NCBI GenBank assembly: GCA_016185545.1 | Contig: JACPNJ010000005.1 | Coordinates: 271,717-335,716, forward strand | Direction: 5' to 3' | Source: Candidatus Yanofskybacteria bacterium | GTDB taxonomy: Bacteria; Patescibacteriota; Minisyncoccia; 2-02-FULL-40-12; IGHO2-01-FULL-4-A | Length of the DNA stretch: 64,000 nt | Shown here: in pieces, positions 1 through 64,000 of the stretch | Layout: the number at the start of each line of letters is the position of its first letter | Position numbering within the stretch: position 1 is the stretch's first letter | Translations under genes and position numbers: made by a program | Notes under the pieces: generated by a model | The model's database searches: none | Told to the model about the DNA's origin: nothing | Seen by the model: only the letters and a program-made list of their open reading frames with translations

Positions 1-74
1 ATTTTTTTCGTCCTCGCGAAACCAAAGTTCATTGGCAAAAAAGGGCTTTTTACGCTCTCCGCTTTCAGTTTTAT

Positions 75-665
75 TCATTTCGGCATAATCCTTATTAAAT
101 TGCGGTTTTTCGCAACAGTTAACCATTTTTTTATTATATCACCGCTTGAATAGATATTCAAGAGATTATTTCGCATTAACATATAACTTGATATCAATAT
201 CAACACCGCGCCGGCTACGGCCAATGTAAAAGTTACAGCAAACGGCCAATACAATAAACTTACAAGGACGAAGTAAAGGATATAGGAAACGTGGTCAATC
301 GGCCGGCGGGGAAAAAATAATTTTTTTTCAACAATCATTCTTTTTGTCAGTACCACTGTGCCCCAAATTACACCCGGCAAATACAATAAAGCAAAGCTGA
401 TAGACCCCGGTTTTAAAAACATCACAAAATAAACGCCTATAAAAAATGTGAGATCGGCCACAGTGTCCAGCATTTTACCTTTAGGACTTGCTCCGTTCCA
501 ACGCCGAGCCAAATATCCGTCTAAGCGGTCGCCGACTGCCTGAAATATGATAAAACCCAAAAATAAATTATTTGCTCCAAGCCAAAAATAAATCGCGGCC
601 GGTATGGCCGATATCAGCCTCGCCGAACTAATGGCGTTTGGAATATATTTTTTAATTTTAATCAC
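75..665 (-). CDS. CDP-alcohol phosphatidyltransferase family protein (PgsA-like)
   Basis: Multi-TM protein. Motif DRLDGYLARRWNGASPKGKMLDTVADL fits the D-G-x2-A-R-x8-G-x3-D-x3-D signature. Confidence 0.6.
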   Translation of the reverse strand: MIKIKKYIPNAISSARLISAIPAAIYFWLGANNLFLGFIIFQAVGDRLDGYLARRWNGASPKGKMLDTVADLTFFIGVYFVMFLKPGSISFALLYLPGVIWGTVVLTKRMIVEKKLFFPRRPIDHVSYILYFVLVSLLYWPFAVTFTLAVAGAVLILISSYMLMRNNLLNIYSSGDIIKKWLTVAKNRNLIRIMPK

Positions 666-669
666 GGTT

Positions 670-2157
670 TTAATATAAAATCCTTAATAATTTTTTAACA
701 AACGGCGTAAGCTGGCCGGCCATATGCTCACTGACGGCTTTTCGGTTTATTCTGGAAGCGACGGGGTAGGGATATATTTTATTAAACAAGGTGTTAATTT
801 TCAAACCGGCGCTATTGGCCAAAATCAGTTCCTGGATCATTTCCCCGGCATTTTTAGCCGCCATGGTGCCGCCGAGAATTTTTTTGTCGGAAGAGATAAA
901 TAACTTAAGCATACCTTCCGTGGATTCGTCTACAATCGCGCGGTCATCGTTTTTAAAAGATTTTCTAATTGTAAGATACTTTAACTGTTTTTTATTTAAA
1001 TCTTTCCCGTTTAGGCCGAATGTTGCTATCTCCGGGTCGGTATAAGTTACCCAGGACATTTTATCGGTTTCCAATTTTTTCTTAAATGGCGAGAAAAAAT
1101 TTCTTAAAACAAGTTTGGCGTGCAATTCCGCCGCGTGAGTAAATTGGTGCTGACCGGCAATATCGCCCACCAGGAAAACTTTTTTGTTTGTGGTTCTAAG
1201 ATACGAATCAACTTTTATTTTTCCGCCTTCCATTTCAACGCCGGCTTTTTCAAGATCCAGCCCTTCTGTGTTTAAAAATCTGCCGACAGCGACAAGTAAA
1301 GCGTCAAATTCCAAACTGACTTCTTTATCAGCTCCTACTTTAATAACAATTTTATTTCCGTCCGCAATCTTTTCCGGCTGGCTGTTTAAATAAAACCTGA
1401 TGCCGTCTTTAGAAAGTTTTTCAAAAATAAAACGGGAAACTTCGGGATCTTCTTTATTCAATATTGAATCGCCCTTAACTACGACCGAAACATCCGATCC
1501 GAGATATTTGAAGGCCTGGCCTAGTTCCATTCCGATCGGCCCGCCGCCGATAACCACCATTTTTTTAGGAAGAAAATTAATGTCAAAAATCGTTTCGTTG
1601 GTAAATATGTTGGGCACATCTTTGATACCTGGAATATCCAGCTCTTTGGGGCGCGAACCGGTGGCTATTATAATTTTTCGCGCCTTATATTCTTGTCCGT
1701 CAAGAATAACGGTGTTTGAAGAAATAAATTTAGCCAAACCCAATTTAACGGTAATCCCCTTTTTACTGAGCGCTTGAAAATTTTCGTCCTCTCTTATGGT
1801 GTCTTGTTTTTCTTTTATGTACGCGACGACTCTGCCGATATCAACCGTGCCGTCCGTTTTCAGTCCAAATCTTTCAACATCCCGTCCGTTTTTAATCATT
1901 CTTGCTACATGAATAAGCGCTTTTGACGGTACGCAGCCAAAATTCAAGCAATCGCCGCCGATATTTCTGTCGCTTTTATCAATTAGCAGAGTTTTAAAAC
2001 CAGCCTTGTTCATAAAAGAAGCCGCATTTAAACCGCCTGAACCGGCTCCGATTATGATAATATCAAATTCATTTCCTGATAATTTTCTGCCGATTTTTGA
2101 TCTTGCCCATATAAAAAATATGGCTAAGATCGCGATTGTAAATATAATTATTTGCAT
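670..2157 (-). CDS. Class I pyridine nucleotide-disulfide oxidoreductase (lipoamide dehydrogenase/mercuric reductase-like) with N-terminal TM helix
   Basis: GAGSGG FAD-binding fold, redox-active GGDCLNFGCVPSK CxxxxC motif, second GGGPIG NAD fold. Confidence 0.7.
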   Translation of the reverse strand: MQIIIFTIAILAIFFIWARSKIGRKLSGNEFDIIIIGAGSGGLNAASFMNKAGFKTLLIDKSDRNIGGDCLNFGCVPSKALIHVARMIKNGRDVERFGLKTDGTVDIGRVVAYIKEKQDTIREDENFQALSKKGITVKLGLAKFISSNTVILDGQEYKARKIIIATGSRPKELDIPGIKDVPNIFTNETIFDINFLPKKMVVIGGGPIGMELGQAFKYLGSDVSVVVKGDSILNKEDPEVSRFIFEKLSKDGIRFYLNSQPEKIADGNKIVIKVGADKEVSLEFDALLVAVGRFLNTEGLDLEKAGVEMEGGKIKVDSYLRTTNKKVFLVGDIAGQHQFTHAAELHAKLVLRNFFSPFKKKLETDKMSWVTYTDPEIATFGLNGKDLNKKQLKYLTIRKSFKNDDRAIVDESTEGMLKLFISSDKKILGGTMAAKNAGEMIQELILANSAGLKINTLFNKIYPYPVASRINRKAVSEHMAGQLTPFVKKLLRILY

Positions 2158-2207
2158 TTAACAAAAACGAAGGATTATTTTTCTTAAAAAATAAATCCTT
2201 CGTTTTA

Positions 2208-3227
2208 TCATATAGCTGTGATAAACGGGGCAAGAGAAATCACATGCCTGACCAGCATTGAAGCATATCCCCATTCGTTGTCATACCAGACCATCACTTT
2301 CACTAGTTCGCCGCCAACCACTCTGGTTAAGTTCAAGTCAACGGTCGCGCCATGGGCGTTTTTCAAAATATCCGAAGACACCAGCGGCTTATCCGTAACC
2401 GTTAAGATTCCTTGCCACTCCGGTTTCTTTGACTCTTCAATAAAAATATTATTTATTTCTTCCGCCGAAGTTTTTTGTTCGGCTATAAAAGTAAAGTCCA
2501 GGATTGACCCGCTGACAACCGGCACCCGCAAAGCCAAACCGTCAAACTTGTCTTTCATTCCGGGAATTGCTTTGGCGGTGGCAATAGTGGCGCCAGTCGT
2601 CGTTGGAACGATATTCTGAGCCGCCGCTCTTCCTTTTCGATAATCTTTACCGGGCCCGTCAACCAAACCCTGGCTCGAAGTATAACCGTGGACGGTGTTT
2701 AAAAGAGAAAACTTGATACCGGGCCTTAAGGTCATCACTGCGGCCACCGGCGTAATAGCGTTAGTGGTACAAGAGGCGTTGGTGGTGATTTTGGATCTGG
2801 CAATTGCCTCCTCATTTATGTTTGGGGTAACGGTAATTGTTTCGCCCTCATCATGAGCTGGCGCTGTAAGAACAACTCTTTTCGCACCCGCGCCAAGATG
2901 CGCTTTAGCCTTATCGTAAGAAGTAAATCGTCCCGTTGCCTCAATGACCACATCAATGCCCAGATCCTCCCACGGAAGCTTTAGCGGATCTGGTTCGCTC
3001 AAATATTTTATCATTTTGCCGTCAACAACAAGATTGTTCTCCTGAACTTCAATTTTTTTATCAAAACGTCCGTAAACGCTGTCAAACTCCAAAAGATAGG
3101 CTAGATTAGCCAGTGCGCCCAGGTCGTTGAGAGCGACGATTTCCAATTCTGGCCGTTCAAAAGCGACCTTAAAAAATTGTCTGCCGATGCGGCCGAAACC
3201 GTTGATTGCTATTTTTATTTTCTTCAT
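2208..3227 (-). CDS. gap: Glyceraldehyde-3-phosphate dehydrogenase
   Basis: INGFGRIGR N-terminus; active-site ASCTTN signature. Confidence 0.9.
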   Translation of the reverse strand: MKKIKIAINGFGRIGRQFFKVAFERPELEIVALNDLGALANLAYLLEFDSVYGRFDKKIEVQENNLVVDGKMIKYLSEPDPLKLPWEDLGIDVVIEATGRFTSYDKAKAHLGAGAKRVVLTAPAHDEGETITVTPNINEEAIARSKITTNASCTTNAITPVAAVMTLRPGIKFSLLNTVHGYTSSQGLVDGPGKDYRKGRAAAQNIVPTTTGATIATAKAIPGMKDKFDGLALRVPVVSGSILDFTFIAEQKTSAEEINNIFIEESKKPEWQGILTVTDKPLVSSDILKNAHGATVDLNLTRVVGGELVKVMVWYDNEWGYASMLVRHVISLAPFITAI

Positions 3228-3451
3228 TTTTTAATTACTTGGTTAAATAATACTATCACCGCTTAATGAACCTAACGAATCTATTGGGGAATAATAATTT
3301 TGGCGCTTTCGAAAGATTTTTTAATTCTTATCCTAATTGATTAACCGGTTATCGACCCTCAAACCAGGAATGTGTAATACTATATTTCCTTATTTTATCA
3401 CAATGGATTAGATATCACCAGTTACAGATAATAACTTATTAATCCGTTAGG

Positions 3452-4837
3452 TTATGAAAAATAGGCGTCTAGCGAAGTACTTCTGTTTGTTTCGCACGGA
3501 TAACCCCCGGCACATTCGTTTTCCATTGTGTACTTGTCAAAACTAAATTTATTATTAAAAAATTTCATTATCTCTTCAGTATCTCTAACGGCATTGAAAA
3601 GACAAACCGAAGCGCCAGGAGAAGGCGTCATGTTAAAGATGATATGGTTTCCAATAATTCTTCCTTCACCGAGTTGCAGTTCATGAGTTTCCGTGTCTAC
3701 TCTTTGAAGTCTCATCCCGCCAAAACCCTTGGCTTTTTTAAGATCCCGGGCTTTGATAGATGGAACAATTTTCCTGATATTTGCCAAAAACAAAATTTTG
3801 CCTACCAAAGGAAGATCGTATAGGGCGTTTTTTACCAAATATTTAAATCTCGTATGGTCGCTTAAAATTTTAATAAAACTTTTTGCCGTGCAGTATCTAA
3901 AAAGTCCTGCTGACTTAAAATAATCTACTGAAGTGGAAAGTTTTCCGCTTTCCAATACCGGAAAAAATTTAGCTGTCGGTCCCCATCTTGTTTTATTGGA
4001 AACTTGTACGTCAGGATCACCATGAACTGATGCAAAGGGCAATTTTTTGTTCTGTATAGTATAAACTTTTCCATTTAAAAGCCGGTCTGAAAAATAAAAA
4101 TTGCCAGCAATCGGAACAAGCGAAAACTTATTTCCATATCCGAGTGATTTAGCAAAAAGTAAACTGTAAGAGTCGGCATCCACCACAACAACACCAGCCT
4201 TGAATACTCCTTGATTGGTGGCTACCTGATATACATCGTCGGTTCTTTTTATATTTTTCACCTTGCATCCCAAAAATAAGTTCGACCAGTTGTTTGCTCC
4301 TCTTTTGACTTCTTTTACAAAAGATGCCGCCAGCATTTCATAATCAACTGCATATCCATCATGTGTATATAATGCCAAGATTTCTTCATTTTCTCTTCTT
4401 CCTTTTGTTATATTTGGTTCTACTTTTTCAATTCCTCTTTTATCTAACTTCTGCAAATCTGGATATAATTCTTTAATTTCTTCGTATCTTTTTTCCAGCT
4501 GAACAACTTCGTCTTTAGCTACCGCTAAAACCATCTTAGATACTTTAAATAAAATTTTGTTCTGCTCATCGGGGTGCAGTTTTTTCACATAAGTAGGAAT
4601 CATCATGGCCGCTGTTTTTACTATTTTTGCTTTTTCTAATGGATAGTTGGTTTCAATATCGCCCACATGAAGAGTCTGGCTGTTGTTTCTGCCCCTAGAA
4701 TTAACCTGCGCTACTTTATTATACTTTTCAAGAAGAGCCACACTAGAAATATCCGTGTATTTGGATAACACGTAAAAGAGGGCAGTGCCGCTCACGCCTC
4801 CTCCGATTATTAATACATCATATTTATCTTTATCCAT
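3452..4837 (-). CDS. FAD-dependent oxidoreductase, malate:quinone oxidoreductase-like
   Basis: DVLIIGGGVSGTA Rossmann motif; ~460 aa; overall Mqo-like layout. Start moved to internal MDKDKYDV. Confidence 0.5.
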   Translation of the reverse strand: MDKDKYDVLIIGGGVSGTALFYVLSKYTDISSVALLEKYNKVAQVNSRGRNNSQTLHVGDIETNYPLEKAKIVKTAAMMIPTYVKKLHPDEQNKILFKVSKMVLAVAKDEVVQLEKRYEEIKELYPDLQKLDKRGIEKVEPNITKGRRENEEILALYTHDGYAVDYEMLAASFVKEVKRGANNWSNLFLGCKVKNIKRTDDVYQVATNQGVFKAGVVVVDADSYSLLFAKSLGYGNKFSLVPIAGNFYFSDRLLNGKVYTIQNKKLPFASVHGDPDVQVSNKTRWGPTAKFFPVLESGKLSTSVDYFKSAGLFRYCTAKSFIKILSDHTRFKYLVKNALYDLPLVGKILFLANIRKIVPSIKARDLKKAKGFGGMRLQRVDTETHELQLGEGRIIGNHIIFNMTPSPGASVCLFNAVRDTEEIMKFFNNKFSFDKYTMENECAGGYPCETNRSTSLDAYFS

Positions 4838-5090
4838 AATTATATTCAAAATTATATTGTAAATTATATTGGAAATATATATTTTTATCATGAATTGACC
4901 GTTTTAAAGTTAAAATTTAATTCAAACTTACCTGCTATCTTGGCTACATAAACGCAAAGAACACGACGTTTGCGTGTTGTGTTGGGGAGCATTGCCGCGC
5001 GGTCGATCACGGCCGTATCAATCATAACAATCAATAGTTTTGTTAGTTTTGTTCAGAGCGTTTTTTTAAGAAAGGGGGTGTAATCATATC

Positions 5091-5540
5091 ATGAAAAAAT
5101 CCACGAAAATAGCGGTTTCAATGGCCATTTTTGGCGTGCTGGCAATGACCGCGATTGTCGCTTATCCCGGCAATAACGCCAAGGCGGCAGGTATTGACGG
5201 CATTTCCAGAGCCGCCCACGGCAATGTTTCGCGACTAGGCGAACTGCTTGTGTTAGACGGATTGTTTGCCAATGATTTCAACAGCATAGATAATCGTATC
5301 GACGGTCCTTCACGCTTGGGCGAACTGATCGTCTTAGACGGATTGTTCGGCTTCGGCAACGGGCTTAACGGCAACGGCACGAGAAACGTTTCGCGACTCG
5401 GCGAACTGCTTGTCTTAGACGGATTGTTCGGCAATAGTATAGACGGAGTAACCGGTAGCAGAATCGGCGGCGCCTCTCGCTTAGGCGAACTGTTAGTCTT
5501 AGACGGATTGTTCGGCTTCGGCAACGGATTTATCAGGTAA
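5091..5540 (+). CDS. Secreted repeat protein with 4x SRLGELLVLDGLFG motif
   Basis: Strong signal peptide (MKKSTKIAVSMAIFGVLAMTAIVA). Four ~28-aa repeats, visible also as DNA direct repeats. Confidence 0.5.
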   Translation: MKKSTKIAVSMAIFGVLAMTAIVAYPGNNAKAAGIDGISRAAHGNVSRLGELLVLDGLFANDFNSIDNRIDGPSRLGELIVLDGLFGFGNGLNGNGTRNVSRLGELLVLDGLFGNSIDGVTGSRIGGASRLGELLVLDGLFGFGNGFIR

Positions 5541-5601
5541 GTCCGGCAGCAAGAGAGAATTGCAAGTTTCTCTCTTGTGCCGGATTTGTCATTATACCAT
5601 C

Positions 5602-5991
5602 ATGAGCGTGAGAAATTTCTTTTCTACCCACAACAAATTATTACTTATTATATTATTTGGTTTGGCTCTGTTCGGCACGGGTTATTTTGCGTTGGCACGT
5701 ACTTCCAGCATTATTACTATAGTCAATGAGCGGCCTGCCCACCCCGTCCTAGACGGGAGGGCGGGCAGAGGCAGGATCGGTGGCAACTCCGGCGCCGAAC
5801 CCTACTGCTATAATGGCGATAACAATCTTGGCCAACTGATAGTTCTTGACAGCTTATTCGGCACAGATTACAAAAAAGCCGACGGCAGTGACAGGTTCTC
5901 GCGCCTGGAACGGCTGATTGTTCTAGACAGATTGTTCTCTAATCAATCTAATTCCGGCGGACGTTCCTGTCTGTCACCTCTTGAGGAGTAA
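5602..5991 (+). CDS. Secreted/membrane-anchored paralog with 2x LGQLIVLDSLFG / RLERLIVLDRLF repeats
   Basis: Hydrophobic N-terminus, same repeat motif as the 5091 gene. Start set to the internal Met. Confidence 0.45.
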   Translation: MSVRNFFSTHNKLLLIILFGLALFGTGYFALARTSSIITIVNERPAHPVLDGRAGRGRIGGNSGAEPYCYNGDNNLGQLIVLDSLFGTDYKKADGSDRFSRLERLIVLDRLFSNQSNSGGRSCLSPLEE

Positions 5992-7216
5992 CGACAATAA
6001 CGTTCAGACCTAATTTGTTAAGTTCTTTGGTCAATCCCTCTTCGTGGCCAGCGCCGAATTGTATAACTCCGACCGTCTGGCCTGATTCTTTCAGGGCGGA
6101 AACGAAGTTCTCGGCCGCCTCAAAATTACGTTTTTCCACGACAGTCCTCTCAATCTTGGTTTCTGAATCAACCAAAAGTCGGCGCAAAAGATCGGTATTA
6201 TAGACGGCATTATAAGGATTGTCGGCTCGCGATGACGCATTGCCGGCTAAGTTCAACGCTGAATTGCCTTGGCCGGTCCCGGTCATTTCAGAAAACAAAG
6301 AACGGCAAAGTTCTATTTGCTGGGCCAGTTCTTGTTTGCCTTGCTGGTTGGCTTCCGATTCCAAAGCATCAAACCGACGCGAGACATCACTACCACCGCT
6401 CAGGATTAGGGTTAAGGTTTCAAGCAATGAAGCGTCAAAAAACCTGCCCAAGTAAGGGCCGGAGGCGGCCAGGGTTTCAAGATTATCCAACCTGTCCTGT
6501 AGATAGATGTTATCTCTGACCAAAGCGGCACTTTCTTGAAGCGTGGCTTGGTTTTCGGAACCAAACAGAGTTATATCGCCACCCTCGGCCTTGTAAACCA
6601 GCGGCGCACCTTTCAAGATGATTTCACGGCCTGTTTTGGCCAGTTGTTTATCAACGCCAGTCCTGAGGTCATCCTCAAGTTGAGGGTTAATGCTACCCTG
6701 CTCAAGTTCTTGGTTAAGTTTGCGGTATGCGGCCAGAAAGCGATCGCGAGTGTCTATTTTTTCTTTAAGCGGTTCAATGACGCTTGACGGTACCGGGCCG
6801 GCTAACTGGCCCTCCACGACAAACAATTTGACCCCGAATTGTCCGGCCAGATGTTTAACTATCTGAAGGGTTTGTTCTTGGTTCTGTTGCGCCGAATCGT
6901 TAATGCCGTCTCCGGCCTCCGAACCCGGATTCCTGTGATATTGAGGAATCAAGACAGCAGTGCCGAAGGTGGCTGGCGCCGAATGAAAGGTAACTTTGCT
7001 AACGGGCAAGTTGCGATAAGCCGCTATGTCCGACAAAATCTCGGCCGGATTATCCCTATTACCGCTTTCGTGGCCAATATTAACAACTGTTTGTTTCTCG
7101 CTAACAGCAGAAACCCCGCCATTTAAGAAACCACCACCAGCAAAAACGCCCAATAACAAAAGAACGGCTGCGGAAAGAACAACTATGATGTTTTTGGTTC
7201 TGAAATATATAGACAT
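5948..7216 (-). CDS. Hypothetical exported protein, possibly ChaN/Tiki/TraB-superfamily-like
   Basis: N-terminal TM. N-terminal IGHESGNRDNP and C-terminal VIQFGAGHEEGL motifs are reminiscent of the GxxH motifs of that superfamily. GC clearly above flanks. Confidence 0.4.
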   Translation of the reverse strand: MSIYFRTKNIIVVLSAAVLLLLGVFAGGGFLNGGVSAVSEKQTVVNIGHESGNRDNPAEILSDIAAYRNLPVSKVTFHSAPATFGTAVLIPQYHRNPGSEAGDGINDSAQQNQEQTLQIVKHLAGQFGVKLFVVEGQLAGPVPSSVIEPLKEKIDTRDRFLAAYRKLNQELEQGSINPQLEDDLRTGVDKQLAKTGREIILKGAPLVYKAEGGDITLFGSENQATLQESAALVRDNIYLQDRLDNLETLAASGPYLGRFFDASLLETLTLILSGGSDVSRRFDALESEANQQGKQELAQQIELCRSLFSEMTGTGQGNSALNLAGNASSRADNPYNAVYNTDLLRRLLVDSETKIERTVVEKRNFEAAENFVSALKESGQTVGVIQFGAGHEEGLTKELNKLGLNVIVVTPQEVTDRNVRRN

Positions 7217-7482
7217 GGTTATTGAAACTAATATTGCGCCGCCTTGTCTTCATTATTTTAGAGCCGATAAGCACTAATTGGCTTGATTTCGACCGGTAAA
7301 ATAACGATTACCTGGCTTACGCGTGAAGATATTAGTTCATTCGTCCATTATAATTTCACGATCCAGACAGTCAATAGTTTTCTTCACGTTTCTTCATAAT
7401 AGAAAAACCGTCCGATGATAATGATAATCGGCCAAATAAAAAATCCGCCGTACGCGGCGGATTTTTAATAATATCTTGAGGC

Positions 7483-8190
7483 TTACTTTTCTGTATTTGC
7501 TCTGGGGTAGCGGCCGTAGACATTCAGCCGATAACCAACTCCGCGGATTGTTTCCAGCATATTTTCACGAGAATTATTGCCGATTTTCTTCCTCAAGTTC
7601 TTAATATGCACGTCAACAATATTGCTGAACGAGGCGAAACCGAAATCCCAAAGATGATCCAGGATTTGTTCGCGAGTGATCGTCTGGCCGGGATTGCGCA
7701 TAAAGTATTCCATCAGACTGAACTCTTTGAGCGTCAAGGGCAGTTCTTTACTGTCACGGTAGGCTCTGTGGGTGTTGAGATTGATGCAGATATCGTTGAC
7801 TTTCAGGGATTCGGTAATAGTTTCCGCCGGCCGACGAAGCAAGGCTTTGACTCTGGCGTTTAACTCCTCAAAGAAAAAAGGTTTGACCAGGTAATCATCG
7901 GCGCCGCTATTGAGGAGCGTAACCTTGTCTTTGACGTCAAAGCGGCCGGTTAAAATCAAGATCGGAATTTTGATGCCGCTTTGGCGGATGCTTTTACAAA
8001 TCGCGAAACCGTCTTTGTGCGGCAACACTAAATCCAGGATTAATAAATCGTAACCATCGTGATTGATCTGGATGCGCCGCTCGCCTTCTTCGCCGTCCAA
8101 CAGATAATCAACGGCGTAACCTTCGTCCTCAAGATTTTTCTTAAGGCCGCTGGCAAGATCCTGGTTGTCCTCAATAATCAATATCCTCAT
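7483..8190 (-). CDS. OmpR-family two-component response regulator
   Basis: REC domain (MRILIIEDN...LILDLVLP...K) plus winged-helix C-terminus (RGVGYRL). Start set to MRILII. Confidence 0.85.
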   Translation of the reverse strand: MRILIIEDNQDLASGLKKNLEDEGYAVDYLLDGEEGERRIQINHDGYDLLILDLVLPHKDGFAICKSIRQSGIKIPILILTGRFDVKDKVTLLNSGADDYLVKPFFFEELNARVKALLRRPAETITESLKVNDICINLNTHRAYRDSKELPLTLKEFSLMEYFMRNPGQTITREQILDHLWDFGFASFSNIVDVHIKNLRKKIGNNSRENMLETIRGVGYRLNVYGRYPRANTEK

Positions 8191-8242
8191 GGTTTTTAAC
8201 ATCTTAGATAAAAAACGTAGTCTACATAAATGATAATTAAAG

Positions 8243-8722
8243 TCAAGTCCTGTCAAAACGGATCCCGGACTTAACACCTTTCCCGTTCTTCGCAATAGCG
8301 GTATAAACTAGCCCCAGAATAAAACCATACACTAAATGTCCCCATAAGCTTGGCAAGGCCATTTGTATTCCTTGCTTTGAAAGCTGGCTGCCTATACCCA
8401 AAAGCCAGGGCATAATAATCAGCGGTCCCAAAAACCACAAGACTAGAGAGAAAGCCAGGCCAAGCGCGATGTTTTTTGTTTTACCTGTCGTTTTACATCC
8501 CAGAAAAACAGCAAAAAATAAACCAAAGACGACACTGAATAATGTGTTCGTCATTAAGCCGAAAATGACTGAATCTCCACCCAGGAGCCTGGCGATAGTC
8601 GGCAGCATTCCCGTCGCGCCGCTTATAGCGCCAAAGACGGCACCGGCAATAAAGCTGGCCGTTATGCCAGCCTTGATACTACGGTGGCAGCTATTAATTT
8701 TGATTGCTAAGGCGTTTTGCAT
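8243..8722 (-). CDS. Small multi-pass membrane protein
   Basis: Four hydrophobic helices; no recognised motif. Confidence 0.45.
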   Translation of the reverse strand: MQNALAIKINSCHRSIKAGITASFIAGAVFGAISGATGMLPTIARLLGGDSVIFGLMTNTLFSVVFGLFFAVFLGCKTTGKTKNIALGLAFSLVLWFLGPLIIMPWLLGIGSQLSKQGIQMALPSLWGHLVYGFILGLVYTAIAKNGKGVKSGIRFDRT

Positions 8723-8743
8723 GGTTTTTATAATTAACTTTGT

Positions 8744-9814
8744 TTATTTGTTATTCAATAAGCCTGATTGCGCCTGCTCTAAGGCCAGCTTTACTTGATT
8801 GGCCGGGATGGCAAGACTGATGTTTTTGGCGCCATCTACTATGGCGGTGTTGATTCCTATGACCTCTCCCTGAAGATTCAGCAAGGGTCCGCCGGAACTG
8901 CCTGAATTTATAGCAACATCAGTTTGGATCAATTTATCCAAGCGCGCCAATTGTTTGCCGTTAGCGTTACCGACAGCGACAGAACGAGACAAATTAGAAA
9001 TTACACCGCGCGAAACGGTATTGGCAAATTTTCCCAAAGCATTACCGATAGCGATAACCGTTCGTCCATTTTCCAACTTGTCCGAATCTCCCAAAGTCAA
9101 AAAGGGCAGATTTGAGCCGTCAATCTTTATAATGGCCAGGTCTTTGTCCGGATCTCGCGATAAAACCTTTATTTTGTGTTTGACACCATCCTCGGTAATC
9201 GCGAAAAGTTCGCCTTTGCCCGCGTCAATCACGTGTTTGTTGGTTACGATCAGGCCGTCCGGACTGGCAATGAAACCGGAACCGACACTGGTCAATTCAT
9301 CAGCTTGCTTGCCGGGAGCCTGTCTGGTGATTTGTTTAGACGGCGTTTGGAATTCGGCTTCCGAACATTGTTTTCCCAAAGCAAGCTTCAATATGGGGTC
9401 TTGGCAGGTATTAGCAATAATCTTGTTTTTAAAATCCTCTTCTCGCCGCGTTTCCTGGCTTCTCTGGCTTTGGCTTTCCTTCTGTGCCGCATCGTCAGGC
9501 GTTGTTTCTATATTTTTGCTAATATCCTCACTATTAGTAGTACCCAAAATAGCAATGCTGACTACAGACGGGTTAGCTTTTTTGACCACACTGACCACAA
9601 GCGACTCTTCGGTTGTCATCGCCAAACCCGCTTCGGCATTAATTTGCCGACGCGCCAACACGGCCGCATCAACACCAATAAATTTGAAACTGGAAACAAG
9701 ATAACCGAAAAGACCGCCAACAAGACCACCAACCGCAGCAGACATTATAAAACTGGCCAGTAATCCCTTGCTTCCCCTGTTAAGGTTAAGATTTTGTATT
9801 TCGTTCATATCCAT
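8744..9814 (-). CDS. Trypsin-like serine protease (HtrA/S1C-like, no PDZ), membrane anchored
   Basis: TNKHV (His), DLAII (Asp) and NSGSSGGPLLN (Ser) catalytic motifs; N-terminal TM. Confidence 0.8.
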   Translation of the reverse strand: MDMNEIQNLNLNRGSKGLLASFIMSAAVGGLVGGLFGYLVSSFKFIGVDAAVLARRQINAEAGLAMTTEESLVVSVVKKANPSVVSIAILGTTNSEDISKNIETTPDDAAQKESQSQRSQETRREEDFKNKIIANTCQDPILKLALGKQCSEAEFQTPSKQITRQAPGKQADELTSVGSGFIASPDGLIVTNKHVIDAGKGELFAITEDGVKHKIKVLSRDPDKDLAIIKIDGSNLPFLTLGDSDKLENGRTVIAIGNALGKFANTVSRGVISNLSRSVAVGNANGKQLARLDKLIQTDVAINSGSSGGPLLNLQGEVIGINTAIVDGAKNISLAIPANQVKLALEQAQSGLLNNK

Positions 9815-10229
9815 AAGCGTACTTTTAATATATGGGGGTTAGTTGCTGATGTATTAAAGAAATGACAATTCATAGAGTTCTCACGGCGCCGTGGTAATTT
9901 CTGCTGTATAGTTCTTTGTTGTCTTTGGTGTTGTAATTTGCATTGCATTATTACGCCATTGCCATTCGCACTTGTGAATTAACGCACTTGAGAATTCTTG
10001 AGAATTATCGCGTATCGTGCGGATTACGCGTTAAGCGTTTACCACGGCTTTCTGGGGAATCTGGCTGGGGAATCTGGGAAGGAGAAGCCCGGAAAGAGGA
10101 GCCCTTTAGATAATGACTTTATAGTGATCCCAGAAAGCCAAAAGCCAGCTCCTTATAAGGAGCTGGCTTTTGGCTTTCTTTTGGCTTTCTTCGGTCCGTA
10201 AGGATCAAATTAAATATTACCCATTAGCC

Positions 10230-10258
10230 TTGACACTAGTAATAAAGTGACTTATTAT
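10230..10258 (+). promoter_or_regulatory. Sigma70-like promoter for the hybrid kinase gene
   Basis: TTGACA, 17-nt spacer, TATTAT, 13 nt upstream of the ATG at 10272. Confidence 0.4.
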
Positions 10259-10271
10259 ATAATTATATTAA

Positions 10272-12959
10272 ATGTCGCGTATTTTTGAAGCAAAACTAAT
10301 ATATAGTAAAAAAATCGCCGAAGATACGGTGGAGGTTAGGTTCGGAATCATGATCGCGGATCAAAAGTTTTGTCATCAGCCGGGACAATACCTGCGGCTG
10401 ACCCTGCCCAAGTTTCTATTCATAGATTCCATAGAAAATTCCAGAGACTTTTCCATTTTATCTTGCCGGCGCGAACAGAGAAAACAGGCTACTAAACAAA
10501 AACAAAACGAAGACTGTAACTGTGAGAAAGAGGTTGCGATCGCTTTTAGATTAACAGAGCCCTTTAGTAAATTTAAGAAAACCCTTCTCAAACTGCCGGC
10601 CGGTTCGCCTGTTATAATCAGCGGTCCTTACGGCAATATGACCTTACCTAAGACAAAGGAGAGAATTTCTTTGATTTTTTTTGCCGGCGGCATCGGAATT
10701 ACCGCGTTTATAGACAAGATAACGTCTGTATGCGAAGAAGGTTTGCCCTACCAGCTTACCTTGATTTGGGCTGACCGAAGTCAGAAAAAGGCCGCCTACT
10801 ATGAAGTCGTCAGGAAATACGCCGAGATCTGCCCTGATCGATTCAGACTGATAACTCTGTTTAAGGACAAAGGCAAGGCAATAAAAATAGATTCGGCATT
10901 TATCAAAAAAAACGTTCCTAATTACCTGACCGCCTTTTGGCAGATAGCCGGCCCGACCCCGTTTGTTAAGACTTGTGACGTCCAACTTAGTAAATTGGGA
11001 ATATCCGACGACAAAATAACTTGCGAAGACTACATCGGTTACAATCTGACAAATGGCAAGCTAAGAACCAGAGGCAGAAACATCAAGCCGGAAAACGAAT
11101 TAGGCAGGAAACGTTTCGGCGGATTTTTGGAAGCTATTAACGCGGCAGCCATGGTAACCGAAACGGACGCCCGAGGTAATATTACTTTTGCCAATAAACA
11201 GTTCACGGAAATCTCCAAGTATAGCCAGGAAGAATTAATCGGCCAGAACCACAGACTTTTTAAGTCCGGCCATCATACTACTGAATTTTACCAAAATCTT
11301 TGGCGCACAATATCCAGCGGTCAAGTCTGGCGCGGAGAAATCAATAACATCGCCAAAGACGGCTCGTATTTCTGGGCGGATACCAGTATCGCGCCGGTTT
11401 TTGATAATAAAGGCAAAATCATGAAATACGTTGCCGTGCGGTTCCTGATAACCGACCGAAAAGAAGCGGAAGACAAGGCTCATTATCTCGTTTCAGTCGT
11501 TCAGTCGTCCAATGATGCCATAATTAGCAGTAATTTGGATAATATTATTACTACCTGGAATAAAGGCGCGGAAAACCTTTACGGCTATACGGCCACAGAG
11601 GCAATCGGCAGAAATCACAGTATCATCCTACCGATTGATTGTCATAATGAACTGGCCGAGATACATGAAAAATTACAAAAAGGAAAGGCCGTACCCAATT
11701 ATGAAACCAAAAGAAAGCACAAAGACGGATCAATTGTTGATGTAGCCATGATCGTTTCACTGGTCTTGGACGCCGATGGCGAAATCGTCGGTTTATCAAC
11801 CATCGCCCACGACATTACCGAAAAAAAGAAATTTGACAAAAAAAAAGATGATTTTCTGGCGGTTCTTTCTCACGAGTTAAGAAACCCGCTAGCCGCGATT
11901 TTGTTATACACCCAACTTGCTCAAGCCAAACTTAAAACCACGGCTGGTTATGACGTCTTGATACGCGCCGAATTAGCCGAAGCGATAGATACGATCAAGA
12001 AACAAGCCGGCAATATGACCAGTCTGATTAATGACTTGCTTGACATCGGCCGCGTCATAAACAATAAAATCATCTTGCATGTTAAAAAGACGGATCTGGC
12101 TGATTGTGTTCGCAACGCTGTCAAGACCTCGGAATCCTTTATCCGCGAACGGCAAAATACTCTGTCGGTATCAATGCCCGAGCAACCCTTAATCGTCGAG
12201 GTTGACCCGGTCAGAATGGAGCAAATCATTGTCAATATACTTAGCAACGCTTCAAGATACAGCGCGCCGGGCAAACCGATAGAGCTGACACTAGGGGCCG
12301 GCGAGTCTTTTGGCGAGATTCAGATCAAAGATTACGGCCGCGGCATCCGCAAAGATATGATCGGCAATATTTTTAATATGTTCATCCAGGCTGACAAAGA
12401 CTCCGCCGGCTACAATCAGAACTTGGGCTTGGGTATTGGTTTGTCTTTGATCAAAAACTTAGTTGAACTTCACGGCGGAACCATAACTGTCCAAAGCGAC
12501 GGCCCCGACAAGGGCAGCGTATTTACGGTACGAATCCCGCTTTATTATGTCAGCCAAGCTGAAAGCAAAAACCCAAATACCCAGATTCTGGTGGTTGACG
12601 ATGAGAAAGAAGCGGCCGACGGCCTTGCAGAATTATTAAAAATTAATCTGCCACACAATTATATTATTAAATCGACGTATAGCGGCGACATGGCTCTAGA
12701 AATGATAGCCGCCGGATCAGTCAGCCCCAAATTTATCATGTTGGATATCGCCATGCCCGGTAAAAACGGCTACGAAGTGGCCAAAATAATCAAAAGAGAT
12801 ACCAAATTAACTGGTACCTCGTTAATTGCCGTTTCCGGCTTTGGACAAGAAAACGACAAGCTCAAAGCTAAAGAAGCGGGCTTTGATTATTATTTCACTA
12901 AGCCGTTAGCCAACGTAGATGAACTGCTGCATATTATACAAAAATCAGATAACATATAA
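10272..12959 (+). CDS. Hybrid sensor histidine kinase with N-terminal FNR-like FAD/NAD(P) oxidoreductase domain, two PAS domains, HisKA/HATPase and C-terminal receiver
   Basis: RDFSILS (RxYS), GPYGN and GGIGITAF motifs in the FNR-like domain. Two PAS domains. HisKA box SHELRNPLAAI, G-boxes, and REC (VVDDE...LDIAMPG...K). Confidence 0.8.
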   Translation: MSRIFEAKLIYSKKIAEDTVEVRFGIMIADQKFCHQPGQYLRLTLPKFLFIDSIENSRDFSILSCRREQRKQATKQKQNEDCNCEKEVAIAFRLTEPFSKFKKTLLKLPAGSPVIISGPYGNMTLPKTKERISLIFFAGGIGITAFIDKITSVCEEGLPYQLTLIWADRSQKKAAYYEVVRKYAEICPDRFRLITLFKDKGKAIKIDSAFIKKNVPNYLTAFWQIAGPTPFVKTCDVQLSKLGISDDKITCEDYIGYNLTNGKLRTRGRNIKPENELGRKRFGGFLEAINAAAMVTETDARGNITFANKQFTEISKYSQEELIGQNHRLFKSGHHTTEFYQNLWRTISSGQVWRGEINNIAKDGSYFWADTSIAPVFDNKGKIMKYVAVRFLITDRKEAEDKAHYLVSVVQSSNDAIISSNLDNIITTWNKGAENLYGYTATEAIGRNHSIILPIDCHNELAEIHEKLQKGKAVPNYETKRKHKDGSIVDVAMIVSLVLDADGEIVGLSTIAHDITEKKKFDKKKDDFLAVLSHELRNPLAAILLYTQLAQAKLKTTAGYDVLIRAELAEAIDTIKKQAGNMTSLINDLLDIGRVINNKIILHVKKTDLADCVRNAVKTSESFIRERQNTLSVSMPEQPLIVEVDPVRMEQIIVNILSNASRYSAPGKPIELTLGAGESFGEIQIKDYGRGIRKDMIGNIFNMFIQADKDSAGYNQNLGLGIGLSLIKNLVELHGGTITVQSDGPDKGSVFTVRIPLYYVSQAESKNPNTQILVVDDEKEAADGLAELLKINLPHNYIIKSTYSGDMALEMIAAGSVSPKFIMLDIAMPGKNGYEVAKIIKRDTKLTGTSLIAVSGFGQENDKLKAKEAGFDYYFTKPLANVDELLHIIQKSDNI

Positions 12960-13029
12960 ATGGTTTTTTAACGGCTATTTCTTCGGGCGTAAGCTTGGCG
13001 CCGTTATTTATTATTTTAGAACAATCAAC

Positions 13030-13737
13030 CTACAGACCGCCGTTTATTAACAGTTGATCTATCAAGCCGGCGAAAACTTGATATGGCTGGGCGCCAACAA
13101 GTTGACGGCCATTGAGAAAAAAGTTGGGCGTGCCGCGAGCGCCTAATCGAGCCGCGTCTTGGCTGTCTTTGGCTATTTCCTGCCGATATTTGCCTGATTC
13201 ATAACAAGAGCTGAATTGTTCCGCATCAAGCCCCAGATCAGAAGCAAATTTTATAAGATTATCTTTTTTAAAAACTCCGACATTATAACCGCGGCGTTCA
13301 GAATAGAGCCGATCATGATATTCCCAATATTTCTCCTGTTCTCCAGCGCATTCTGCCGCTTCAGCGGCATTTTGGGACTCGCGACCGTTGATAGCAAGAT
13401 CACGAAACACAATCTTTAGCTTTCCGGTTTTAACATATTTATCAATTAGAGTTGGCTCCGTCTCATTAAAAAACTTGGTGCAAAAAGTACACTGGTAGTC
13501 GCCGAATTCCACCAAAGTTACCGGGGCATCGGGATTGCCAAGCACGGCATCATTGTCTTCAAGAGATGCTGTATCCGGAACGATTTGCGCGGTTTGCGGC
13601 GGGCGTGGCGCGCTGTTGCCCAAATGATTTCTTTCGGGTTGATTAGTGGCTTTACCGCCAGCCAAAATCAGTATCACTGACAGACCGATAGCGCCCGCTA
13701 TCACGCTTATTGAAATTATCAGGGATTTATTTTTCAT
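13030..13737 (-). CDS. DsbA-family thiol:disulfide oxidoreductase (exported)
   Basis: Thioredoxin-fold CTFC active site; N-terminal TM/signal. Confidence 0.75.
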   Translation of the reverse strand: MKNKSLIISISVIAGAIGLSVILILAGGKATNQPERNHLGNSAPRPPQTAQIVPDTASLEDNDAVLGNPDAPVTLVEFGDYQCTFCTKFFNETEPTLIDKYVKTGKLKIVFRDLAINGRESQNAAEAAECAGEQEKYWEYHDRLYSERRGYNVGVFKKDNLIKFASDLGLDAEQFSSCYESGKYRQEIAKDSQDAARLGARGTPNFFLNGRQLVGAQPYQVFAGLIDQLLINGGL

Positions 13738-13740
13738 AAT

Positions 13741-14508
13741 TTATAAAAATCTATTTATATATTCTTCGTAAAATTGAAATTGCAGCAGCCAACCGCGAAA
13801 TTGGTTAAAAACCGGCGTGAACTGGTTGCTGATAAGAAGAGCGCCGAGCGCGATAAGAAAAATACCGGCGACAACATTGATGACCTTGAGCATTCGTCCC
13901 CACTTGGCAAAAGCCGTAAACGCTTTGCCGATAAGAAGCGCGGTGATCAAAAAAGGTATGGCCAGCCCCAAAGAAAACATCATCAGAAGAAATGTGCCCT
14001 GAGCCACTGTGCCGGATCCAGACGCCAGAAAAAGAATGGAGCCCAACAGCGGTCCGACGCAAGGCGACCAACCAAGAGCAAAAAGCGCGCCGATACCGAA
14101 CGAGTTTGTTTTATTAGATGAAGTAAAAAGCTTAGGCAATCGAATCTGTTTTTCTGCGCTCAACCAGGGTAATTTTAATAATCCCGACAAAAATAGTCCA
14201 AACAGTATTATCAAGATACCGCCGATTCTTTGAAGCCATATCCGGATAACAAAAATTTTGCCCAGAAATGAGAAAGCCACACCGAATAATATAAATACCA
14301 GTGAAAATCCAAGAACATAGAAAACGGCGTTGCCGAATATTTTCCAGCGTAACTGTTTTAGTTTCTCGGGATTGTTCAGCTCTTCTGGCCCGACGCCGGC
14401 AATCACGCCCAAAAACGCCGGCACAAGCGGCAAGGTGCACGGCGCGAAAAAGGTAAATACGCCGGCAACAAATGAAGAAAGTATTAATGCGATACCAAAT
14501 TCTATCAT
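13741..14508 (-). CDS. ccdA: Cytochrome c-type biogenesis protein CcdA / DsbD transmembrane domain
   Basis: Six TM helices with conserved Cys in APCTLPLVP and WSPCVGPLL. Confidence 0.75.
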   Translation of the reverse strand: MIEFGIALILSSFVAGVFTFFAPCTLPLVPAFLGVIAGVGPEELNNPEKLKQLRWKIFGNAVFYVLGFSLVFILFGVAFSFLGKIFVIRIWLQRIGGILIILFGLFLSGLLKLPWLSAEKQIRLPKLFTSSNKTNSFGIGALFALGWSPCVGPLLGSILFLASGSGTVAQGTFLLMMFSLGLAIPFLITALLIGKAFTAFAKWGRMLKVINVVAGIFLIALGALLISNQFTPVFNQFRGWLLQFQFYEEYINRFL

Positions 14509-14511
14509 CGT

Positions 14512-15075
14512 TTATTTGATTATTTTATTTATTTTTTGGATTAACTCTGCCTCTGTAAGCGGCCCCAACTTCATATCTTGTATTACTCCTTCGCGATCAA
14601 TAAACACGCTATGAGGCATCGCAAATCCTCCGTAACGTCCATAGGTAGAGTCGGATTTATCGTTAAGTAAAACAAAGGCATCGGCTAAACCAAGCTGATC
14701 CGTGAATTTTCGGCCGGTTTTTTGATCTTCGCCCCGATTAATCGCCAAAGTAACATATTGATCGCCGGATTGTTTTTGAACACGGGCCATAAGCGGGAGC
14801 TCCTCAACGCAAAACGGACACCATGTCGCCCAAAAATTTATGAACACCGGTTTTTGTCCGCGAAAATCAGACAACCTTACGGTCTTGCCGTTATAATCTT
14901 TTAATTCAAAATCGGGCGCGAGATTGCCGATTCGTGTTCCCACCGTTAGCTCGCCTTGCGGTTCTTTCGCGGTTGAGGGCGTTGAAACTGATGTTTCTTT
15001 GTTGTTGCTGTCCCGTAAAACTAACGCCAAAACCGCCGTGATAATTATTACTATAATTGGAATAATTTTTTTCAT
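14512..15075 (-). CDS. TlpA/ResA-like thiol-disulfide oxidoreductase
   Basis: FWATWCPFCVEELP WCxxC motif; signal anchor. Confidence 0.8.
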   Translation of the reverse strand: MKKIIPIIVIIITAVLALVLRDSNNKETSVSTPSTAKEPQGELTVGTRIGNLAPDFELKDYNGKTVRLSDFRGQKPVFINFWATWCPFCVEELPLMARVQKQSGDQYVTLAINRGEDQKTGRKFTDQLGLADAFVLLNDKSDSTYGRYGGFAMPHSVFIDREGVIQDMKLGPLTEAELIQKINKIIK

Positions 15076-15588
15076 TTACTTATTTTTTAAAAATTTTTCT
15101 AGAGCTTTCTTCTGAATATCCTCGAGATGTATAGATGGCCGTTTCGATTTAATAAGATTCAACGCTTCGTTGGCACTTTTGCCTTGCTTCATAAAATAAG
15201 CCGCCACCAGGGTTGGCGCTCGGCCGTGGCCATTTTTACAATGAATATAAAATTTCATTTTATTCTTTACAAAAAAGTCCATTACTTCCACCCCCAGCTC
15301 CAATTGATTTGGAGTAGGCGCCTGATGATCTTCAACCGGTAGCCAAAGAAAATAGTCAATGCCTATGGGATTATCAATCCGGTTTTTTTCTAAACTTATA
15401 TCACCTAAAACATTTTTTTGAATCAATTCTCTGGCATAGCCGACGATACAGCACATATTTGTGCCGATAAAAATTTCGTCGGTTATTTGATCGTAATCAA
15501 AACTTTTATCGGCGCTAAAATGATGATCGCGTTCGTGAGTTTGAATATCATGCTCGCTTAATTGTTTTTCCAAATCTGACAGCTCCAT
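15076..15588 (-). CDS. Dual-specificity / tyrosine protein phosphatase
   Basis: HCKNGHGRAP = HCx5R P-loop. Confidence 0.75.
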   Translation of the reverse strand: MELSDLEKQLSEHDIQTHERDHHFSADKSFDYDQITDEIFIGTNMCCIVGYARELIQKNVLGDISLEKNRIDNPIGIDYFLWLPVEDHQAPTPNQLELGVEVMDFFVKNKMKFYIHCKNGHGRAPTLVAAYFMKQGKSANEALNLIKSKRPSIHLEDIQKKALEKFLKNK

Positions 15589-15662
15589 GGTTTTATTTAT
15601 TTCGGATATATACCGGCTTCATAATATTCTTGAAATTAACAATCATAAGTTTTTCATATTAC

Positions 15663-16292
15663 TCATCTCGAATGACCTCGCGGAGCATTTATTCTCTCCG
15701 GACCAAGATTTTGGTAACGAGAAATAAAATCTTTAATGCGTTGCTGATCGATGCTGCCGGCTTCAACATTGAATTTATCCAATCGTCCCCAAGCCGCCAG
15801 AGCAATATCAGTGTCATTTTTTGAACGCAAGGTAACTATAATATTTCCGCCGGCAAAATCTTTAAGAATATCAATAACCTCGCTTGATAAGTCTGGTTTA
15901 TAAGTAATCCAAACATGGCCATGTTCTAAATTATGGACTAGTTGCTCGTCGGGCAACTCTCTATCGTAAAATCTTGCCGGAGCCGCAACCGCATAATGAT
16001 CGCCGGATGTCGGTGGATTTGAGTTATAGGAACCCACCATGCCATCAGACACATGGTTCCTTCCTAAAATCGAGATTGCTTGGCTGTAATCCTGCCCTTT
16101 GGGCGTACCGGCACGAACTATTAACCATCCGCCACCAATCACAATCGCTAGACCGATAAGCCAGTAACTAATCTTTTTAAAAACTCTTTTGCGGCGCCCA
16201 CTTGAAATCTCGGCTTCTCTAACGACCTTCTTTTGCCTTTGCCGTTCTTCATATGGCACGTTATTTAATTTTTCAGTATTTTGATCTGACAT
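15663..16292 (-). CDS. DUF3105-like membrane-anchored protein
   Basis: PPTSGDH and LEHGHVW motifs; single TM. Confidence 0.5.
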   Translation of the reverse strand: MSDQNTEKLNNVPYEERQRQKKVVREAEISSGRRKRVFKKISYWLIGLAIVIGGGWLIVRAGTPKGQDYSQAISILGRNHVSDGMVGSYNSNPPTSGDHYAVAAPARFYDRELPDEQLVHNLEHGHVWITYKPDLSSEVIDILKDFAGGNIIVTLRSKNDTDIALAAWGRLDKFNVEAGSIDQQRIKDFISRYQNLGPERINAPRGHSR

Positions 16293-16298
16293 TTTTCT

Positions 16299-16490
16299 CT
16301 AATGACAATCGCAGGAAGGGGTGTTGTCCTGCTTATGGGGCGCGCCGCACGTTGAACAGGTTTTGCTTTCTTCGTGATGTTTTTCGTGCTCACCCATTTC
16401 TTCAACCGGATGGTTATGCTCTTTATGCATTTCGCATGGACACGAACACGCCATGCATTCTTCTGATTTTTGATTATGATTTTGATTCAT
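16299..16490 (-). CDS. Cys/His-rich small metal-binding peptide (metallothionein-like)
   Basis: 63 aa with 8 Cys (CxCxCxC..CxxC..CxC) and 10 His. Confidence 0.4.
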   Translation of the reverse strand: MNQNHNQKSEECMACSCPCEMHKEHNHPVEEMGEHEKHHEESKTCSTCGAPHKQDNTPSCDCH

Positions 16491-16547
16491 ATTTTGATTG
16501 TATAATTGAAGTTATCCAAAACGAGGTTTTGAGATAATCTTAATTAG

Positions 16548-16784
16548 TTATTTAATTCCAAGTAATTGTGAAAGGTGTGATTTGTCAAAACCGACAATGA
16601 TCGTACCATCAACATCAATAATCGGCACCGCCATTTGACCGGATTTTTCCATAGCTTCCTTCGCCGCTTCACGATCTGCCGCTACATTTTTCTCCTCATA
16701 AATAACGTCATGTTCTTTGAAGAAAGCCTTAGCCACCTTGCAATACACGCATGTGGGAGTTGTATATATTGTTACTTTAGCCAT
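16548..16784 (-). CDS. Glutaredoxin / NrdH-like redoxin
   Basis: 78 aa; CVYC active site; thioredoxin fold. Confidence 0.8.
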   Translation of the reverse strand: MAKVTIYTTPTCVYCKVAKAFFKEHDVIYEEKNVAADREAAKEAMEKSGQMAVPIIDVDGTIIVGFDKSHLSQLLGIK

Positions 16785-16815
16785 AGTTTTAGTTTTATTT
16801 ATTTATCGTTTTTTA

Positions 16816-17202
16816 TTAACTAATTAACCTGTAATATCCGCCGGCGGTGAAAAATATCGCCGCGTTAGCCGCCAGTAATATCAAATCAAATTCCCAGCCG
16901 GTTTTATCCATGGCGGCGAAAGGAATTTTCCATTTCATCATCTTCATGCCAATTGCCCCGACCATGACAATTGCCAACAAAACGGCGGCCGCTTGCATAT
17001 AAATCCCCAGAATAAGGCCTAAGCTGGAAAGACTCTCAACTATTCCTAAGAAAAATACGGCAGCTCCGGATACTCCCATCATCTGACCCATCATTTTTGC
17101 CTTCATAAGTTTCGGCAGGCCGTGATAAAGAAAGATTATTGCTACCGCCAATCTCAATATAAACAGACCAAGATTGGCGTTCAGGAAAACCGATGGATCC
17201 AT
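16816..17202 (-). CDS. DoxX-family membrane protein
   Basis: FILRLAVAIIFLYHGLPKL DoxX-type N-terminus; four TM helices. Confidence 0.7.
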   Translation of the reverse strand: MDPSVFLNANLGLFILRLAVAIIFLYHGLPKLMKAKMMGQMMGVSGAAVFFLGIVESLSSLGLILGIYMQAAAVLLAIVMVGAIGMKMMKWKIPFAAMDKTGWEFDLILLAANAAIFFTAGGYYRLIS

Positions 17203-17373
17203 TTTGTTTTATTTTAATTAAGCTGATGATTCTCTGTTTTGCCTGCCCCGTAGGGTCGTGAAGCGACTCCTTCGGGGGTTTTCAACTCAGAAAATACACC
17301 ATTCTTAATTATTAATTGATCTCGCACGAGATCGCGAGGACTCGCCCCGAGTCTCTATCTCGTGTGGGACTGA

Positions 17374-18387
17374 CTATTTGAAAAGCTCGGTTTCGGGATG
17401 AACCGCTAACCAACTAAACCAGAATCCTCCGATATACGGCAACGGTTCGCGGTTAGCGCCTATAAACATTCTAATCTCGCCCTCCGGTTTCTTTTGGATA
17501 AAAATCTGTTCACCGTTAAATATGTCTTTTGTTTCGCCGGCTTTCAGAGCTTTTGAATGATATGCTTTATATTTTCCCTTAATTTGAACCCCCAAAACAA
17601 ATTCTTTTTGGTGTAATCGTTTATCATTAAATGAGGCGCCGAATGAGACATCGTTTGATGTATAGTAATCACCATAAGGGTCATAACCGTATGACCTGAT
17701 AGTTCCGGTGTCTTTGGAAAGAACCGTTGTGTTAGGATGAAGTTTTTTCCAATCCCCGTACCTAATAACATCCGAAGGAATAACTTTTAGTTTGGTACCC
17801 GTAAATTTTCCGACAATAGCTTCTCCCAATACTTGAGACCAAAGTGATTCTTTTTTCTCATCTTCGGTTCGATTATACATTACCAGATTTGATTTCCAAA
17901 GTTTGCCGGAAGTGCCGAATTCCACGACTTGACCTTCCAATTTTCTTTCAAAAACGATACCTGTCAAACAAAGGGGGCAATACGTAATCAATACTGGTTG
18001 GTTGCCAACGGTGTCATTCACAATTTCATGCCAAACCAATATTTGATAGGGATAAAATCGGCAATCATTACCAACACAAAGTCCCGTTCCTGTTTCTTCA
18101 TCTTTCAGAAAATCCGCTTCTTCGGTAGACAAAAATTTAGGATCATCAATTGATGGAATCCCGTCTTTGGGCGGACCGCCTGACAGGATTTCATCTAATG
18201 GCACGGAATGTTTTACCCCATCGGTAATCAGAATTTGTTTTTCGGATGTTTCTAAATCCGAATTATTTGGCATAGTCTCTAAAACTTGGGTATCGCCTTT
18301 GGGTAATTTAAACTGGCGAGATTGGTTATAAAAATAAAATCCGCCAATTCCAAGCATTAACACAAGTATTATAATCCACTTTTTCAT
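17374..18387 (-). CDS. DUF3179-like exported protein
   Basis: GGPPKDGIPSIDDPKF motif and CPLC pair; signal anchor. Confidence 0.5.
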   Translation of the reverse strand: MKKWIIILVLMLGIGGFYFYNQSRQFKLPKGDTQVLETMPNNSDLETSEKQILITDGVKHSVPLDEILSGGPPKDGIPSIDDPKFLSTEEADFLKDEETGTGLCVGNDCRFYPYQILVWHEIVNDTVGNQPVLITYCPLCLTGIVFERKLEGQVVEFGTSGKLWKSNLVMYNRTEDEKKESLWSQVLGEAIVGKFTGTKLKVIPSDVIRYGDWKKLHPNTTVLSKDTGTIRSYGYDPYGDYYTSNDVSFGASFNDKRLHQKEFVLGVQIKGKYKAYHSKALKAGETKDIFNGEQIFIQKKPEGEIRMFIGANREPLPYIGGFWFSWLAVHPETELFK

Positions 18388-18749
18388 TTTACCATTTTTA
18401 TAAGTTTTATTAAATGACTGGTCAGCTTATTTTCCCGATTCAAACAATAACATATTTCTTGACCGTAGCGGCATCCGGAAACAACGCCCAAAAGTTCTAA
18501 CTTCTTTAACTGGTGAGAAACGGCGGATAAAGACGAGTTCGTCATCTCGGATATTCTGCCTACGCACGGCTCTTTTTCGGAAATCAATACCTTAAAAATA
18601 CTTATCCTGGTAGGATCCGATAGGAGGCTAAAAATCTCCGCCGGTTCCAATTGTTTGTATTGTTTAGTCATCCCGTTAGAAGTCCTACGCAATCCAAAAA
18701 TGACTCGTTTATAAGCAGGGCTATTGCTGTTATTTATTCGATATTCCAT
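18384..18749 (-). CDS. ArsR/SmtB-family transcriptional regulator
   Basis: HTH (LSDPTRISIFKVL ... VSHQLKKLELLGVV). 4-nt overlap with the upstream gene. Confidence 0.6.
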   Translation of the reverse strand: MEYRINNSNSPAYKRVIFGLRRTSNGMTKQYKQLEPAEIFSLLSDPTRISIFKVLISEKEPCVGRISEMTNSSLSAVSHQLKKLELLGVVSGCRYGQEICYCLNRENKLTSHLIKLIKMVK

Positions 18750-18755
18750 TCGTTT

Positions 18756-18787
18756 AATCCGTTAGGGGGGTGCCTTCTAACGGGATT
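18756..18787 (-). promoter_or_regulatory. CCGTTAG hairpin 6 nt upstream of arsR-like start
   Basis: aatccgttag gggggtgcctt ctaacgggatt. Confidence 0.5.
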
Positions 18788-18839
18788 CATTGATTATTAG
18801 TAGAACTTAACATAAGTTGAATGTTTGAGCAACTACTCA

Positions 18840-18868
18840 AGTATACTGCCAAGCAAACATAAAGTCAA
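18840..18868 (-). promoter_or_regulatory. Near-consensus sigma70 promoter (TTGACT-17-TATACT) reading toward arsR-like gene
   Basis: The reverse complement reads TTGACTTtatgtttgcttggcagTATACT. The same 30-nt motif recurs at 20838-20866. Confidence 0.45.
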
Positions 18869-18949
18869 GCAAAAGCAATGTAAAAGAGAAAACCGAACCA
18901 ATTTCTGTTGGAAAGCACGAGTTATTCGTGAGTTTGCGCTTGGGATTGA

Positions 18950-19314
18950 TTAAATAATAAGTGTTTCCCAGCCGCTTGCGATGCGCGCGCCGATATCCGG
19001 ATGGCCGTTGTTTTCATCCATAAAATTTGCTCCAAGCGCCTTGAGTTCGTCCTCTACTTTGAATGCCTTGGAGCAAAAAGAGCACACGCCTTTAACGACA
19101 CCGCCCTCAAGAAGTTCTTGGTAGAGTCCTTTGAAGTGATCGTTCTTGGGAAACTCCGCGGCCCACTGTGTGCCGCCACCGTCAAATATGAGCTCGACCT
19201 CCAGGCCTTTTGCTTTTGCCTGTTTGGCTTGGCGTAAAGGAGCGCGTGCAAAGCGCGACCCATATTTTCGTGCGTGCTTTTGTCCGCCAGCAAAATGATT
19301 AAAAGTTTTTTCAT
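18950..19314 (-). pseudogene. DsrE/DsrF-like family gene interrupted by a 1-nt frameshift
   Basis: The N-terminus MKKLLIILLADKSTHENMGRALHALLYAK runs in one frame. GLEVELIFDGGGTQWAAEF...VCSFCSKAF...GHPDIGARIASGWETLII continues in another frame after an A-rich run near 19195-19215. Confidence 0.5.
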
Positions 19315-19472
19315 GAGTATTTATTTTAATCTGTTAATTTATTTCCAGCAAAATATCAATTAAATTTATAATTAAATGCTAATAAGCGTATCGTTGCGAA
19401 ATATGGGCCCCACCTCGACGCCAATCTCTGGCCCACACCCCGTTTCTTAACAAGACGCTGTTTGCTATGTCT

Positions 19473-19796
19473 TTAACGGGATTGTGTTATTTGTCGTTTT
19501 ACAGTACCAAAGAGAGGCGACTCTTTATCAATGCGATAATAAACGGATTTAATGTCCCTTCTTGATTTTACCAAACAACACTTTCTAAGCGCCTTCAGAG
19601 AGTGAGAAACAGCGGAAACGGAAACCCCTACCAACCCAGCGATCTCTGACACTGACAGTTCCTTATGTTTGCACAACAAATAACAAATCTTCATTCTTGT
19701 TAAATCGCCGAGAACATTAAAATCACAAGCGCATTTTACGAGGGCCTTTTTATTGCTAAGCTCTTTTTTTATTCTATTTCTGGTTTTTATATCCAT
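19473..19796 (-). CDS. arsR: ArsR-family metalloregulator with CxCD metal site
   Basis: KCACDFNVLGDL matches the ELCVCDL-type arsenite-sensing motif; HTH follows. Confidence 0.75.
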   Translation of the reverse strand: MDIKTRNRIKKELSNKKALVKCACDFNVLGDLTRMKICYLLCKHKELSVSEIAGLVGVSVSAVSHSLKALRKCCLVKSRRDIKSVYYRIDKESPLFGTVKRQITQSR

Positions 19797-19916
19797 CCCG
19801 TTAGAGACAGGTTGCGACTCTGTCGCAACCGTACCAAATTAATTTATAATTACTTCCCGTTTAAGTACAATAGCCACCGCTTTTTAGTTTTCGATACGCG
19901 CTATGTCTCTAACGGG
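19797..19916 (-). promoter_or_regulatory. CCCGTTAG terminal-inverted-repeat leader element abutting the arsR start codon
   Basis: cccgttagagaca (19797-19809) and tgtctctaacggg (19904-19916) flank an inner hairpin ggttgcgactctgtcgcaacc. Confidence 0.6.
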
Positions 19917-19927
19917 ATCCACTGGTA

Positions 19928-20512
19928 TTATTGGTTATATTTACTTGGCAGATTTTGACGACCCCAACGAAGCGTTTTGGCCATCCAAACCAGCTCTTCA
20001 AGAAAATTATCTACTCGCCGATAAACGGCTTCTTCTTTGGGTTTTCCGTTTTCATCAAAAAAATCTTGGACCTTGAAAAAGTTAAGGTCAGAAAATGTAA
20101 CCGCCAAACCAAGTTCCCTGACAACCTGAACCAGTTGTTCAATAACCCGCGCTCCTCCAAATCCGCCGGCTGATACGCCGACAAGTCCGACTGTTTTGTG
20201 AATATATTCCTTAAGAAGAACATCAAGAGCCCGCTTTAAACTTCCCGGGTAGCCATGATTATACTCCGGCGCAATGACAATAAGCCCGTCGGCACGGATT
20301 ATGGCATCGCGCCACTTTGTATTTTTTTCTTTCAAACCGCTATAACCCCCTTCGTCATCCATCGGCAAATCCATTTCACGCGGATCAAAAAGTTCCGTTT
20401 CAATTTCGGTATGTTTGGAAACCTGTTCAAATAAAAACTTAGCAACTTTTTCGCTTTGCCTATCTTTCCGGACAGTACCCAAAAGAATCGGTATAAATAA
20501 TTTTCTATCCAT
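19928..20512 (-). CDS. NAD(P)H-dependent FMN reductase (ArsH/SsuE-like flavodoxin fold)
   Basis: IVIAPEYNHGYPGSLKRALD motif. Confidence 0.75.
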   Translation of the reverse strand: MDRKLFIPILLGTVRKDRQSEKVAKFLFEQVSKHTEIETELFDPREMDLPMDDEGGYSGLKEKNTKWRDAIIRADGLIVIAPEYNHGYPGSLKRALDVLLKEYIHKTVGLVGVSAGGFGGARVIEQLVQVVRELGLAVTFSDLNFFKVQDFFDENGKPKEEAVYRRVDNFLEELVWMAKTLRWGRQNLPSKYNQ

Positions 20513-20837
20513 ATTGATTGAATGGTTACTGAAATTATATTCTAGCTATTAATATTTGACAATAAATAAATATTTCTGGATTAAACTTTCAGGAGGAAGA
20601 ACGATTTCGTTCTTCCTCCTGTGTTCCAGCCCTCGCTCTTTCTAATAAGAGGAGGGCTCCATACAGCAGCCCTCTTGGCAGTGGGCTACCGCGCGCAGGA
20701 ACCACTTTTTGCGCTGTGGCATGACTTTTCCCTCCTTTCCCTATGTAGTTGCTATAGACCAATGGACTTTTTAAGTCCGTGGCAATTTAGCAACCCATAG
20801 CAAGACAAGCAGGTGTTATCATTTGAACAACCATTCA

Positions 20838-20866
20838 AGTATACTGCCAAACGGACATGAAGTCAA
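20838..20866 (-). promoter_or_regulatory. Second copy of the TTGACT-17-TATACT promoter motif, followed by a ~300-nt structured leader
   Basis: The reverse complement reads TTGACTTcatgtccgtttggcagTATACT. The leader at 20513-20830 contains a perfect 12-bp hairpin (20591-20620). Confidence 0.4.
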
Positions 20867-20900
20867 TGTGGATAAAAATTACCCCTTTTGAAGGGGTAAT

Positions 20901-21602
20901 TTATTTGTCATCATTTGGTTTTTCTTTCAATAGCGCTTCGGTTCCTCCTCTGGTGCCGACCCTGGCAACATGTTTTTCTTCAAATTCGTTTATTTCTCCT
21001 TTGCGCGCTTTAATCAGCATGGCATAATTCATTAAATTACGGGCCATCACGTCTAGCATCGCTTTGGTGGCTTGATTTTTGCGGCGCTTTGTCGCGTCCA
21101 CATTCATGCCTCCGCCAACCTCGCCCACCCAATAAGCGACACTCTCGGGCGGTATGACAAATCCGAGCCACTGCAAGAAATTATACAAATTCCCTACAAT
21201 ATGCTGAACTCCGTCTTCGTGGCCGGTAATAACCAAACCGGCGACTTTATGATAGAGATCTGATTTTCCGGTCATAATATACGACTCGTCAAAATGAGTC
21301 ATTCGTTCCATAACTCGCTGAATCAAACTTGATTGTCCGCCCCACCAAATGGGCGTGGCGAAAATAACAATGTCCGCTTGTCGCAAAGCGTCGGCAATTT
21401 TGAGCCATTCATCGTCGTCAGACATCTTTTCCTCCAAGCCCACCGGAATATTCATATTGGCCAAACGAAACTTCTCTACCTCAACTCCATATTCGGCAAA
21501 ATGATTCAAAAGATCATTAACAAGCTCATCAGTATTAGACGGCTCATTCCCGGTCTTAAGAGTTCCCAATAAAACTATTGCTTTTAGTTTTTGTTCCGCC
21601 AT
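20901..21602 (-). CDS. Flavodoxin-like NAD(P)H:quinone oxidoreductase family protein
   Basis: IVIFATPIWWGGQSS motif. Confidence 0.7.
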   Translation of the reverse strand: MAEQKLKAIVLLGTLKTGNEPSNTDELVNDLLNHFAEYGVEVEKFRLANMNIPVGLEEKMSDDDEWLKIADALRQADIVIFATPIWWGGQSSLIQRVMERMTHFDESYIMTGKSDLYHKVAGLVITGHEDGVQHIVGNLYNFLQWLGFVIPPESVAYWVGEVGGGMNVDATKRRKNQATKAMLDVMARNLMNYAMLIKARKGEINEFEEKHVARVGTRGGTEALLKEKPNDDK

Positions 21603-21605
21603 AAT

Positions 21606-21839
21606 TTATTCGGTATTTATCTTGCAAAATTTGCAAAACTTGTGCCAAAAGTCAGGATGATCAACAATTAACTCTTCCAGTATAGCAAATGGGATAACGA
21701 TAACAACGGCTCCCAATACAACACGGGGATTTATTATTTGATCGGTCAAAAAATGCAAAGACAACAAATTGTCGGCCAGATTGGATATCAGACCAAAAAT
21801 TATAAATTCTAAAATTCTGAATTTAGTCCGTGTTTTCAT
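21606..21839 (-). CDS. Small hydrophobic protein
   Basis: 77 aa, two TM segments. Confidence 0.35.
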   Translation of the reverse strand: MKTRTKFRILEFIIFGLISNLADNLLSLHFLTDQIINPRVVLGAVVIVIPFAILEELIVDHPDFWHKFCKFCKINTE

Positions 21840-21845
21840 GAGGTT

Positions 21846-22229
21846 TTATTTTATCTGCCACTTGAAAATTAAATAGGATAAGATGCCAAGCTGAATAGTT
21901 GGCGTTAGGCCGGTATTTATCAACGGAATAATGGGCATAAATTCATTATACGCCCATCGGCCGGTTTTTAAAGCAGATAACTCTATTATAATTGCAACGA
22001 TAATGCCCATCAGCAACACATACCATTTTCTTTCTCTAAAGTAGACGATCTTAATAAATAATATGGCTAAAAGTGTTATAAAAACTGCATCAAAAAGTGT
22101 AGCTCGCAACAAAATGAGTCGAGTTATTTCTCCTGCCTTATAATGGATATACAGATATGAATGAAGATTTTCCCAAACCAAATTCAGTAAAAAGGCAACT
22201 GCAAATATTATGGAAAGTTTTTTGATCAT
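21846..22229 (-). CDS. Multi-pass membrane protein
   Basis: Four TM helices. Confidence 0.4.
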   Translation of the reverse strand: MIKKLSIIFAVAFLLNLVWENLHSYLYIHYKAGEITRLILLRATLFDAVFITLLAILFIKIVYFRERKWYVLLMGIIVAIIIELSALKTGRWAYNEFMPIIPLINTGLTPTIQLGILSYLIFKWQIK

Positions 22230-22304
22230 AGTCCTATTTTATATGATATATCTAGGTATTTAAATTGAGCTGAGAGCATTGGCAAGATCTTAACTAAATT
22301 CCAG

Positions 22305-22865
22305 CTATAATCTCCAACACACTGCCTTCGGTGTCCACACCCCATAATGGAAAGACTCGGGACCGTCAATTATACAGTAATCGGACCCGCCATCCCAAGC
22401 CGGATCCCTAAATTGAGAAAAATATTTTCCTTGGGGATGGGTTATAAGCTTAAAATCTATCCCGTCAGACGCATACACCCACGAATGGGCAATACCTCCA
22501 CAATTCAGGGATGGATCACTGGGCAATCTGAGGATGTATTTGGGAGCAAGGCCGGGAATATATTCCTGGCCAGAGCATTCCATCAGCTTAACTAACGGCC
22601 CTCCCGGCTCAAAGGTTTTAGGATAATTATAGTTTTCGGAACGATAAACCTCCAAAGCGATCTGAAGCTGTTCCAAATTAGTAATACGGGTCGTGTCTCT
22701 ATTTTTTAACCGTATTACATTTAATTGAATTGCAAATTGAGTTGATAAAATTCCCATAATTGATATGACCACCAAAAGCTCTATTAAAGTGAATCCTTGG
22801 TTATTTTTAATTATTTGGTAAATTTTCACTTGGTAAATTTTCCCGTAAATGGCTTTGAATACCAA
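22305..22865 (-). CDS. Type IV pilin / pseudopilin (prepilin N-terminal methylation motif)
   Basis: G|FTLIELLVVISIMGIL class III signal sequence. Confidence 0.7.
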   Translation of the reverse strand: MVFKAIYGKIYQVKIYQIIKNNQGFTLIELLVVISIMGILSTQFAIQLNVIRLKNRDTTRITNLEQLQIALEVYRSENYNYPKTFEPGGPLVKLMECSGQEYIPGLAPKYILRLPSDPSLNCGGIAHSWVYASDGIDFKLITHPQGKYFSQFRDPAWDGGSDYCIIDGPESFHYGVWTPKAVCWRL

Positions 22866-23067
22866 TAGTTTCTTCAGGATACTTTATTTGTAAAGATTTA
22901 TAAACAAAATACAAGCCAACCGACAGCGATATCGAGAATATCACAATAACCCATATCAATTTTTCTATCAAAAGATCTTTTTCTGACTTAATAGAGCCGG
23001 GTTTATATTGTAAGAAGGGAAAATTAAACTTCTTGTTAAAACCTAATATTTTTTCTAGTATCCTCAT
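22807..23067 (-). CDS. Hypothetical small membrane protein
   Basis: ORF with one TM; overlaps the pilin 5' end. Confidence 0.3.
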   Translation of the reverse strand: MRILEKILGFNKKFNFPFLQYKPGSIKSEKDLLIEKLIWVIVIFSISLSVGLYFVYKSLQIKYPEETIGIQSHLRENLPSENLPNN

Positions 23068-23457
23068 ACTTATTATTTTAAATTATTCCTGAAAAATTGA
23101 GAAGTGTATGCAGACCACAAGCCAATTCTGTCGCTTTGGGAGATAATAATTCTCTCAAGAAAAATTATCTTGAAAAAGTCGGCTCGAACCCCCAGCTCAC
23201 GGAGCGAGCGGTTTCGGTTTCGTTCAAAAATGACTGGCAAATTCTCGCTGAATTCAATGCCGAGCGGCGACTTGTCCGCTGAAGCCCGCAGGGCGAAGGA
23301 GGAAGCCGCGAGGCAACTTCTGATGTTTGTATTACTTGGCTGCGGAGTTAGAACACTCTCAAACTCTGAAGGAGAACAAGTTCCCTACGGGGCATGCTTT
23401 TGAAATCATCTTACCAAATCTGATACACAAATCCAAAAAGCGAAATCTCCGCTGATT

Positions 23458-26142
23458 TTACGGAATTTGCAGAGGCAGAGATGGTGCAAAAACTTTTTTC
23501 TTAGAAAACTCAATGAGCAAAATTTCCACCAAGCTTATGCTAAAGATAATTGACCACTCAATTATATCCAGCGGCTGGGTAGATAAAAGTTTCTGCAGTG
23601 GCGGCAAGTAAATCGCGCCAATGAGCAACAGAAAACTTATGACCACCGCCCCGACAAGATAACGATTTGAAAAGATATCCTTTCTGAAAATAGTTCGCTT
23701 AAACGAGCGGACGCTGAACACGAAAACGAGAGAATCGAGACCCATAAGGGCAAATACTATTGTCCGTGTTTTTTGTATGTCGCCCGTCAGTTTCCAAAGG
23801 ATAAAGAAAGAAAGAAATGCCGCTATCCCCGTAATTAAAAATATGGCGGCCATCCAATGCTTCATGGGTTTATTCAGTATCGGCTCTTTTGGATTTCTGG
23901 GCTTCTCTTCCATCACTCCTTTGGTTTCCTGCTCGATGGTAAGGGCGATATCAGGGAGGCCGTCTTCCACGAGATTGATCCAAAGAATTTGCGCAGGAAG
24001 CAACGGCAGCGGAAATCCCATCGCCATGCTTCCTAAAAATAAAAAGAGTTCGGAAAAATCATCGGCAACTAAATACACGAAAACTTTTCGGATATTACCA
24101 AAGACAACTCGGCCCTGCTCGATCGCTTTTACCACGGTTTTGAAATTGTCATCCAAAATAACCAGATCAGCCACTTCTTTCGCCACATCGGTGCCGGAAC
24201 CGACCGCCACACCGATATCCGCGGCTTTCAAGGCCGGCGCGTCGTTTACCCCGTCTCCAAGCATCGCCACCACTTCCTCGTTTGCCTGAAGCGCGGCAAC
24301 GATTCTTAATTTATGACGCGGGGAAACGCGGGCATAAATGGAAAGATGTTTGGCTTTTTCTCTCAATTTCTCGTCGCTCGTAGTTTCCAACTCTTTGCCG
24401 TCAATTATGTTTTCGTCTCCGGCGTCAAGGCCGATTTCTTCGGCAATGGCTTTGGCGGTTAATCGGTGATCGCCGGTTACAATGACGGTGCGGATTCCGG
24501 CCTTTTTGGTGATTCTAATATATTCTTTGGCATCTTGGCGAAGGGGATCTTTTAGGGCGATAAATCCCACCAGCGTGAGTTCTTTTACCAAGTCGGCAAG
24601 ATTTTGGTATTTTGTGTCGGCGTTGTAATCCTTGTGAGCGCAGGCAAGCACTCGCAATCCTTTTTGAGTCAGCGATTCGAATTTTCGGATCAATTTGTCG
24701 AATTCCGAAGTGCCGAGTTTTTCTTTTCGTCCGTCAATATCCAAATCAATGGAACGCGCGATGATTTCTTCCGGCGCGCCTATGACATAGAGCGAATTTT
24801 TATATTCGCTTACGCGATGGAAAGCGGCGGCGTATTTATAGTCCGACTCAAAACTGATCCTATCGATGACCGGGTATTGTTTTTCGAGTTCGTGCTTGTT
24901 TAAGCCGGCCTGCATTCCCGCTAAAAGCAGGGCACGCTCGGTCGGTCTACCGCGCATTATCCATTCCTGCAATTCGGCTTCTGGATTTTCTACAAAGGCA
25001 TCGTTTGCCAAGGTGGCAATTTTGAGCGCGGCAATGTGGGATTCTACTCCGTTGACATTCTCTCCTTTGGCAAGTCCATTAAGACCGTCGCTCATCAATT
25101 CCCTCGTGCTCGTCAAAATATGGCTCACTTGCATCTTGCCCTCGGTTAGCGTGCCGGTTTTATCGGTACAGATAACGGTTACGCCACCCAGTGTTTCTGT
25201 CGCAGATAATTTTCTTACTAAGCCGTTTGTTTTGAAAATGCGCCGCATTCCCAACACAAGAATAACGGTTATCGCTGGAAGCAAGCCCTCCGGGATTGCC
25301 GAAACCACCAAAGCCAGAGATGCCACAAAAACCTCTGCTAAATTTTTCTCGGTGAAATAACCTTCAATGAGAATAATGAAAATAATAGAGAGAATAAAAA
25401 CGCCGAGCCAGCGCGAAAGTAAAACGATCTTTTTTTGAAGCGGGGTCTGCCGCTCTTTTGTTTCTTTGAGGAGCGAAACAACTTCGCCGATTTGCGTATT
25501 GATTCCCGTTGCAACAATAACGGCAGTTGCCCGTCCTTCTTCAATAATCGTTCCCATGAAAATCATGTTGTTTCGCTCGGGAAGCGGCGCGTCTTTCGGG
25601 AGTAAATCAACAACTTTCTTTTCAACTGCTTGGGATTCACCAGTGAGGCTGGCCTCATTTATTTTCAGACCCTTTGAATTGATAATTCGGCCATCGGCTG
25701 GCACTTTGTCGCCTGATTGTAAAAGCACGATGTCTCCCGCGACCAATTCCTCGCCGTCAATTTCTTTCTCATAACCATCCCGTAAAACTCTCGCTCGGAT
25801 TTTTACCATTCTTTTGAGAGCTAGAAGCGATTGGTTGGCTTTATTTTCTTGATAAAACCCGACGGTTGTATTAATGAGCAAAACAACAATTATAAATATA
25901 GAGTCGGAGTAATGTCCTAACGAAAAAGAAATGAGCACTGTTGTGATTAGGATATACATCAAAGGACTATTGAACTGACCCAAAAAGAGCCGTATTTTTG
26001 AATACGGTTTTTCTTGGGGAAGAGTATTGCGTCCGGATTTTTTCAGCCGCCGATTTGCTTCCGAATCGGTAAGCCCGATCTCTTTCGTTTTTAATTCAGC
26101 GACAACACTGTTCAGTGGAATCGCATACCAATTTTTACCCAT
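23458..26142 (-). CDS. P2-type cation-transporting P-type ATPase (Ca2+/Mg2+-type)
   Basis: DKTGTLT phosphorylation site, TGES, GDGVNDAPALK hinge, 10 TM. Confidence 0.9.
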   Translation of the reverse strand: MGKNWYAIPLNSVVAELKTKEIGLTDSEANRRLKKSGRNTLPQEKPYSKIRLFLGQFNSPLMYILITTVLISFSLGHYSDSIFIIVVLLINTTVGFYQENKANQSLLALKRMVKIRARVLRDGYEKEIDGEELVAGDIVLLQSGDKVPADGRIINSKGLKINEASLTGESQAVEKKVVDLLPKDAPLPERNNMIFMGTIIEEGRATAVIVATGINTQIGEVVSLLKETKERQTPLQKKIVLLSRWLGVFILSIIFIILIEGYFTEKNLAEVFVASLALVVSAIPEGLLPAITVILVLGMRRIFKTNGLVRKLSATETLGGVTVICTDKTGTLTEGKMQVSHILTSTRELMSDGLNGLAKGENVNGVESHIAALKIATLANDAFVENPEAELQEWIMRGRPTERALLLAGMQAGLNKHELEKQYPVIDRISFESDYKYAAAFHRVSEYKNSLYVIGAPEEIIARSIDLDIDGRKEKLGTSEFDKLIRKFESLTQKGLRVLACAHKDYNADTKYQNLADLVKELTLVGFIALKDPLRQDAKEYIRITKKAGIRTVIVTGDHRLTAKAIAEEIGLDAGDENIIDGKELETTSDEKLREKAKHLSIYARVSPRHKLRIVAALQANEEVVAMLGDGVNDAPALKAADIGVAVGSGTDVAKEVADLVILDDNFKTVVKAIEQGRVVFGNIRKVFVYLVADDFSELFLFLGSMAMGFPLPLLPAQILWINLVEDGLPDIALTIEQETKGVMEEKPRNPKEPILNKPMKHWMAAIFLITGIAAFLSFFILWKLTGDIQKTRTIVFALMGLDSLVFVFSVRSFKRTIFRKDIFSNRYLVGAVVISFLLLIGAIYLPPLQKLLSTQPLDIIEWSIIFSISLVEILLIEFSKKKVFAPSLPLQIP

Positions 26143-26291
26143 ATATTTTTATTGTGGTATTTCTCAATCTTTTTTGTAGAAGGACTAAAAATTTCTTTAG
26201 AAATAGAAATGGTATTACCTAGGGTAGCGGGGTCATTAATTTTGTATTCAACATTGTCCATTTTAACTTTAGGTTCTAACTTACTAGCCTC

Positions 26292-26597
26292 CTAGATTAA
26301 ATAATTTCGTAATTGCTTTTTTAGATAAGTACGGCCAGAACCACTTTTCAAAAACTTCTCTCGACCTACTGCATCACGTCTATCAAGATAGGCTTCAGCG
26401 TAAATAAGTTTCCATTCGCCACTCTTTATTCTTGTGGTACGACCGCCTTGTTTAATATTATGCTCCTCGATACGCCGTTTTAAGTTATCGGTTTGCCCGA
26501 TATACCAAGATTTATCATTTTGATTTTCTAAAAGGTAGACGGTAAACATAAAATTGGCCCCGAAAAGTTCACTTCGTTCACCTCGGGGCTCACTCAA
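26292..26597 (-). CDS. GIY-YIG nuclease family protein (UPF0213-like)
   Basis: FTVYLL...WYIGQTDNLKRRIEEHN GIY-YIG core. Confidence 0.7.
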   Translation of the reverse strand: MSEPRGERSELFGANFMFTVYLLENQNDKSWYIGQTDNLKRRIEEHNIKQGGRTTRIKSGEWKLIYAEAYLDRRDAVGREKFLKSGSGRTYLKKQLRNYLI

Positions 26598-26650
26598 AAT
26601 AACGTTCTCGGCTCGCCACGAGATGAGCGAGCCTGCGAGCGAATTTTTCG

Positions 26651-26724
26651 TGGCTGCCGGGCTTGGATTCGAACCAAGATGATGTGATTCAGAGTCACAT
26701 ATCCTACCGTTAGATGACCCGGCA
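26651..26724 (-). tRNA. tRNA-Gln (CUG)
   Basis: Cloverleaf: acceptor UGCCGGG/CCCGGCA, D AUCU/GGAU, anticodon stem UGUGA/UCACA with loop CUCUGAA, T CUUGG/CCAAG with UUCGAAU; CCA encoded. Confidence 0.7.
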
Positions 26725-26795
26725 AATTTACTTAACTTTATAACAAAAAAGACGTTTTTACAACGCCCTAATTATCAATTACCAGTTACTAATTA

Positions 26796-27704
26796 CTAAA
26801 TCTTGAGGTGTTTTCTTATCGCAATCGCGCTTGAAACCATACCGAGAAACATACCGAGTAGAGTTACCATCAACACAACCTGCGGCACTCCTGTAATAAA
26901 ATAACCGAAGAGATTAATGCCGGGCGCAAAAGCCGCTATTTTATCGGAAGCAAAATAAACAGCAGGGTAAAAAATGGCAAGAGCGATAAACGCCGCGAAC
27001 AATCCATACAATCCCCCCTCGGCCAAATACGGCCCGCGGATATGCCAGTTGGAAGCGCCGACCAGCCGCATTATTTCAATCTCCTGCTTCTGGCTGAAAA
27101 TTGTGAGGCGAACAGTATTAAATGTCACTAAAACGGCAACCAGGGCAAGCACCAACGTAACTATCAAACCCCAGCTTCTGACCCCGCGTGAAATACTTTC
27201 AATTCTATCAATTACCCCCCGATTTTCATAAAAATTAATTTTGTCAATTACACCGCGCAGAGAACTATTTTCCAAAAATTGAGCAATTGACGCGTACTGT
27301 GACGGATCTTTAGTTTTTATATTAAGTGACGCCGCTAGGGGGTTAGAGTCAAGCTGTTCCAATGACTCTTGGATCAGCTCTTCTTGCGCGTGGCGCGCCT
27401 TGAAATCAGCCAAAGCTTCTTCCTGTGAAATATAGGTTACATCGGCTACTTCTGGAAGTATTGAAAGGTCGGATTTAATTTTAAGCGCCTGCTCTTCGGT
27501 GGCATCAGTTTTGAAGTAGGCACTGATGTCAATTTTTTCCTGCAGTGATGTAACGACTTGCAAACTTAAAAACTGAAGCGACAAAAGTCCAAGAAACAGA
27601 ACCAAAACCAGCGCCATAATACTGGTCGCGGCAAAACTTAAATAGCTATTTCGCTTAAAATTCGTCCACCCGGAATCAATAATTTTTTTGAAATTTATAG
27701 CCAT
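26796..27704 (-). CDS. ftsX: Cell division permease FtsX
   Basis: Four-TM FtsX topology with large periplasmic loop; downstream of ftsE. Confidence 0.75.
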   Translation of the reverse strand: MAINFKKIIDSGWTNFKRNSYLSFAATSIMALVLVLFLGLLSLQFLSLQVVTSLQEKIDISAYFKTDATEEQALKIKSDLSILPEVADVTYISQEEALADFKARHAQEELIQESLEQLDSNPLAASLNIKTKDPSQYASIAQFLENSSLRGVIDKINFYENRGVIDRIESISRGVRSWGLIVTLVLALVAVLVTFNTVRLTIFSQKQEIEIMRLVGASNWHIRGPYLAEGGLYGLFAAFIALAIFYPAVYFASDKIAAFAPGINLFGYFITGVPQVVLMVTLLGMFLGMVSSAIAIRKHLKI

Positions 27705-27824
27705 TTAATTTTACATAATCTATAATTTGACGGAGTTCAAGGCGGGCATGAGGAGCGAACCGAGACGTAGTTTGATGCTACGTCGAGGAAACACCGGAAT
27801 GCCCAACGCAGAAATCCGGCAAAT

Positions 27825-28508
27825 TTAGATTACGTAGCGACCGTTATGGGTCTGGTCGCGGACTATCTTCCCCCTATCCATACTCACCACCCTTTTCCCG
27901 ATAGAATTAACGATATTAGTATCATGCGAAGCCAAAACCACCGTCGTGCCAAGCTCGTTTATCTTCAATAATAATTTTACCACATCATAACTGTTAACCA
28001 AATCAAGGTTACCGGTCGGTTCATCGGCCAGAAGTATGCTGGGCCGGTGTATCATGGCGCGTGCAATCGCCAGCCGTTGTTTTTCACCGCCGGATAACTG
28101 CTCCGGGAAACTCTCTAACTTGTCACCCAATCCCACAATAGATAAAATCTGCGGCGCATCTTTCTCTATTTCTTCAGGCGCGGCATCAGACACCTCCATG
28201 GCAAAAGCAACATTTTCGTAGGCAGTTTTTCTGGATAATAACTTAAAATCCTGATAAACCGTGCCAATTTTGCGTCTTAAGTAGGGTATTTCTCTGTCCC
28301 TTATTTCGTCCAAGTCAGCACCTTCAATAAAAACCTTGCCGGATGTCGGACGTTCCTCTTTGGTCAGCATCTTGAGAAGGGTTGATTTACCCGCACCCGA
28401 CACCCCCACCAGGCAGACGAACTCCCCGGGTTTGATTTCCAGGTCAATGTTATCCAAAACCACATTGTGCGGTTCATATATTTTTTTTACTTTTTGGAAA
28501 CGTATCAA
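27825..28508 (-). CDS. ftsE: Cell division ATP-binding protein FtsE
   Basis: Walker [13 protein letters not shown] signature LSGGEKQR, Walker B ILLADEPT. Confidence 0.85.
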
Positions 28509-28559
28509 AAGCTATAAAGCTATAAAGTTATAAAGTTATAAAGCGGATGCTTTAAAATT
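28509..28559. repeat. Octamer tandem repeat spacer (gctataaa)2(gttataaa)2 between prfB and ftsE
   Basis: Seen directly in sequence. Confidence 0.85.
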
Positions 28560-29637
28560 TTACGGCTTTACGTCTTGTATTGCTTGGATCTCGGCCTCAA
28601 TAAAATCTTCCAGTTCCCCTTCTAACACCTTATCCGGCTGGCTGGATTCAATTCCCGTACGATGATCTTTGACCTGTTTGTAGGGATTCAGGACATAGGA
28701 ACGTATCTGGCTTCCCCATTCTATTTCACGCGATTCGGCACGCAATTGGGTCAGTTCGGCGACTTTTTTGTCTTCCATCAATTTGGCCAGCCGCGATTTG
28801 AGAATCTGCATAGCTTTTTCTTTATTCTGCGCCTGCGAGCGTTCTGATTGCACAGCAACCGCTATGTTTGTAGGAATATGCGTAATACGCACTGCGGTTT
28901 CAAGCTTATTAACATTCTGGCCGCCAGGACCGGATGAACGGAATGTGTCCACACGCAAATCCTTGGAATCAATTTCTATTTTAACATCTTCCAGCTCCGG
29001 CAAAATATCCACCAGCACAAATGAAGTATGGCGCAAACCTTTGGCCGAAAACGGCGAAATTCTCACTAAGCGGTGTACGCCCGATTCACCTTTCAGATAT
29101 CCGTAGGCAAACTGTCCACCGATTTCTGCAACCGCGTTTTTAGTGCCGTTTTGTTCACCAAGTGATTGGTCAAGAATTGTAAAACTCCAACCGTTATTCT
29201 CCGCATATTTCTGATACATCCTCAAAAGCATGCTAGCCCAATCTTGCGCATCAACCCCGCCAGCGCCGGAATATACGTAAAGTAAGGCATGCCCGCGATT
29301 ATACTTACCGGAAAGAAAAGCTCCGATATATCGTTTATCAAATTTTTTTTTAAACTGCAGGATCTCGGAAGAACGGCTAGAAAGCTCGAAATCGCTTAAT
29401 TGCAAAAAATCATCAAGTTTTTTGTTAAAATTGCCCCAGAAAACCGTTTCCTCTTTCAAATTATTTAATTCTTTTGATAATCGGCCGGCTTTTTCATGGT
29501 CTTTCCAAAAATCAGGCGACTGCATCTGGAATTCAATGTCACTGATTTTCAACCGCATTTCGTTCAATTCAAAGACGGTCCCAGATGGTCTGGGCTTTAT
29601 TTGCTATTTTATTCAACTCTAGGCGCAAATTTGTCAT
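28560..29637 (-). CDS. prfB: Peptide chain release factor 2 with programmed +1 frameshift
   Basis: ORF0 MTNLRLELNKIANKAQTIWDRL ends at CUU UGA (29569-29574). The +1 frame continues ELNEMRLKISD..., carrying the SPF and GGQ motifs. Confidence 0.85.
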
Positions 29638-29706
29638 AGTCTTATTTTATCAAATAAAATTCCATAAATCAAAAAGCGGCTTAAGCCGCTTTTTGATTTA
29701 TGGAAT

Positions 29707-31470
29707 TCAATAAGATCCGAGCAAAAATCTTATTATCGCTCCCAGATAAACACTATTCAGCAATGATTGCGGCTGTTCTGTTTCCGGCGGCAAAGGAGGA
29801 GGCACTTGAATTTCTGACGGGATAAACTGACCTTCGCCCGGCTGCGGCGGCAGTGGCAACGACCGGCCTTCAAATTCCAGTGGCTGATTTAATTCTTGGG
29901 GATGCTGATTTTGTTTTTCGGGGAAAGGTTGATTGAAAGGTTGATTGAAATTTTCAGGAAACGGCGGCCTATCCATGGACCTATCTCCTGGCATTGGCGA
30001 AAACTCCGGAGGTATTGGGAACGTTCGTGGCATCAATGGCCTTTCTCCCTGTTCTTCCAACGATTTATTAAAATCGCGACATTTTTCTGGATTTTGCAAA
30101 CATAAATTTTGGCATTCTTTTGGTGAACTGCAGCCTCCTGGACCTCGAAACCCACCTTGCTTACCTGGCGGAAAGCCTTCAGGCGGCATACCTTCTGGCG
30201 GCATATTTTCCGGCGGACCGTTCTCTTCACCCCGTCTATGGTTTATATCCGCCGGGGATTCCATTTCTCTGGGCGGAAATTTATCAAAGCAACTTTTCAT
30301 TTGGTTTCCTATCTGCGGACCAGGCGTTAGCTCTCCGGACTGTATTTTATTTATGATGTTTTCCCCCAATGCTGATTTGAGACAATCTTTTATTTCGGGC
30401 GGAGCATTATTCAAACCTTCCCGCATCCTGCCCATTCCCTCTTTCATTTCATTTATTTGTTCTGCCGGTATTAAGCCGTTTTCTTCGGCAAATTTAAAGC
30501 ATGCTTCCTGATTGGCAGAGTTGTTACAGAATGATTCGCATTCTTCTTTTCCCTTGCAGCCGCCGGGTCCCTTACCACGCGTTTTGCGAGCTATTTCGGC
30601 CTCCTTGCCGTCAATAAATCCGGCCGCTTCGGCAAAATTGGCACATTCATCAAAATGTTCATCGCTTTGGCAATAACTGTCGCACTCCGTTTTTCCTCTG
30701 CAATTTGGCGGTTTTATTCCTTTCTTAATGGCTGAGAGCATTTTTTGAGAATCTTCTTTCTCCTTGTCGTTCATCAACCCGGCTTCTATGGCAAAATTCA
30801 TACAGACCTCCAAATTGTCCGGCTGTTGGCAGTACTGATCGCATGCTTCCTTTCCTCTGCAAGGCGGCGGCTTAACTCCTCTTTTAACGGCTTGCAAAAC
30901 TTTTCGTGATTCCGCAAGTTCCCGGTCATCCATAAAACCGGCCTCTTGGGCAAAGGCAATGCATTCTTCCATGTGGTTTTGGTCTTCGCAATAACTGTCA
31001 CAAGCCTTCTTATTTCCGCAGGACGGAGGTTTAACCCCTCTTTTAATGGCGGCTCTAACCTTTTTTGCCTCTTCCAGTTCCTTAGGAGGCAGAAAATTAT
31101 TTTGTTCCGCGAAAGAAACGCATTCATCTATATTTGAAATATCGTTACAATAAGATTCGCATGAATCTTTCCCTGTGCATCCGCCTGGACCTTTATTGCC
31201 GGCAGCCGTGAATTTTCTTGCCATCTCTATCTCTTCTTTGGGCATCAGATTATTCTCTTCGGCAAAGTTAAGACACGCTTCGGTGTTTTCCGATTTATCA
31301 CAAAAATTGCGGCAATCTGTTTCACTTCTACAATTGCCGAGTTGGAGAATAGGATATTGAATATTGGCAGTACTAGTAGCTGCTGTTTGGGCAAAAACTA
31401 TGCTGATAAAAAACACTGATACTGCAGCAGTTAAGCCCAAAATGGATGTTTTTAAAATTTTATTTATCAT
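29707..31470 (-). CDS. Secreted cysteine-rich tandem-module protein with Pro-rich C-terminal region
   Basis: Signal peptide. ~7 repeats of a ~45-aa four-Cys module (GC.GK..C..YC...N..EC..FA...G...KE.E..RK). P/E/Q-rich tail. Confidence 0.6.
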   Translation of the reverse strand: MINKILKTSILGLTAAVSVFFISIVFAQTAATSTANIQYPILQLGNCRSETDCRNFCDKSENTEACLNFAEENNLMPKEEIEMARKFTAAGNKGPGGCTGKDSCESYCNDISNIDECVSFAEQNNFLPPKELEEAKKVRAAIKRGVKPPSCGNKKACDSYCEDQNHMEECIAFAQEAGFMDDRELAESRKVLQAVKRGVKPPPCRGKEACDQYCQQPDNLEVCMNFAIEAGLMNDKEKEDSQKMLSAIKKGIKPPNCRGKTECDSYCQSDEHFDECANFAEAAGFIDGKEAEIARKTRGKGPGGCKGKEECESFCNNSANQEACFKFAEENGLIPAEQINEMKEGMGRMREGLNNAPPEIKDCLKSALGENIINKIQSGELTPGPQIGNQMKSCFDKFPPREMESPADINHRRGEENGPPENMPPEGMPPEGFPPGKQGGFRGPGGCSSPKECQNLCLQNPEKCRDFNKSLEEQGERPLMPRTFPIPPEFSPMPGDRSMDRPPFPENFNQPFNQPFPEKQNQHPQELNQPLEFEGRSLPLPPQPGEGQFIPSEIQVPPPLPPETEQPQSLLNSVYLGAIIRFLLGSY

Positions 31471-31473
31471 ACA

Positions 31474-31740
31474 TCATTTGAACGGATTGGTTTTTACATT
31501 CTTGAATGGGTTTGTTTGGGACAAGGGGTTGGTATCGGGCTTGTTGCTTAATGGATTTAACTCTGGAAGTTTATCGCCGGGATTTTCCGCTTTCTGGTAA
31601 AGATCGCTGCCAATGCCGCCAGGGGTTGGCGTAACGACCGGCGCGATAACTTGTTGTCGGATTCGTAGCCGCCACAAAAGAACGGCAATTGCCGCAATGA
31701 TTATAATTGCAAAAACATACAATTTTACGCGATCAACCAC
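31474..31740 (-). CDS. Small membrane-anchored protein with NPL/NPF repeats
   Basis: N-terminal TM; C-terminal NPLSNKPDTNPLSQTNPFKNVKTNPFK. Confidence 0.4.
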   Translation of the reverse strand: MVDRVKLYVFAIIIIAAIAVLLWRLRIRQQVIAPVVTPTPGGIGSDLYQKAENPGDKLPELNPLSNKPDTNPLSQTNPFKNVKTNPFK

Positions 31741-31798
31741 ACATTTATTATATTACCTTGTGACTCGGCCGTAAAAACAAAATTGTTGATAACCAATA

Positions 31799-31846
31799 TC
31801 CTCCCTAAATCAAAACGGCCCACTGGGCCGTTTTGATTTAGGGAGG
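31799..31846. terminator. Perfect 23-bp-arm palindromic hairpin
   Basis: tcctccctaaatcaaaacggccc a ctgggccgttttgatttagggagga, directly abutting tRNA-Thr. Confidence 0.4.
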
Positions 31847-31918
31847 AGCCGGAGGTGAGACTCGAACTCACGGCCTGAGCTTTACGAAAGCCCTGCTCTG
31901 CCTCTGAGCTACTCCGGC
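31847..31918 (-). tRNA. tRNA-Thr (CGU)
   Basis: Acceptor GCCGGAG/CUCCGGC, D GCUC/GAGC, anticodon loop UUCGUAA, T GUGAG/CUCAC with UUCGAGU; CCA not encoded. Confidence 0.8.
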
Positions 31919-31998
31919 ATGAAAAGGTTGGTTTTCTAAAACCGCATATTTATGTTACTCTATTTTTAGCAATTTTAAAAGATCATGGGGGCGCTAAA

Positions 31999-32262
31999 AT
32001 GACCCAGATAGAAAAAAATTTAATAATAAAAACATCGTCTCACAGAATGCAACATCTTATACGCAGTGGGGCTAGAGTTATAGAATTCCAAAAATTCTTG
32101 GGCGTTCAGGGAGCTCAAATGTACAAAACGACAGTAAGCTGTAACTCACAAGTTTTTTATACTATCCAAGAAAAACCTTTTTCATATATGATCGATGCAG
32201 AGGGTCAATTGTTCACCGCTAATAAATGCGAATGTGCTCAATCTATTTCGTGCCTATTGTAA
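31999..32262 (+). CDS. Hypothetical protein
   Basis: Isolated plus-strand ORF, no motif. Confidence 0.25.
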   Translation: MTQIEKNLIIKTSSHRMQHLIRSGARVIEFQKFLGVQGAQMYKTTVSCNSQVFYTIQEKPFSYMIDAEGQLFTANKCECAQSISCLL

Positions 32263-32333
32263 GATAGGTTTTTTTATTTTGATAAAAAAACGGGCGTTGG
32301 CCCGCGTATAACATTCGAGGTTTTTTGCAAATA

Positions 32334-33506
32334 TCAATTTTCCAGCTGAAATATTCCAGCCGCGCCCATACCGCCGCCTATACACATTGTTTCAAGACCG
32401 AATTCCACGCCACGCCGCCGCATTTCGTAAATTAGCGTTGCGGCAATCCGCACACCCGAACATCCTAGCGGATGACCTAGCGCTATTGCTCCACCGTTCA
32501 CGTTGAGACTGCCACGATTAAGGGGAATCTCACGCAATACCGCAAGCGCTTGCACCGCAAATGCTTCATTAAGTTCAATCAAGCCAATTTGACTCAAGTA
32601 AAGCGAAGTCCTCCTTGATACTTCTTTAATCGCAGTCACCGGTCCAACGCCGAAAAGTTCAGGTTGCACACCAATAACTGCGTAATCAATTAGCCGCGCC
32701 AGCGGTTTTACACCGATTTCATTTGCACACTCGCGGGACATAAGCATTACCGCCGCCGCTCCATCGCTCATCTGGGAAGCATTGCCTGCCGTCACGGTTG
32801 AATCAGGGTCTTTATCTTTTTCTATTGGTTCAAGCTTAGCCAGTTTTTCCAAAGAAGTATTGCGCCTCGGTCCCTCATCAAGGTTAACCCAGCCGAGAAG
32901 TGTATTAACCGGTACAATTTCTTCTTTAAATTTTGAGTTATCTTGCGCTCGTACGGCTTTCCGGTGGCTTTCAAACGCAAATTTATCCTGTTCCTGACGC
33001 GAAATCCCGTATTTCTTTCTTAAAACTTCTGCGCCGCCGATGGTTGAGATGTATGCATGCGTTTCATTAAGAAGCACGGGATGGGGTTCAAACTTATTGC
33101 CCATCATAGGCACCATACTCATACTCTCCACGCCCCCGGCGATAATGACTTCAGCTCCTCCGGCTTTGATTCTGTCGGTTCCAAGCGAGATCGCCTGCAG
33201 TCCGGATGAACAGAAACGATTAACGGTCATGCCCGGAATAGTAATCGGTAATCCGGCTAATAGACAGATATTACGGGCAATATTCATGCCTTGCTGGGCT
33301 TCGGGAAAGGCACAGCCAAAAATAACATCATCAATACAAAATGGGTTGAGCTGTGGAACCATTTTCAAAAGATTCCTCACGACAATTGCGCCAAGATCAT
33401 CAGGACGGATTTGGCTTAATGCTCCCCTTATTTTGCCTACCGGCGTACGACATGCCGCCACAATAACCGCATCGTTATCAGACCCGCAAAAACACCTATG
33501 AGACAT
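32334..33506 (-). CDS. Acetyl-CoA C-acetyltransferase (thiolase)
   Basis: VNRFCSSGLQAI active Cys region, NVNGGAIALGHPLGCSG C-terminal signature. Confidence 0.85.
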   Translation of the reverse strand: MSHRCFCGSDNDAVIVAACRTPVGKIRGALSQIRPDDLGAIVVRNLLKMVPQLNPFCIDDVIFGCAFPEAQQGMNIARNICLLAGLPITIPGMTVNRFCSSGLQAISLGTDRIKAGGAEVIIAGGVESMSMVPMMGNKFEPHPVLLNETHAYISTIGGAEVLRKKYGISRQEQDKFAFESHRKAVRAQDNSKFKEEIVPVNTLLGWVNLDEGPRRNTSLEKLAKLEPIEKDKDPDSTVTAGNASQMSDGAAAVMLMSRECANEIGVKPLARLIDYAVIGVQPELFGVGPVTAIKEVSRRTSLYLSQIGLIELNEAFAVQALAVLREIPLNRGSLNVNGGAIALGHPLGCSGVRIAATLIYEMRRRGVEFGLETMCIGGGMGAAGIFQLEN

Positions 33507-33659
33507 CGACTACCCCCATGTTTTAAAGTCCAGTTTCACAGTCTAAACCTAAATAAAAACAGGAAAAAAGTCAAAAAATACACCAGTCAGCTGGTGTATT
33601 TTTTATTTTGAGCGGGCCGCCCTGTGGGCGAGCCTCGCTCAAAAATGCTAGCATTTTTG

Positions 33660-33730
33660 AGCGGGGTACGGGAGTTGAACCCGTTTCTCAACCTTGGGAA
33701 GGTCGTGTTAGGCCGTTTAACTAACCCCGC
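33660..33730 (-). tRNA. tRNA-Gly (CCC)
   Basis: Acceptor GCGGGGU/ACCCCGC, D GUUA/UAAC, anticodon loop UUCCCAA, T ACGGG/CCCGU with UUCAACU. Confidence 0.7.
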
Positions 33731-33734
33731 TTAT

Positions 33735-34133
33735 TTATCTGTTTATCAAATATTTCCACCATTGTTTTAGATTCGTGACAAATTTATTTTCAAAAATTTC
33801 CTGTGCTCGCCCCACTTCTAAACCAGTCTGGTGGAAGGGTGTGGTTTCCGTGTTTTTCCGATACACATAAACTACTCTCTCGTCGGGTTTTTTGTAATTA
33901 AGCTTCAGCCGCGCTTGTCTTTCCAAATAGTCATTACTTTTCAGATAATCACTGAGTTCTTTTAACTCTAAACTTGTTTTTTCCGCCTCGTTAATTTTTT
34001 GATCAAGGTTTTTAAGCTCTTTGCGAACAATCATAATCGGCGGCCCAAGTTTTATGGTAGAAATCAAAAAAAACCCGATTATTACCAAAACAATAACCGT
34101 AAACGATTTGGATTGTAAAATCTCTTTTAACAT
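33735..34133 (-). CDS. FtsB/DivIC-like septum formation initiator
   Basis: TM, then coiled coil, then a DYLERQARLKLNYKKPDERVV C-terminal motif. Start set after the palindrome. Confidence 0.45.
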   Translation of the reverse strand: MLKEILQSKSFTVIVLVIIGFFLISTIKLGPPIMIVRKELKNLDQKINEAEKTSLELKELSDYLKSNDYLERQARLKLNYKKPDERVVYVYRKNTETTPFHQTGLEVGRAQEIFENKFVTNLKQWWKYLINR

Positions 34134-34149
34134 TTCGGTCTGTACGTCT

Positions 34150-34195
34150 GTACGACATCGCAAGTCGTGCAATTGCACGACTTGCGATGTCGTAC
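34150..34195. repeat. Perfect 46-bp palindrome
   Basis: gtacgacatcgcaagtcgtgcaa|ttgcacgacttgcgatgtcgtac, preceded by a gtctgtac x2 tandem. Confidence 0.9.
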
Positions 34196-34247
34196 ATATT
34201 GTCATATATATGCCGTATATTCATTCGCAATTCATCGTCAAGCCTTA

Positions 34248-34733
34248 TTAGATTGTGCTTCTATTTTGCCTGATATTGTTTATTAGCTCTATCGTTTCAT
34301 CCGGGTTAGCGATTTTTTCCAAGATAATCTCGTTTTCCGCGGCAGTTCTGATTTTCAGGTCTCCATAATCATAAAGCGATGCGTTCATTCCACGCTTACT
34401 GTAAGTAATTTCCACGATGTCTTGGTACAAAAGTTCGGTTACAGTCTTTGAAAAAAATCCATGCTGCTCATTTTCAACAACACGCTGATTCGTTATAATC
34501 AAAGCATCATTTTTCCATATAAAACATTTCTGCAGTATAATGAAAGTAACAATGAGTGCGCTGAGAATTAAAGTTAAAGTCCAATAACCGAAGAAATCAA
34601 AATCTAGCGAATATCTGACCAGGAACAGTCCGACAACAATTAGCGGCCAGGTAAAAAACACCGGGATTAAAAACATCACGTGTTTCCGTGCAATTTTGAT
34701 TAATTCTTCATCCTGGCGTAAGATAATAGGCAT
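34248..34733 (-). CDS. Membrane protein with bacterial PH domain (YdbS/YdbT-like)
   Basis: Two TM helices followed by a ~90-aa PH-like domain. Confidence 0.45.
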   Translation of the reverse strand: MPIILRQDEELIKIARKHVMFLIPVFFTWPLIVVGLFLVRYSLDFDFFGYWTLTLILSALIVTFIILQKCFIWKNDALIITNQRVVENEQHGFFSKTVTELLYQDIVEITYSKRGMNASLYDYGDLKIRTAAENEIILEKIANPDETIELINNIRQNRSTI

Positions 34734-34946
34734 ATTCGTGTGCGCTATTCGTCAAGCGTATGTAACTATGTTTTCCAAAAAAGCTATTAAATATATCTCC
34801 ATAGTTGTAGCCGTCCTCACCATTGTCTCCATGGTCGCCTTTTTGCTTATTCCCCTTCTTCGTTTTTAAACTTCAGCAGGCAAATCTTCTTGAAATTAGA
34901 TAAATTATAACCCCGGGATATAAAAAAATAAATGATAGGGGGTCAT

Positions 34947-36764
34947 TTATTTTTTTAGCATTTCCAAAAATACCTTCTGTGGTATTTCCACTTTACCCCG
35001 CTCCTTCATTTTAGCTTTCCCGCGTTTTTGTTTTTCTAGCAACTTCTTTTTGCGGGTCACATCGCCGCCATACAGGTAACCCGTAACATCTTTGCGCAAA
35101 GCGGGTATGGTTTCTCGGGCAATGATTTTACCTCCGATAGCCGCCTGTAAAGATACCGCAAACCATTGCCGCGGCAATATCTTTTTCAATTTTTCAACAA
35201 TCCGCCTGCCTTCATGATATGTCCGCTCGCGCGGCACAATTTTGGAAAACGGCTCAACTTTTTCCTCGGCGACTAAAATATCCAGCCGTACCAAATCATA
35301 AACTTGATAACGAGCCGGCTCATAGCTCATGGAGGCGTAGCCGGAACTGACACTTTTGAGCCGGTCGTAAAAGTCTGTAATTATTTCTGACAATGGCACA
35401 AGGTACTTCAATATCGCCACCTCCTTGCTTAAATAATCGGTCGATCTATACTGGCTCCGCAATTCCGACAAAAGTTTCATTAATTGTCCCATGTACGATA
35501 CTGGGCTTAAAATTTCCAAATCAACCATCGGCTCTTCTATACTCTCTATTATGCCGGGGTCGGGTAGAGCGGCGGCTGAACGCACCTTTAGAACCTCACT
35601 TTTTTTTGTAGCAACATGATATTCCACAGATGGTGTGGAAACAATAAGAGCAAGGCCGAATTCACGACGCAAACGTTCGCTGACTATTTCAATATGCAAC
35701 ATGCCGAGAAATCCCAGACGAAAACCGCGCCCTAACGCCGGCGAAGATTCGGGTTCATAAACCAGCGAAGCATCGGTAAGCTTCAATTTGCCAAGTGCGT
35801 CTTTAAGTACGTCGTAATCATCGCTAGATTCAGGATAAAAACTGGCAAACACCATAGGTTTTGGCTCTTGATAACCGGATAGAGGTTTTAAAATTTCATT
35901 TTGAGATTTGAGATTTGAGATTTGAGATTTAAATATCGTATCGCCGACTCTAATTTGCCCGGGATCTTTTAGACCCGTAGCAATATAACCAATCTCACCG
36001 GCAGACAACATCGATTCCTTTTTAAGTTGCGGCGCAAAATAGCCGACTTCCACAACATCAGAAGTGGCCCTTGAGGCAAATAACTTAATTTTCTCTCCCG
36101 CTTTTATGGAACCGCCGAAAACTCTGACAAAAGCAATAACACCCTTATAAATATCAAAGGCTGAGTCAAAAATCAGAGCACGAAATGATGAGGGTTTAGG
36201 GTCTAGGGTATAGGGTATAGACGGCGTAATTTTGGCAATTACTGCTTCAAGAACTTGTTCCACTCCTTCGCCGGTTTTGGCGGAAATTTTTAAAATATCC
36301 TCGCGCGGCATGGTTAATAAATTTACCAGTTCTTCCTCCGCTTCGGCGACTCGCGCATTCGGCAAATCAATTTTGTTAATCACTGGAATAATTGCCAGCC
36401 CTTGTTTCTGCGCCAAATGTAAATTCGCCAGTGTCTGCGCCTGCACGCCCTTAGTCGCATCCACCAACAAAATCACTCCCTCAACAGCGGCAAGTGAACG
36501 GGAAACTTCATAAGAGAAATCCACATGACCCGGAGTATCAATAAGATTAAGCGTGTAACGGTTGGCATTTAGGGCGTAGGACATTCTAACAGGCTGGAGT
36601 TTAATGGTAATCCCCCGCTCGCGTTCCAGTTCCATCTGGTCTAAAAACTGCTCGTGCATCTTCCGTTTCTCAACCGTTCCAGTTAATTCCAAAAACCTGT
36701 CGGCTAAAGTTGACTTGCCGTGATCAATGTGGGCAACGATACAGAAATTGCGGATATTTTGCAT
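34947..36764 (-). CDS. lepA: Elongation factor 4
   Basis: AHIDHGKSTL G1 motif, DTPGH, NKID, LepA C-terminal domain. Contains in-frame tandem-heptamer stretches. Confidence 0.9.
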   Translation of the reverse strand: MQNIRNFCIVAHIDHGKSTLADRFLELTGTVEKRKMHEQFLDQMELERERGITIKLQPVRMSYALNANRYTLNLIDTPGHVDFSYEVSRSLAAVEGVILLVDATKGVQAQTLANLHLAQKQGLAIIPVINKIDLPNARVAEAEEELVNLLTMPREDILKISAKTGEGVEQVLEAVIAKITPSIPYTLDPKPSSFRALIFDSAFDIYKGVIAFVRVFGGSIKAGEKIKLFASRATSDVVEVGYFAPQLKKESMLSAGEIGYIATGLKDPGQIRVGDTIFKSQISNLKSQNEILKPLSGYQEPKPMVFASFYPESSDDYDVLKDALGKLKLTDASLVYEPESSPALGRGFRLGFLGMLHIEIVSERLRREFGLALIVSTPSVEYHVATKKSEVLKVRSAAALPDPGIIESIEEPMVDLEILSPVSYMGQLMKLLSELRSQYRSTDYLSKEVAILKYLVPLSEIITDFYDRLKSVSSGYASMSYEPARYQVYDLVRLDILVAEEKVEPFSKIVPRERTYHEGRRIVEKLKKILPRQWFAVSLQAAIGGKIIARETIPALRKDVTGYLYGGDVTRKKKLLEKQKRGKAKMKERGKVEIPQKVFLEMLKK

Positions 36765-36797
36765 AAACCACAAAACCTGCCTCTCGAAAGGCAGGTT

Positions 36798-37082
36798 TCA
36801 TTTTTCCAAAGTTTGATCCCCCGATTTGTCACTCAATTTTTCTAAAGATTCCATTTCAACTATTCTTTTTCTTTCTTTCATTCCCCTTTCTTTGCCTGCC
36901 CATATATCTCTTTCTTCTTTTTTAACTAAAACCTTACCCGCGAAAGGAGTATTTTCCCCAAAAATTTTTGTGATTTTCCAGCCGCTATCTTTTATACCGC
37001 GACCCAAAAGAATTGAAACCTCTTGGCCAATCTCGAAACTCGATTTGCTTACTTTTTTCTCGTTAAAATTTTCTTGATTCAC
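36798..37082 (-). CDS. Hypothetical protein
   Basis: 94 aa, Lys/Glu-rich, no motif. Confidence 0.3.
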   Translation of the reverse strand: MNQENFNEKKVSKSSFEIGQEVSILLGRGIKDSGWKITKIFGENTPFAGKVLVKKEERDIWAGKERGMKERKRIVEMESLEKLSDKSGDQTLEK

Positions 37083-37087
37083 GGATA

Positions 37088-39766
37088 TTAGTCTAACAAA
37101 ATATCAATCTCCCGGTCAACCGACAAATCAGAATTTAAAATTAAACTGTTGCCGATAGTCTGTAACTCGGCACTTTTGTTTAGCATGCTTTTACCATCAG
37201 GTAACTTGAAACTGAAACCAATCTGATCTTGGCCGGTACCGGATTGTTTCTGCCACAATAGACTATATTTCCCATCAGCAACAGAAGTCGGCGTTTTGTA
37301 TTTTAGTGTAACTGATTTGGTCTGTTTTGGTTTTGTAATCAGCCAAAAACCAAAAACTGTCTTGCCCGATTCCTCAAATACATCCACGCCGGCAAACGGC
37401 TTTTTGATACTGGATTCTATTCGTTCTAGTTCTTGATCACGCTTAAACCCAAAATCCTCATGGTCAATAAGGGGTCTGAAATCGGTTATTGATTGACCCT
37501 GGATACTTTCCAAAACCGATCCCTTGGGAACATAAACTTTAATATACGCCGAGTTGTCACGGTTATAAAACCCGTATTTGGAATCGCCGCCATTATGCAC
37601 CCTATTAACAGTAAGCACATGGTTTAATGTTCCGCCATCACCGATACTGGTTTCCAAATCCATTAGGTTTTCGGTCACAAAATCAGTTTTTGAACCCTTT
37701 ATATTAGAAAACACGACTTGCAGGTAATCTTCAAGTATTTGCTCAATCTCTCCGCCTAATCCGTTTTTAACCGCGACTTTTTCTAAATTAGAGTTTTCGA
37801 AGTATGCCAGAATGTGCTTTTGCTCCGCGGCCTCTGAAATAATTCTAAAAATCGCAAGCCATTGGTCTTTATTCTGTCGGGCAAGTCGTTCAAAAAACTT
37901 AGGCTGGAGGTCGGAAAGTATTTGTTTGGGAGCGGAACGGTTGGCTTCGTACTCAACCTCATTCTGGATTTTTGTCAGAAAATTACCGGCATCAAGCGTT
38001 AAACCGTATTCCGGCATTTCAATCGGACCGATAATATCTAAAATCTTGGCAATAACATCCGGCGTAATTGTAAGCACACCGTCCACTTCCGGCCCTCCGT
38101 CCAATTTGTAAAACTCCGTCACCTTGCGCGCCGAGGTGGGAAAATCGGCAAACCAAGCGGCATCGCGCATTCCCCAGTTTGGCGTGATATGCTGAAGCGG
38201 AATCGGAGGAATGATCTTTTCTTTCAAATTGGCATCAGCTCGGTAAACATCCTCAACAAAAATTTTCTTAAGAGAGCCGTTTTCAAAGGTTATCAGACCA
38301 TATGTGCCGGGAAAACCGCCAGTCGGCCTTAATTCGCTGTTATTTTGAAGCAAAACTAAATAGGTTTTAATGCCATCAGTACCAACAAACTTAAGCAGAA
38401 AGTCCGAATAATCAACCGCTTCGCCTATATATTTTTGAAACTCCGGAATTTTTTCTTTGAAATTCAAAAAAAGCTTTTGTTTATCAGCCGGAATAGCGGA
38501 AGCGTCAATATCGGCAAGCAAACTATCAGCATTTTTTATGTTCTTTTCGGCAAAAACCAAAATATCCTTGAACTCAGTAAGAAGTTTAGACAGTGAAAGA
38601 GATTGCGATGCACCCGAAGGGTCTAAAAATACAAGTAAGTTGGTTTTATAAAGAGTCCCGAATGCCAGCGATAAATTCTCCCCCGCCTTTGATAAATTTT
38701 GGCCCGCTTCAACCAGATTACTCGCCGCCTTGACCTTGTTAAGGCCGGGCAGATTACCGAAAAAAGAAAGAAAAGACGCGCCAAGCTGGCTAAGCGTTCC
38801 GGACGCCCTGTTAAGATCATCGTATGCCAGGGCAAAACTGTCAGCCGCTTTGATAAAATTAAAATTTTCCAGTTCTTGTTTGGCTTTTTCAAAATTCGCC
38901 ACAGCATTACTACCATTTTGAATAATGTTACTACGAGCCCAAATGCTCCGATGCCTGATTACGATACCGATTGATAGACTGGCCACAGCAATAGTTAGCA
39001 CCCAAACCATCGGCCGGCGATTAAATCTGAACCACGATAGCCACTTGGTTCCACTCTTGAAAGGGGTTTTTCTGGATTTTGCGTCTGAAAAACGCTTGCC
39101 ACTTTCAAAGATGGGATTGTGTGATAGCGACTGACGACCTTTCTGCAAATTTTCAAGCCATATTTCTATTTCGCGCGAAGCGGGTGAATGAACTCCATAG
39201 TGAAAATCAGAATGGCCTTCGGCATTACCCGCGTCTGCGACACGGGTAGCTTCAATTTCTACTGCGGGGAAAGTAAACTTGGTAAGTTCGGCGACCGGTT
39301 CGGCAGGTAATGTGCTGGGAAATAGTTCGGTCCCGGCGTTTTTTTCGGTTATCTTCCTACGATAAGCAATTTTAGATCTGGACTTTGTATTAAAAACCTC
39401 ATAAACGCGGCCACCAACGCGAGTTAATTCAACCGCAGCATCAATCGGTTCTGAAATAGTTTTTTCAAACTCCTCTAATATCGATTCTTTGCTGAATGCT
39501 GTTAATTCATATTTTTGAGAAAAGTCTGGACGTTGGGGCAATTTAACTATTAACTCTTCCCAATAGTCGTCATCTGACAGGGTTTCGGGTTTTTCAATAG
39601 TTGTTTTTGGTTTGCCAAGCCTTAGTTTAGGTTTATCCAAACTGGGGCTGGATTTATTCTCCCGCCGTAAATCAAGTTCGTTTTTAATTTGTTCCAAAAC
39701 TAAAGCTGCCGACTTACCTATCGGTCTGACATCAAACATCGCCAACAAGATATTTCTCTTTGGCAT
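37088..39766 (-). CDS. Large membrane protein with ~620-aa extracytoplasmic domain (DUF4012-like?)
   Basis: Single TM near aa 250; located in an envelope glycosylation cluster. Confidence 0.45.
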   Translation of the reverse strand: MPKRNILLAMFDVRPIGKSAALVLEQIKNELDLRRENKSSPSLDKPKLRLGKPKTTIEKPETLSDDDYWEELIVKLPQRPDFSQKYELTAFSKESILEEFEKTISEPIDAAVELTRVGGRVYEVFNTKSRSKIAYRRKITEKNAGTELFPSTLPAEPVAELTKFTFPAVEIEATRVADAGNAEGHSDFHYGVHSPASREIEIWLENLQKGRQSLSHNPIFESGKRFSDAKSRKTPFKSGTKWLSWFRFNRRPMVWVLTIAVASLSIGIVIRHRSIWARSNIIQNGSNAVANFEKAKQELENFNFIKAADSFALAYDDLNRASGTLSQLGASFLSFFGNLPGLNKVKAASNLVEAGQNLSKAGENLSLAFGTLYKTNLLVFLDPSGASQSLSLSKLLTEFKDILVFAEKNIKNADSLLADIDASAIPADKQKLFLNFKEKIPEFQKYIGEAVDYSDFLLKFVGTDGIKTYLVLLQNNSELRPTGGFPGTYGLITFENGSLKKIFVEDVYRADANLKEKIIPPIPLQHITPNWGMRDAAWFADFPTSARKVTEFYKLDGGPEVDGVLTITPDVIAKILDIIGPIEMPEYGLTLDAGNFLTKIQNEVEYEANRSAPKQILSDLQPKFFERLARQNKDQWLAIFRIISEAAEQKHILAYFENSNLEKVAVKNGLGGEIEQILEDYLQVVFSNIKGSKTDFVTENLMDLETSIGDGGTLNHVLTVNRVHNGGDSKYGFYNRDNSAYIKVYVPKGSVLESIQGQSITDFRPLIDHEDFGFKRDQELERIESSIKKPFAGVDVFEESGKTVFGFWLITKPKQTKSVTLKYKTPTSVADGKYSLLWQKQSGTGQDQIGFSFKLPDGKSMLNKSAELQTIGNSLILNSDLSVDREIDILLD

Positions 39767-39883
39767 CTTATTTAATTATACAATGAATCTCACTTTGCTA
39801 GCTGTGGATTGCCGCTCCACCGTTTCAAAAATAAAAGCCCCGATTGGGGCTCTGAAAAAAAGGGCGGTTTCGGTTTCAACGCG

Positions 39884-40414
39884 CTACTGATTCCTGTATG
39901 AGCCAACGAACATAGCTGCGCCCGCTCCAACCTTGTTTCCTCTCAAATCAATGTCGAAACGATTTGCCGCCATTTGTACGGCCATATAGGTACGGCCTAA
40001 TTCAATTGCAAGTTCGTGGATGCTCATGGATTTGCCATGTTGCTCTAGAAATTCAATTTCCTTTATTGTCCATCGCTGCCAGTGGTTTTTGGCTAAAGGC
40101 CGGGTTATATTCTGATGAAAATCTAAAATCTTTTTTCTTTCTTTGCTCTTTATTTCCGGATTCTTTTTGAGCCATTCTCGGCGTCTTTCGGGATATTTTT
40201 GGCGGAATTTAGAAATAGAAGCGCTTAAACAGCTCGGATGTCTTAAATCCATAGCAATATTGGCGACATACTGGTAAGAAGACCGGATTCGCTCTGCTAT
40301 TTCTTTATAGTTAAGTCCTTCTTTTAAAAGAGCCGCGATTTGCTGCCTTTTTGTCACAATTTCACCTCCGAAGCTCAATAGCCAAACACACCATACAGTA
40401 TCATTCATTAGCAA
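39884..40414 (-). CDS. Putative HTH DNA-binding protein
   Basis: Two helix-turn-helix-like segments; overlaps the GT4 start by 14 nt. Confidence 0.35.
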   Translation of the reverse strand: MLMNDTVWCVWLLSFGGEIVTKRQQIAALLKEGLNYKEIAERIRSSYQYVANIAMDLRHPSCLSASISKFRQKYPERRREWLKKNPEIKSKERKKILDFHQNITRPLAKNHWQRWTIKEIEFLEQHGKSMSIHELAIELGRTYMAVQMAANRFDIDLRGNKVGAGAAMFVGSYRNQ

Positions 40415-41480
40415 TCATGTCAACTATCTTGGTTTTGAAAATCGTTTTATCAAACTCAAGGGCGTGGGTGCGGATGGCGGCAGAATCCCATTGGGTCTGA
40501 TAGTATTGGCCTACTGCTTGGGCAAGAGCAATCTCGGTTTGTTCGTCAAAGAATATACCGGTTTTATTTTCTAAAATAGTTTCCAATGCTCCGCCGCCGT
40601 GATAGGCAATTACTGGCCGTCCGGAAGCCATTGATTCAAGCGGGACAATGCCGAAATCCTCTTCTTGCGGAAAAATCACTGCCTGCGCATGGGCATAAAG
40701 TTCCGGCATTTTGTAATCCGAAACCAAACCAAGGAAACTTATATTCGGCTTAGCCATTTTCTCCAACCGCTTGCGTTCCGGGCCATCACCGACAATTTTA
40801 AGGGGTTTCCCTATGGCATTGAATACCTTGACTGCCAAGTCAAAACGTTTATATGGCACTAGCCGACCAACCATTAAAAAATAATCTCCGGCTTCGTTAC
40901 TTATATAATATTTATGAGCATCAACCGGCGGATAGATGACTTCGGCATCGCGATTATAATATTTTTTGACTCTGGATTTCACAAAATTTGATATCGCCAT
41001 GAACTTGTCAACCCGCAATGCCGCCTCTTGGTCCCAAATACGAAGATAGGTTATGAAAAACGGCACAAGTTTTCTAATCGGCCAGGGATGGTTGAATTCT
41101 TCAATATAACGATGGCTATCATCCCAAAGAAATCTTGTCGGGGTCAGACAATAATTAATGTGTTTGGCATACGGTTTGGTTATGATGCCCTTGGCAAAAG
41201 ATGCCGATACCGACAAAACGATGTCATAATACGACAAATCAAACTGTTCAACCGCAAACGGCATAAGAAGTGAAAAAACACGGTGGTATTTGCGCGCGAA
41301 AGGAAGTTTTTGCAAAAAAGAGGTGTGTATCTCGCGGTTACAAAAAACACCGCCGGTCATACGCTCATCATAAAGCAAGGTATAAATCGGGGCATCTGGA
41401 AAAATCTCGCACAAAACCTCCAGCACTCTTTCTGCTCCCCCATACTGATTAAGATAATCATGAACCAAAGCAATTTTCAT
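40401..41480 (-). CDS. Glycosyltransferase family 4 (GT-B fold)
   Basis: N-terminal MKIALVHDYL...GGAERV and C-terminal E-x7-E type motif. Confidence 0.8.
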   Translation of the reverse strand: MKIALVHDYLNQYGGAERVLEVLCEIFPDAPIYTLLYDERMTGGVFCNREIHTSFLQKLPFARKYHRVFSLLMPFAVEQFDLSYYDIVLSVSASFAKGIITKPYAKHINYCLTPTRFLWDDSHRYIEEFNHPWPIRKLVPFFITYLRIWDQEAALRVDKFMAISNFVKSRVKKYYNRDAEVIYPPVDAHKYYISNEAGDYFLMVGRLVPYKRFDLAVKVFNAIGKPLKIVGDGPERKRLEKMAKPNISFLGLVSDYKMPELYAHAQAVIFPQEEDFGIVPLESMASGRPVIAYHGGGALETILENKTGIFFDEQTEIALAQAVGQYYQTQWDSAAIRTHALEFDKTIFKTKIVDMIANE

Positions 41481-41586
41481 CCCGTTAGAAGTGGCAATAG
41501 CGACATATAAACTAAACTTACAATCGCTGTTTTAACTTTTATTAAATAAAATTTGATTCGCGAACCCGTTAGGGCTACTTCTAACG
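41481..41586 (-). promoter_or_regulatory. CCCGTTAG leader element abutting the GT4 start codon
   Basis: cccgttagaagtggc at the ATG; distal aacccgttagggctacttctaacg. Confidence 0.6.
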
Positions 41587-41664
41587 AAATTCGTTGCTCA
41601 AAGCGTACCAAATTTATAAGCAAAAACAAAACCGGTTTACTGACTGACGAAATATTAATATTTA

Positions 41665-43086
41665 TCAGGCTGCGGATTTATCACGGAAAATTTTAAGAGC
41701 GGTTAGGATAATGATTTTGATGTCGTGCCAAAAAGACCAGTTTTCAATGTAAAACGTATCCAAGGCAACTTCTTCTTCAAAGGGCAAATCCGAACTGCCG
41801 GAAATTTGAGCTATTCCGGTTACGCCGGCTTTAATTGCTAATACGCGGCGGTGACGTTTTTGGTAACGCTCGATCTCGTCCGGCTGATGGGGACGCGGAC
41901 CAACGAGTGAAATTTCACCTTTTAACACATTCCATAATTGCGGAAATTCATCCAGACGGTAACAACGCAGAAAACGTCCGACACCGGTTATGCGCGGATC
42001 ATTTTTAATTTTGAACAACGGACTGTCGGCGCGCTCGTTAAATAAAATCAACTGTGCTTTATATTTTTCGGCGTCTTTCATCATTGAACGAAATTTGTGC
42101 AATTTAAAAAGTCTGCTTCCGCTTAGTCGGTCCAGATGGACAAAAACCGAACCTTCTGTTTCCCATTTAATCGCAAACGCGACGATCCCAAAAAAAGGCG
42201 CCAATATTACCAACCCGATCAGTGAACCGATAACATCAATTATCCTTTTGGTAATTCTCCCCCATCCGTCCAACGCCGTTCTTTTAAGTTCCACCAGCGG
42301 CACACCGGCCAGCGCGTCAAAAGCAAAATTTGCCGTCAAGGTCTGATAAATATTAGGTACGAATCTGAAGGTCAAATGGTTTTCGTGGCAAAATTCCACA
42401 ATTTCTATAACTTTATCGGCGGGATAATTGGGATTTGCCAATAAAACCTCATCAATCCCCGGGTTACCGATAGCAGATTTAACTTCAGCCACTTCGGGAT
42501 TGCTCAAATGCTTGACTATGCGATAACCGAAAGCCGGATTATCCCTGATATGCCGGACAACTTTTTGGGTAGTCTGGTCCTCGCCGATTATCATAACTTT
42601 GTGTATGCCAAAGTCACGCTGAGAAACAAGATATTTCTGGATATAGCGCATAATCAATCGCCCCAGCGAAACGAAAATAATTGTAAAAAACCACGCACCT
42701 AAAACCAAAAATCTGGAATCAAATAATTCCTGCCTTAAGAAAATAAAGATGATGATCGCCATTATACCGGCTGATGACGCAATCACAACTTTGGAAAATT
42801 CTTCAAGGGTTTTGCGCGTACTGGTAAGTTGGTAAAGCCCGGAAACGGCATAAGTAACAATGAACACGGCCGACATAACAATTATTAAAATCAAATATCT
42901 CTCAAACGGTAAGTTGAATTCAAAAAGCACTGGCCTGAATGATGACAATATCCGGGTACGCAAAAAGTAGGTGGTAATACCCGCCGCCATCAGCATCACA
43001 AAATCCACCGGCAAGAGCAACGTGCTGAATATGAGTTCACTGCGTTTCATTGGAATAAAACTACAACATAAAGAAACAGGATTCAA
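41665..43086 (-). CDS. Polyprenyl-phosphate glycosylphosphotransferase (WbaP/CpsE-like sugar transferase)
   Basis: Five TM plus a C-terminal bacterial sugar transferase domain (KRIIDVIGSL...GPRP). Confidence 0.85.
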   Translation of the reverse strand: MNPVSLCCSFIPMKRSELIFSTLLLPVDFVMLMAAGITTYFLRTRILSSFRPVLFEFNLPFERYLILIIVMSAVFIVTYAVSGLYQLTSTRKTLEEFSKVVIASSAGIMAIIIFIFLRQELFDSRFLVLGAWFFTIIFVSLGRLIMRYIQKYLVSQRDFGIHKVMIIGEDQTTQKVVRHIRDNPAFGYRIVKHLSNPEVAEVKSAIGNPGIDEVLLANPNYPADKVIEIVEFCHENHLTFRFVPNIYQTLTANFAFDALAGVPLVELKRTALDGWGRITKRIIDVIGSLIGLVILAPFFGIVAFAIKWETEGSVFVHLDRLSGSRLFKLHKFRSMMKDAEKYKAQLILFNERADSPLFKIKNDPRITGVGRFLRCYRLDEFPQLWNVLKGEISLVGPRPHQPDEIERYQKRHRRVLAIKAGVTGIAQISGSSDLPFEEEVALDTFYIENWSFWHDIKIIILTALKIFRDKSAA

Positions 43087-43121
43087 GCCACTAAAAATCG
43101 CGTGTTGCGCGATTTTTAGTG

Positions 43122-43670
43122 GCTTGGTAAATCTATAAGCCGAATTCTGTCACCCTTCGCTCGGCTATGCCGAGCTTCGGACGGACAAGTATTTGTGCTT
43201 GTCCTCCGTAGCTTTAGCGTAGGATGGATGATTATTTATCTGGGCCAATTATCGCTAATTAGCTCTAGCGTACGAACTTTTCGGGGTATCGCATTGCTGT
43301 GATACGACGCTGTACTTGCACTAGGCAGGGTTTAGCGCGACACCCATGTTGCCATGGGGCGTTCCCGTTCGGGAACTTTTCACCCGCAGTCCTCGGACTT
43401 GCGCCAAAGGAGCTCGGAATAGTTTCTGTGCCACTTTCCCTAAGCTTCGATTAGTAGCTCTTCTCTTAAGAGGAAGAAGTACCAACCTTATACTCGGTGG
43501 CCGTTAGCCACTGCCTTGCTGACGCAATCACTAATCACTAACCTCCAATCACCAATTTTGTTAGTAATTGACGACTAGCAGTTGGTGATTGCGTCAGCGG
43601 TGTTCGGACTTTCCTCTACCTTGCTCTTTCCAAAGAAAGGGCTGGGCAGAAATCACCCGATTTACCAAGC
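43122..43670 (-). ncRNA. rnpB: RNase P RNA (bacterial), unusually long (~550 nt)
   Basis: P1 pairing GCUUGGUAAAUC / GAUUUACCAAGC. P4 strands GAGGAAAGUCCGAACACC and ACAGAAUUCGGCUUA. GGGUGAAAAG J11/12-like segment. Long extra helix at 43500-43605. Confidence 0.7.
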
Positions 43671-43678
43671 TAATTTAA

Positions 43679-44119
43679 TTATAGCAATTTATTCAGCTCT
43701 TTGTCCAGTGCTGCATTCACCAGCTTGTCGGCACCGCGATTGTCTTCGCGGGGTATATGCTTGAAAATCACATCAGCAAAATCCACCTTTAGATTCCAGA
43801 GTTCAATAAAATGCTTCTGGATATTTTTATCCATAATTTTGTAATAGCCATTTAGCTGACGCTCAAGAAGTTCGCTGTCAACATGCGCTTCTACCGTAAC
43901 TTCGCCGACGGCCTTCTTGCCGATTAAAAGTTTCAATTTTTTCAAAGCAAAAATTACCGCACGATATTCGGCATCGTTATTGGTGGTTTCACCGATATAT
44001 TCGCCGTATTCCTTCTTGAACGATCCGCCACCGGCCTCAATCACCACACCAATTGCCGCCGGCCCCGGATTGCCACGCGAACCGCCATCGGTATGAATTA
44101 TATATTTTAATTCAGCCAT
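43679..44119 (-). CDS. rnhA: Ribonuclease HI
   Basis: HTDGGSRGNPG, NNDAEYRAV, HIPREDNRGADKLVN catalytic DEDD residues. Confidence 0.8.
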   Translation of the reverse strand: MAELKYIIHTDGGSRGNPGPAAIGVVIEAGGGSFKKEYGEYIGETTNNDAEYRAVIFALKKLKLLIGKKAVGEVTVEAHVDSELLERQLNGYYKIMDKNIQKHFIELWNLKVDFADVIFKHIPREDNRGADKLVNAALDKELNKLL

Positions 44120-45062
44120 TTTTATTCAAATATTCTATAATTTCTCCGGTAATTTTCATAATTTCTTTTTTTGAATTACTTTGGGTAGCGCCCACGTTTT
44201 TGTGACCGCCGCCTTTGTATTTTGACATCAACTCTCCAATATTCGTTTTTTCAGATTGACCAATCCAAGGATTTTTGCCTACACCAAGATGGTAATAATC
44301 ATTTCCCTTGCCCCTTTTGAGAATAACAGAATACTTAACACTGGGGTATAAGAAGTAGCTCATATAATGGGAAACATCAGGGCTAATATCAGAAACATCA
44401 AAAAAAATCGTAGAACCATAAGGCTTGGAAATAGTTTTCAAATCTTTAATCAACTTTTTTAATTTTAATATAAAATCAGAAACTCTTGTTTTGATTCGCG
44501 GCTCTTTAACTATTTTAGCCATAGATTTTTCCGCAAGTTTTTTTATTAAATCATGCGTGTTTTTAGAATTATTCTCGTCGGTGACAATAGCCATAAGTTG
44601 AAAAGCTGGTTTGCTATAACTAATGGCTTCTCGGGCGGATTTATAGCCAGCGGCATCAATAATGTCAGCCCATTTGGCCAATTCTGCAATATGTTTAGGC
44701 AGTTTAAAACCAAAATGTTTTTTAAGGTGGGCCAAAATAAGACCGCAACAAGATTTACGCTTCCGGTCCCAGCAATGTGTTTGATCATTTCTGAAATGTT
44801 TTTTCCATTCCGTTTTAACAAGCCGCGGAAATGACACTTCGTGATGATCAAACCACCAATCGGCTTTGGGATGATAACGAAAATCAACCAGAATAAATGG
44901 CTTTTTGAATTTGTAACCAACCCAGCTTGCTATTAATTTGGGGGTATAATCAATGGGGTTGAAGGACGCGATACTATCGCCGCGAGAATACAAAAAATTA
45001 AGTATTATTGCTCCCGATGCCGTACCGTCAAAATCGTTGTGATAGTAAAGATGATAATTCAT
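44112..45062 (-). CDS. DHH-family phosphoesterase (NrnA-like, DHH + DHHA1)
   Basis: HNDFDGTASG motif I, WWFDHHE motif III, GGGH DHHA1 motif. Confidence 0.75.
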   Translation of the reverse strand: MNYHLYYHNDFDGTASGAIILNFLYSRGDSIASFNPIDYTPKLIASWVGYKFKKPFILVDFRYHPKADWWFDHHEVSFPRLVKTEWKKHFRNDQTHCWDRKRKSCCGLILAHLKKHFGFKLPKHIAELAKWADIIDAAGYKSAREAISYSKPAFQLMAIVTDENNSKNTHDLIKKLAEKSMAKIVKEPRIKTRVSDFILKLKKLIKDLKTISKPYGSTIFFDVSDISPDVSHYMSYFLYPSVKYSVILKRGKGNDYYHLGVGKNPWIGQSEKTNIGELMSKYKGGGHKNVGATQSNSKKEIMKITGEIIEYLNKNG

Positions 45063-45110
45063 AAAATCCTAATTACCTTTTTAAAAGCGATCGCTTTTAA
45101 AATAACATTC

Positions 45111-46367
45111 CTAATTTTTATAATAATCAAGAACCTCTAACCCAGGCAGCCTGTTGCCGGCTAAAAATTCTAACATTGCCCCTCCGCCGGTTGAGACGAA
45201 ACTATAGCGGTCAAGTAAATCCAGCTTGTCTACTGCGGCAACAGTATCCCCGCCGCCAACAATAGATTTCGCCGCCGAAGCCACTGCTTTGGCAATGTCG
45301 CGGGTACCCTCGGCAAAAACTTCCACTTCTGATAATCCCATCGGCCCGTTCCAGATTACCATCTTGGCCGTTTTTATAATTTCGGCGTAATGTTTTGCCG
45401 TCTCCGGTCCGATATCAAGAATCAGATGACTGGAATCAATATTTTCTATCGGAGAAGTCTCTGCGCCAGAATCGCCAGTTTTATCTTCTGAAATCAAAAC
45501 ATCTTCCGGCAATATTATTTTCTCACTTTCCACGTCAAGCAAAAATTCATTATCAACCATTGACGCACCAACATTTATTCCCCGAGCCTTAAAAAAATTA
45601 TTGGCAACCGCACCGCCAATCAGGATTTTTTCCGCTTTATCCAAGAAATTTTTGATTACCGGCAATTTGGTTGAGATTTTAGCGCCACCGAGAACTAAAA
45701 CCTTACCGTCAACCGGCGCCTCCAGCGCCCGTCTAAGACTTTCGGTTTCTTTTTTTATTAAAAATCCGGCAAAAGAGGGTAGGTGTCTGGTTATTGCCAC
45801 AACGGATGCATGATTGCGATGCATTACCGCAAAAGCGTCATTTACATAATAGTCAAAACCGTTCGACAAGCTCACGGCGAGTTCCTCATTATTTTGAATC
45901 TCGCGCGAATTTTGGCGAATATTATCCAGAAGTAAAAGTGGGCCAACTCCAAAAAGTTTATCAACCCCGTACAAGGCAGAGGCACGCTGCGTGCCCTCGC
46001 GGCCTCGTTCGGGGTTAATTCCGTCCAATTCAGAATGCGGCACCAATGTAAGTGTTTGCCCCAAAATTTCACCCAACTCTTCAACAATCGGGCCAAAACT
46101 TGCCCCCGAAACATCATGCCCCAAGTGGCCCACCAATAAAACTTTAGCACCGAAGCTAATCAAATAATCAATCGTCTCCTTTTGCGCTTTGATTCTGAAA
46201 TTATCACCGATCTTGGTTAGCGATTGGCGACCTGCCCCGTAGGGAGACAAAGTCTCTCCTTCAGGGTTGGTAGTTGGTGATTGCGTCAGCGGCACGTCAA
46301 AATCAACCCGCAACAGGATTTTTTTGTTATTAAGCTCTTCTTTTTTTAATTCGTTAATATATTTCAT
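45111..46367 (-). CDS. pgk: Phosphoglycerate kinase
   Basis: RVDFDVPL, GHLG, GGGD and hinge motifs. Carries an in-frame ~20-aa insertion near the N-terminus. Confidence 0.9.
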   Translation of the reverse strand: MKYINELKKEELNNKKILLRVDFDVPLTQSPTTNPEGETLSPYGAGRQSLTKIGDNFRIKAQKETIDYLISFGAKVLLVGHLGHDVSGASFGPIVEELGEILGQTLTLVPHSELDGINPERGREGTQRASALYGVDKLFGVGPLLLLDNIRQNSREIQNNEELAVSLSNGFDYYVNDAFAVMHRNHASVVAITRHLPSFAGFLIKKETESLRRALEAPVDGKVLVLGGAKISTKLPVIKNFLDKAEKILIGGAVANNFFKARGINVGASMVDNEFLLDVESEKIILPEDVLISEDKTGDSGAETSPIENIDSSHLILDIGPETAKHYAEIIKTAKMVIWNGPMGLSEVEVFAEGTRDIAKAVASAAKSIVGGGDTVAAVDKLDLLDRYSFVSTGGGAMLEFLAGNRLPGLEVLDYYKN

Positions 46368-46515
46368 CCCGTTAGAAGTAGCTGCTTGCCCCGCAATTCG
46401 CCAGAGGCGATGGTTCGGGGCTGCGCAGTTTTACACACAAGTTGCGGCCGCACAACAAGCTTAAGATTATTTACAAATTATATTTGCAAACCCGTTAGGG
46501 CTACTTCTAACGGGA
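46368..46515 (-). promoter_or_regulatory. CCCGTTAG leader element filling the tpiA-pgk spacer, abutting the pgk start codon
   Basis: cccgttagaagtagc at the ATG. Distal cccgttagggctacttctaacggga can pair either locally or with the ATG-proximal copy (15-bp perfect). Inner hairpin gccccg...cggggc. Confidence 0.6.
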
Positions 46516-46519
46516 TTAA

Positions 46520-47326
46520 TCACAAACTAGAAACAATTTTTAAAACATCTCCAAATTCTTTTTTTCTCAAACTGGCGCCACCGATAACTGCGCCGAAGAT
46601 TTCCGGATATTTGAGGAAATCAGCAACATTTTTTTTGTTAATTGACCCTCCGTATAAAAACCTGAAACCTGAAACCTGCCCGGCCTTCGCAGCCGAAGCT
46701 ACTTCGGCGGAGTAGGCAAGCCCGAAACCTAATAACTCTTGAATAATTTTTATCGCTTCAAGCGTATTTTCGGGAGTATCTGGCTCCGCACCAGGTGTTG
46801 TGCTTATCGCCCAAACCGGTTCATAAGTAATCAAAACTTTGCCAACTTGATCGGCGGTTAAACCGGCTAAATCGGCGGTGAGTTGGGTTTCAAGGACTTG
46901 CTTGCGATCATCGCCACGGTTACGTTCACCCACCAAAAGCACCGGCGTAACTCCGGCTCCAAGCGCTGCCCCAATTTTCTTGTTTATTACCTCATCCGTT
47001 TCGCCAATTTTGTATCGCCTATCCGAGTGGCCGACAAGCACATGGGTTACACCAAAGTTCTTGAGCATATCAATCGATACTTCTCCCGTGTACGGCCCTG
47101 ATTTTTCCCAAAATAAGTCCTGACCACCCAAACTGATAGATGATGACTGACGGTTGACGGCTGGAACTTGCCTTGCGAGTTCTTCAAGGTAAACAAATGG
47201 CGGACAAATCACTACTTTCAGATTCTGATGCTTTGACGCTTCAGCAACCGAAAATTTAAAAAGTTCCAGGGCTTCCTCAAGATTAACGGGATTCATTTTC
47301 CAATTGGCAATAATAATCTTATTCAT
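46520..47326 (-). CDS. tpiA: Triosephosphate isomerase
   Basis: ANWKMN, GHSDRR, EPVWAI, YGGS motifs. In-frame palindromic insertion before YGGS. Confidence 0.9.
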   Translation of the reverse strand: MNKIIIANWKMNPVNLEEALELFKFSVAEASKHQNLKVVICPPFVYLEELARQVPAVNRQSSSISLGGQDLFWEKSGPYTGEVSIDMLKNFGVTHVLVGHSDRRYKIGETDEVINKKIGAALGAGVTPVLLVGERNRGDDRKQVLETQLTADLAGLTADQVGKVLITYEPVWAISTTPGAEPDTPENTLEAIKIIQELLGFGLAYSAEVASAAKAGQVSGFRFLYGGSINKKNVADFLKYPEIFGAVIGGASLRKKEFGDVLKIVSSL

Positions 47327-47945
47327 GAGTAAGGTGGCGTTTCTTGAGGTGGCGATAAATATACCAAATTACAAGTGCCGCTAAAATTAACATGGCAGCT
47401 TTCTCAGCAATATCAAGGTAAGGTTTAATTACGGCAAAGTTTTCCCCGGTTTTTTCGCCTAGTAACAACAAAAAAAAATTATAAGGCAACATCCCCAAAA
47501 AACTATAGACAGCAAAATTTTTAAAATTTAATCTTGATATGCCGGCCGGAATGGCAATTATTGACCTGGCAAACGGCAGGAAACGCCCCCAAAAAACCAA
47601 TTTTGTACCATACTTGACGAACAATCTGTCCAAATGATCTAAATCGTGTTTATAAACTAAAAAATATCTGCCGTATTTTTCTAAAAATGGCCGGCCGCCT
47701 TTGGCAAAAATTAAATAAAGAATTGATTCGCCAATCAGGGAGCCGATATTTATAACTATATAAATGAGCCAGATAGGGAAAACACCGCGTCCGCTTAGGA
47801 AACCGTAAAGAGGCAATAACACCTCGGATGGAATTAAAGAAATACTGACCCTATCTAGAATGGATAATAAAAAAGCTCCACCATAACCCCATCGCTCTAA
47901 AAGTTCCAATGACTTGGCGCCGATTGTACCTATTAAAAAATTCAT
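47319..47945 (-). CDS. DedA/SNARE-associated family membrane protein
   Basis: Typical DedA G-x3-RF...P loop. Confidence 0.7.
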   Translation of the reverse strand: MNFLIGTIGAKSLELLERWGYGGAFLLSILDRVSISLIPSEVLLPLYGFLSGRGVFPIWLIYIVINIGSLIGESILYLIFAKGGRPFLEKYGRYFLVYKHDLDHLDRLFVKYGTKLVFWGRFLPFARSIIAIPAGISRLNFKNFAVYSFLGMLPYNFFLLLLGEKTGENFAVIKPYLDIAEKAAMLILAALVIWYIYRHLKKRHLTHE

Positions 47946-48970
47946 TCCGTAGGATTAACTTCAATTGGATCTGTTTCACGCAATAATTTAGCCGCTTCAT
48001 CCGGATCAATAATATTCACGTCAATCCCGCTGCCCAACTCAAAAGCCCCGAATGTGGAAATCTTGGGTAAAACTTCGACGTGCCAAGTATAAAAATCGTG
48101 TACGTCTATCACTGTGTCTTCAAGCGGAGCAGTATGTACGAAAAAATTATAATCAGGATTTTTGAGAGCTAGCTGTATTTTTTTAAGAATCAACAGTAAA
48201 ATTTCGCCAAGATACACAAGCTGCTCCTCTGGCATTTTCTCAAAATGGGCATGACTTTCCTGCGGAAAAATTCTCACTTCGTAAGACGTCTTGGAAACGA
48301 AAGGACAAAAAGCGATAAAATACTTGTTTTCATAGACAATCCTTTTTCTCTCTTTCCTTTCCCAGTCAATCATCACATTATATATTCTTTTTTTATATTC
48401 ACGATAAAATTTTTCAGAACCGTTAATACTTCTTTTAACATCGGGAGGCAAGACTGGAATTGATATAATCTGCGAATGGGGATGCGACATGCTGGCTCCG
48501 GCGCGAGAACCATGATTATGGAAAATTAAAGCGTATTTACCATATGCGCCGCCGTCAGTCATAGTTCGGTATCTTTCCTGATAAACCTTTAATGCTTCAG
48601 CCAACTCTTCTTTGGAAAACTCGTGCAAAAATCTGTCATGATTCCTGAATATGACAACTTCATGCCTGCCCTTGGCTTCTTGAACATTAAAGGGGCCGAT
48701 AGACTCCGGCAGACTGGCTTTGCCTTCCAAAACTGCCGGGTATTTATTCTTTACCACCTTTATTGCCCAATCATTACGTTCTTTATTTAAGTATTCAGCC
48801 ACCACAATATTGCCGTATTTTTCCGGGTTCTCAAAGGGGCACTTGCTCTTAGGCAATGTTTTAGTTTTCGGTTTTTCTTGTTTAACCTGTTCCGGCCTTT
48901 GGGCTCGGCCCGTAGCAAAAAGCACCCATTCGCCGGAAACCAGGTCTTCTCTAAACTCGTTAACCACCAC
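47942..48970 (-). CDS. Galactose-1-phosphate uridylyltransferase-like (GalT/HIT superfamily)
   Basis: HNHGSRAGASMSHPHSQI HxHxQ-type active site, two half-barrel halves. Confidence 0.6.
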   Translation of the reverse strand: MVVNEFREDLVSGEWVLFATGRAQRPEQVKQEKPKTKTLPKSKCPFENPEKYGNIVVAEYLNKERNDWAIKVVKNKYPAVLEGKASLPESIGPFNVQEAKGRHEVVIFRNHDRFLHEFSKEELAEALKVYQERYRTMTDGGAYGKYALIFHNHGSRAGASMSHPHSQIISIPVLPPDVKRSINGSEKFYREYKKRIYNVMIDWERKERKRIVYENKYFIAFCPFVSKTSYEVRIFPQESHAHFEKMPEEQLVYLGEILLLILKKIQLALKNPDYNFFVHTAPLEDTVIDVHDFYTWHVEVLPKISTFGAFELGSGIDVNIIDPDEAAKLLRETDPIEVNPTE

Positions 48971-49031
48971 TAGTCACTAGCCACTAGCCACTAGCCACTA
49001 GTAATTTAACTAGTCGCTAGGCACTAGTCCG
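48971..49031. repeat. Heptamer-arm spacer element (cactagc)n
   Basis: cactagtcactagccactagccactagccactag + taatttaa + ctagtcgctaggcactagtccgctaggcac. Confidence 0.85.
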
Positions 49032-49793
49032 CTAGGCACTATACTTGTAAGTCCACAGATTCCACCTTACCTGCAATACCTCAAACAGCATTTTAATCAT
49101 CCCGCTTAATTTGACCTTACTTTCCGTATCATTCACCCATCGTATCGGCGCTTCTTCTATTTTAAAACCCAGTTTGAGGGCAATCGCCAAAATCTCCACG
49201 TCAAACGCCCAACGGAAAATTGTCTGTTTTTGAAATACCGCCTCGGTGGCTTTGCGTGAAAAACATTTGAATCCTGCCTGTGAATCTTTCACGCCAAGCG
49301 GTACGAGAGTATGCACGATCAGACGAAAAATTCCACCGAGAAAATCTCTGATCCATGGCTGCTTAACCGCTATATCAGCCCCGGCAATTCTACGGGAACC
49401 AATCACAATATCAGATCCTTGTGAAAAATATGGAAGAAAATTCTCAATTTGATCAATGGTTGTAGAATTATCCGCGTCCATAAATAAGCGGTAATCCCCC
49501 TGCGCCTCCAACATTCCCCGCCGCACCGCCCAGCCCTTGCCGTGATTTTCTTTGTCATCAATTATTTTCAGATTTGGGATTTGCCCGGCCTTCGTAGCCG
49601 AAGCTGCTACTTCATCGGGGTAAGTGGATTTGAGATTTGAAACAACGCCAACGGTATTGTCCTTTGATCCGTCACTAACCACAATGATTTCATAATCATA
49701 AGATTGCCGTGACAAATACTCGTGCACGCTCAAAAGCGTCTTTTCAATGCGTTTTTCCTCATTATAGGCAGGAATTATTACAGAAATATACAT
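49032..49793 (-). CDS. Family 2 glycosyltransferase (dolichol-phosphate mannose synthase-like)
   Basis: VIIPAYNEE, IIVVSDGS, DADN motifs. In-frame insertion PDEVAASATKAGQIP. Confidence 0.8.
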   Translation of the reverse strand: MYISVIIPAYNEEKRIEKTLLSVHEYLSRQSYDYEIIVVSDGSKDNTVGVVSNLKSTYPDEVAASATKAGQIPNLKIIDDKENHGKGWAVRRGMLEAQGDYRLFMDADNSTTIDQIENFLPYFSQGSDIVIGSRRIAGADIAVKQPWIRDFLGGIFRLIVHTLVPLGVKDSQAGFKCFSRKATEAVFQKQTIFRWAFDVEILAIALKLGFKIEEAPIRWVNDTESKVKLSGMIKMLFEVLQVRWNLWTYKYSA

Positions 49794-49811
49794 GAAACAA
49801 TTATAGCAGAA

Positions 49812-50585
49812 TCAGGGGGCGGTTAAAATTTGCGGTCCGTCTTCAGTTATCGCTACCGTATGCTCAAAGTGGGCGGCGGCAGAGCCGTCGGCGGTGTTGT
49901 AGGAGAAGCCGTCCTTGCCTTTGACTAATCGCCAATTGCCGACAACAACCATTGGCTCAATGGCAATTACCATGCCAGCCTCAAGTTTTGGACCGGCTTC
50001 GGCTGGACCGTAATTGGGCACTTGCGGTTCCTCATGCAATTCCCGACCAATGCCGTGACCGACTAAATCCCGGATAACATTGAAACCATTTTTTTCAACA
50101 ACGGTTTGGACAGCATGGCCTATTTTACCGATATGATTTCCTGCTTTTGCCTGTTTTATTCCGGCATTGAGAGCTTCTTTCGTAACTTCTATCAATTTGT
50201 AAAGTTGGGAATTAGACTTTGACCATTTTTCATAATCACCACCGCCCGTTACCGGCACTGTTACCGCCGCATCCAAATTAAACCCCTTATAAACCACGCC
50301 CATGTCCAAACTTATGGTTTCTCCTTCTTTCAATTCACGCTCTGACGGCACGCAATGCACCACTTCGTTATTAACGGATGTGCAGACAGCCGCCGGGTAA
50401 CCGCCATAATCCAAAAAGGCCGGCTTAACCTTATAAAACAAAACGAGCTCGCGCGCGAGCTTATCAAGATTTTTGGTGGTAATTCCTGGTTTCACCGCCT
50501 CTGACAGTTTTTTCAAAATTTCGGCCAGGATTCTGCCGCCTTCTCTCATGATTTCTATTTCTTGCGTAGATTTGAGATGAATCAA
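49812..50585 (-). CDS. map: Methionine aminopeptidase type I
   Basis: Pita-bread metal ligands (D, D, H, E, E) in conserved blocks. Confidence 0.9.
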   Translation of the reverse strand: MIHLKSTQEIEIMREGGRILAEILKKLSEAVKPGITTKNLDKLARELVLFYKVKPAFLDYGGYPAAVCTSVNNEVVHCVPSERELKEGETISLDMGVVYKGFNLDAAVTVPVTGGGDYEKWSKSNSQLYKLIEVTKEALNAGIKQAKAGNHIGKIGHAVQTVVEKNGFNVIRDLVGHGIGRELHEEPQVPNYGPAEAGPKLEAGMVIAIEPMVVVGNWRLVKGKDGFSYNTADGSAAAHFEHTVAITEDGPQILTAP

Positions 50586-50672
50586 CCATTCAGGTTATAG
50601 GTTATAGATTATAGGTTATAGCATTCTTCCATTATTTTTAACTATCACCTGTCACCTATTAGCTATCACCTC
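50586..50672. repeat. Heptamer-arm spacer element (ggttata)n ... (ctatcacc)n between map and adk
   Basis: caggttataggttatagattataggttatagc + loop + ctatcacctgtcacctattagctatcacc. Confidence 0.85.
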
Positions 50673-51341
50673 TCATAGATGTTTCATAATGTCTTCCTGT
50701 ACCTTCCCGATTGGCTGCTCGCCTTCAATAGTTATGGCATCATAGTCATTTTTTTTCAAAAAATCCAGCACCGGTTTGGTGTCTTTTAAAAATACGCGAT
50801 ATCTTTCCCTGATGATTTCCGGTTTGTCCAACGTCCTTGTGATTATCGGCGAACCATCTTCCGGACAGATGACAAGGTCACGGTACTGGGGAAAACCGGG
50901 TATGGGGTGCCTGCTTTTTTCACAAATCCTGCGGCTAGAATTTCGCCTAATTGATTCATTTTCGCTTAGCTTAATGTAAAAAATTTTTATGTTTTCTTTG
51001 CCATATAATTTTTCTAATTCCGGCATTTCATTTTCCGCTTCATATAAAGTGCGTGGTGAGCCGCTAAAAACTATGCCCCTGCCGACAGAAGCCAATTCCC
51101 TGATTTTTTCCACAATCAACTTGACAATCCACGGCGGCGGAAAGAGCTCGCCCATATTATATCTTCTTTTGGCTTCAGCGACTTCGGGGTCTTTTTTAAC
51201 AAGTTCTGGGTCGTTGATTTTAACTTCTCCCAGATTAGACGTTTCAATGTGCTCCAATCCAAATTTTTTAGCAATCAATTCCGCTTGCGTCCCCTTGCCC
51301 GCTCCCGGCGGCGCAATAAAAATTATGACTTGCTTAGACAT
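50673..51341 (-). CDS. adk: Adenylate kinase
   Basis: APPGAGKGTQ P-loop, FSGSPRT, Cys-containing LID. Confidence 0.85.
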   Translation of the reverse strand: MSKQVIIFIAPPGAGKGTQAELIAKKFGLEHIETSNLGEVKINDPELVKKDPEVAEAKRRYNMGELFPPPWIVKLIVEKIRELASVGRGIVFSGSPRTLYEAENEMPELEKLYGKENIKIFYIKLSENESIRRNSSRRICEKSRHPIPGFPQYRDLVICPEDGSPIITRTLDKPEIIRERYRVFLKDTKPVLDFLKKNDYDAITIEGEQPIGKVQEDIMKHL

Positions 51342-51413
51342 GCTACCTGAATTTTATCACAAAATTTTTAAAAACCAAAAACCGGCCTAACGCCGGTTTT
51401 TGTAATTTTAGAT

Positions 51414-52673
51414 TTAGTATTCATACATACTCAACTGGGCATCCGCTGACTTCATCGTTTCCAAGATAACACTGACAACAATCAGGATAGAAGTGCCGCC
51501 AACAGCAAAAGTGGTAATACCAGTTGCGCCTTGGACAATCTGCGGTAAAACAGCAATCAGACCCAAAAATATGGCACCCACCAATGTTACCCGATTTAAC
51601 AAGTGGAGCAGAAACTGCGATGTTGGTTGGCCCGGACGAATACCTGGTATGTAGCCGCCCTGTTTTTGAATATTTTCAGAAATTGACTTTGGGTCAAAAG
51701 TAACGGCAGTGTAAAAATAAGTGAATAAAACCACCAATAAAAAGTAGGATATGCCGTAAATTAACTGATTTTGCACAAAATTATTAAAAAATCCAGCGAT
51801 ACGGGCTACAAAAACGACACTTGAACCGCTTAAAAAACTGGCAATCATCCCGGGAAAAAGCAAAATAGACAAAGCAAAAATTATCGGCATCACACCAGCG
51901 TTATTTACTCTCATCGGCAGATAAGTGGAAACTCCGCCAAACACCCGTGAACCACGTATACGCCTGGCATAGTTAATCGGTATATTTCTTTGGGCTTCGG
52001 TAAGATAAACCACACCCGCAATAACGATAAGCGAAATTATTACGAATCCAATATAAGTAAATATCTGCTGGGAACTATAGGTTAAAAGTAATTGCCTAAC
52101 CGTAGTTGGAAAACCAGCGACAATGCCGGCAAAAATCAGAAGCGAGACTCCATTGCCTAGATTTTTCTCCGATATCAGTTCACCTAGCCACATCAAAAAT
52201 ACCGAACCGGCCGCAATTACCAAAAGTGAACCTGCCCAAGTGAATAAATCCAGCTGGCCTATCACCCCCTGACGTGACAAAAGAACAATAAAGGCATAAC
52301 CCTGAAGCATTGCCAATGGCACGGTCAAAAGCCGTGAATACTGATTAAATCTCTGCCGGCCGGCTTCACCCTCATATTTGTACATTTGTTCCAATGAAGG
52401 AAAAATCATGGTTAAAAGCTGCATTATAATTGAGGCAGTTATATAAGGTCCCAAACCAAGCATAGCTATTGAAAAGTTATCCAGTCCTCCGCCGGTAAAA
52501 GCGCTGATTAAACCGAAAAGCTGGTTATTCGCCAGAAAATCCTTGAGCCGCGACGGATCAATGCCGGGAATAGGGATTGCGGCGGTAACACGAAAAACCA
52601 CCAACATGGCCAAAATAAACAACACTTTGTTTCGCAGATCTTTGATTTTAAAAATTTTGAGTAAGCGGTTCAT
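51414..52673 (-). CDS. secY: Preprotein translocase SecY
   Basis: 10 TM; conserved SecY N-terminus and plug region. Confidence 0.9.
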   Translation of the reverse strand: MNRLLKIFKIKDLRNKVLFILAMLVVFRVTAAIPIPGIDPSRLKDFLANNQLFGLISAFTGGGLDNFSIAMLGLGPYITASIIMQLLTMIFPSLEQMYKYEGEAGRQRFNQYSRLLTVPLAMLQGYAFIVLLSRQGVIGQLDLFTWAGSLLVIAAGSVFLMWLGELISEKNLGNGVSLLIFAGIVAGFPTTVRQLLLTYSSQQIFTYIGFVIISLIVIAGVVYLTEAQRNIPINYARRIRGSRVFGGVSTYLPMRVNNAGVMPIIFALSILLFPGMIASFLSGSSVVFVARIAGFFNNFVQNQLIYGISYFLLVVLFTYFYTAVTFDPKSISENIQKQGGYIPGIRPGQPTSQFLLHLLNRVTLVGAIFLGLIAVLPQIVQGATGITTFAVGGTSILIVVSVILETMKSADAQLSMYEY

Positions 52674-52786
52674 TAAAATTTTAGCTTAAAATTCAAAACT
52701 CAAATTTCAAATTTTTATTGAAACTTAAAATCTAGATTTTAAAATGATTTGAGTTTTGAATTTTAGATTCCATTTAAAATTTGTGA
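52674..52786. repeat. AT-rich inverted-repeat spacer (aaattcaaaactcaaat ... atttgagttttgaattt); related copy at 57942-58064
   Basis: 18-bp near-perfect IR arms separated by ~40 nt. Confidence 0.85.
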
Positions 52787-53248
52787 TTACTCAATGGCTC
52801 CACCAGCTTTTAGTACTTTCTCCCTTGCTGACTTAGAAAATTTAAAACCTGAAAAACTAAGCTTCTTTGTTAATTCTCCATCACCCAAAATTTTTACGCC
52901 ATTTTTAGAATTTTTTATAATGCCTAACTTAACCAAAACTTTAGGTTCAACCCTGTTGCCATCTTTAAAATTAGAATTCACAGTATTAAGATCAATAATT
53001 ACTGGCTTATTGTACTTAACCTGAAATGCCCGATGTTTAATGTCAACTTTCTTGGTTGCGCCACGCTGTTTCGGAAAAAGTTTCCAAATTGGGTTGTCGC
53101 CGCCGCGAAAACCCGGCCGTATTCTAGCGCCGGCACGAGACTTCTGGCCCTTTGAGCCATGGCCTGAGTAGGTGCCACGCTTGCCACCCCGACCTACCCG
53201 CTTTCGTTTTTTATTTTTAGTTGTGTATTTTAGTTGGTGAAGCTGCAT
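52787..53248 (-). CDS. rplO: 50S ribosomal protein L15
   Basis: RVGRGG...GHGSKGQKSRAG motif. Confidence 0.9.
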   Translation of the reverse strand: MQLHQLKYTTKNKKRKRVGRGGKRGTYSGHGSKGQKSRAGARIRPGFRGGDNPIWKLFPKQRGATKKVDIKHRAFQVKYNKPVIIDLNTVNSNFKDGNRVEPKVLVKLGIIKNSKNGVKILGDGELTKKLSFSGFKFSKSAREKVLKAGGAIE

Positions 53249-53313
53249 TATTCAGGTTACAGGTTACAGGTTACAGGTTCAAAAAATTAAACCTAGCACC
53301 TGACACCTGACAC
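53249..53313. repeat. Heptamer-arm palindromic spacer element (caggtta)n ... (cctgaca)n, copy A
   Basis: (caggtta)3 + ttcaaaaaattaaacc + tagcacctgacacctgacacctag. Near-identical to 57614-57692. Confidence 0.9.
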
Positions 53314-53820
53314 CTAGTTTTTGAGCTTGCTCAACGCTCCTATCGTTGCTCTTGCTATATTTATCTTATTTCCGGTTCTTTTTATAAGCTTTGCGGAAAT
53401 ATTTTCAATACCAGAAAGTTTAGCCACTACACGTACCGCTCCTCCAGCCTTAACTCCGTTGCCAACTGGCGCGGGCTTAAGTAAAACCACCGCGCTGCCG
53501 TATTTATATTCAATTATGTGTGGTATTGTGCCGTTTTTTATCGGCACTGTGACCATGTTTTTACGTGCTTGATGTGTCGCTTTTTGCATTGACTGAGCCA
53601 CGTCATGACCTTGAGCAACTCCAACTCCTACCCTGCCCTTACCATCACCTATAGCAATAGTGGCACGGAAACTGAATCGCTTGCCACCCTTGGTTACACG
53701 AGTTACCCTAGCAATATCCAAAACTTTGGAATCAAATTCCGATTTTTCTTTGGGTGTCCCCCGATCTCTGCCGAAGCCTCTTCTGCCTCCGGTTTTTTTA
53801 TTATTTTTTTGTTCCTCCAT
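53314..53820 (-). CDS. rpsE: 30S ribosomal protein S5
   Basis: S5 dsRBD plus C-terminal domain. Confidence 0.9.
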   Translation of the reverse strand: MEEQKNNKKTGGRRGFGRDRGTPKEKSEFDSKVLDIARVTRVTKGGKRFSFRATIAIGDGKGRVGVGVAQGHDVAQSMQKATHQARKNMVTVPIKNGTIPHIIEYKYGSAVVLLKPAPVGNGVKAGGAVRVVAKLSGIENISAKLIKRTGNKINIARATIGALSKLKN

Positions 53821-54026
53821 GCCAGTTTGTCCAAACGCAGCGTTAACGAGTATTGGCTAACAAACTGCGCACCCCGCTCTTTCTAATCACTAATCGAGAT
53901 AAATAAAGTAGAAACTTTACCGATAGGCATTTATTACTTAATCTCGAATATCAATCAGAAAGAGCGGGGTTAAGTATTTTTTACTATGCTCGGCTCGCAA
54001 TAGCTCGCCTGCGCGTGGAAAAATAC
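53821..54026. repeat. GC-capped long inverted repeat spacer (accccgctctttc ... gaaagagcggggt) with the atgctcggctcgc...ctcgcctgcgcgtgga tail
   Basis: IR arms ~30 nt; tail motif shared with 55139-55170. Confidence 0.85.
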
Positions 54027-54398
54027 TTAAAATTTTAGTCCTCCCCTTCTTAATCCTTCCGCCAATGCTCTTATTCTCCCGTGATATTTGTAGCCCCCCC
54101 TATCAAATACGACCTTGCTTATCCTCATGTCTTTGGCTTTTTTTGCCAACGTTTCTCCGATTAAATCAGCTCTTGCGGTTTTACTTTCTTTTTTTATTTT
54201 AGTTCCGCTTTTCATACTATTTTTTACTTTCAGGATATCACTGGCACTTATCAGTGTTTTTCCGGTCGCATCATCAATTATCTGAACAAAAACGTGACGA
54301 CTACTGCGAAAAACCGAAACTCGCGGAGTCTCTTTTGTTCCACGCACTTTTGCCCTAACACGGTTATGTCTTTTTTCTCTGTGTTGCTTTTTATTCAT
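54027..54398 (-). CDS. rplR: 50S ribosomal protein L18
   Basis: L18 family; C-terminal RIRALAEG. Confidence 0.9.
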   Translation of the reverse strand: MNKKQHREKRHNRVRAKVRGTKETPRVSVFRSSRHVFVQIIDDATGKTLISASDILKVKNSMKSGTKIKKESKTARADLIGETLAKKAKDMRISKVVFDRGGYKYHGRIRALAEGLRRGGLKF

Positions 54399-54470
54399 GC
54401 TAAAGTTTCTAGTTTCTAGTTTTTAGTTTCTAGTGAATTTTACTAGCAACTAGAACCTAGAACCTAGCAA
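54399..54470. repeat. Heptamer-arm spacer element (tagtttc)4 ... (ctagaac)n
   Basis: Tandem 7-mers followed by an imperfectly complementary tandem arm; loop gtgaatttta. Confidence 0.9.
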
Positions 54471-55025
54471 CTATCCTGCCGTTGCTACCGCCTTCTTGCC
54501 CGCCTTTCTTAAAATAACTTCGTTCTTGTATTTAATGCCGGAACCCTTATACGGTTCCGGCGGTTTAGCCGCCCTTATTAAAGCCGCGACATGACCGACT
54601 TTTTCTTTATCCGGTCCAGTTACTTTTATAACATTTTTCTCCACCCGGAAAGTCACTCCTTCAGGCGCTTTTACCGAAACTGGATTGGTATAACCCAGAC
54701 TTAATTCAATGGAATCTTCCTTTACTTGAGCCTTGAAACCCACTCCATTAAACTCCAGTACCTTTTCAAAACCGCCAAAAACACCCTTTATCATTGTTGC
54801 CGCCAGCGCCCTGCCCAATCCCCAAAATTTAGAAGTTTCTTTGCTGGCATCAATGCCTTGTTTTAATCCAATAACAACGGCACCATCTTCCACTCTGGCA
54901 ATTAAAACATCCGGAAGAATTTTTTCCAGTTCGCCCTTGGGACCCTTGGCGTGAATTTTTTGACCGTCAATTTCCACTTCCACACCATCCGGAATTTTGA
55001 TTAGTTTTTTACCTATTCTAGACAT
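54471..55025 (-). CDS. rplF: 50S ribosomal protein L6
   Basis: MSRIGKKLIKIP; two L6 repeats. Confidence 0.9.
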   Translation of the reverse strand: MSRIGKKLIKIPDGVEVEIDGQKIHAKGPKGELEKILPDVLIARVEDGAVVIGLKQGIDASKETSKFWGLGRALAATMIKGVFGGFEKVLEFNGVGFKAQVKEDSIELSLGYTNPVSVKAPEGVTFRVEKNVIKVTGPDKEKVGHVAALIRAAKPPEPYKGSGIKYKNEVILRKAGKKAVATAG

Positions 55026-55179
55026 GCAAATTTGTCCAATCGGACAAGCGTAATCGCGTAGTCCGATTGGGTAACAGATTTAGCACCCCGCCCTCTAAGC
55101 ACTTTAATAGCTTAGAGGGCGGGGTAACTAACTGTTACCATGCTCGGCTCGCTTTGCTCGCCTGCGCGTGGACAGCTAT
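55026..55179. repeat. GC-rich multi-hairpin spacer element, copy 1 (paralog at 59432-59583)
   Basis: ccaatcggac..gtccgattgg; accccgccctctaagc...gcttagagggcggggt; ggtaactaactgttacc; atgctcggctcgc tail. Confidence 0.9.
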
Positions 55180-55578
55180 TTACCAAACCTCAAAAAGCAC
55201 CTCTCCTCCCAGTTCGGCTTTCCTTGCATCTTCGCCCGCCATTATCCCCTTGGATGTTGAAATCACAGAAATACCATAACCATTTTTCACGGGTTTTAAA
55301 TCTTTTTTACCGGCATACATTCTTCGCGATGGTTTTGAAACCAACTTAATTCCCTTGATTGCGCCTACACCGTTATCATATTTTAATTCAATTGCCAGCA
55401 TATTAAATTCGGATTTTTTGGTTTTTATTTTTCTCTTGTCAACACCGGCGATAAATCCTTTGGTTTTTAAAATTCCGGCAATTTCAAATTTAATTTTTGA
55501 AAAAGGTGAAACTATCTCGCTTTTACCGCGAGCCTGCGCATTTTTTATTTGGGTCAGCATGTTTGCGATTGGACTCAA
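55180..55578 (-). CDS. rpsH: 30S ribosomal protein S8
   Basis: DPIADMLTQIKNA-like N-terminus. Confidence 0.9.
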   Translation of the reverse strand: MSPIANMLTQIKNAQARGKSEIVSPFSKIKFEIAGILKTKGFIAGVDKRKIKTKKSEFNMLAIELKYDNGVGAIKGIKLVSKPSRRMYAGKKDLKPVKNGYGISVISTSKGIMAGEDARKAELGGEVLFEVW

Positions 55579-55687
55579 GTTAGTTTATCAAGTTTATAAA
55601 GTTTTAAAGTTTACAAAGTTAGATTCTGAATAACTTTACAAACTTTATGAACTTTATGAACTTTATGAACTTTTTACTGGTCGTGGT
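55579..55687. repeat. Heptamer-arm spacer element (aagttta)n ... (gaacttt(at))n
   Basis: caagtttataaagttttaaagtttacaaagtt ... aactttacaaactttatgaactttatgaactttatgaacttt. Confidence 0.9.
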
Positions 55688-55873
55688 TTACCACGAACTT
55701 TTATGTATTCCGGGCAGTAATCCTTGGCTAGCCAGCTCTCTGAAATGCACCCGGCACAAACCGAATTTCCTGATATAGCCGTGCTTGCGCCCGCACATAA
55801 AACAGCGGTTTACGATTCTGCTTGAAAACTTGGGCTTCTTATTTGATCTTGCGATTGTGGATTTTTTCGGCAT
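55688..55873 (-). CDS. rpsN: 30S ribosomal protein S14 (Zn-type)
   Basis: 61-aa form with CxxC...C..H; start set to MPKKST. Confidence 0.8.
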
Positions 55874-55946
55874 GCCAATTTTCTCAACGAGGCAAGCGTA
55901 TGCTCGCGACGCCGAGTTGTTAGAAAGCTTGAGCACCCCGCTGCAT

Positions 55947-56534
55947 TTAAAGGTTCCGCTTAATTGGAAACCCCGTCAATCTCAATAACTCCACGCCTTC
56001 TTCCTTAGATTTAGCCGTCGTTACCACTGTAACTTCCAAAGGAAATATGTCCTTCAGCGATTCATATGTAACTTCCGGAAAAATCGTCTGTTCTTTGATA
56101 CCGATGTTAATATTTCCGTGCTGGTCAAACACCTTCTGTTCCAAACCATGGAAATCCCGCGAACGCGGCAAAGCTATTGAAATTAACCTATCTATAAAAT
56201 CATACATTCGCCTTCCGCGCAAGGTCACCACCATTCCAACATCCAGTCCTTGGCGCACCTTAAAACCGGAAATTGATTGTTTCGCTTTGCGCATCGCGGC
56301 TTTTTGGCCGGTTATTTTAGCCAAGTCCTGCTCAATTTTTTCAATTGCTTTTGTCTCCTTGGCCACCGCCTTGCGCCCATAGCCGACATTAACCACGACT
56401 TTCTCAATCTTCGGCACCGCCATCACATTCTTGTAACCGAACTTAGCCTTCATCAAGGGTAGTACTTCTTTACGATACTTTTCTAATAATCTAGGTTGTT
56501 GTGTTTTCATTTTCATAAAAGGATCCCGCCCCAT
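55947..56534 (-). CDS. rplE: 50S ribosomal protein L5
   Basis: L5 family; true start probably a few codons downstream (MKMKTQQ). Confidence 0.9.
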
Positions 56535-56756
56535 CCGGGGTCATGGCTTCCTTGGCAATTTGGTTTTAACAAAACTCGCCTTCGGCTTTGATTTTATTTT
56601 GTCTAAAACTCTGCTACCAGAAGGGGCGGGATTGCGCTTGTTACCAGTGCTCGCCTCGCCATGCTCGGCTCCGCCCTGACAAGCTTACCTCTTTTCGGTA
56701 TTTAGTTAGTAATCTTGGTGTATTTAACATAATTAAATACTAGCAAAGCTAGTTTG
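56535..56756. repeat. GC-rich hairpin spacer (cccgcccc...ggggcggg) with atgctcggctc motif
   Basis: ggatcccgccccatccggggtc...gaaggggcgggattgcg; ccatgctcggctccgccc. Confidence 0.8.
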
Positions 56757-57062
56757 CTAGTTTTCTGATCCACATTTTTTGCATATTCTCTCTTTATTAT
56801 CTCCAACAATCTTATGCCCCACTCTTGTCGGCTTCCCGCAACTCTTGCATACTAACATAACTTTTGACGCATCCACCGCCCGCTCTTTATGAATTATCTG
56901 CCCCTTCTGCCCTTGCTTTCTGGCCCGCAAATGCCTGGCAACGGTATTCAATTTTTCAACCACAATTTTACCTTCGCGCGGAAAAACAAACAAAACCTTA
57001 CCCGTCTTGCCCCGGTCTTTACCGTTCAACATCACCACGTTGTCGCCTTTTTTGATGTTCAT
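56757..57062 (-). CDS. rplX: 50S ribosomal protein L24 with C-terminal CxxC...CxxC zinc-ribbon extension
   Basis: KOW motif IKKGDNVVMLNGKDRGKTGKV; C-terminus CKSCGK...CKKCG. Confidence 0.85.
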   Translation of the reverse strand: MNIKKGDNVVMLNGKDRGKTGKVLFVFPREGKIVVEKLNTVARHLRARKQGQKGQIIHKERAVDASKVMLVCKSCGKPTRVGHKIVGDNKERICKKCGSEN

Positions 57063-57241
57063 TTCTTATAAATTAAGTTTGAACTTTGTAAATTTTTCTT
57101 TTCTGGGCGAGCAGGAACAAATATTATCAAATTTCTGAAGTTTTTCGCTGATGGGAATCCACTATTGGAGCACATCTAGAAAAACGAGAAAATTTGATAA
57201 ATATTTGTAAGCGAGAACAAACAAAGAAAAATTTACAAAGT
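57063..57241. repeat. Nested perfect inverted repeats in the rplX-rplN spacer
   Basis: gtttgaactttgtaaattttt ... aaaaatttacaaagttcaaac (21 bp) enclosing atattatcaaatttc ... gaaaatttgataaatat. Confidence 0.85.
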
Positions 57242-57613
57242 TCAAACGATCTCTTGCGCCAAACTTGCAATGGTGTCAAATCCTCTTTCTTTTATTTCTC
57301 TGGGTATCGGCCCGAAAATTCTGCCGCCCTTAGGTTCCTTGCTAGTACCCTCTAATATCACTACTGCATTATCGTCAAATCTGACATAACTTCCATCTTT
57401 TCTTCTGAAATTATTCCTCTGGCGGACAATCACGGCCCTGAGTACATCTTTCTTTTTGACTTGTTTGCGCGGTTCGGTTTCTTTGACGGATATTACGATA
57501 ATATCGCCAAGCTGGCCGTATCTATGCCTCGTTCCGCCCAAAACCTGAATCACGCCAACCTTTTTGGCTCCACTATTATCAGCAACATTTAAAATTGAAC
57601 GCAGTTGAATCAC
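57242..57613 (-). CDS. rplN: 50S ribosomal protein L14
   Basis: MIQ..S.L.VADNSGAK. Confidence 0.9.
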   Translation of the reverse strand: MIQLRSILNVADNSGAKKVGVIQVLGGTRHRYGQLGDIIVISVKETEPRKQVKKKDVLRAVIVRQRNNFRRKDGSYVRFDDNAVVILEGTSKEPKGGRIFGPIPREIKERGFDTIASLAQEIV

Positions 57614-57692
57614 TTAATCAGGTTACAGGTTACAGGTTACAGGTTACAGGTTAAAAAATTAAACCTAGCACCTGACACCCGAAACCTGACAC
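57614..57692. repeat. Heptamer-arm palindromic spacer element, copy B
   Basis: (caggtta)4 + taaaaaattaaacc + tagcacctgacacccgaaacctgacacc. Confidence 0.9.
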
Positions 57693-57941
57693 CTATACTT
57701 TTCCTATGATTTGCCATCTCTTGTCTTTCGACATCGGCTTTGTTTCCCGAATAACAACTTTATCCCCAATATGATACTCCCCCTTCTCATCATGCGCCTT
57801 AAATCGTTTGGTAATTTTGTAATATTTCTTGTATTTTGGGTGCTTCTTTAATCTTATAACCGAAACCACCACAGTTTTGGTCATTTTGTCCGACACTACG
57901 ATTCCCTTTAATTGTCTTATCTTTTTGATCAATTGTTTCAT
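57693..57941 (-). CDS. rpsQ: 30S ribosomal protein S17
   Basis: S17 OB fold; GIVVSDKMTKT. Confidence 0.9.
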   Translation of the reverse strand: MKQLIKKIRQLKGIVVSDKMTKTVVVSVIRLKKHPKYKKYYKITKRFKAHDEKGEYHIGDKVVIRETKPMSKDKRWQIIGKV

Positions 57942-58064
57942 GGCTTATTAAATTCAAAACTCAAATTTTAAATTTTAATTGAAATTTCGAATTCAAAATA
58001 TAAAATAACATTTTAATTTTAAGTTTGCGGTTTCATTTGATTTTTTGAATTTTGTAATTTGAAT
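57942..58064. repeat. Second copy of the aaattcaaaactcaaat spacer family
   Basis: ttaaattcaaaactcaaatttt ... ttgattttttgaattttgtaatttgaat. Confidence 0.8.
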
Positions 58065-58274
58065 CTATTTATTTTTGGGTTTCGCGATTCGTGCTTCAAT
58101 CTTAATTGCTGTTAAAATTCTCGCTATGTCTTTTTTGGTTTTTTTAATTTGGCTCACATCTTTCACTGACTTATTTGCCAGCTCAAATCTCAATTTCCCC
58201 AGCTTAATCTGCAACTCCTTAAGCATTTCGTTTAATTCAACTTGGGATTTAGATTGTATATCGCTAAATTTCAT
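58065..58274 (-). CDS. rpmC: 50S ribosomal protein L29
   Basis: 69 aa coiled-coil; ELNEMLKELQ. Confidence 0.85.
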   Translation of the reverse strand: MKFSDIQSKSQVELNEMLKELQIKLGKLRFELANKSVKDVSQIKKTKKDIARILTAIKIEARIAKPKNK

Positions 58275-58303
58275 AAGCTGTAAAGCTATGGATCCGGAAA
58301 GTT

Positions 58304-58711
58304 TTATAGCTTTTTAATAAATCTGGTCTTAATCGGCAATTTGTGCGCCGCCAATCTTAATGCCTCCATAGCCGTTTTTTCGGTAACGCCATCCATCTCA
58401 AATAATATCCTGCCCGCTTCAACCGGTGCCACAAAATGAGATAACGATCCGGCACCACCGCCCATTCCGACTTCCGCGCCCTTTTGCGTCCGTGGTTTAT
58501 CGGGGAACACTCTTATCCATATCTTGCCACCGCGCTGAATGAAGTGGGTAATTGCTCGCCGTGCCGCTTCCAGCTGATTGGCCTTAAGCCAGCTTGATTC
58601 CATTGCCTTAAGACCGTAACTGCCAAAGCTCAAATAATACCCGCGCGTTGTGGTTTTTTTCAACGTTCCCTTGTGAACCTTGCGGTGTTTTATGCGTTTG
58701 GGCTGTAGCAA
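58304..58711 (-). CDS. rplP: 50S ribosomal protein L16
   Basis: MLQPKRIKHRK. Confidence 0.9.
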   Translation of the reverse strand: MLQPKRIKHRKVHKGTLKKTTTRGYYLSFGSYGLKAMESSWLKANQLEAARRAITHFIQRGGKIWIRVFPDKPRTQKGAEVGMGGGAGSLSHFVAPVEAGRILFEMDGVTEKTAMEALRLAAHKLPIKTRFIKKL

Positions 58712-58798
58712 ACTAGCTGATAGCTGATAGCTGATAGCTGATAGCTTTTTGAAGTCAAGCTATAACCCATCACCTAAAAACTATAACCTTTGCGATTG
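58712..58798. repeat. Heptamer-arm spacer element (tagctga)4 ...
   Basis: ctagctgatagctgatagctgatagctgatagc + loop + gctataacc...ctataacc. Confidence 0.85.
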
Positions 58799-59431
58799 TT
58801 AAAATCGCAAACCTTTATATATCCATACCTTAATTCCTACCGTTCCGTATGTCGTGTATGCGGTTGATTTTGCAAAATCTATGTCCGCCCTCAGTGTCTG
58901 CAACGGCAAGCTTCCTTGTTCAAGATGCTCCGTTCTCGCTATGTCATTGCCGTCCAGCCGTCCACCAACTGTAACTTTAGCGCCTTTTACATCACGGTTG
59001 GATATGATTTTAGCAAGTGATTGCTTTAACACGCGACGGTAAGGTAATCTTTTTTCTATCTGCTCAGCCATTTGTTCAGCAACTATTCTGGCTGAAGTTT
59101 CCGGATTTTTAAACTCCTGTATATCCAACCGAATCGCTGTTTTTCTCTTAATAAGTTTGATAACTTCGGCTTTTAAATCTTCGATGCCCGTACCGCCGCG
59201 GCCTATAATCAAACCCGGCCTTGCGGTGCGTATGGTAATGGCTAGAACATCCGGACTTCTTTCAATCTCTATATCATCTACACTCATGTTTTTGAGTTTT
59301 TTATCTAGAAATTTTCTGATTTCAACATCTTCTTTTAAAAATTCCGGATAATTTCTAACCTTAAACCAGCGGGATTTCCAATCCTTGTTTATCGAAACTC
59401 TTAATGATGTTGGGGAAATTTTCTGTCCCAT
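58799..59431 (-). CDS. rpsC: 30S ribosomal protein S3
   Basis: MGQKISPTSLR; KH domain. Confidence 0.9.
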   Translation of the reverse strand: MGQKISPTSLRVSINKDWKSRWFKVRNYPEFLKEDVEIRKFLDKKLKNMSVDDIEIERSPDVLAITIRTARPGLIIGRGGTGIEDLKAEVIKLIKRKTAIRLDIQEFKNPETSARIVAEQMAEQIEKRLPYRRVLKQSLAKIISNRDVKGAKVTVGGRLDGNDIARTEHLEQGSLPLQTLRADIDFAKSTAYTTYGTVGIKVWIYKGLRF

Positions 59432-59583
59432 GCAAATTTGTCCAATCGGACAAGCGTAATCGCGTAGTCCGATTGGGTAACAGATTTAGCACCCCGCCCT
59501 CTATGCACTTTAATAGCTTAGAGGGCGGGGTAACTAACTGTTACCGTACTCGTTCGCGTTGCTCACTGCGCTCGGACATTTAA
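59432..59583. repeat. GC-rich multi-hairpin spacer element, copy 2
   Basis: ~110 nt nearly identical to 55026-55135 (caaatttgtccaatcggacaagcgtaatcgcgtagtccgattgggtaacagatttagcaccccgccctct...). Confidence 0.9.
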
Positions 59584-60102
59584 TTAGATGGCTTTTCTTC
59601 TAAAAAACTTTTTTATCTTGCCTACCTGTCCGAATATTCCTCCCTTTTTGCCTAGTTCTTTTTTGATTTCCGGTTTTGATTTAGTTGGCATATTAACTTC
59701 TTTTGTTGTTTCGGTTATTTCTGCCGTTTCGGATTTTGGTATTATTTGTGATTTGGCTTTCAGACCGGGTACTTTTTCCTCCAACACAATCTTGATATGC
59801 GATGTCTTTTTCTCTATTGGTGAAGCCATGCCAAATCCTTTTGGCCTAAACCTTTTTAGTTTGGACCCTTCATTGACTATCACATCCTTAATAAACATAT
59901 TTTCCTTAACAAGGCCAAAACCATTATGCGCGTTAGCCATGGCCGAATCAAGCAATTTAGAAATAGGTTTGCTGGATTTTTTTATGATATAATCCAACTG
60001 GAACTTAGCCGAAATCGCGTCCATGCCCTTAATTGCACGCGCCACCAACCTAACCTTGCGCGGCGATATTCTTAGATTGTTTAATTGGGCTGTTATCTGC
60101 AC
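59584..60102 (-). CDS. rplV: 50S ribosomal protein L22 with C-terminal extension
   Basis: L22 core ARAIKGMD... plus a ~50-aa K/E-rich tail. Confidence 0.85.
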   Translation of the reverse strand: MQITAQLNNLRISPRKVRLVARAIKGMDAISAKFQLDYIIKKSSKPISKLLDSAMANAHNGFGLVKENMFIKDVIVNEGSKLKRFRPKGFGMASPIEKKTSHIKIVLEEKVPGLKAKSQIIPKSETAEITETTKEVNMPTKSKPEIKKELGKKGGIFGQVGKIKKFFRRKAI

Positions 60103-60173
60103 TTATTCAGGTTACAGGTTACAGGTTACAGGTTACAGTTTTTAACTGTCCACTGATCACTGGAAACTGGTCA
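60103..60173. repeat. Heptamer-arm spacer element sharing the (caggtta)3 left arm with a different right arm
   Basis: caggttacaggttacaggttacagtttttaactgtccactgatcactggaaactggtcac. Confidence 0.85.
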
Positions 60174-60512
60174 CTACTTTTTCTCTGGTTCCGCCTTTGC
60201 CGCTTGTGCCGCTTCAATCTCTTTTTGTTTGGCTGCGGCTTCTATTTCTTTTTGCATTCGTCCGCCGTGACGACTGAATCTTCTCGTCGGTGAAAACTCT
60301 CCCAACTTATGCCCAACCATATCTTCCGTCACAAAAACCGGTAAATGCGTCTTTCCATTATGCACCCCGAAAGTAAATCCGACCATTTGCGGTGTTATTG
60401 TTGATGCCCGCGCCCATGTCTTAATAATCGTTTTATCTCCAACCCTAAGCCGGCCGAGTTTTTTCAGCAACTTTTCATCCACATATACGCCTTTTTTAAT
60501 TGATCTGCTCAT
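60174..60512 (-). CDS. rpsS: 30S ribosomal protein S19 with C-terminal extension
   Basis: S19 core [11 protein letters not shown]; EIEAA repeat tail. Confidence 0.9.
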
Positions 60513-60514
60513 GT

Positions 60515-61342
60515 TTATTTCTTTCTTCTTCGTACTATAAATTTACTTGATTTCTTTTTCTTGTTACGAGTTTTGACGCCAAGCGCAGGTTTGCCCCAAG
60601 GGGTTTTGGGGTGCGGCATACCAATGGGTTGTCTGCCTTCGCCGCCGCCGTGCGGATGGTCAACCGGATTCATAGCCGTTCCGCGCACCTTCGGCCGCCT
60701 TCCAAGATACCTTGCCCTGCCCGCCTTACCAAGCACAATTGAACTGTGCTCTGCATTTGACAACTGGCCGATTGACGCCATTACCTCACCGTGAAACCTA
60801 CGCACTTCAGAAGAAGGCATAACCACTTGCACATACTCACCCTCATGCGCCAATACCGTTGCTCCGCCGCCAGCCGATCTGACTGCTTGGCCGCCCCTGC
60901 CCGGCTGCAGTTCAATATTATGAATGATCGCGCCTTGTGGGATATTTTTAAGTTTCATCCGATTTCCCGGTTCTAACGCTGTTTTATCGGCAACAGTTAT
61001 GTTTCCGCCAGCTCTCAATCCTTCCGGAGCCAATATATATCTCTTATCCCCGTCAGCATAATGCAGCCGCGCGATCCTGACGGTGCGATTGGGATCGTAT
61101 TCAATTGAAAAAACTTTCGCTGGAACATTTATCTTATTCTGCTTGAAATCAATGATACGATACAACCGCTTAACCCCAGCTCCTCGGTGACGCGAAGTAA
61201 CTCTGCCTTGATTATTTCTGCCAACAGCACGACGAAAACCGGCCGTTAATGATTTTAACGGTTCCACGCGCGACAAATTAGAAAAATCATATCCCACCAT
61301 TTGTCTGCGCCCGGGGGTTGTAGGCTTATATATTTTGGACAT
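60515..61342 (-). CDS. rplB: 50S ribosomal protein L2
   Basis: L2 signatures [16 protein letters not shown]; HPHGGGEG. Confidence 0.95.
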
Positions 61343-61451
61343 AATTTAAAATGTAAACATCAAAGTGTAAAATTCTAGTATTCATTCGGGACAATTTTTT
61401 TAATTTTAAATTTTATATTGTCATTTTGCATTTTGATTTTTGAATTTTACA

Positions 61452-61850
61452 TTATTGAACAATATCTATCTTACTTCCCTCCTTCAACGTAACTATCGCT
61501 TTCTTAAATCCCGGCTTTCTTCCTTCATGTCTGCCAACCTGCCTGTGTTTTGACGGCATATGCAAGACGCGGACTTCGGCAACTTCTACCTTGTATAAAT
61601 TGCCGACAGCTTTCTTGATGTCGATTTTATTAGCATTTTCGGTAACCTTAAAAATATATTTATTCTGTTCACCCAAAACTGTTCCTTTTTCAGAAATGTG
61701 CGGCGACAAAACTACCCGATAAGAATGAGCGTCACCGCCCTTGGGCAAAGACGCCCCAGCCGGAAGCTCCGCACTTTCTTCCTTCTTTGGGATTTCTTTT
61801 TCTTTGTCAGCCACTTCTTTTTCTTTTATTTTTCGCTTAAATAAAGCCAT
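61452..61850 (-). CDS. rplW: 50S ribosomal protein L23 with N-terminal extension
   Basis: L23 core in the C-terminal 95 aa. Confidence 0.85.
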   Translation of the reverse strand: MALFKRKIKEKEVADKEKEIPKKEESAELPAGASLPKGGDAHSYRVVLSPHISEKGTVLGEQNKYIFKVTENANKIDIKKAVGNLYKVEVAEVRVLHMPSKHRQVGRHEGRKPGFKKAIVTLKEGSKIDIVQ

Positions 61851-61923
61851 GGTCAGTTTCTAGTTTACAGCTTACAGTTTACAGTGAATTCTTAACTGAA
61901 AACTGACAACTGTAAACTGAAAA
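61851..61923. repeat. Heptamer-arm spacer element (tttacag)n ... (ctgNaaa)n
   Basis: gtttctagtttacagcttacagtttacagtgaattcttaactgaaaactgacaactgtaaactgaaaac. Confidence 0.9.
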
Positions 61924-62583
61924 CTATAATCGAAAGGTTCTTTCGATTATAGGCACCGCATCTTTTAACAAAATCAGATATTTCTTTGTTAGCACATCTT
62001 TGATATTCAAACTATTCGCCGACGTTATTTCTATAAACGACAAATTATTTACCGCCCGCGCAATGTTTTTATCTTGGGCTGGAGCCACAAGCAAAATAGA
62101 GTTTTTTTTCTTTTTTGTCTCTCTGTAACCATCCAGTTTGGACGATAACATCTTGATTGAATTATTGGCAGCTTTTGTTTTGGGAGTTTCAAACCGTAAT
62201 TCGTCCAAAACAAGCAGTTCTTTATCATTTGCCTTACTGGATAGAGCCATAAATAAAGCCTTGCGCTTCATTTTTTTATTGATTTTCTTCTCAAAATTTC
62301 TTTCCTTGGTCGGTCCGAATGCCACACCCCCGTGTCTCCATATTGGCGAACGTATTGAGGCGTGCCTAGCCCGACCAGTTCCCTTCTGCCGCCATGGCTT
62401 CCGACCGCCACCACGCACCTCGCTACGATCCTTGGCGTGAGCAATCACCTGCCTTGAATTAGCCGCCTGCGCGTCAATCACTTGTTTAACTAATTCGGCG
62501 TTCATTGCCACACCAAAAATTTTGTCTGGCAAATCAACATCGCCAATTATTTCGCCTGATTGATTGAAAAGTTTTGTTTTCAC
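61924..62583 (-). CDS. rplD: 50S ribosomal protein L4
   Basis: L4 family; PWRQKGTGRAR. Confidence 0.9.
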   Translation of the reverse strand: MKTKLFNQSGEIIGDVDLPDKIFGVAMNAELVKQVIDAQAANSRQVIAHAKDRSEVRGGGRKPWRQKGTGRARHASIRSPIWRHGGVAFGPTKERNFEKKINKKMKRKALFMALSSKANDKELLVLDELRFETPKTKAANNSIKMLSSKLDGYRETKKKKNSILLVAPAQDKNIARAVNNLSFIEITSANSLNIKDVLTKKYLILLKDAVPIIERTFRL

Positions 62584-62607
62584 TTTTTATAATTTAAAAT
62601 TTATAAT

Positions 62608-63207
62608 TTATAATTTTTGAATTTCTAATAATGTTCCTCTCCTCCCCGGTAGCGCTCCCTTAACTGCCAACAAATTATTTTCTTTATCAATGTTCACGAT
62701 TTTTAATCCTCTCGCGGTTATTCGCTTGCCACCCATGCGGCCGGGCATTCGCATTCCTTTTAATGTGTGCTGTGGAAACCGCTGGCCGATTGAACCGCCG
62801 TGTCGCAAAACATGATGATGACCGTGGCTGGCGGGCATACCGTGAAATCCGTGTCTTTTAACAACACCCTGGAAACCCTTGCCCTTTGAAACTCCAGAAA
62901 CTTTAATAACATCACCGACATTAAAAACTGAAACATCTAACTCGTCACCCCTCTTTTTGCCACCAAGCGTCTTGGTTTCTTTTAATGTTTTAAGCGGCTT
63001 CAAATCTTTCAAGTGCCCGGACTTGGGCTTGTTGGGCTTCTTTTCTTTGCCAAAACCGACTTGCACCGCCTCATAGCCGTCTTTTCCCTTGGTTTTTATT
63101 TGCGTCACCGTAACAGGCCCGGCCTCAATTAAAGTTACCGGCGTAACCACTCCGTCTTCGTTGAAAATCTGGGTCATTCCAATTTTTTTGCCTAATAAGA
63201 ACGCCAT
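62608..63207 (-). CDS. rplC: 50S ribosomal protein L3
   Basis: L3 family; GKGFQGVVKRHGF. Confidence 0.9.
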   Translation of the reverse strand: MAFLLGKKIGMTQIFNEDGVVTPVTLIEAGPVTVTQIKTKGKDGYEAVQVGFGKEKKPNKPKSGHLKDLKPLKTLKETKTLGGKKRGDELDVSVFNVGDVIKVSGVSKGKGFQGVVKRHGFHGMPASHGHHHVLRHGGSIGQRFPQHTLKGMRMPGRMGGKRITARGLKIVNIDKENNLLAVKGALPGRRGTLLEIQKL

Positions 63208-63377
63208 TGTAACAAAAAACCGGACTTAGCCGGCACATTTAAAATACCAACTAAATCAAAAGGATAGCTTAGGTTTTATTAAAAATTAAAACCATTTATT
63301 ATATTATTCTGTTGCTCTCACAGAGATAAGAGTAACAAAGATGGCTGTACAAATTTTGCACAGTCATCTTTGTTTCC

Positions 63378-63713
63378 CTACATTTTTAATTCTATGTCTA
63401 CTCCTGCTGGTAGATTCAAGTTCATGAGCGAATCAATAATTTTGGAATTGGGACTGGAAATATCAATCAGCCGTTTGTGGACACGCATTTCAAATTGTTC
63501 CCGGGAATTTTTGTCTATGAAGGATGAGCGATTAACGGTATACTTGTGAATCTCTGTCGGTAACGGCACCGGACCGGTAACAGCACCACCGTTTCGCTCA
63601 ATTGTCTCAACGATCTGTTTGGCAGATTTATCTAAAATCTTATTATCATAAGCCCGCAGTTTTATTCTGATACGCTGGGCTGGTTCCGATGGTTTTTCTT
63701 TCTTAGTTGCCAT
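63378..63713 (-). CDS. rpsJ: 30S ribosomal protein S10
   Basis: [11 protein letters not shown]...GPVPLPT. Confidence 0.9.
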
Positions 63714-63756
63714 AATATAATGAGCTAAAGAACAGATTTCGTTTTATGGACTAAAC

Positions 63757-63800
63757 GAGCCCCTCCCCAGTTTGTGTCACAAACTGGGGAGGGGCTCGTC
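63757..63800 (-). terminator. Hairpin between tuf and rpsJ
   Basis: cgagcccctccccagtttgtgtcacaaactggggaggggctcg, a perfect 17-bp stem. Confidence 0.5.
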
Positions 63801-63802
63801 GT

Positions 63803-64000
63803 CCTAAGTAATAATCTTGGTCACAACGCCTGCCCCTACTGTCTTGCCTCCTTCCCTGATGGCAAAGCGCTGCTTTTCTTCCATGGCAATCGGAGCAATG
63901 AGTTTAATCTTCACATTAACTGTATCTCCCGGCATTACCATTTCGGTTCCTTCCGGCAGGGTTACATCCCCGGTTACATCGGTCGTCCTAAAGTAAAATT
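63803..64000 (-). CDS. tuf: Elongation factor Tu, C-terminal fragment (5' part outside window)
   Basis: ...[53 protein letters not shown]. Confidence 0.85.

Follow-up and report, generated by a model that had tools for sequence, protein, structure and literature searches.

The phosphoglycerate kinase (PGK) gene in the window (the whole 64-kb stretch of DNA analyzed here, from an ultra-small CPR bacterium of the Yanofskybacteria) has probably gained two in-frame insertions of a small non-autonomous hairpin repeat, one of 36 nt and one of 54 nt, which would have arrived independently of one another, and a segment of PGK has probably been copied, as a separate event, into the RNase P RNA gene (rnpB). 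The features on which this explanation is built are collected in Table 1.

Table 1. Position, strand and description of the features discussed in the text.
Feature	Position	Strand	Description
PGK coding sequence	45111..46367	-	418-aa ORF; relatives ~374-390 aa
Hairpin copy 1	46230..46265	-	36-nt in-frame insertion, P35-G46, PEGETLSPYGAG
Outer layer, 5' half	46266..46286	-	T28-N34; heptanucleotide-repeat tract CAATCAC CAACTAC CAAC
Outer layer, 3' half	46215..46229	-	R47-T51; CGCCAATCGCTAACC; same orthologue evidence as 5' half
Hairpin copy 2	45963..46016	-	54-nt in-frame insertion, N118-V135, NPERGREGTQRASALYGV; longer-apex variant
Intergenic copy	17242..17277	+	CCTG-CCCCGTAGGG-TCGT-GAAG-CGA-CTCCTTCGGGG
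Degenerate copy, opposite orientation	23362..23396	-	CATG-CCCCGTAGGG-AAC-TT-GTT-CTCCTTCAGAG
Distant relative	46385..46424	+	CTTG-CCCCG...TTCGGGG, without GTAG; inside 152-nt PGK-TIM spacer element
rnpB, bacterial type A	43120..43668	-	549 nt vs 367-position model
Extended hairpin at rnpB P5.1 position (between P5 and P7/P8)	43508..43604	-	137-nt insertion by cmscan
21-nt PGK/rnpB identity	46272..46292	-	AGTTGGTGATTGCGTCAGCGG; Pro-Leu codons of VDFxVPL plus first outer-tract heptads

Extra segments in the PGK gene

The ORF product is 100% identical to an NCBI-named PGK of a Candidatus Yanofskybacteria MAG, belongs to Pfam PF00162, and reads VDFDVPLTQSPTTNPEGETLSPYGAGRQSLTKIGDNFRIK in the region of the extra residues. 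The extra protein at the 46230 site amounts to ~21 residues in two layers, namely an inner layer of 12 aa found in this genome only and an outer layer of ~10 aa common to orthologues. The sequence-only reading had put the excess at about 17-20 residues; the inserted element itself has 36 nt (12 aa).

With respect to the inner layer, the reference for the empty site was provided by L207, L005 and L001, the three closest orthologues that carry the outer tract. At the DNA level, with flanking codons aligned, copy 1 has no counterpart in any of them. Specifically, these orthologues read ...ACC/GCT AAC^CGC/AAC CAA..., and the window has 36 additional nucleotides at the caret. On the plus strand these run (A)CCTG-CCCCGTAGGG-AGAC-AAA-GTCT-CTCCTTCAGG(G), and the GAGAC-AAA-GTCTC palindrome tops a longer hairpin of 32 nt, which folds at -17.9 kcal/mol (z = -2.6). 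Copy 2, which lies in the same orientation and reading frame, is likewise without counterpart at the aligned site in L207, L003 and L001, the first of which reads GGG GTT^CAT AAA CTT. Its fold (-33.8 kcal/mol, z = -4.9) was equalled by none of 200 shuffles, and it has the family foot CCCCGTA...TTCGGGG, to which its match with the family is confined. This second insert had been overlooked in the sequence-only reading. Comparison of the PGK insert junctions with the empty sites revealed no target-site duplication, with an ambiguity of at most 1-3 nt; the element consists of one short hairpin, rather than a MITE with terminal inverted repeats and target-site duplication.

The outer layer (TQSPTTN..RQSLT) has a different history. 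Homologous codons are present in L207, L005 and L001 and missing in L003 and most other relatives, and comparison of orthologue DNA indicates that the tract was vertically inherited in PGK. Judged from these alignments, the outer ~10 residues are an older heptanucleotide-repeat tract that is ancestral to the subclade, and for them an ancestral loop grown by slippage is the true description. Extending that description to the whole extra segment, with no mobile element involved, is very improbable. The heptanucleotide tandem array at homologous codons (TQxPTxN..RQxLT in the three orthologues) and the variable length of this site in many Yanofskybacteria PGKs would fit it, but the closest orthologues lack both the inner 36 nt and the insert of 54 nt, which refutes slippage for these two, and the foot of these inserts is common to the other window copies and at least 118 metagenomic loci. 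Delimiting the insertion against orthologues, as had been suggested, therefore leaves 36 nt as new and the flanking ~10 aa as ancestral; a segment shared among orthologues had been named beforehand as the mark of an ancestral loop, and the heptad loop around the insert bears that out in part.

An AF2 model of the protein (mean pLDDT 87.7, pTM 0.86) retains the PGK fold, with target-normalized TM scores of 0.76-0.85 against solved PGKs in Foldseek. Only residues 33-48 and 118-133, located at the two hairpin inserts, have a pLDDT below 50, and in the alignment both sites are length-variable indel hot spots among orthologues. In the model, then, both hairpin copies are low-confidence, predicted disordered loops on an intact fold. 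Low pLDDT (<50) on a folded enzyme points to disorder, and the inserts may be tolerated surface loops, as had been expected.

The hairpin family within and beyond the window

The window contains three clear copies, one degenerate copy and one distant relative, at a density of ~1 per 16 kb within the 64 kb, and three of these are clean hairpins with an identical type of foot. The 14-mer CCTGCCCCGTAGGG occurs at 46231 and 17242, with a one-mismatch copy at 23383 (minus strand); these three matches compare with 0.11 expected in the window, and none of 100 shuffles reached three. The intergenic copy at 17242, between ORFs 16816..17202 and 17374..18387, folds at -19.1 kcal/mol (z = -3.0). The degenerate copy at 23362 has a weak fold (z = -1.1) and lies ~60 nt downstream of an 894-aa ORF (23458..26142), a context that is repeated in L090, L124, L138, L143, L191 and L196. 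The distant relative at 46385 (-20.4 kcal/mol, z = -3.5) is missing from the two other copies of its spacer element. In terms of known RNAs, an Rfam search of the whole window at gathering thresholds returned rnpB and three tRNAs only, with no RNA family for the hairpin, and a permissive Rfam search together with ARAGORN gave no match in the 22.0-24.0 kb around the 23362 copy. The attC, k-turn and sarcin-ricin motifs were dropped by eye, as their sequences are unlike the hairpin.

A metagenome scan extended the family to at least 118 unique copies in related uncultured bacteria (Patescibacteria), with the GTAG-containing consensus (YYTG)CCCCGTAGGG-(variable, covarying stem-loop)-CTCCTTCRGGG. 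Copies among the matches listed are 29-47 nt long (mode 32), and hairpins of the family fold at -18 to -34 kcal/mol. The GTAG is invariant at consensus positions 5-8, where it was also part of the search pattern, and is enclosed by a CCCC/GGGG clamp. The family combines a conserved foot with an apex that is free and self-complementary. Three apical pairs show compensatory changes, and 97.8% of cells are paired vs 86.6% when shuffled, a level reached by none of 500 shuffles; slid controls gave 51-68%. A scan of 2.9 million viral contigs, of value as a chance control only, yielded no element matches.

Of the 118 unique copies among the matches listed, 46 (~40%) lie inside ORFs that continue for 40 codons or more in both directions. 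Among those same matches, 19 in-ORF copies use the PGK frame, the commonest one (xPEG[VE]..PYG[AV]), and in-ORF orientation is biased toward the sense strand (38 vs 15), with intergenic copies trending alike. Host genes confirmed by Pfam are DnaG, GatB, YceG, iPGM, enolase, TsaD, UvrC, MnmA, FolD and RsmH. These are unrelated enzymes, entered at non-homologous, indel-tolerant positions, and GatB relatives without the insert exist under names such as Pacebacteria and Parcubacteria. Intergenic copies cluster with other GC hairpins. Taken together, the empty sites in orthologues, the intergenic and in-frame copies and the preferred frame support the original proposal of a repeat in PGK resembling Rickettsia palindromic elements (RPE).

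Across lineages whose proteins share only 30-65% identity the foot is identical, which could reflect selection that acts on the structure. A reading of the hairpins as selected structural modules, acting in protein binding or in RNA stability or processing and spread by recombination or recurrent origin, with genic copies functional as pause sites in translation or as an extra peptide loop, for example, is rather unlikely. It would account for the identity of the foot in distant lineages, for a transcribed-strand bias both inside and between genes with one frame preferred, and for an apex that varies freely yet always pairs, in company with other intergenic GC hairpins. The choice of unrelated enzymes and non-homologous, indel-tolerant sites argues against it, as do inserts that model as disordered, a match to no known RNA family and a patchy occurrence among CPR genomes. 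The patchiness follows from 86 other genomes, mostly of CPR and with few close relatives among them, in which 1.3 Mb of PGK surroundings contained no copy of the element. Strongly 7-periodic flanks accompany ~5-7% of copies among the matches listed vs 0% of controls; this is an association and no rule, and the idea that the element has heptad flanks in general was rejected.

The RNase P RNA helix and the 21-mer

The rnpB gene matches Rfam RF00010 with 121.5 bits (gathering score 100; E = 1e-36) and full model coverage (1-367). Its extended helix (-43.3 kcal/mol, z = -7.6) has heptad-periodic arms and holds the 21-mer at 43580-43600 plus its complement at 43518-43531. In relatives the equivalent helix measures 27-93 nt and is of unrelated sequence, the window's extension being lineage-specific. 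The 21-mer has two exact sites in the window, 46272-46292 and 43580-43600, vs 0.00 expected.

Once the hairpin is taken out of the PGK tract, both rnpB arms align with it colinearly (34/43 and 32/43, with tails at p ~1e-4 vs shuffles), and the rnpB helix accordingly resembles PGK sequence copied in inverted form. Removal of the hairpin gives matches of 13/18 and 11/18, vs 7/18 and 9/18 with the hairpin kept. A register shift of 7 nt produces equally good tail identity, so that colinearity past the perfect 21-mer partly reflects shared heptad periodicity. On the strength of these alignments the rnpB-PGK identity is an event separate from hairpin insertion, and since the copy runs across the insertion site with no hairpin in it, it probably predates entry of the hairpin into PGK.

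The sequence-only reading was accurate in all its sequence statements, namely the extra in-frame PGK segment, the 14-mer at 17242, the hairpin and the 21-mer in rnpB. Its treatment of the 14-mer, hairpin and 21-mer as one element did not survive, the 21-mer lying outside the hairpin in the old tract and the Pro-Leu codons. A single composite element shared by PGK, rnpB and the doxX/DUF3179 spacer has the attraction that all three motifs fall within 62 nt in PGK, yet it is highly improbable given that the 21-mer includes conserved Pro-Leu and orthologous tract codons, that the rnpB copy is without the hairpin foot and the 17242 copy without the 21-mer, and that rnpB aligns with PGK only after hairpin removal.

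A 21-mer unique to two sites had been said to call for consideration of chance or chimerism. In the window it is indeed unique to two sites; chance and chimerism are nonetheless excluded as its source. An assembly artefact or chimera at shared k-mers is extremely improbable, even though assemblers commonly use k-mers of 21 nt, as neither PGK nor rnpB is broken or loses colinearity to either side of the 21-mer, both inserts are in frame and in-frame copies occur in independent assemblies. Moreover, the same rnpB helix in L005 and L006 carries 28 nt of native PGK codons in antisense orientation, and this 28-mer is identical in the two independent samples.

Among 25 genomes with rnpB near PGK, sharing between the two genes amounts to two strong cases only, with weaker matches in L003 (22/23) and L210 (a marginal 17 nt). 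A conserved rnpB-PGK antisense relationship was set aside with two strong cases in 25 genomes. A functional identity, with a guide-like segment of RNase P RNA pairing with PGK mRNA, is likewise improbable. In its favor, 14 perfect base pairs are available in the window and 28 in L005, two genomes independently have a PGK-derived rnpB helix sequence (one of them antisense), and rnpB matches no gene other than PGK in the 64 kb or in 19 kb. Against this, the two strong cases involve differing PGK segments, the antisense arm in the window is locked in a stable helix (-43 kcal/mol), and junction microhomology fits a mutational origin. Specifically, CCGCT is shared at the left rnpB junction and belongs natively to rnpB in a relative. 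On the basis of these junction sequences (CCGCT), the preferred explanation is that the P5.1 helix grew by gaining a palindromic copy of the heptad tract in PGK, 2.7 kb away, most likely through microhomology-primed template switching.

Proposed origin and comparison with known systems

In the proposed mechanism, the element would move as a single-stranded DNA hairpin, like REP elements, mobilized in trans by a Y1 tyrosine transposase (IS200/RayT type) that, by analogy with REP, would read the GTAG-bearing foot. Survival within a gene would call for a length that is a multiple of three, the absence of stop codons and a tolerant surface loop, and the encoded peptides of 12-18 residues (N-P-E-G...P-Y-G-A) probably ride along without a function. 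No Y1 transposase was found in the 64-kb window by tblastn. Pfam Y1_Tnp genes are present in four element-bearing contigs and a Yanofskybacteria relative (L109, L117, L123, L141, L211), where they are flanked by other hairpins and not by the GTAG hairpin element, so the RayT-type link to the element is an analogy only.

A broader reading, which we regard as unlikely, is that some Patescibacteria have an active process of writing sequence, by way of single-stranded DNA or template switching, that places clamp-type hairpins and heptanucleotide arrays in surface loops of essential enzymes and in helices of structural RNAs, and that could also put short pieces of a gene into its neighbor, as from PGK into rnpB in two genomes; as a sub-case, the PGK-derived rnpB helix may have gained a role in pairing with PGK mRNA. 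If this is true, the lineage-specific inserts in proteins and the extended RNA helices that characterize CPR genomes would have a general driver in that process.

The proteins and structural RNAs of CPR/Patescibacteria are rich in unexplained lineage-specific insertions, and this locus offers one concrete source, a dispersed repeat, the hairpin, that inserts in frame into essential genes (PGK, enolase, iPGM, GatB, DnaG and UvrC). Literature searches on the sequence, on REP, MITE or RAYT elements in CPR, on CPR heptanucleotide repeats and on in-frame hairpin repeats in CPR gave no earlier description. In-frame hairpin repeats in CPR are thus apparently unreported, while the kind of element is already known from RPE and REP, and the Rickettsia-type "selfish DNA inside proteins" is extended to a radiation that is uncultured, very large and quite unlike Rickettsia. 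The conserved foot with its free apex is a likely and testable recognition site for an enzyme. In practical terms, the simple pattern (YYTG)CCCCGTAG..TTCGGGG would allow annotation of inserts that, if left unmarked, distort alignments, phylogenies and predicted structures. The PGK-derived rnpB extension is a rare RNA expansion segment with an origin legible in its sequence.

Quasipalindrome or microhomology template switching is an established replication error in which a short patch is copied off a template close by. The rnpB helix shares with it a patch bounded by a few bases of microhomology and an inverted repeat created or perfected, and differs from the classic form in a donor that lies 1.5-2.7 kb away in another gene and in the recurrence of the same gene pair in two genomes. 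Extended helices of CPR RNase P RNA have been described (Lui et al. 2021, PMC8172020), and the present case is similar in an RNA far longer than the model, in single helices that are greatly extended and in the need for manual refolding. In contrast to those, the source of the extension can be named here, as a palindromic copy of a neighboring PGK coding segment, an origin of a kind that Lui et al. do not describe.

The hairpin element behaves like RPE and REP elements, a likeness that our comparison supports as one of behavior, with no claim of membership in either family. GTAG-tagged REP elements and the RAYT (Y1) transposases have been described in PMC3733652 and PMC3337134. The size found here is that of a REP, a 20-40-nt GC-rich imperfect palindrome that bears a GTAG, and the mostly extragenic placement, often just downstream of genes, in clusters with hairpins and occasionally intragenic, appears to be shared. 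The absence of target-site duplication and the presence of IS200-like Y1 transposase genes in the same organisms are further points in common. Differences lie in the GTAG, which sits inside an extended stem with an extra CCCC/GGGG clamp and not at the outer edge as in REP, in the in-ORF share (~40% among the matches listed), which far exceeds that of the mostly intergenic REPs of PMC3733652, and in the identity of the foot across distant lineages, which is unusual for REP families. The phyla with REPs in that study are Proteobacteria, Cyanobacteria, Chloroflexi and PVC, CPR not being among them.

RPE share several features with the hairpin family. These elements were reportedly treated by Ogata et al. 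in 2000. Like them, the family consists of short palindromic repeats that are both intergenic and in frame within unrelated housekeeping genes, favors one frame, hits some genes twice (here PGK) and encodes peptides that may likewise sit at tolerant, surface-type positions, which here are predicted loops. In sequence the two appear unrelated, judged by tag and length, with a consensus of CCCCGTAGGG..CTCCTTCGGGG with GTAG here and, in the RPEs of R. conorii, a terminal CGTC tag (PMC3733652). RPE-1 spans ~100-150 nt, compared with 32-54 nt for the hairpin element, and RPE hosts are Rickettsiales, compared with free-living or episymbiotic Patescibacteria. Unlike RPE, the hairpin family keeps its foot across distant lineages and lets its apex vary.

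Two insertions in the PGK gene

The phosphoglycerate kinase (PGK) sequence as written in the sequence-only reading was confirmed as that of a 418-aa open reading frame. Alignment of 22 relatives, combined with a comparison of codons at the orthologous loci L207, L005, L001 and L003, resolved its extra segment into two layers. The outer layer (T28-N34 and R47-T51) has homologous codons in L207, L005 and L001, its DNA consists of heptanucleotide repeats in series (CAAYNNC), and it is, judged from these alignments, an ancestral loop of the subclade. The inner layer (copy 1), CCTG followed by a 32-nt hairpin, is placed exactly between the AAC and CGC/AAC of the orthologues, with no target duplication relative to the orthologue codons. 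The insertion proposed earlier for the segment as a whole thus narrows to these inner 36 nt, which the orthologues lack.

Copy 2 is also a hairpin; its foot is CCCCGTA...TTCGGGG, and it agrees with copy 1 in orientation and reading frame. An AlphaFold model of PGK built on the alignment (mean pLDDT 87.7, pTM 0.86) matched solved PGK structures, and pLDDT fell below 50 only at residues 33-48 and 118-133, which are the two insertions. Both sites also vary in length among the Yanofskybacteria PGKs aligned. We conclude that the element has been inserted into PGK.

Coordinates of PGK, the hairpin copies and a paired PGK/rnpB segment (window positions unless a locus is named)
Feature	Position	Strand	Remarks
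PGK CDS	45111..46367	-	418 aa; protein 100% identical to an NCBI Candidatus Yanofskybacteria MAG protein named PGK
Hairpin copy 1, inner layer of PGK extra segment	46230-46265	-	36 nt, PEGETLSPYGAG
Hairpin copy 2, in PGK	45963-46016	-	54 nt, NPERGREGTQRASALYGV; only in the window within the same alignment
Hairpin copy	17242-17277	+	between genes
Hairpin copy	23362-23396	-	degenerate, opposite orientation, closely downstream of 894-aa ORF
More distant hairpin relative	46385-46424	+
28-nt PGK/rnpB pair of L005	8285-8312 / 10570-10597	reverse complement	also in L006

The adjacent triosephosphate isomerase gene (TIM; 46520..47326, minus strand) has a window-specific in-frame insert at 46658-46720 (LAYSAEVASAAKAGQVSGFRF), in which (AAACCTG)x3 precedes a GC hairpin beginning CCTGCCC; the TIM of L001 has a different insert at a different site. 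The two genes are directly adjacent or overlapping in the relatives L003, L005, L207 and L210-L212. The window spacer between them (46363-46519) holds an element of 152 nt whose termini are inverted repeats of 17-20 bp (CCCGTTAGAAGTAGC); the PGK start codon falls within one terminus, and two shorter copies of the element (41475-41590 and 18668-18780) lie immediately upstream of other genes. In the relative L001/L002 (7021-8686; RIFCSPHIGHO2_01_FULL_44_17), a bAvd gene and a reverse transcriptase gene (RVT_1) sit at the junction, a pair that we read as a diversity-generating retroelement. Because this pair occupies it, the TIM-PGK junction seems to be a hot spot for insertion.

A hairpin family with a conserved foot and a variable apex

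The 14-mer CCTGCCCCGTAGGG, described earlier as common to PGK and a site at 17242, is indeed present at 46231 and 17242, with a third, one-mismatch copy at 23383 (3 matches in the window versus 0.11 expected). Scanning of public metagenome contigs with the pattern CCCCGTAGGG-N6-30-CTCCTTCRGGG returned at least 120 matches; there were none in 2.9 million viral contigs and none in 1.3 Mb around PGK from 86 other, mostly CPR, genomes. Since metagenome matches are many and the viral and PGK-locus scans are empty, the family is abundant yet confined to certain lineages. Among the matches listed, the apex varies between metagenomic copies with pairing always kept (TCGC-GAA-GCGA, AAAC-GAA-GTTT, AGC-TT-GCT and others), compensatory changes are found at three apical pairs, and 97.8% of apex cells are paired versus 86.6% in shuffles, a value reached by 0 of 500 shuffles. 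In these listed matches the clamp is preceded on its 5' side mostly by CCTG, CTTG or CATG, and otherwise by TTTA.

Many copies lie within genes. Among the matches listed, 46 of the 118 unique metagenomic copies fall inside ORFs extending at least 40 codons on either side, and 19 of these 46 share the PGK strand and frame, giving xPEG[VE]..PYG[AV]. Host genes in this set, assigned by Pfam, are DnaG, GatB, YceG, cofactor-independent PGM, enolase, TsaD, UvrC, MnmA, FolD and RsmH. The GatB host has relatives with names such as Pacebacteria, Parcubacteria and Gribaldobacteria, and several of them are without any insert at the element site. The CCCCGAAGGAG...CCCTACGGGG strand is sense in 38 versus 15 intra-ORF cases among the matches listed, where intergenic copies show the same bias relative to flanking genes. 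A different, clamp-type element, (G/A)ACCCCGTCAAA...TTTGACGGGGTT, occurs as two in-frame 54-nt copies in the PGK of another Yanofskybacteria locus, L209 (649-1920, GCA_041643255.1). These encode DPVKS...FDGV and conserve the outer stem ACCCCGTCAAA/TTTGACGGGGT, and their two inner hairpins covary, with compensatory differences between the copies. Given the metagenomic host genes and the L209 case, in-frame hairpin insertion is general in this group. The L209 PGK also carries a third hairpin insert, KLSRLCRGSSIALQSGE.

With respect to other repeats, heptanucleotides dominate the tandem repeats at positions 21797-62629, where a period of 7 accounts for about 28 of 65 TRF rows (for example 48968-49041, 53253-53315, 54404-54473, 57619-57694, 58714-58746, 60108-60138 and 61854-61929); we found no description of this type of repeat in CPR in the literature searched. 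The arms of many intergenic hairpins are built of 7-nt repeats, and those of one (55582-55673) of 9-nt repeats. At some metagenomic loci (L157/L168, in MnmA; L154; L127; L181) the hairpin element sits in phase within a heptanucleotide array, as in the MnmA example ATTCTTA ATTCGTA [CCTG-hairpin] ATTCATA ATTCGTA ATTCGTG, an arrangement also seen in the window PGK and TIM. Strongly 7-periodic flanks accompany about 5-7% of hairpin copies among the matches listed versus 0% of control positions. A 608-aa GTPase ORF (34947..36773, minus strand), which we take from its motifs to be LepA-like, contains perfect in-frame (TTTGAGA)x4.4 at 35900-35930 and (AGGGTAT)x4.3 at 36191-36220, encoding 7-aa repeats such as KSQISNLKSQNEIL. 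Finally, a 117-nt intergenic repeat with a strong hairpin (ACCCCGCCCTCTAAGC...GCTTAGAGGGCGGGGT) is present in two near-identical copies (55023-55139 and 59429-59545; identical over stretches of 75 and 41 nt).

Sequence shared by PGK and RNase P RNA

The 21-mer noted earlier as common to PGK and RNase P RNA was recovered in the window only at 46272-46292 and 43580-43600 (0.00 expected), the latter inside a 549-nt RNase P RNA (RF00010, 121.5 bits). The shared 14-mer and 21-mer sequences are real and far beyond chance. The 21-mer does not, as had been supposed, belong to the inserted repeat: it lies outside the hairpin element, starting in the codons for Pro-Leu within the conserved VDFxVPL motif and continuing into the older tract of heptads. 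The P5.1 position of rnpB carries a hairpin of 97 nt (-43.3 kcal/mol, z = -7.6) whose 5' arm is formed by the 21-mer; in relatives the helix at this position measures 27-93 nt and is unrelated in sequence. With the 36-nt element taken out, the PGK tract runs colinear with both arms of the window helix (the 5' arm is identical at 34/43 positions, the complement of the 3' arm at 32/43; tails p ~1e-4 versus shuffles), and identity falls when the element is kept in the comparison. A 7-nt register shift scores equally, and shared periodicity therefore contributes part of this signal. Because the tract is vertically inherited in PGK, we regard PGK as the donor. The left junction of the rnpB copy shares CCGCT, and CACCGCT is native to the rnpB of L210.

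L005 and L006, an independent sample of it, carry in the P5.1-position rnpB helix a perfect antisense copy of 28 nt of native conserved PGK codons (KGLALSLSKG); this copy, too, adjoins native microhomology. L003 (14707-14729) holds a sense copy of that PGK segment, matching at 22/23 positions, in a different rnpB helix. PGK is the sole matching gene at the locus in both the window genome and L005, and there were no further strong cases in the 25 genomes whose rnpB lies no more than 10 kb from PGK. We read the rnpB copies as products of template switching, primed by microhomology, into an RNA helix that tolerates them, and that of the window probably predates entry of the hairpin into PGK. Helix extensions of CPR RNase P are known from a study that does not describe any derived from neighbouring coding sequence (PMC8172020). 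A second large rnpB expansion, near the 3' end (43145-43235; ~60 nt between model positions 335 and 336), folds into GC-rich hairpins.

Proposed mobility and relation to known palindromic repeats

IS200-like Y1 transposase genes (Pfam Y1_Tnp) were found on four element-bearing contigs and in one Yanofskybacteria relative, flanked by hairpins of other kinds than the hairpin element; the 64-kb window contains no such gene. By analogy, the element may move as a single-stranded hairpin via a RayT-type enzyme. It is also conceivable that the conserved foot has a structural role under selection. A perfect palindrome of 48 nt, located between two genes (34149-34196), has 17 nt (ACGACTTGCGATGTCGT) in common with hairpins flanking a Y1_Tnp (RayT-like) gene on metagenome contig L141.

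We found no prior description in the searchable literature of this hairpin family, its wide occurrence in Patescibacteria or its design of conserved foot and variable apex. The proposed resemblance to Rickettsia palindromic elements (RPEs) stands for the 36-nt element and for the 54-nt element that the sequence-only reading missed, but not for a composite of 14-mer, hairpin and 21-mer. In-frame palindromic repeats are already a known kind (RPEs, intragenic REPs): GTAG-type REP elements also occur inside genes, and RPEs are related to REPs in kind (PMC3733652). The hairpin element has the architecture of GTAG-type REP elements in that it, too, is a short GC-rich palindrome with a GTAG (part of the search pattern, and here enclosed in a CCCC/GGGG clamp next to the stem instead of at its outer end), is without target duplication, and has copies that often lie directly downstream of genes and cluster with other hairpins.

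Follow-up and report, generated by a model that had tools for sequence, protein, structure and literature searches.

Introduction

How do two unrelated proteins encoded in one stretch of bacterial DNA come to carry a homologous loop? The stretch in question, 64 kb long and hereafter called the window, contains tpiA, the gene for triosephosphate isomerase (TIM), and a gene for a GT2 glycosyltransferase. An earlier note on this DNA had claimed that palindromic elements of one family sit in frame in both genes, and that the two products for this reason have a homologous loop rich in A, S, K and G. Our comparisons support the insertion of a single DNA element family, in frame, into these two unrelated genes, and the common loop follows from it.

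Results

The 22-mer CCCGGCCTTCGYAGCCGAAGCT has two exact matches in the window, at 46679-46700 and 49584-49605 and both on the plus strand, and none across 100 dinucleotide-preserving shuffles of the same DNA. When the window was scanned with a covariance model trained on element copies from outside it, copy 1 (46679-46717) scored 66 bits (E 1e-14) and copy 2 (49584-49625) 47 bits (E 9e-10); every match in the rest of the 64 kb stayed at or below 19 bits, and no third copy was found in the window with the filters off. The two copies agree at 33 of 39 positions, one 3-nt indel apart, and have 25 consecutive DNA positions in common save for a single C/T difference. Both are situated inside minus-strand open reading frames, which read them in one and the same frame and orientation, giving AYSAEVASAAKAG and TYPDEVAASATKAG, respectively. 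On the strength of the exact 22-mer and the two model scores, the claim that tpiA and the GT2 gene hold the same element family stands. Among the lower matches, the one at 45274-45293 (15.7 bits) is native PGK sequence, conserved in the relative locus L118, and those at 38727-38749 and 6446-6463 have only their ends in common with the element and look like chance. A second core family (pgk/17242) had 0 copies in the loci fetched for the element.

Copy 1 (CCCGGCCTTCGCAGCCGAAGCTACTTCGGCGGAGTAGGC; 46679..46717, plus strand) is a short variant of 39 nt, delimited by an exact pattern match, the covariance model and the empty sites in loci L118 and L120. Its host, tpiA (46520..47326, minus strand), encodes a TIM of 268 aa that matches PDB TIM entries to E 2e-43, and an identical protein, named triosephosphate isomerase, is present on 2 contigs, from NCBI and Logan. 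Read on the minus, coding strand, copy 1 supplies AYSAEVASAAKAG as TIM residues 204-216 (A204-G216). To the left of it lies the heptamer array (AAACCTG)x3 (46658..46678, plus strand; TRF: period 7, 3.0 copies, 100% match), whose coding strand, (CAGGTTT)n, gives QVSGFRF directly ahead of LYGGS. The remainder to the right, AAGCCCG AAACCT (46718..46730, plus strand), recognized from the sequence and from the empty site of L118 (GGTTTCAGGTTTCAGGTTTCAGGTTTCAGGTTT), departs from AAACCTG by two substitutions and encodes GFG(L). At the syntenic empty sites in L118 and L120 an uninterrupted (GGTTTCA)x4.7 stands at the same codons and codes for GFRFQVSGFRF; in the window this array is interrupted, at the border between two units, by exactly 39 additional nt. 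The 13 residues are missing from every aligned TIM orthologue (31/31); the residues GF...QVSGFRF, derived from the heptamer array, are present in orthologues as well. HMMER pairs AYSAEVAS of the window TIM with the native YGAEAASV of PDB TIM. Copy 1 follows the family consensus throughout, its sole irregularity being a C/A mismatch at a covarying Y/R pair, and in view of this identity it is young. The AF2 model of the protein (pLDDT 87) shows a TIM barrel with low confidence only at residues 202-218, and the insert loop is placed on the non-catalytic barrel face, where helix 6 is followed by strand 7. The barrel is thus predicted to be normal and the inserted loop harmless to the protein.

Copy 2 (CCCGGCCTTCGTAGCCGAAGCTGCTACTTCATCGGGGTAAGT; 49584..49625, plus strand; delimited by an exact pattern match, the covariance model and empty sites) is 42 nt long and decayed, with an intact 5' half and 5 substitutions in the 3' half, and encodes the 14 residues TYPDEVAASATKAG. 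The host gene (49032..49793, minus strand; 253 aa) was classified from PDB 5mlz, Pfam PF00535 and source names. Its product resembles dolichyl-phosphate glucosyl/mannosyl-transferases, the nearest being dolichyl-phosphate mannose/glucose synthase, and in the alignment with 5mlz (E 4e-15) a 15-residue gap faces the insert. Here the flanks are GATTTGR units: on the left AGATTTG GGATTTG (49570..49583, plus strand), encoding QIPNLK and uninterrupted in L118/L243, and on the right GGATTTGAGATTTGAA (49626..49641, plus strand; from the sequence, period-7 detection and the empty sites), encoding SNLKS. The empty sites in L118 and L243 consist of uninterrupted (TCAAATC)n, coding SNLKSQIPNLK at the same codons, and 28 of 29 aligned orthologues have no insert. 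At the same junction the window carries 42 additional nt and L242 39, the latter an intact copy, while the window, L242 and L243 loci are about equidistant from one another (81-82% nucleotide identity). The GT2 copy is old and decaying under a constraint that preserves the frame. The intact copy at its junction in another lineage makes this either a recurrent target or a place refreshed by copy correction; the history of the junction may be one of recurrent insertion, or of an ancestral insertion followed by precise loss.

Several claims of the earlier note can be judged from these sites. Tandem heptamers do flank the core in both genes, and the orthologues and empty sites uphold the origin of the two loops from the same DNA element, the possibility of an ancestral segment finding no support in either set of orthologues. 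The core is indeed palindromic, but the heptamers are direct and not inverted repeats and do not form its arms, and the loops were overestimated at 22 aa in TIM and 15 aa in GT2, the element itself encoding only 13 and 14 residues. In addition, since the empty sites hold the intact array, the heptamers are a pre-existing target and not part of the element.

Instead of the symmetric palindrome with heptamer arms that had been proposed, the actual unit consists of a 4-nt 5' foot (YCCG) and a 35-nt imperfect hairpin. It can be written Y-CCGGCCTTCG-Y-AGCCGAAGC-(GGC)-T-R-CTTCGGCGGAGTAGGC, and is 39 nt long, or 42 nt where the hairpin tip contains a further GGC-type triplet; with one exception, the copies in the 201 contexts listed (see below) have one of these two lengths. 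The base that precedes CCGG is a pyrimidine in 200 of these 201, and the same string of 38 or 41 nt recurs between phyla, differing only at 1-5 apical positions. Within the larger conserved hairpin a GYAG motif lies directly 5' of a 7-8-bp apical stem, GCCGAAG(C)/(G)CTTCGGC (6-8 bp when taken as CCGAAG(C)/(G)CTTCGG), and its Y covaries with a downstream R (41 T-A, more than 35 C-G, few mismatches). Compensatory changes in the apical stem include G-C to A-T (L035), C-G to T-A (L095/L110/L056) and A-T to T-A (L043). Folded as forward-strand DNA, the short variant has a dG of -9.5 and the long variant of -14.6 kcal/mol (z -2.1 and -3.2); in the reverse complement, a C(UUCG)G tetraloop (GYAGC-UUCG-GCURC) tops the Y/R-covarying helix. 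The ends of the unit, YCCGG... and ...GTAGGC, show no mutual inverted repeat past the GCC/GGC stem base. The bases next to it are heterogeneous (before the Y, G 99, T 70, A 27 and C 4; after the GGC, T, A, C or G), and no conserved target tetranucleotide was found beside the insertions among the listed contexts.

We found no earlier description of the unit. Rfam 15 gave no match over the element, either in six element-bearing loci (E<=1) or in the window (gathering score), and the core 16-mers, in DNA and RNA spelling, are printed in no paper of the literature full text searched, in which 10-mer matches were unrelated primers. The element is absent from the supplements of the GTAG-REP catalogue, and a literature search for Patescibacteria together with heptamer or palindromic repeats returned nothing specific.

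The earlier note had reasoned that absence of the core elsewhere would weaken the case for mobility, and the opposite was found decisively, with hundreds of copies in other genomes. The genome loci number at least 117 and include 94 full copies from about 8 phyla, the hosts including Nitrospirota, Planctomycetota, Patescibacteria, Alpha- and Deltaproteobacteria, Binatia, Verrucomicrobiota and Armatimonadota; there was no cyanobacterial host among 90 classified genome loci. In metagenomes at least 120 contigs contain an exact match to a pattern of 36 specified bases, and the pooled genome and metagenome copies gave 201 unique contexts among the matches listed. The GC content of element-bearing contigs ranges from 0.28 to 0.70. 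No copies were detected in IMG/VR viral contigs, INPHARED phages or PLSDB plasmids. Neighboring copies had the same orientation in all pairs (9/9), and copy orientation was not associated with GC skew (74 loci vs 95).

With respect to location, about 70% of copies occupy the apex of a second palindrome and about 10% lie in heptamer arrays. Flanking inverted repeats occur in 144 of the 201 listed contexts, and in 98 of these 144 no more than 4 nt, both sides taken together, separate the flanking stem from the element. A hairpin-tip pair is provided by the empty ccccgtagc-tt-gctgcgggg (L024) and the filled t[E]t (L002, L012), where E is the element, and the tip of the element can be interrupted in turn by further inserts (L114, L081). 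The heptamer arrays that host it are built of unrelated units (AAACCTG, GATTTGR, ACTCCAN). Filled and empty sites, taken together, show a precise pasting, without target-site duplication, into the pre-existing arrays of tpiA and the GT2 gene; elsewhere the pasting is equally clean, and the targets are palindrome tips or further heptamer arrays. There is no target duplication at hairpin tips; inside a heptamer array a duplication one heptamer long is conceivable, but the unit counts of filled and empty arrays, which are equal, speak against it.

Because the unit length is a multiple of three and the frame and orientation used contain no stop, the element is translated as a loop of 13-14 residues, rich in Ala, Ser, Lys and Gly and placed as a surface loop in the host proteins. 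At least 10 real, Pfam-confirmed proteins are further in-frame hosts, among them IleRS, ValRS, TopA, RecG, Mfd, UvrC and TsaD. No gene-splitting copies were found, and in 49 low-GC contexts deletion of the element never restored a broken open reading frame; with disruptive insertions not found, selection keeps harmless frames only. Intragenic copies lean toward the reverse orientation, 12 R vs 2 F in a hand tally of confirmed copies and 9 vs 4 in an automatic low-GC count, a bias that loses significance once frame-specific stop codons enter the calculation (about 0.06, hand estimate). Intron-like or spliced removal was dropped as an explanation, the unit being too small and every intragenic copy stop-free and in frame.

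Discussion

We consider it probable that the tpiA and GT2 sites both carry a very small non-autonomous mobile hairpin, similar in kind to REP, RPE and SDR sequences, with a mobilizing enzyme that we infer. The element would travel as folded single-stranded DNA, and an enzyme of the HUH/Y1 type (a RAYT or an IS200-like protein) could handle it in trans, as with REP sequences. Its points of entry would be stretches of DNA that become single-stranded or extruded for a short time, among them hairpin apices and slipped heptamer repeats. Substrates of TnpA_Y1 enzymes are made up of a foot and a hairpin, the foot being a 5' GTAG in REPs and CnGA in class 3 (PMC6006769), and GYAG-tagged stem-loops have stems of 6-9 bp and loops of 2-4 nt and are in some cases intragenic (PMC3733652). 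The common orientation of neighboring copies would also fit such an enzyme, whereas the lack of an association with GC skew and of copies in the viral, phage and plasmid collections counts against the model. When 7,983 ORFs, from the window and from 1.6 Mb of element-bearing loci, were searched by phmmer with E. coli RayT as query, a Y1 transposase stood out clearly only in L113, and L145 gave a weak partial match (E 0.002). The Y1 gene of L113 is flanked by its own, unrelated GTAG-REP, and the 64-kb window contains no RayT-like ORF. All-against-all BLAST clustering revealed no enrichment of any neighbor gene, only housekeeping families and spurious read-through ORFs. Two other routes were dropped: CRISPR-type spacer integration, the inserted sequence being constant, and an attC/integron site, which would here stand without integrase context.

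A more radical possibility, to which we give some but clearly less credence, is a horizontal 'nano-transposon' that is agnostic of phylum and integrates by virtue of DNA secondary structure, through a mechanism belonging to no characterized transposase family. Host replication or repair activities could then act on the folded unit, or an unrecognized enzyme of uncultivated groundwater and sediment lineages could do so. Were this true, the unit could colonize ultra-small genomes even in their essential genes and structural RNAs.

It is also conceivable, though unlikely, that no transposase is involved, and that repeats with common flanks pass the element on by recombination or by template-switching during replication, composite repeats multiplying as a whole. 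A filled heptamer array or palindrome would then convert an empty one of the same family. Such a process would fit with hosts that are always other repeats, be it heptamer arrays or multi-copy palindromes, with short homologies on both sides; with the same long flanks in many Nitrospirales copies, which imply that composite units are amplifying there; with the fact that no enzyme was found; and with the intact L242 copy at the junction where the window has a decayed one, which could be copy correction. However, the array units are unrelated and the palindromes number dozens of unrelated ones across phyla in the 201 listed contexts, so that homology leaves the first entry into each context without explanation, and the junctions show single-nucleotide precision, the first base being invariably a pyrimidine.

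Still less likely, in our estimation, is that the unit is a functional RNA or DNA module, such as a transcript stabilizer, part of a terminator or a protein-binding site, whose intragenic copies are tolerated by-products. On low-GC contigs the transcribed strand is mostly the reverse complement, both between co-directional genes (11 vs 3) and in intragenic copies (9 vs 4). The transcribed strand presents a UUCG tetraloop closed by the Y/R-covarying helix, G-U-compatible variants (T...G) occur, and a strong constraint on sequence across phyla is easier to account for by function. Nevertheless, no Rfam family matches, and copies are found in either orientation, inside and outside coding DNA and nested in palindromes, at no fixed position relative to genes. 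Moreover, a function leaves the precise 39-nt string inside orthologous codons unexplained, and it would be compatible with mobility.

Copying through RNA by a reverse transcriptase (RT) of the group II intron, DGR or retron type, with integration at structured DNA, appears very improbable. RTs of these types are common in Patescibacteria and groundwater taxa, and clean insertion without duplication, a stable RNA hairpin and an orientation bias relative to transcription would all agree with it indirectly. RT genes are not enriched near the copies, however, there is no poly-A or priming signature, and the variants lack an adenine-specific mutation pattern. Finally, the notion that there is no common element, but a low-complexity loop rich in Ala and Ser, inherited from an ancestor or arisen by convergence, or else an artifact of assembly or chimera formation, may draw on the HMMER alignment of AYSAEVAS to a native segment of PDB TIM and on the weak covariance-model match of the native AVASAAK of PGK, but is refuted by DNA identity (the run of 25 positions with one C/T difference, and 33/39 overall), by orthologues without the segment and empty sites shorter by precisely the unit, by recovery of the proteins from independent NCBI and Logan assemblies (2 and 4 contigs), and by hundreds of copies on contigs with a GC content of 0.28 to 0.70.

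If the preferred reading of a mobile hairpin is correct, length variation in the core proteins of candidate-phyla bacteria can stem from nested selfish DNA and not from adaptive loops, with heptamer arrays arriving first and hairpin units second. This has consequences for how 'CPR-specific insertions', alignments and phylogenies are read, and the encoded peptide AYSAEVASATKAG and its variants can serve as a marker for such insertions in proteomes and metaproteomes. The clean, structure-directed insertion also offers a concrete substrate for finding the responsible enzyme.

Among known systems, classical MITEs are set apart by their terminal inverted repeats and target-site duplications, neither of which the element has. 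The RPEs, reportedly described by Ogata and co-workers in 2000, are said to be selfish palindromes that lie in frame in essential Rickettsia genes and add a surface peptide while the fold is kept. The element likewise resides in frame in essential genes of a reduced-genome bacterium and encodes a fold-compatible peptide. RPEs are about 100-150 bp long, form families RPE-1 to RPE-8 and are confined to Rickettsia, and we know of no report that they target heptamer arrays; the element, in contrast, is distinguished by its length of 39-42 nt, probably by its sequence, and by a cross-phylum distribution in hosts other than Rickettsiales. RPEs are summarized in PMC3733652.

The units SDR4-6, which Elhai and co-workers reportedly described in 2008, are said to be hairpins of less than 50 nt that insert precisely and without duplication into heptamer arrays, palindromes and mini-transposons, and to have been detected by the comparison of filled and empty orthologous sites. 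The element resembles them in its precise, duplication-free insertion into heptamer arrays and palindromes and in the filled and empty sites that reveal it. SDRs measure 21-27 nt, with families SDR1-8 in Nostocales, and to our knowledge their description includes neither in-frame colonization of conserved protein genes nor identity across phyla. In contrast, the element has a length of 39 or 42 nt and no cyanobacterial host, so that length and hosts, and probably sequence, separate the two. PMC4390886 describes SDR insertion into the HIP1 palindrome as precise.

Quentin et al. 2018 (PMC6006769) described palindrome-associated elements derived from IS200/IS605 and the 'REPtron-like' hairpins of class 3 TnpA_Y1 enzymes, the latter known from Planctomycetes, Acidobacteria and Proteobacteria. 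As in the element, a hairpin is combined with a 5' tetranucleotide foot and insertion occurs without target duplication, and the single-stranded DNA logic of IS200/IS605 would account for a preference for extruded or single-stranded targets. Unlike IS200/IS605, the element is one hairpin without distinct left and right ends and has no conserved target tetranucleotide; its foot is YCCG and not the CnGA or GTAG of class 3 and REPs, and no linked Y1 gene was found in the loci scanned.

The likeness to REP/REPIN-RAYT systems extends further into the structure. The element and REPs are both imperfect palindromes of 20-40 nt with a short unpaired foot, and in both a GYAG directly precedes, on the 5' side, a stem of 6-8 bp whose loop measures 3-4 nt; in the element this GYAG is enclosed by the larger hairpin, and it may or may not correspond to the unpaired GTAG foot of REPs. 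Both exist in many copies, are often nested in or paired with other palindromes, and occur in PVC phyla. Both are also mostly intergenic with some copies in ORFs, notably in DNA-repair and tRNA-related genes, intragenic GTAG-REPs having been documented by Di Nocera et al. 2013 (PMC3733652). The element differs in adding outer arms (GCCT/AGGC) and a YCCG foot to the GYAG stem-loop, the foot of the whole unit not being GTAG, and in targeting hairpin tips and heptamer junctions; no cognate RAYT was found in the window or the element-bearing loci, and the one nearby (L113) has a different REP. REP/RAYT systems are described as lineage-specific and vertically inherited, whereas the element is not lineage-specific and is nearly invariant across about 8 phyla.

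The smallest mobile-looking repeats, REPs and SDRs, are usually seen as lineage-bound. A near-identical 39-nt unit that extends from Patescibacteria to Nitrospira and Planctomycetes would add complexity to that picture, insofar as it implies either frequent horizontal spread or an extraordinarily strict constraint on recognition.

Results

The 22-mer CCCGGCCTTCGYAGCCGAAGCT matches the window exactly twice on the plus strand, with starts at 46679 and 49584, and none of 100 shuffled controls gave a match. Both copies lie in minus-strand genes, namely tpiA, encoding triosephosphate isomerase (TIM; 46520-47326; PDB matches down to 2e-43), and a GT2 glycosyltransferase identified by homology search (49032-49793). 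In pairwise alignment the likeness of the two sites extends over ∼40 nt and the flanks beyond differ, so the shared core proposed in an earlier note from the sequence alone is borne out. Identical TIM and GT2 proteins, labelled in public collections as belonging to Candidatus Yanofskybacteria (Patescibacteria), exist on independent NCBI and Logan contigs, and the sequences are therefore no one-off assembly artefact.

When the window TIM was aligned with 31 orthologues (52-74% identity), these displayed a single clean 13-residue gap opposite AYSAEVASAAKAG, in agreement with the in-frame insertion claimed earlier. At this spot many orthologues carry a 7-residue-periodic peptide (GFRFQVSGFRF, TRNYKLETRNY, SKFKIQNSKF), and these peptides are heptamer arrays in translation. 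Orthologue DNA was compared in two fetched loci, including L118, whose synteny with the window is complete (map, GT2, galT, VTT-domain gene, tpiA, pgk). Its empty tpiA site reads GGTTTCA x4.7 immediately 5' of the LYGGS codons; the window has the same array plus exactly 39 bases (46679-46717) at a unit boundary, and the array unit adjoining the insert shows two substitutions relative to the empty site. AlphaFold confidently models the window TIM as a barrel (pLDDT 87) in which residues 202-218 are the only low-confidence stretch, falling between helix 185-202 and strand 223-225, a position that we take, from established TIM-barrel topology, to lie on the face opposite the active site.

The TIM relatives (protein alignment A2; L118:3001-3768) also display the heptamer peptide where, in native sequence, helix 6 would end and strand 7 begin. 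The span from EPxW to YGGS is 43 residues both in these relatives and in PDB TIMs; there is no net gain, and the array therefore replaces native sequence instead of adding to it. The heptamer at this spot differs between lineages, and unrelated short inserts occur elsewhere in orthologues P0031, P0033, P0040, P0041, P0045 and P0050.

In GT2, the empty site of L118 is a (TCAAATC)n array coding SNLKSQIPNLK, and the window has 42 additional bases (49584-49625) at a heptamer unit junction; the insert is missing from 28 of 29 aligned orthologues, as the insertion reading implied. The earlier note had counted the heptamers as arms of the element, which did not hold: the arrays are the target, and are uninterrupted at empty sites. 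Closer GT2 relatives were provided by a second homologue search, which also underlies the count of 29 orthologues. The site is empty in L243 (82% nucleotide identity), whereas L242 (GCA_030650355.1; 81%) carries a consensus-perfect 39-nt copy at a junction identical to that of the window, the two copies being five substitutions and one in-frame triplet apart. All three sequences (window, L242, L243) lie at roughly equal distances from one another, so the junction would have been hit twice or be under copy correction, and under either account the element is dynamic.

A 20-mer query, run against a single genome for each species, matched more than 117 genome loci, at a minimum; by a rough estimate ∼four matches would be expected by chance for a 19-base pattern in 596 Gb. 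The full unit is present in 94 of the at least 117 loci among the matches listed, and at least 120 metagenome contigs match a stricter pattern in which 36 bases are specified, so the search for further copies of the core was answered in the affirmative. Assigned by record title, the matches listed include Nitrospirota (35 loci), Planctomycetota (13), Patescibacteria (13), Alphaproteobacteria (10), Delta/Desulfobacterota (9), Binatia (3), Verrucomicrobiota (2), Armatimonadota (2) and low-GC bins labelled Gammaproteobacteria (3). The GC content of element-bearing contigs ranges from 0.28 to 0.70.

The unit consensus is Y-CCGGCCTTCG-Y-AGCCGAAGC-(NNN)-T-R-CTTCGGCGGAGTAGGC. Among the matches listed, its length is 39 or 42 nt in all but one of 201 unique contexts, with a pyrimidine directly before CCGG in 200. 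The forward strand folds into a 35-nt imperfect hairpin preceded by a 4-nt foot. Compensatory change maintains this hairpin, as seen in the apical stems of rarer, diverged copies found with R1, a covariance model built from element copies. Covariation links the internal Y and R, mostly as T-A or C-G pairs; their pairing is part of an alternative helix closing a C(UUCG)G loop on the opposite strand. The data are compatible with both helices, and either could be the relevant one. No Rfam family matches the element, and full-text search of the searchable literature found no element sequence in print.

Flanking inverted repeats occur in about 144 of the 201 unique contexts among the matches listed, and in 98 of these the stem is at most four bases in total from the element, so that it occupies the tip of another palindrome. 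L024 shows such a host hairpin empty (ccccgtagc-tt-gctgcgggg); in the filled counterpart the unit stands between both T's with zero duplication. Heptamer arrays account for ∼20 of the 201 listed contexts (RATTTGN in Patescibacteria, ACTCCAN in Desulfobacterales). In two copies (L114:2823-2896 and L081:946-1019) another insert of ∼32 nt interrupts the element at its own hairpin tip, which shows recursive nesting. Overall, the pattern is one of small palindromes nested inside repeats. Neighbouring copies share orientation in all nine pairs, and copies in low-GC contigs mostly have their reverse complement on the transcribed strand (20 versus 7); GC skew had no association with element orientation.

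Ten additional host ORFs were accepted on Pfam confirmation: IleRS-like (L010) and ValRS-like (L233) class I aaRS, topoisomerase I (L020), RecG (L021), Mfd (L049), UvrC (L093), TsaD (L125), a DHH/DHHA1 phosphoesterase (L204), a sulfatase (L227) and a DDE transposase (L160). The most frequent reading frame gives AYSAE[VA]A(A)SA[TA]KAG, and three more stop-free frames are in use. About a quarter of 49 copies in low-GC contigs are intragenic; among these 49, removing the element restored no broken ORF, and surviving insertions are therefore all read through. Coding copies are under selection for open frames. Separately, the two patescibacterial aaRS (L010:1118-4759 and L233:2912-5794) contain a complete histidine-phosphatase domain, His_Phos_1, within the catalytic domain (Pfam E-values 4e-30 and 2.5e-46, respectively).

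Heptamer arrays saturate the genome to which the window belongs. Most intergenic spacers from 48.9 to 62 kb are filled by paired arrays, two partly complementary arrays lying in nearly every ribosomal-protein/secY spacer (48968-49041, 50592-50675, 53251-53315, 54404-54475, 57619-57694, 58714-58791, 60106-60174, 61862-61925). These fold as periodic hairpins of 5-bp helices with 2x2 loops between, RNA of the transcribed (minus) strand folding better in 7 of 10 tested because of G-U pairs; they could possibly act as terminators or stabilisers. The minus-strand LepA/EF4 ORF (34947-36773) carries two in-frame arrays (35900-35932, 36187-36220), TTTGAGA x4.4 (KSQISNLKSQ), with a unit identical to that of the GT2 target array, and AGGGTAT x4.3 (IPYTLDPKP); the element core is absent from both. 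The minus-strand RNase P RNA gene (43120-43668) measures 549 nt versus a 367-position Rfam model and contains a heptamer-array hairpin, especially at 43512-43604 (paired AATCACT-type units, RNA dG about -43). One hairpin arm, GCTGACGCAATCAC..., and the flank of a pgk insert at 46265-46290 are reverse complements, and one array module is therefore present in a structural RNA gene and a protein gene. The minus-strand pgk (45111-46367) bears another two palindromic inserts, in frame and from other families, both missing in L118: a degenerate heptamer array around a GTAG-type core, CCTGCCCCGTAGGG..CCTTCAGGG (46206-46289), with a sister copy of the core in the spacer at 17242-17277, and a nested palindrome, AACCCCGTACAAGGC[...]GCCTCGTTCGGGGTT (45963-46012). 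Neither core has a copy in any other fetched locus. Against this background the element forms one visible layer in a nested ecology of repeats and is no isolated oddity.

Several other features were recorded. The L118 pgk (5518-6597) is without the 23-residue DTVAAV...STGGG segment between two GGG motifs, conserved in PGK, which may reflect deletion, a pseudogene, or assembly collapse between repeated GGCGGCGGG strings. A 124-nt direct repeat in ribosomal-protein cluster spacers (55023-55146 and 59429-59552; 98% identical, 4.4 kb apart) includes a near-perfect palindrome, ACCCCGCCCTCTAAGC...GCTTAGAGGGCGGGGT, and has no Rfam match. The recurrent hairpin motif AAACCCGTTAGGGCTACTTCTAACGGGATT (41549-41591, 46475-46517), with related CCCGTTAGAAGT pieces and motif positions also at 18666, 41475 and 46362, sits around gene ends or shortly downstream of them, the pgk-tpiA gap included, and looks like a shared terminator-like element. 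In a coding repeat unrelated to the element (5223-5943, period 81-84 nt), four units stand in tandem at 5223-5519 and the fifth lies 424 nt on (5893-5943), the copies being 65-90% identical across ORFs 5091-5540 and 5560-5991.

Discussion

Taken together, the two window sites are probably copies of a tiny non-autonomous mobile DNA element. Insertion is precise and duplication-free, placement is directed by structure or repeats, and presence or absence differs between relatives. According to our proposal the element would travel in the form of folded single-stranded DNA, with an HUH/Y1 enzyme handling it. That this specific enzyme class is responsible is a tentative and rather doubtful suggestion, which derives from a REP/Y1-like architecture of foot and hairpin, with GYAG directly 5' of the apical stem. 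REPs consist of a hairpin with a 5' GTAG foot recognised by RAYT, and in Planctomycetes and Acidobacteria the class 3 Y1 enzymes have hairpins with a CnGA foot on their flanks (PMC6006769); GYAG-tagged stem-loops with 6-9-bp stems have been catalogued, among them intragenic examples from repair genes and from PVC phyla (PMC3733652). Against this, no linked Y1 gene was found in 1.6 Mb of element-bearing loci, where the search gave one clear match, a gene with its own REP unlike the element, and one weak partial match (L145, E 0.002). Also counted against it are the lack of any enriched gene family near the element, of a conserved target tetranucleotide at insertions, and of copies found in phages or plasmids, as well as near-identity across phyla, in which the element is unlike REP/RAYT systems.

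Like Rickettsia RPEs and intragenic REPs, the element is a selfish palindrome translated into harmless loops, and in its insertion habit it resembles the cyanobacterial SDR elements. Elhai reportedly described SDRs nested within heptamer repeats in 2008. A separate source describes SDR5 as inserting precisely into the HIP1 palindrome (PMC4390886). The element nevertheless departs from RPEs, REPs and SDRs alike in defining features of each: size, host range, foot, enzyme or lineage specificity.

Follow-up and report, generated by a model that had tools for sequence, protein, structure and literature searches.

Results

The window, i.e. the whole 64,000-nt stretch of DNA analysed here, carries on its minus strand an S10-spc ribosomal-protein cluster that NCBIfam assigns as S10-L3-L4-L23-L2-S19-L22-S3-L16-L29-S17-L14-L24-L5-S14-S8-L6-L18-S5-L15-secY; L30 is absent from this gene order. 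A preliminary description had every junction of the cluster filled by a long palindromic spacer built from tandem 7-mers, an observation that is genuine yet overstated and that we confirm in part. Long spacers (65–240 nt) are found at 17 of the 20 junctions, but "every junction" was too strong, L2/S19 (2 nt), L3/L4 (24 nt) and L16/L29 (29 nt) being short.

Table 1. Spacer elements and periodic hairpins in the window (z, fold stability of sense RNA against 200 dinucleotide shuffles; TRF, array recovered by TRF).
Feature	Position	Strand	z	Description
RNase P RNA (43120–43668)	43500–43590	−	−3.9	Period-7 hairpin within 137-nt insertion; TRF
Glycosyltransferase gene/galT spacer	48971–49031	−	−3.2	Period-7 hairpin, unit CTAGTGG; TRF
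adk/map spacer	50586–50672	−	−3.1	Period-7 hairpin, unit CTATAAC; TRF
L15/secY spacer	52674–52786	−	−3.8	AT-rich palindrome, perfect 19-nt arms AAAATTCAAAACTCAAAT
S5/L15 spacer	53249–53313	−	−5.8	Period-7 hairpin: 5´ arm (GTGTCAG)n, loop, 3´ arm (TAACCTG)×3.9; TRF
L18/S5 spacer	53821–54026	−		Class-B 5´ module (CCACGCGCAGGCGAGC..GCGAGCCGAGCA) plus different long central hairpin
L6/L18 spacer	54399–54470	−	−3.4	Period-7 hairpin, unit CTAGAAA, loop AAAATTCAC
S8/L6 spacer	55026–55179	−	−9.4	Class B: GC-rich palindromic element of ~150 nt, end ...GGACAAATTTGC abuts ATG
S14/S8 spacer	55579–55687	−	−5.2	Period-9 hairpin, unit AAGTTCATA; TRF
L24/L5 spacer	56535–56756	−		GC-rich, related to class B
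L14/L24 spacer	57063–57241	−		179-nt MITE-like palindrome, outer stem GTTTGAACTTTGTAAATTTTTCTTT/complement; predicted fold
S17/L14 spacer	57614–57692	−	−4.9	S5/L15 family, one more unit in each arm, (TAACCTG)×5; TRF
L29/S17 spacer	57942–58064	−	−1.4	AT-rich, kin to L15/secY element; weak structure
S3/L16 spacer	58712–58798	−	−4.2	Period-7 hairpin, perfect 3´ arm (AGCTATC)×4.7
L22/S3 spacer	59432–59583	−	−8.1	Class B, second copy
S19/L22 spacer	60103–60173	−	−0.87	Perfect (TAACCTG)×4.4 array adjoining start codon
L23/L2 spacer	61343–61451	−	−0.27	AT-rich, period-7 TTTTAAA-type repeats; TRF
L4/L23 spacer	61851–61923	−	−5.6	Period-7 hairpin, unit CTGTAAA, loop AAGAATTCAC
L3/L4 spacer	62584–62607	−		24 nt, AT-rich, TTTATAA-type periodicity, too short for a hairpin; TRF

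The tandem heptamers are borne out at the places for which they had been named. Within the window, TRF recovers CAGGTTA (×3.9–5.0) at 53253, 57619 and 60108, AGTTTCT at 54404, TAGCTGA (×4.7) at 58714, CAGTTTA at 61854 and TTTATAA at 62586, and spacer identity at lag 7 is 0.60–0.71 compared to 0.13–0.35 for other lags. A heptamer aagttta reported for the S14/S8 spacer is replaced by the period-9 unit of Table 1. In several spacers the arms themselves are composed of such short units, in arrays of 28–35 nt with 73–84% complementarity between arms; the S5/L15 fold, for example, consists of 5-bp helices separated by 2×2 loops, with a 3´ arm that stops 4 nt short of the ATG. Significant tandem-arm hairpins occur at only six junctions, with heptamer units at five and the period-9 unit at the sixth (z −3.4 to −5.8). 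The S19/L22 spacer is a decayed copy, in which the 5´ arm has kept period 7 and lost complementarity, leaving the spacer unstructured. Most long spacers are predicted to fold as bulged hairpins in the polycistronic mRNA, as had been proposed, but at S19/L22, L29/S17, L23/L2 and L5/S14 sense RNA is not significantly more stable than its dinucleotide shuffles. The same architecture throughout was also too wide a claim: the tandem-unit design holds at 6–7 of the 20 junctions, and the others represent at least three different element types.

Structured elements with arms not built from heptamers occupy L22/S3, S8/L6, L18/S5, L24/L5 and L14/L24. Over 114 nt the class-B copies at S8/L6 and L22/S3 agree at 99% of positions, the latter copy being a mosaic in which 40 nt at the 5´ end have diverged. 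Downstream of the L24/L5 spacer, the real L5 start probably lies a further 18–24 nt along. The 179-nt palindrome has homologues at L2/S19 of the nearest relative, L001 (85% over 144 nt; S3 84% identical), and at L16/L29 of L082; its outer stem differs from that in L001 at 8 positions, 7 of which are compensated. The L15/secY and L29/S17 elements share 94% identity over 35 nt.

The heptamer units are related to each other. Their mean rotation-minimised distance is 2.67, compared to 3.54 in random heptamers (P=0.004), and units lie 1–2 substitutions apart in a mutational network, CTGTAAC for instance differing by a single substitution from both CTGTAAA and CTATAAC. A YAG...CTR register is invariant across all aligned hairpins, the loop AATTCAC is common to L6/L18 and L4/L23, and the final unit of the L4/L23 array is the L6/L18 unit. 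Both arms are tandem arrays, each with its own consensus unit. The S5/L15 and S17/L14 elements are 98% identical over 55 nt. The argument that differing units speak against one amplified sequence is therefore not supported: the units are kin, share the register and partly the loop, and near-identical copies have been amplified.

Comparison with relatives reveals gain and loss. The L22/S3 spacer, 152 nt long in the window, has counterparts of 2 nt (L001) and 4 nt (L003), and S8/L6 measures 154 nt compared to 9 nt in both. L6/L18 (72 nt) is 11 nt in L001 and L24/L5 (222 nt) is 3 nt, whereas L2/S19 (2 nt) is 560 nt there. The operon of L003 is compact all along, and the C-termini of upstream proteins are conserved between window and relatives right to the stop codon. 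At S3/L16, (AGCTATC)4.7 in the window corresponds to (AGCTATA)5 in the L081 orthologue, a unit change across the whole array, and the junction is occupied by different elements in L001, L082 and L002. The L4/L23 spacer of the window matches the S3/L16 spacer of L082 (94% over 64 nt), and the S14/S8 element is orthologous to that of L001, in which the family occupies 7 junctions. Thus the elements do recur with varying units, but the same junction may be nearly empty in close relatives, and the elements would be best read, from sequence comparison, as fast-turnover and copy-and-paste rather than as a fixed regulatory code.

Periodicity is seen in 116 of 802 spacers from 161 related sequences, compared to 7 of 802 after shuffling; 84 of the 116 have period 7, and 53 of 135 related loci contain one or more periodic spacers. 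Arrays in 1.25 Mb of related sequence are of period 7 (n=185), 9 (n=76), 8 (n=57) and 6 (n=42). Expanded operons occur in at least eight scattered clades of Patescibacteria, frequently sister to compact ones. Two strains from separate assemblies, L121 and L126, are 99.3% identical and have the same hairpins with unchanged array length, so slippage is not extremely fast. Periodic hairpins are also found outside the cluster (Table 1), and the coding sequence of lepA hosts heptamer arrays as well; these and the RNase P RNA arrays argue that slippage is genome-wide.

Discussion

We propose that the long spacers represent several families of small, non-autonomous, self-complementary elements of REP/MITE type, combined with heptanucleotide slippage and tolerated by the host, and we give this reading a probability of about 0.6. 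The elements would have colonised the few bases that separate each stop codon from the next start codon. The tandem-arm hairpins may form one superfamily, its arms being short arrays of mainly 7-nt and occasionally 8–9-nt units that replication slippage would grow, shrink and homogenise. Point mutation followed by homogenisation across the array would diversify the units and thus account for different units in the same architecture. Slippage had been proposed before, and the arrays in lepA and RNase P RNA and the unit switch relative to L081 are in line with it, but the units are not independent as that proposal implied. Copies would spread inside the operon and from one junction to another, either by transposition or by gene conversion, with the help of a putative enzyme. 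A palindrome landing in a spacer of 0–10 nt would become a bulged mRNA hairpin over ~90% of the spacer, with stop and start codons staying adjacent at the stem base. The clade has almost no Shine-Dalgarno (SD) sites, so such insertions would destroy no ribosome-binding site and may be close to neutral for translation. Against mobility, families are confined to the operon with 1–3 copies in 64 kb, a scan of window ORFs turned up neither a transposase nor a RAYT nor any other gene for mobilisation, and no target-site duplication could be defined; local gene conversion could substitute for true transposition.

One possibility, to which we give tentative weight, is that the elements are selected at the mRNA level as intercistronic stabilisers, RNase processing sites or "loop-out" coupling modules. 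In the latter version, stop and start codons are held together, and a ribosome finishing one cistron would open the base of the stem and initiate on the next, giving SD-free translational coupling in an SD-poor clade; the start-proximal heptamer array would be comparable to the TAACTGA repeats of Beggiatoaceae, for which a translational role has been proposed (PMC4679880). The predicted structures are strong, and even the non-periodic long spacers of expanded operons self-fold (45% with z<−3). The design arose repeatedly, in the eight or more clades. Stems run from 3 nt past the stop codon to 6 nt ahead of the start codon (medians), but this geometry follows automatically from insertion of a palindrome into a tiny spacer. 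Periodic spacers are more frequent at long r-protein junctions (90 of 476) than at other long co-directional ones (26 of 392; ~3-fold, p=7e-8), and in co-directional (49 of 579) than in convergent or divergent spacers (5 of 179; p=0.008), enrichment estimates that are biased by the sampling of loci centred on r-protein operons. Of the two arms, the one nearer the start codon more often holds the well-formed array (75 vs 43, p=0.004), and orientation relative to transcription is constant among family members. Together with the compensated stem of the 179-nt element, r-protein enrichment, start-side arrays and constant orientation hint at function rather than neutrality, although arm-to-arm templated repair can also yield compensated changes. 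Over the 116 periodic spacers, the sense strand folds as stably as the antisense strand (57 vs 56; Wilcoxon p=0.91) and G-U is not favoured over A-C; the equal stability means that nothing suggests RNA-specific selection. This strand symmetry, and the 0–10 nt spacers that suffice for sister genomes with compact operons, speak against the RNA structural code suggested earlier. Close relatives carry unrelated elements, or none, at the same junction, and the S19/L22 copy persists despite its lost pairing. No Rfam family matched the elements.

An origin in place, through local slippage and fold-back (template-switch) copying of the array to the other arm, without mobile elements or copying between sites, appears improbable. 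It would accommodate arrays arising within coding DNA and RNase P RNA, arms with separate consensus units, the whole-array change at S3/L16 and the lack of a transposase among the ORFs scanned. However, near-identical copies, including loops and flanks, are found at different junctions of the window, the same families recur at non-orthologous junctions of other genomes, and the non-periodic class B and 179-nt palindromes behave likewise.

Still less credible is a role of the hairpins as intrinsic terminators or attenuators, or a division of the cluster into many transcription units by internal promoters. Intergenic stem-loops and promoter-like hexamers in some AT-rich spacers would fit, but the spacers scanned have no terminator tails (T-runs) at periodic hairpins, canonical GC-stem and T-run terminators sit elsewhere (after secY, 51376–51402, and before L3), and promoter-like sites are at chance level (26 observed, 27.2 expected). 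We reject assembly artefact, for which nothing spoke, as a source of the tandem 7-mers: the arrays are far below read length, MAGs and metagenome contigs assembled independently (L001, L081, L082) contain related or orthologous elements, periodic spacers occur at 53 related loci, and the hairpins of L121 and L126 are identical between different assemblies.

Under the preferred reading of REP/MITE-like elements with slippage, several known systems are close. Bacterial MITEs such as Correia (Neisseria), ERIC/IRU (enterobacteria), RUP/BOX (pneumococcus) and RPE (Rickettsia) have been reviewed (PMC10969869, PMC2229807). Like these, the spacer elements are non-coding sequences of 60–220 nt with inverted ends and long hairpins, lie between co-transcribed genes and vary in presence among close relatives; as with Rickettsia RPEs, there is an insertion in an RNA gene and presence in coding sequence. 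The likeness is strongest for the 179-nt and class-B elements. In contrast to MITEs, no target-site duplication or parent insertion sequence was found for the window elements, outer stems co-vary instead of being conserved as transposase-binding ends, and heptamer-arm hairpins have no terminal repeats distinct from the arrays.

REP/BIME/REPIN sequences of Proteobacteria (PMC2817692, PMC8266576) are likewise short imperfect extragenic palindromes, also within operons, that occur as multi-copy lineage-specific families and form stem-loops in polycistronic mRNA. The window differs in arms made of tandem 7–9-nt units, in the absence of a RAYT (TnpA-REP) gene from the ORFs scanned and of a conserved GTAG-type head, and in the low copy number per family within 64 kb.

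The heptanucleotide is the commonest long simple repeat in prokaryotes (Mrazek et al. 2007, as summarised in PMC4679880). Cyanobacterial STRR-type heptamers are among the contiguous repeats closest to the window arrays, and in Nostoc heptamers lie near start codons (bioRxiv 10.1101/2022.06.06.494920); the Nostoc unit TTTTGAA is also present in AT-rich spacers of the window (TRF 58043–58064). TAACTGA repeats are found in Beggiatoaceae, Cyanobacteria and Bacteroidetes, and in the SD-poor Beggiatoaceae heptamer arrays lie immediately upstream of start codons, r-protein operons included (PMC4679880). A single base separates TAACTGA from TAACCTG(A), one of the window units. Like the known repeats, the window arrays are 7-nt tandems of 3–5 copies, nearly always intergenic, often finishing a few bases ahead of a start codon inside r-protein operons, in SD-poor hosts and with patchy phylogenetic distribution. 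Unlike them, they comprise many related units rather than one, in a Patescibacterium. Beggiatoa has 170 repeat sets in its genome, of which 169 are direct and one is inverted (PMC4679880), whereas the window arrays are paired, partly complementary, and form a hairpin filling the entire intercistronic gap. We found no description of such elements in Patescibacteria in the literature searched, in agreement with the novelty claimed for them initially. The heptanucleotide bias itself is known from other bacteria.

Heptamer-arm hairpins in the S10-spc cluster

The S10-spc cluster is a textbook compact, translationally coupled operon. In the window it reads, by NCBIfam, tuf (3´ end)-S10-L3-L4-L23-L2-S19-L22-S3-L16-L29-S17-L14-L24-L5-S14(type Z)-S8-L6-L18-S5-L15-secY-adk-map; all genes of the cluster region lie on the minus strand, and L30 is missing from the r-protein cluster. 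The junctions between neighbouring genes (written X/Y) are 65-240 nt long in 17 of 20 cases, the exceptions being L3/L4 (24 nt), L2/S19 and L16/L29. S14 and L5 start later than the longest ORF, so that L5/S14 measures 73 nt and L24/L5 about 240 nt. The preliminary description, in which every junction carried a palindromic spacer with tandem 7-mer arms, stands as to length for these 17 but was overstated, since three junctions are short and several of the long ones lack the heptamer design.

The repeat hairpins themselves are real and far beyond chance, and it is their scope and interpretation that need correcting. Tandem Repeats Finder (TRF) recovered the heptamer arrays that had been described, and self-identity of these spacers at lag 7 is 0.60-0.71, against 0.13-0.35 at neighbouring lags. 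Spacers were folded as sense RNA and compared with 200 dinucleotide shuffles (z-scores in the table). Typically they fold into a series of 5-6 bp helices with 1x1 or 2x2 internal loops in between, the loops of the TAACCTG family being G.A plus U.U. The two arms are tandem arrays of different units (GTGTCAG versus TAACCTG, complementary at 5/7 positions) and are 73-84% complementary overall. In several copies the TAG stop codon is part of the first heptamer (CTAGGTG), and in 8 of 9 window spacers the best array ends 0-6 nt ahead of the start codon. The S19/L22 spacer keeps a perfect (TAACCTG)4.4 array and has lost pairing of the 5´ arm.

The other long junctions hold different objects, and the claim of a single shared architecture fails on them. 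They comprise a GC-rich palindromic family (class B), whose modules recur in related form at L18/S5 and L24/L5, a 179-nt palindrome and AT-rich palindromes; the L23/L2 spacer is periodic without structure, and L5/S14 showed no significant structure relative to shuffles. The window elements are short, imperfect, extragenic palindromes, as in REP/REPIN families, and both the 179-nt and class-B elements have terminal inverted repeats and a size within the 50-500 nt of MITEs.

The S10/L3 spacer is a separate case. It measures 100-500 nt in most relatives, including those with otherwise compact operons, and in the window it has a terminator-like hairpin at its end, just ahead of L3. Possibly the spacer is a conserved regulatory leader that follows S10 instead of preceding it. 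Between tuf and S10, directly behind tuf, lies a perfect 22-bp inverted repeat without a clear T-run; its sole Rfam matches are sub-threshold generic hairpin models.

Features of the window, with spacer lengths in the window and in the related MAG locus L001
Feature	Window position	Character	Fold z	Window (nt)	L001 (nt)
S5/L15 spacer	53249-53313	heptamer arms	-5.8
L6/L18 spacer	54399-54470	heptamer arms	-3.4	72	11
S14/S8 spacer	55579-55687	period 9, not 7	-5.2
S17/L14 spacer	57614-57692	heptamer arms	-4.9
S3/L16 spacer	58712-58798	heptamer arms	-4.2
S19/L22 spacer	60103-60173	heptamer array	-0.9
L4/L23 spacer	61851-61923	heptamer arms	-5.6
S8/L6 spacer		class B, GC-rich, ~150 nt	-9.4	154	9
L22/S3 spacer		class B, GC-rich, ~150 nt	-8.1	152	2
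L14/L24 element	57063-57241	179-nt MITE-like palindrome
L15/secY spacer		AT-rich palindrome	-3.8
L29/S17 spacer		AT-rich palindrome	-1.4
L24/L5 spacer				222	3
L2/S19 spacer				2	560
L16/L29 spacer				29	594
S10/L3 spacer	63208-63377
Hairpin in S10/L3	63219-63257	terminator-like
Repeat between tuf and S10	63755-63799	22-bp inverted repeat
adk-map gap	50586-50672	period-7 hairpin	-3.1
Glycosyltransferase gene-galT gap	48971-49031	period-7 hairpin	-3.2
RNase P RNA	43120-43668 (-)
Array in RNase P RNA insertion	43525-43556	period-7 hairpin	-3.9
lepA	34947-36773 (-)	GTPase gene
lepA array	36191-36220	in frame, encodes SIPYTLDPKP
lepA array	35900-35930	in frame, encodes KSQISNLKSQ
Array ahead of ftsE	28509-28559	period 8
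GIY-YIG gene	26292-26597 (-)	101 aa
CCCGTTAGAAGTAG ... CTACTTCTAACGGG repeat	46368-46519; 41481-41664; 19797-19927	inverted repeat

Relatedness and turnover of the elements

The preliminary description took the differing units to favour a generative mechanism over amplification of one sequence; the units are, however, not independent of one another. Written in one phase, the six window units are CTGTAAC, CTGTAAA, CTAGAAA, CTATAAC, CTATCAG and CTAGTGG, and their mean rotation-minimised Hamming distance is 2.67, where random heptamers matched in composition give 3.54 (P=0.004). Ten aligned hairpins share a register, an invariant AG recurring at 7-nt intervals in the 5´ arm and an invariant CT likewise in the 3´ arm; L6/L18 and L4/L23 have the loop AATTCAC in common, and the last unit of the L4/L23 array is CTAGAAA. 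Of the period-7 units in all 161 sequences, 37% contain TAG or CTA, versus 23% expected (P<0.0005). A different unit in the same architecture is best read as one superfamily diversifying through unit mutation and array homogenisation.

Copies occur within the operon and between genomes. S8/L6 and L22/S3 are 99% identical across 114 nt with a different 5´ 40 nt (a mosaic), S5/L15 and S17/L14 98% across 55 nt with one unit difference per arm, and L15/secY and L29/S17 94% across 35 nt. The window L4/L23 hairpin matches the S3/L16 spacer of L082 (94% across 64 nt), and the 179-nt element has homologues at L2/S19 of L001 (85% across 144 nt) and at L16/L29 of L082. The period-9 element at S14/S8 is orthologous in L001, where its family occupies seven junctions. 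Residence at non-orthologous sites and presence or absence among relatives are as found for MITEs; the r-proteins of L001 are 60-92% identical to those of the window, their junctions differ greatly in length (table), and the operon of L003 is compact throughout. Upstream proteins are conserved at their C-termini as far as the stop codon, which places the elements exactly between stop and start.

At S3/L16, five related genomes hold four different elements, and where the element is orthologous the entire array has switched to another unit, (AGCTATC)4.7 in the window versus (AGCTATA)5 in L081, as contraction followed by re-expansion from a mutated unit would produce. Between L121 and L126 (99.3% identical) no change of array length was seen. 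At L16/L29, inserts of 590-790 nt in relatives (L001 9818-10411, L081 2179-2961, L082 1646-2364) carry, on the antisense strand, an ORF whose product would be small and hydrophobic (80-122 aa, with a shared C..C...WP..E[FL]YD[FI]VH motif), together with a bidirectional terminator-like hairpin.

Distribution among relatives

For comparison, the 21 genes were placed in 160 related loci and every junction was measured. Look-ups of the exact S3, S17 and L14 proteins gave no match. The best S3 matches to the window in genome and metagenome scans were L001 (84%), L081 (84%) and L082 (Hainich groundwater, 82%), and all neighbours are Patescibacteria/Parcubacteria-type MAGs. In most relatives the operon is compact (median spacer 2-20 nt); in about a dozen of 125 loci more than 75% of junctions are at least 40 nt long, among them the window (84%), L018, L011, L106, L028, L156, L121/L126 and L008/L095, the last two being essentially one sequence. 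A neighbour-joining tree (S3+L16+L14) scatters the expanded genomes over at least eight separate clades, often as sisters of compact ones (fractions 0.60 in L048 versus 0.08 in L055, 0.93 in L028 versus 0.21 in L092, 0.75 in L020 versus 0.05 in L127).

Short-period tandem arrays were found in 116 of 802 spacers versus 7 of 802 after shuffling, with period 7 in 84, period 9 in 15 and period 8 in 12; period 7 is also the commonest TRF class in related sequences (185 arrays). At least one periodic spacer is present in 53 of 135 loci, and the window has the most (n=12). Among spacers of at least 40 nt, 90 of 476 r-protein junctions are periodic versus 26 of 392 other co-directional ones, an enrichment of about 3-fold (p=7e-8) that is biased by the choice of loci around r-protein operons.

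Arrays outside the ribosomal protein junctions

Period-7 hairpins also occupy two other gaps in the window and a 137-nt insertion in RNase P RNA, which at 549 nt exceeds its 367-position model; the insertion lies at about model positions 87-100. Of the paired arrays, 44 of 48 are non-coding, the exceptions being the in-frame arrays in the conserved gene lepA, one of which (35900-35930) presumably makes a loop about 7 residues longer than in E. coli LepA. Heptamer slippage is thus not specific to r-protein junctions, and we infer that it is a general mutational habit of this genome.

Two further repeats were noted. A period-8 array, AAAGCTAT x4.6, lies downstream of a peptide-chain release factor gene and reaches the TTG start of ftsE; without a complementary arm, it is an array and no hairpin. 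The spacer-spanning inverted repeat CCCGTTAGAAGTAG ... CTACTTCTAACGGG, with conserved ends, a variable interior and a 3´ end adjoining the ATG of the next gene, recurs in distantly related Patescibacteria (L001 5750-5823, L049 473-785 and L050 6460-6595), and was absent from the viral contigs scanned.

Mobilising genes and viral contigs

Pfam and NCBIfam scans of the ORFs in the 64 kb revealed no transposase and no RAYT (Y1 HUH transposase) gene, and no IS was seen in the window. Each family has 1-3 copies within the 64 kb, all in or adjoining the operon. No target-site duplication was recognisable between filled and empty junctions, whose flanks are just the stop and start codons. The sole nuclease-like candidate is a stand-alone GIY-YIG domain protein encoded next to tRNA-Gln. 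Just upstream of its gene (26598-26660) is the 10-mer GCGAGCCGAG, with exact copies in class-B spacers at 53989 and 55143 and, with one mismatch, 7 matches versus 2.25 expected; a shared motif of 10 nt is too thin to make the protein the mobilising factor.

The core of the 179-nt element and the CCCGTTAGAAG...CTTCTAACGGG element were absent from the viral contigs scanned. Arrays of (TAACCTG)3 or longer occur in 22 IMG/VR viral contigs (L161-L182) with a GC of 0.29-0.68, often beside other heptamer arrays; given this unrelated composition, the unit is not lineage-specific. In one of them, L178, the TAACCTG array forms a window-like arm-loop-arm hairpin, so the design is not exclusive to this clade either.

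RNA element or DNA palindrome

We favour, with a probability of about 0.6, that several families of small palindromic repeat elements invaded the stop/start junctions, the arms being slippage-maintained heptamer arrays within one superfamily. Such insertions would be tolerated because the elements fold back on themselves and the clade does not rely on Shine-Dalgarno (SD) sites. SD-like motifs precede 6 of 75 window genes, and 0-25% of r-protein genes in nearly all of 125 relatives versus 95% in a Clostridia control, so that insertions destroy no ribosome-binding sites. SD usage and spacer expansion were not correlated across 125 loci (rho -0.13). Start codons in the window and in L001-L160 are preceded by A/T-rich sequence.

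A selected role of the hairpins as an intercistronic RNA module seems rather unlikely. TRF-quality arrays do favour the start-codon side (75 versus 43, p=0.004; 8 of 9 window spacers), co-directional spacers are favoured over convergent or divergent ones (p=0.008), and members of a family share a single orientation with respect to transcription, which is co-directional with the apparent direction of replication, making the orientation effects of the two inseparable. In the outer stem of the 179-nt element, 7 of 8 differences between the window and L001 are compensated, a pattern that arm-to-arm templated repair could also give. Contrary to the RNA structural code proposed earlier, of 116 periodic spacers 57 fold more stably as sense and 56 as antisense RNA (Wilcoxon p=0.91; a smaller set agrees), hence there is no preference for G-U pairs over A-C mismatches. 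The stems of 80 strong hairpins begin a median of 3 nt past the stop, end a median of 6 nt ahead of the start and cover 89% of the spacer; stop and start codons would be adjacent in the folded mRNA, a geometry that follows automatically when a palindrome is inserted into a 0-10 nt gap. At gathering score, Rfam 15 covariance models matched only tRNAs and RNase P in the scanned sequence, and a permissive threshold gave only sub-threshold generic hairpin (miRNA) models.

It is improbable that hairpins with co-evolving tandem-array arms in a YAG/CTR register are a distinct Patescibacteria element, either self-propagating palindromes or a selected module. The former would insert by preference where stop and start codons meet in highly expressed operons; in the latter the insert would be looped out with stop and start kept adjacent, setting re-initiation or mRNA processing without SD-based initiation. 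The start-side bias, the r-protein enrichment and the independent emergence in separate clades are compatible with such an element. Intrinsic terminators were rejected, as no T-runs follow the hairpins and the only terminator-like sites are those behind secY and within the S10/L3 spacer, and so were internal promoters, promoter-like sites being at chance level.

In several Patescibacteria lineages, 60-220 nt of self-folding repeat DNA can be accommodated at nearly every S10-spc junction, which suggests how SD-poor bacteria manage initiation and coupling, or do without them. The selected RNA module would be the interesting outcome: if functional, the hairpins would constitute a new class of intercistronic RNA element. 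Filled and empty junctions together form a natural set in which to follow how palindromic repeats arise, become homogenised and turn over in very small genomes. Long structured spacers, lepA arrays and the RNase P insertion can mislead annotation and phylogenomic marker pipelines applied to CPR MAGs.

Comparison with known systems

TIGR arrays have units of about 36 nt, interspersed with variable spacers and located beside a tas gene, and are unlike the window's identical 7-nt units between r-protein genes. On this general description alone, TIGR arrays, which come up in the literature on Patescibacteria repeats (PMC12045711), were set apart. A full-text literature search returned no description of the elements in Patescibacteria or in S10-spc operons, in agreement with the preliminary description. 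They are best read as known kinds combined, heptanucleotide repeats and REP/MITE-like palindromes. Like REP/REPIN and MITE families (Correia, ERIC, RPE), they are palindromic, multi-copy, operon-internal and variably present; no RAYT, transposase or target-site duplication was found in the window. REP/REPIN reach tens to hundreds of copies per genome.

Contiguous heptanucleotide repeats are the commonest long simple repeats in prokaryotes (PMC4679880), and the window resembles these SSRs (LSSR/STRR) in its head-to-tail 7-nt arrays of at least 3 copies, above chance and mainly non-coding. Regulatory roles have been suggested for heptamer arrays near start codons in Nostoc (bioRxiv 10.1101/2022.06.06.494920). 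Similar in setting are the TAACTGA arrays of SD-poor Beggiatoaceae, Cyanobacteria and Bacteroidetes, situated immediately ahead of start codons, those within r-protein operons included (PMC4679880), which share unit length, a position ending just before the start, forward orientation and an SD-poor context, and in which related heptamers are seldom repeated (MacGregor, 2015). The window units are instead TAACCTG, CTGTAAA, CTAGAAA, CTATCAG, CTATAAC and CTAGTGG. The main difference from these heptamer repeats is that the window arrays are paired, partly complementary and hairpin-forming.
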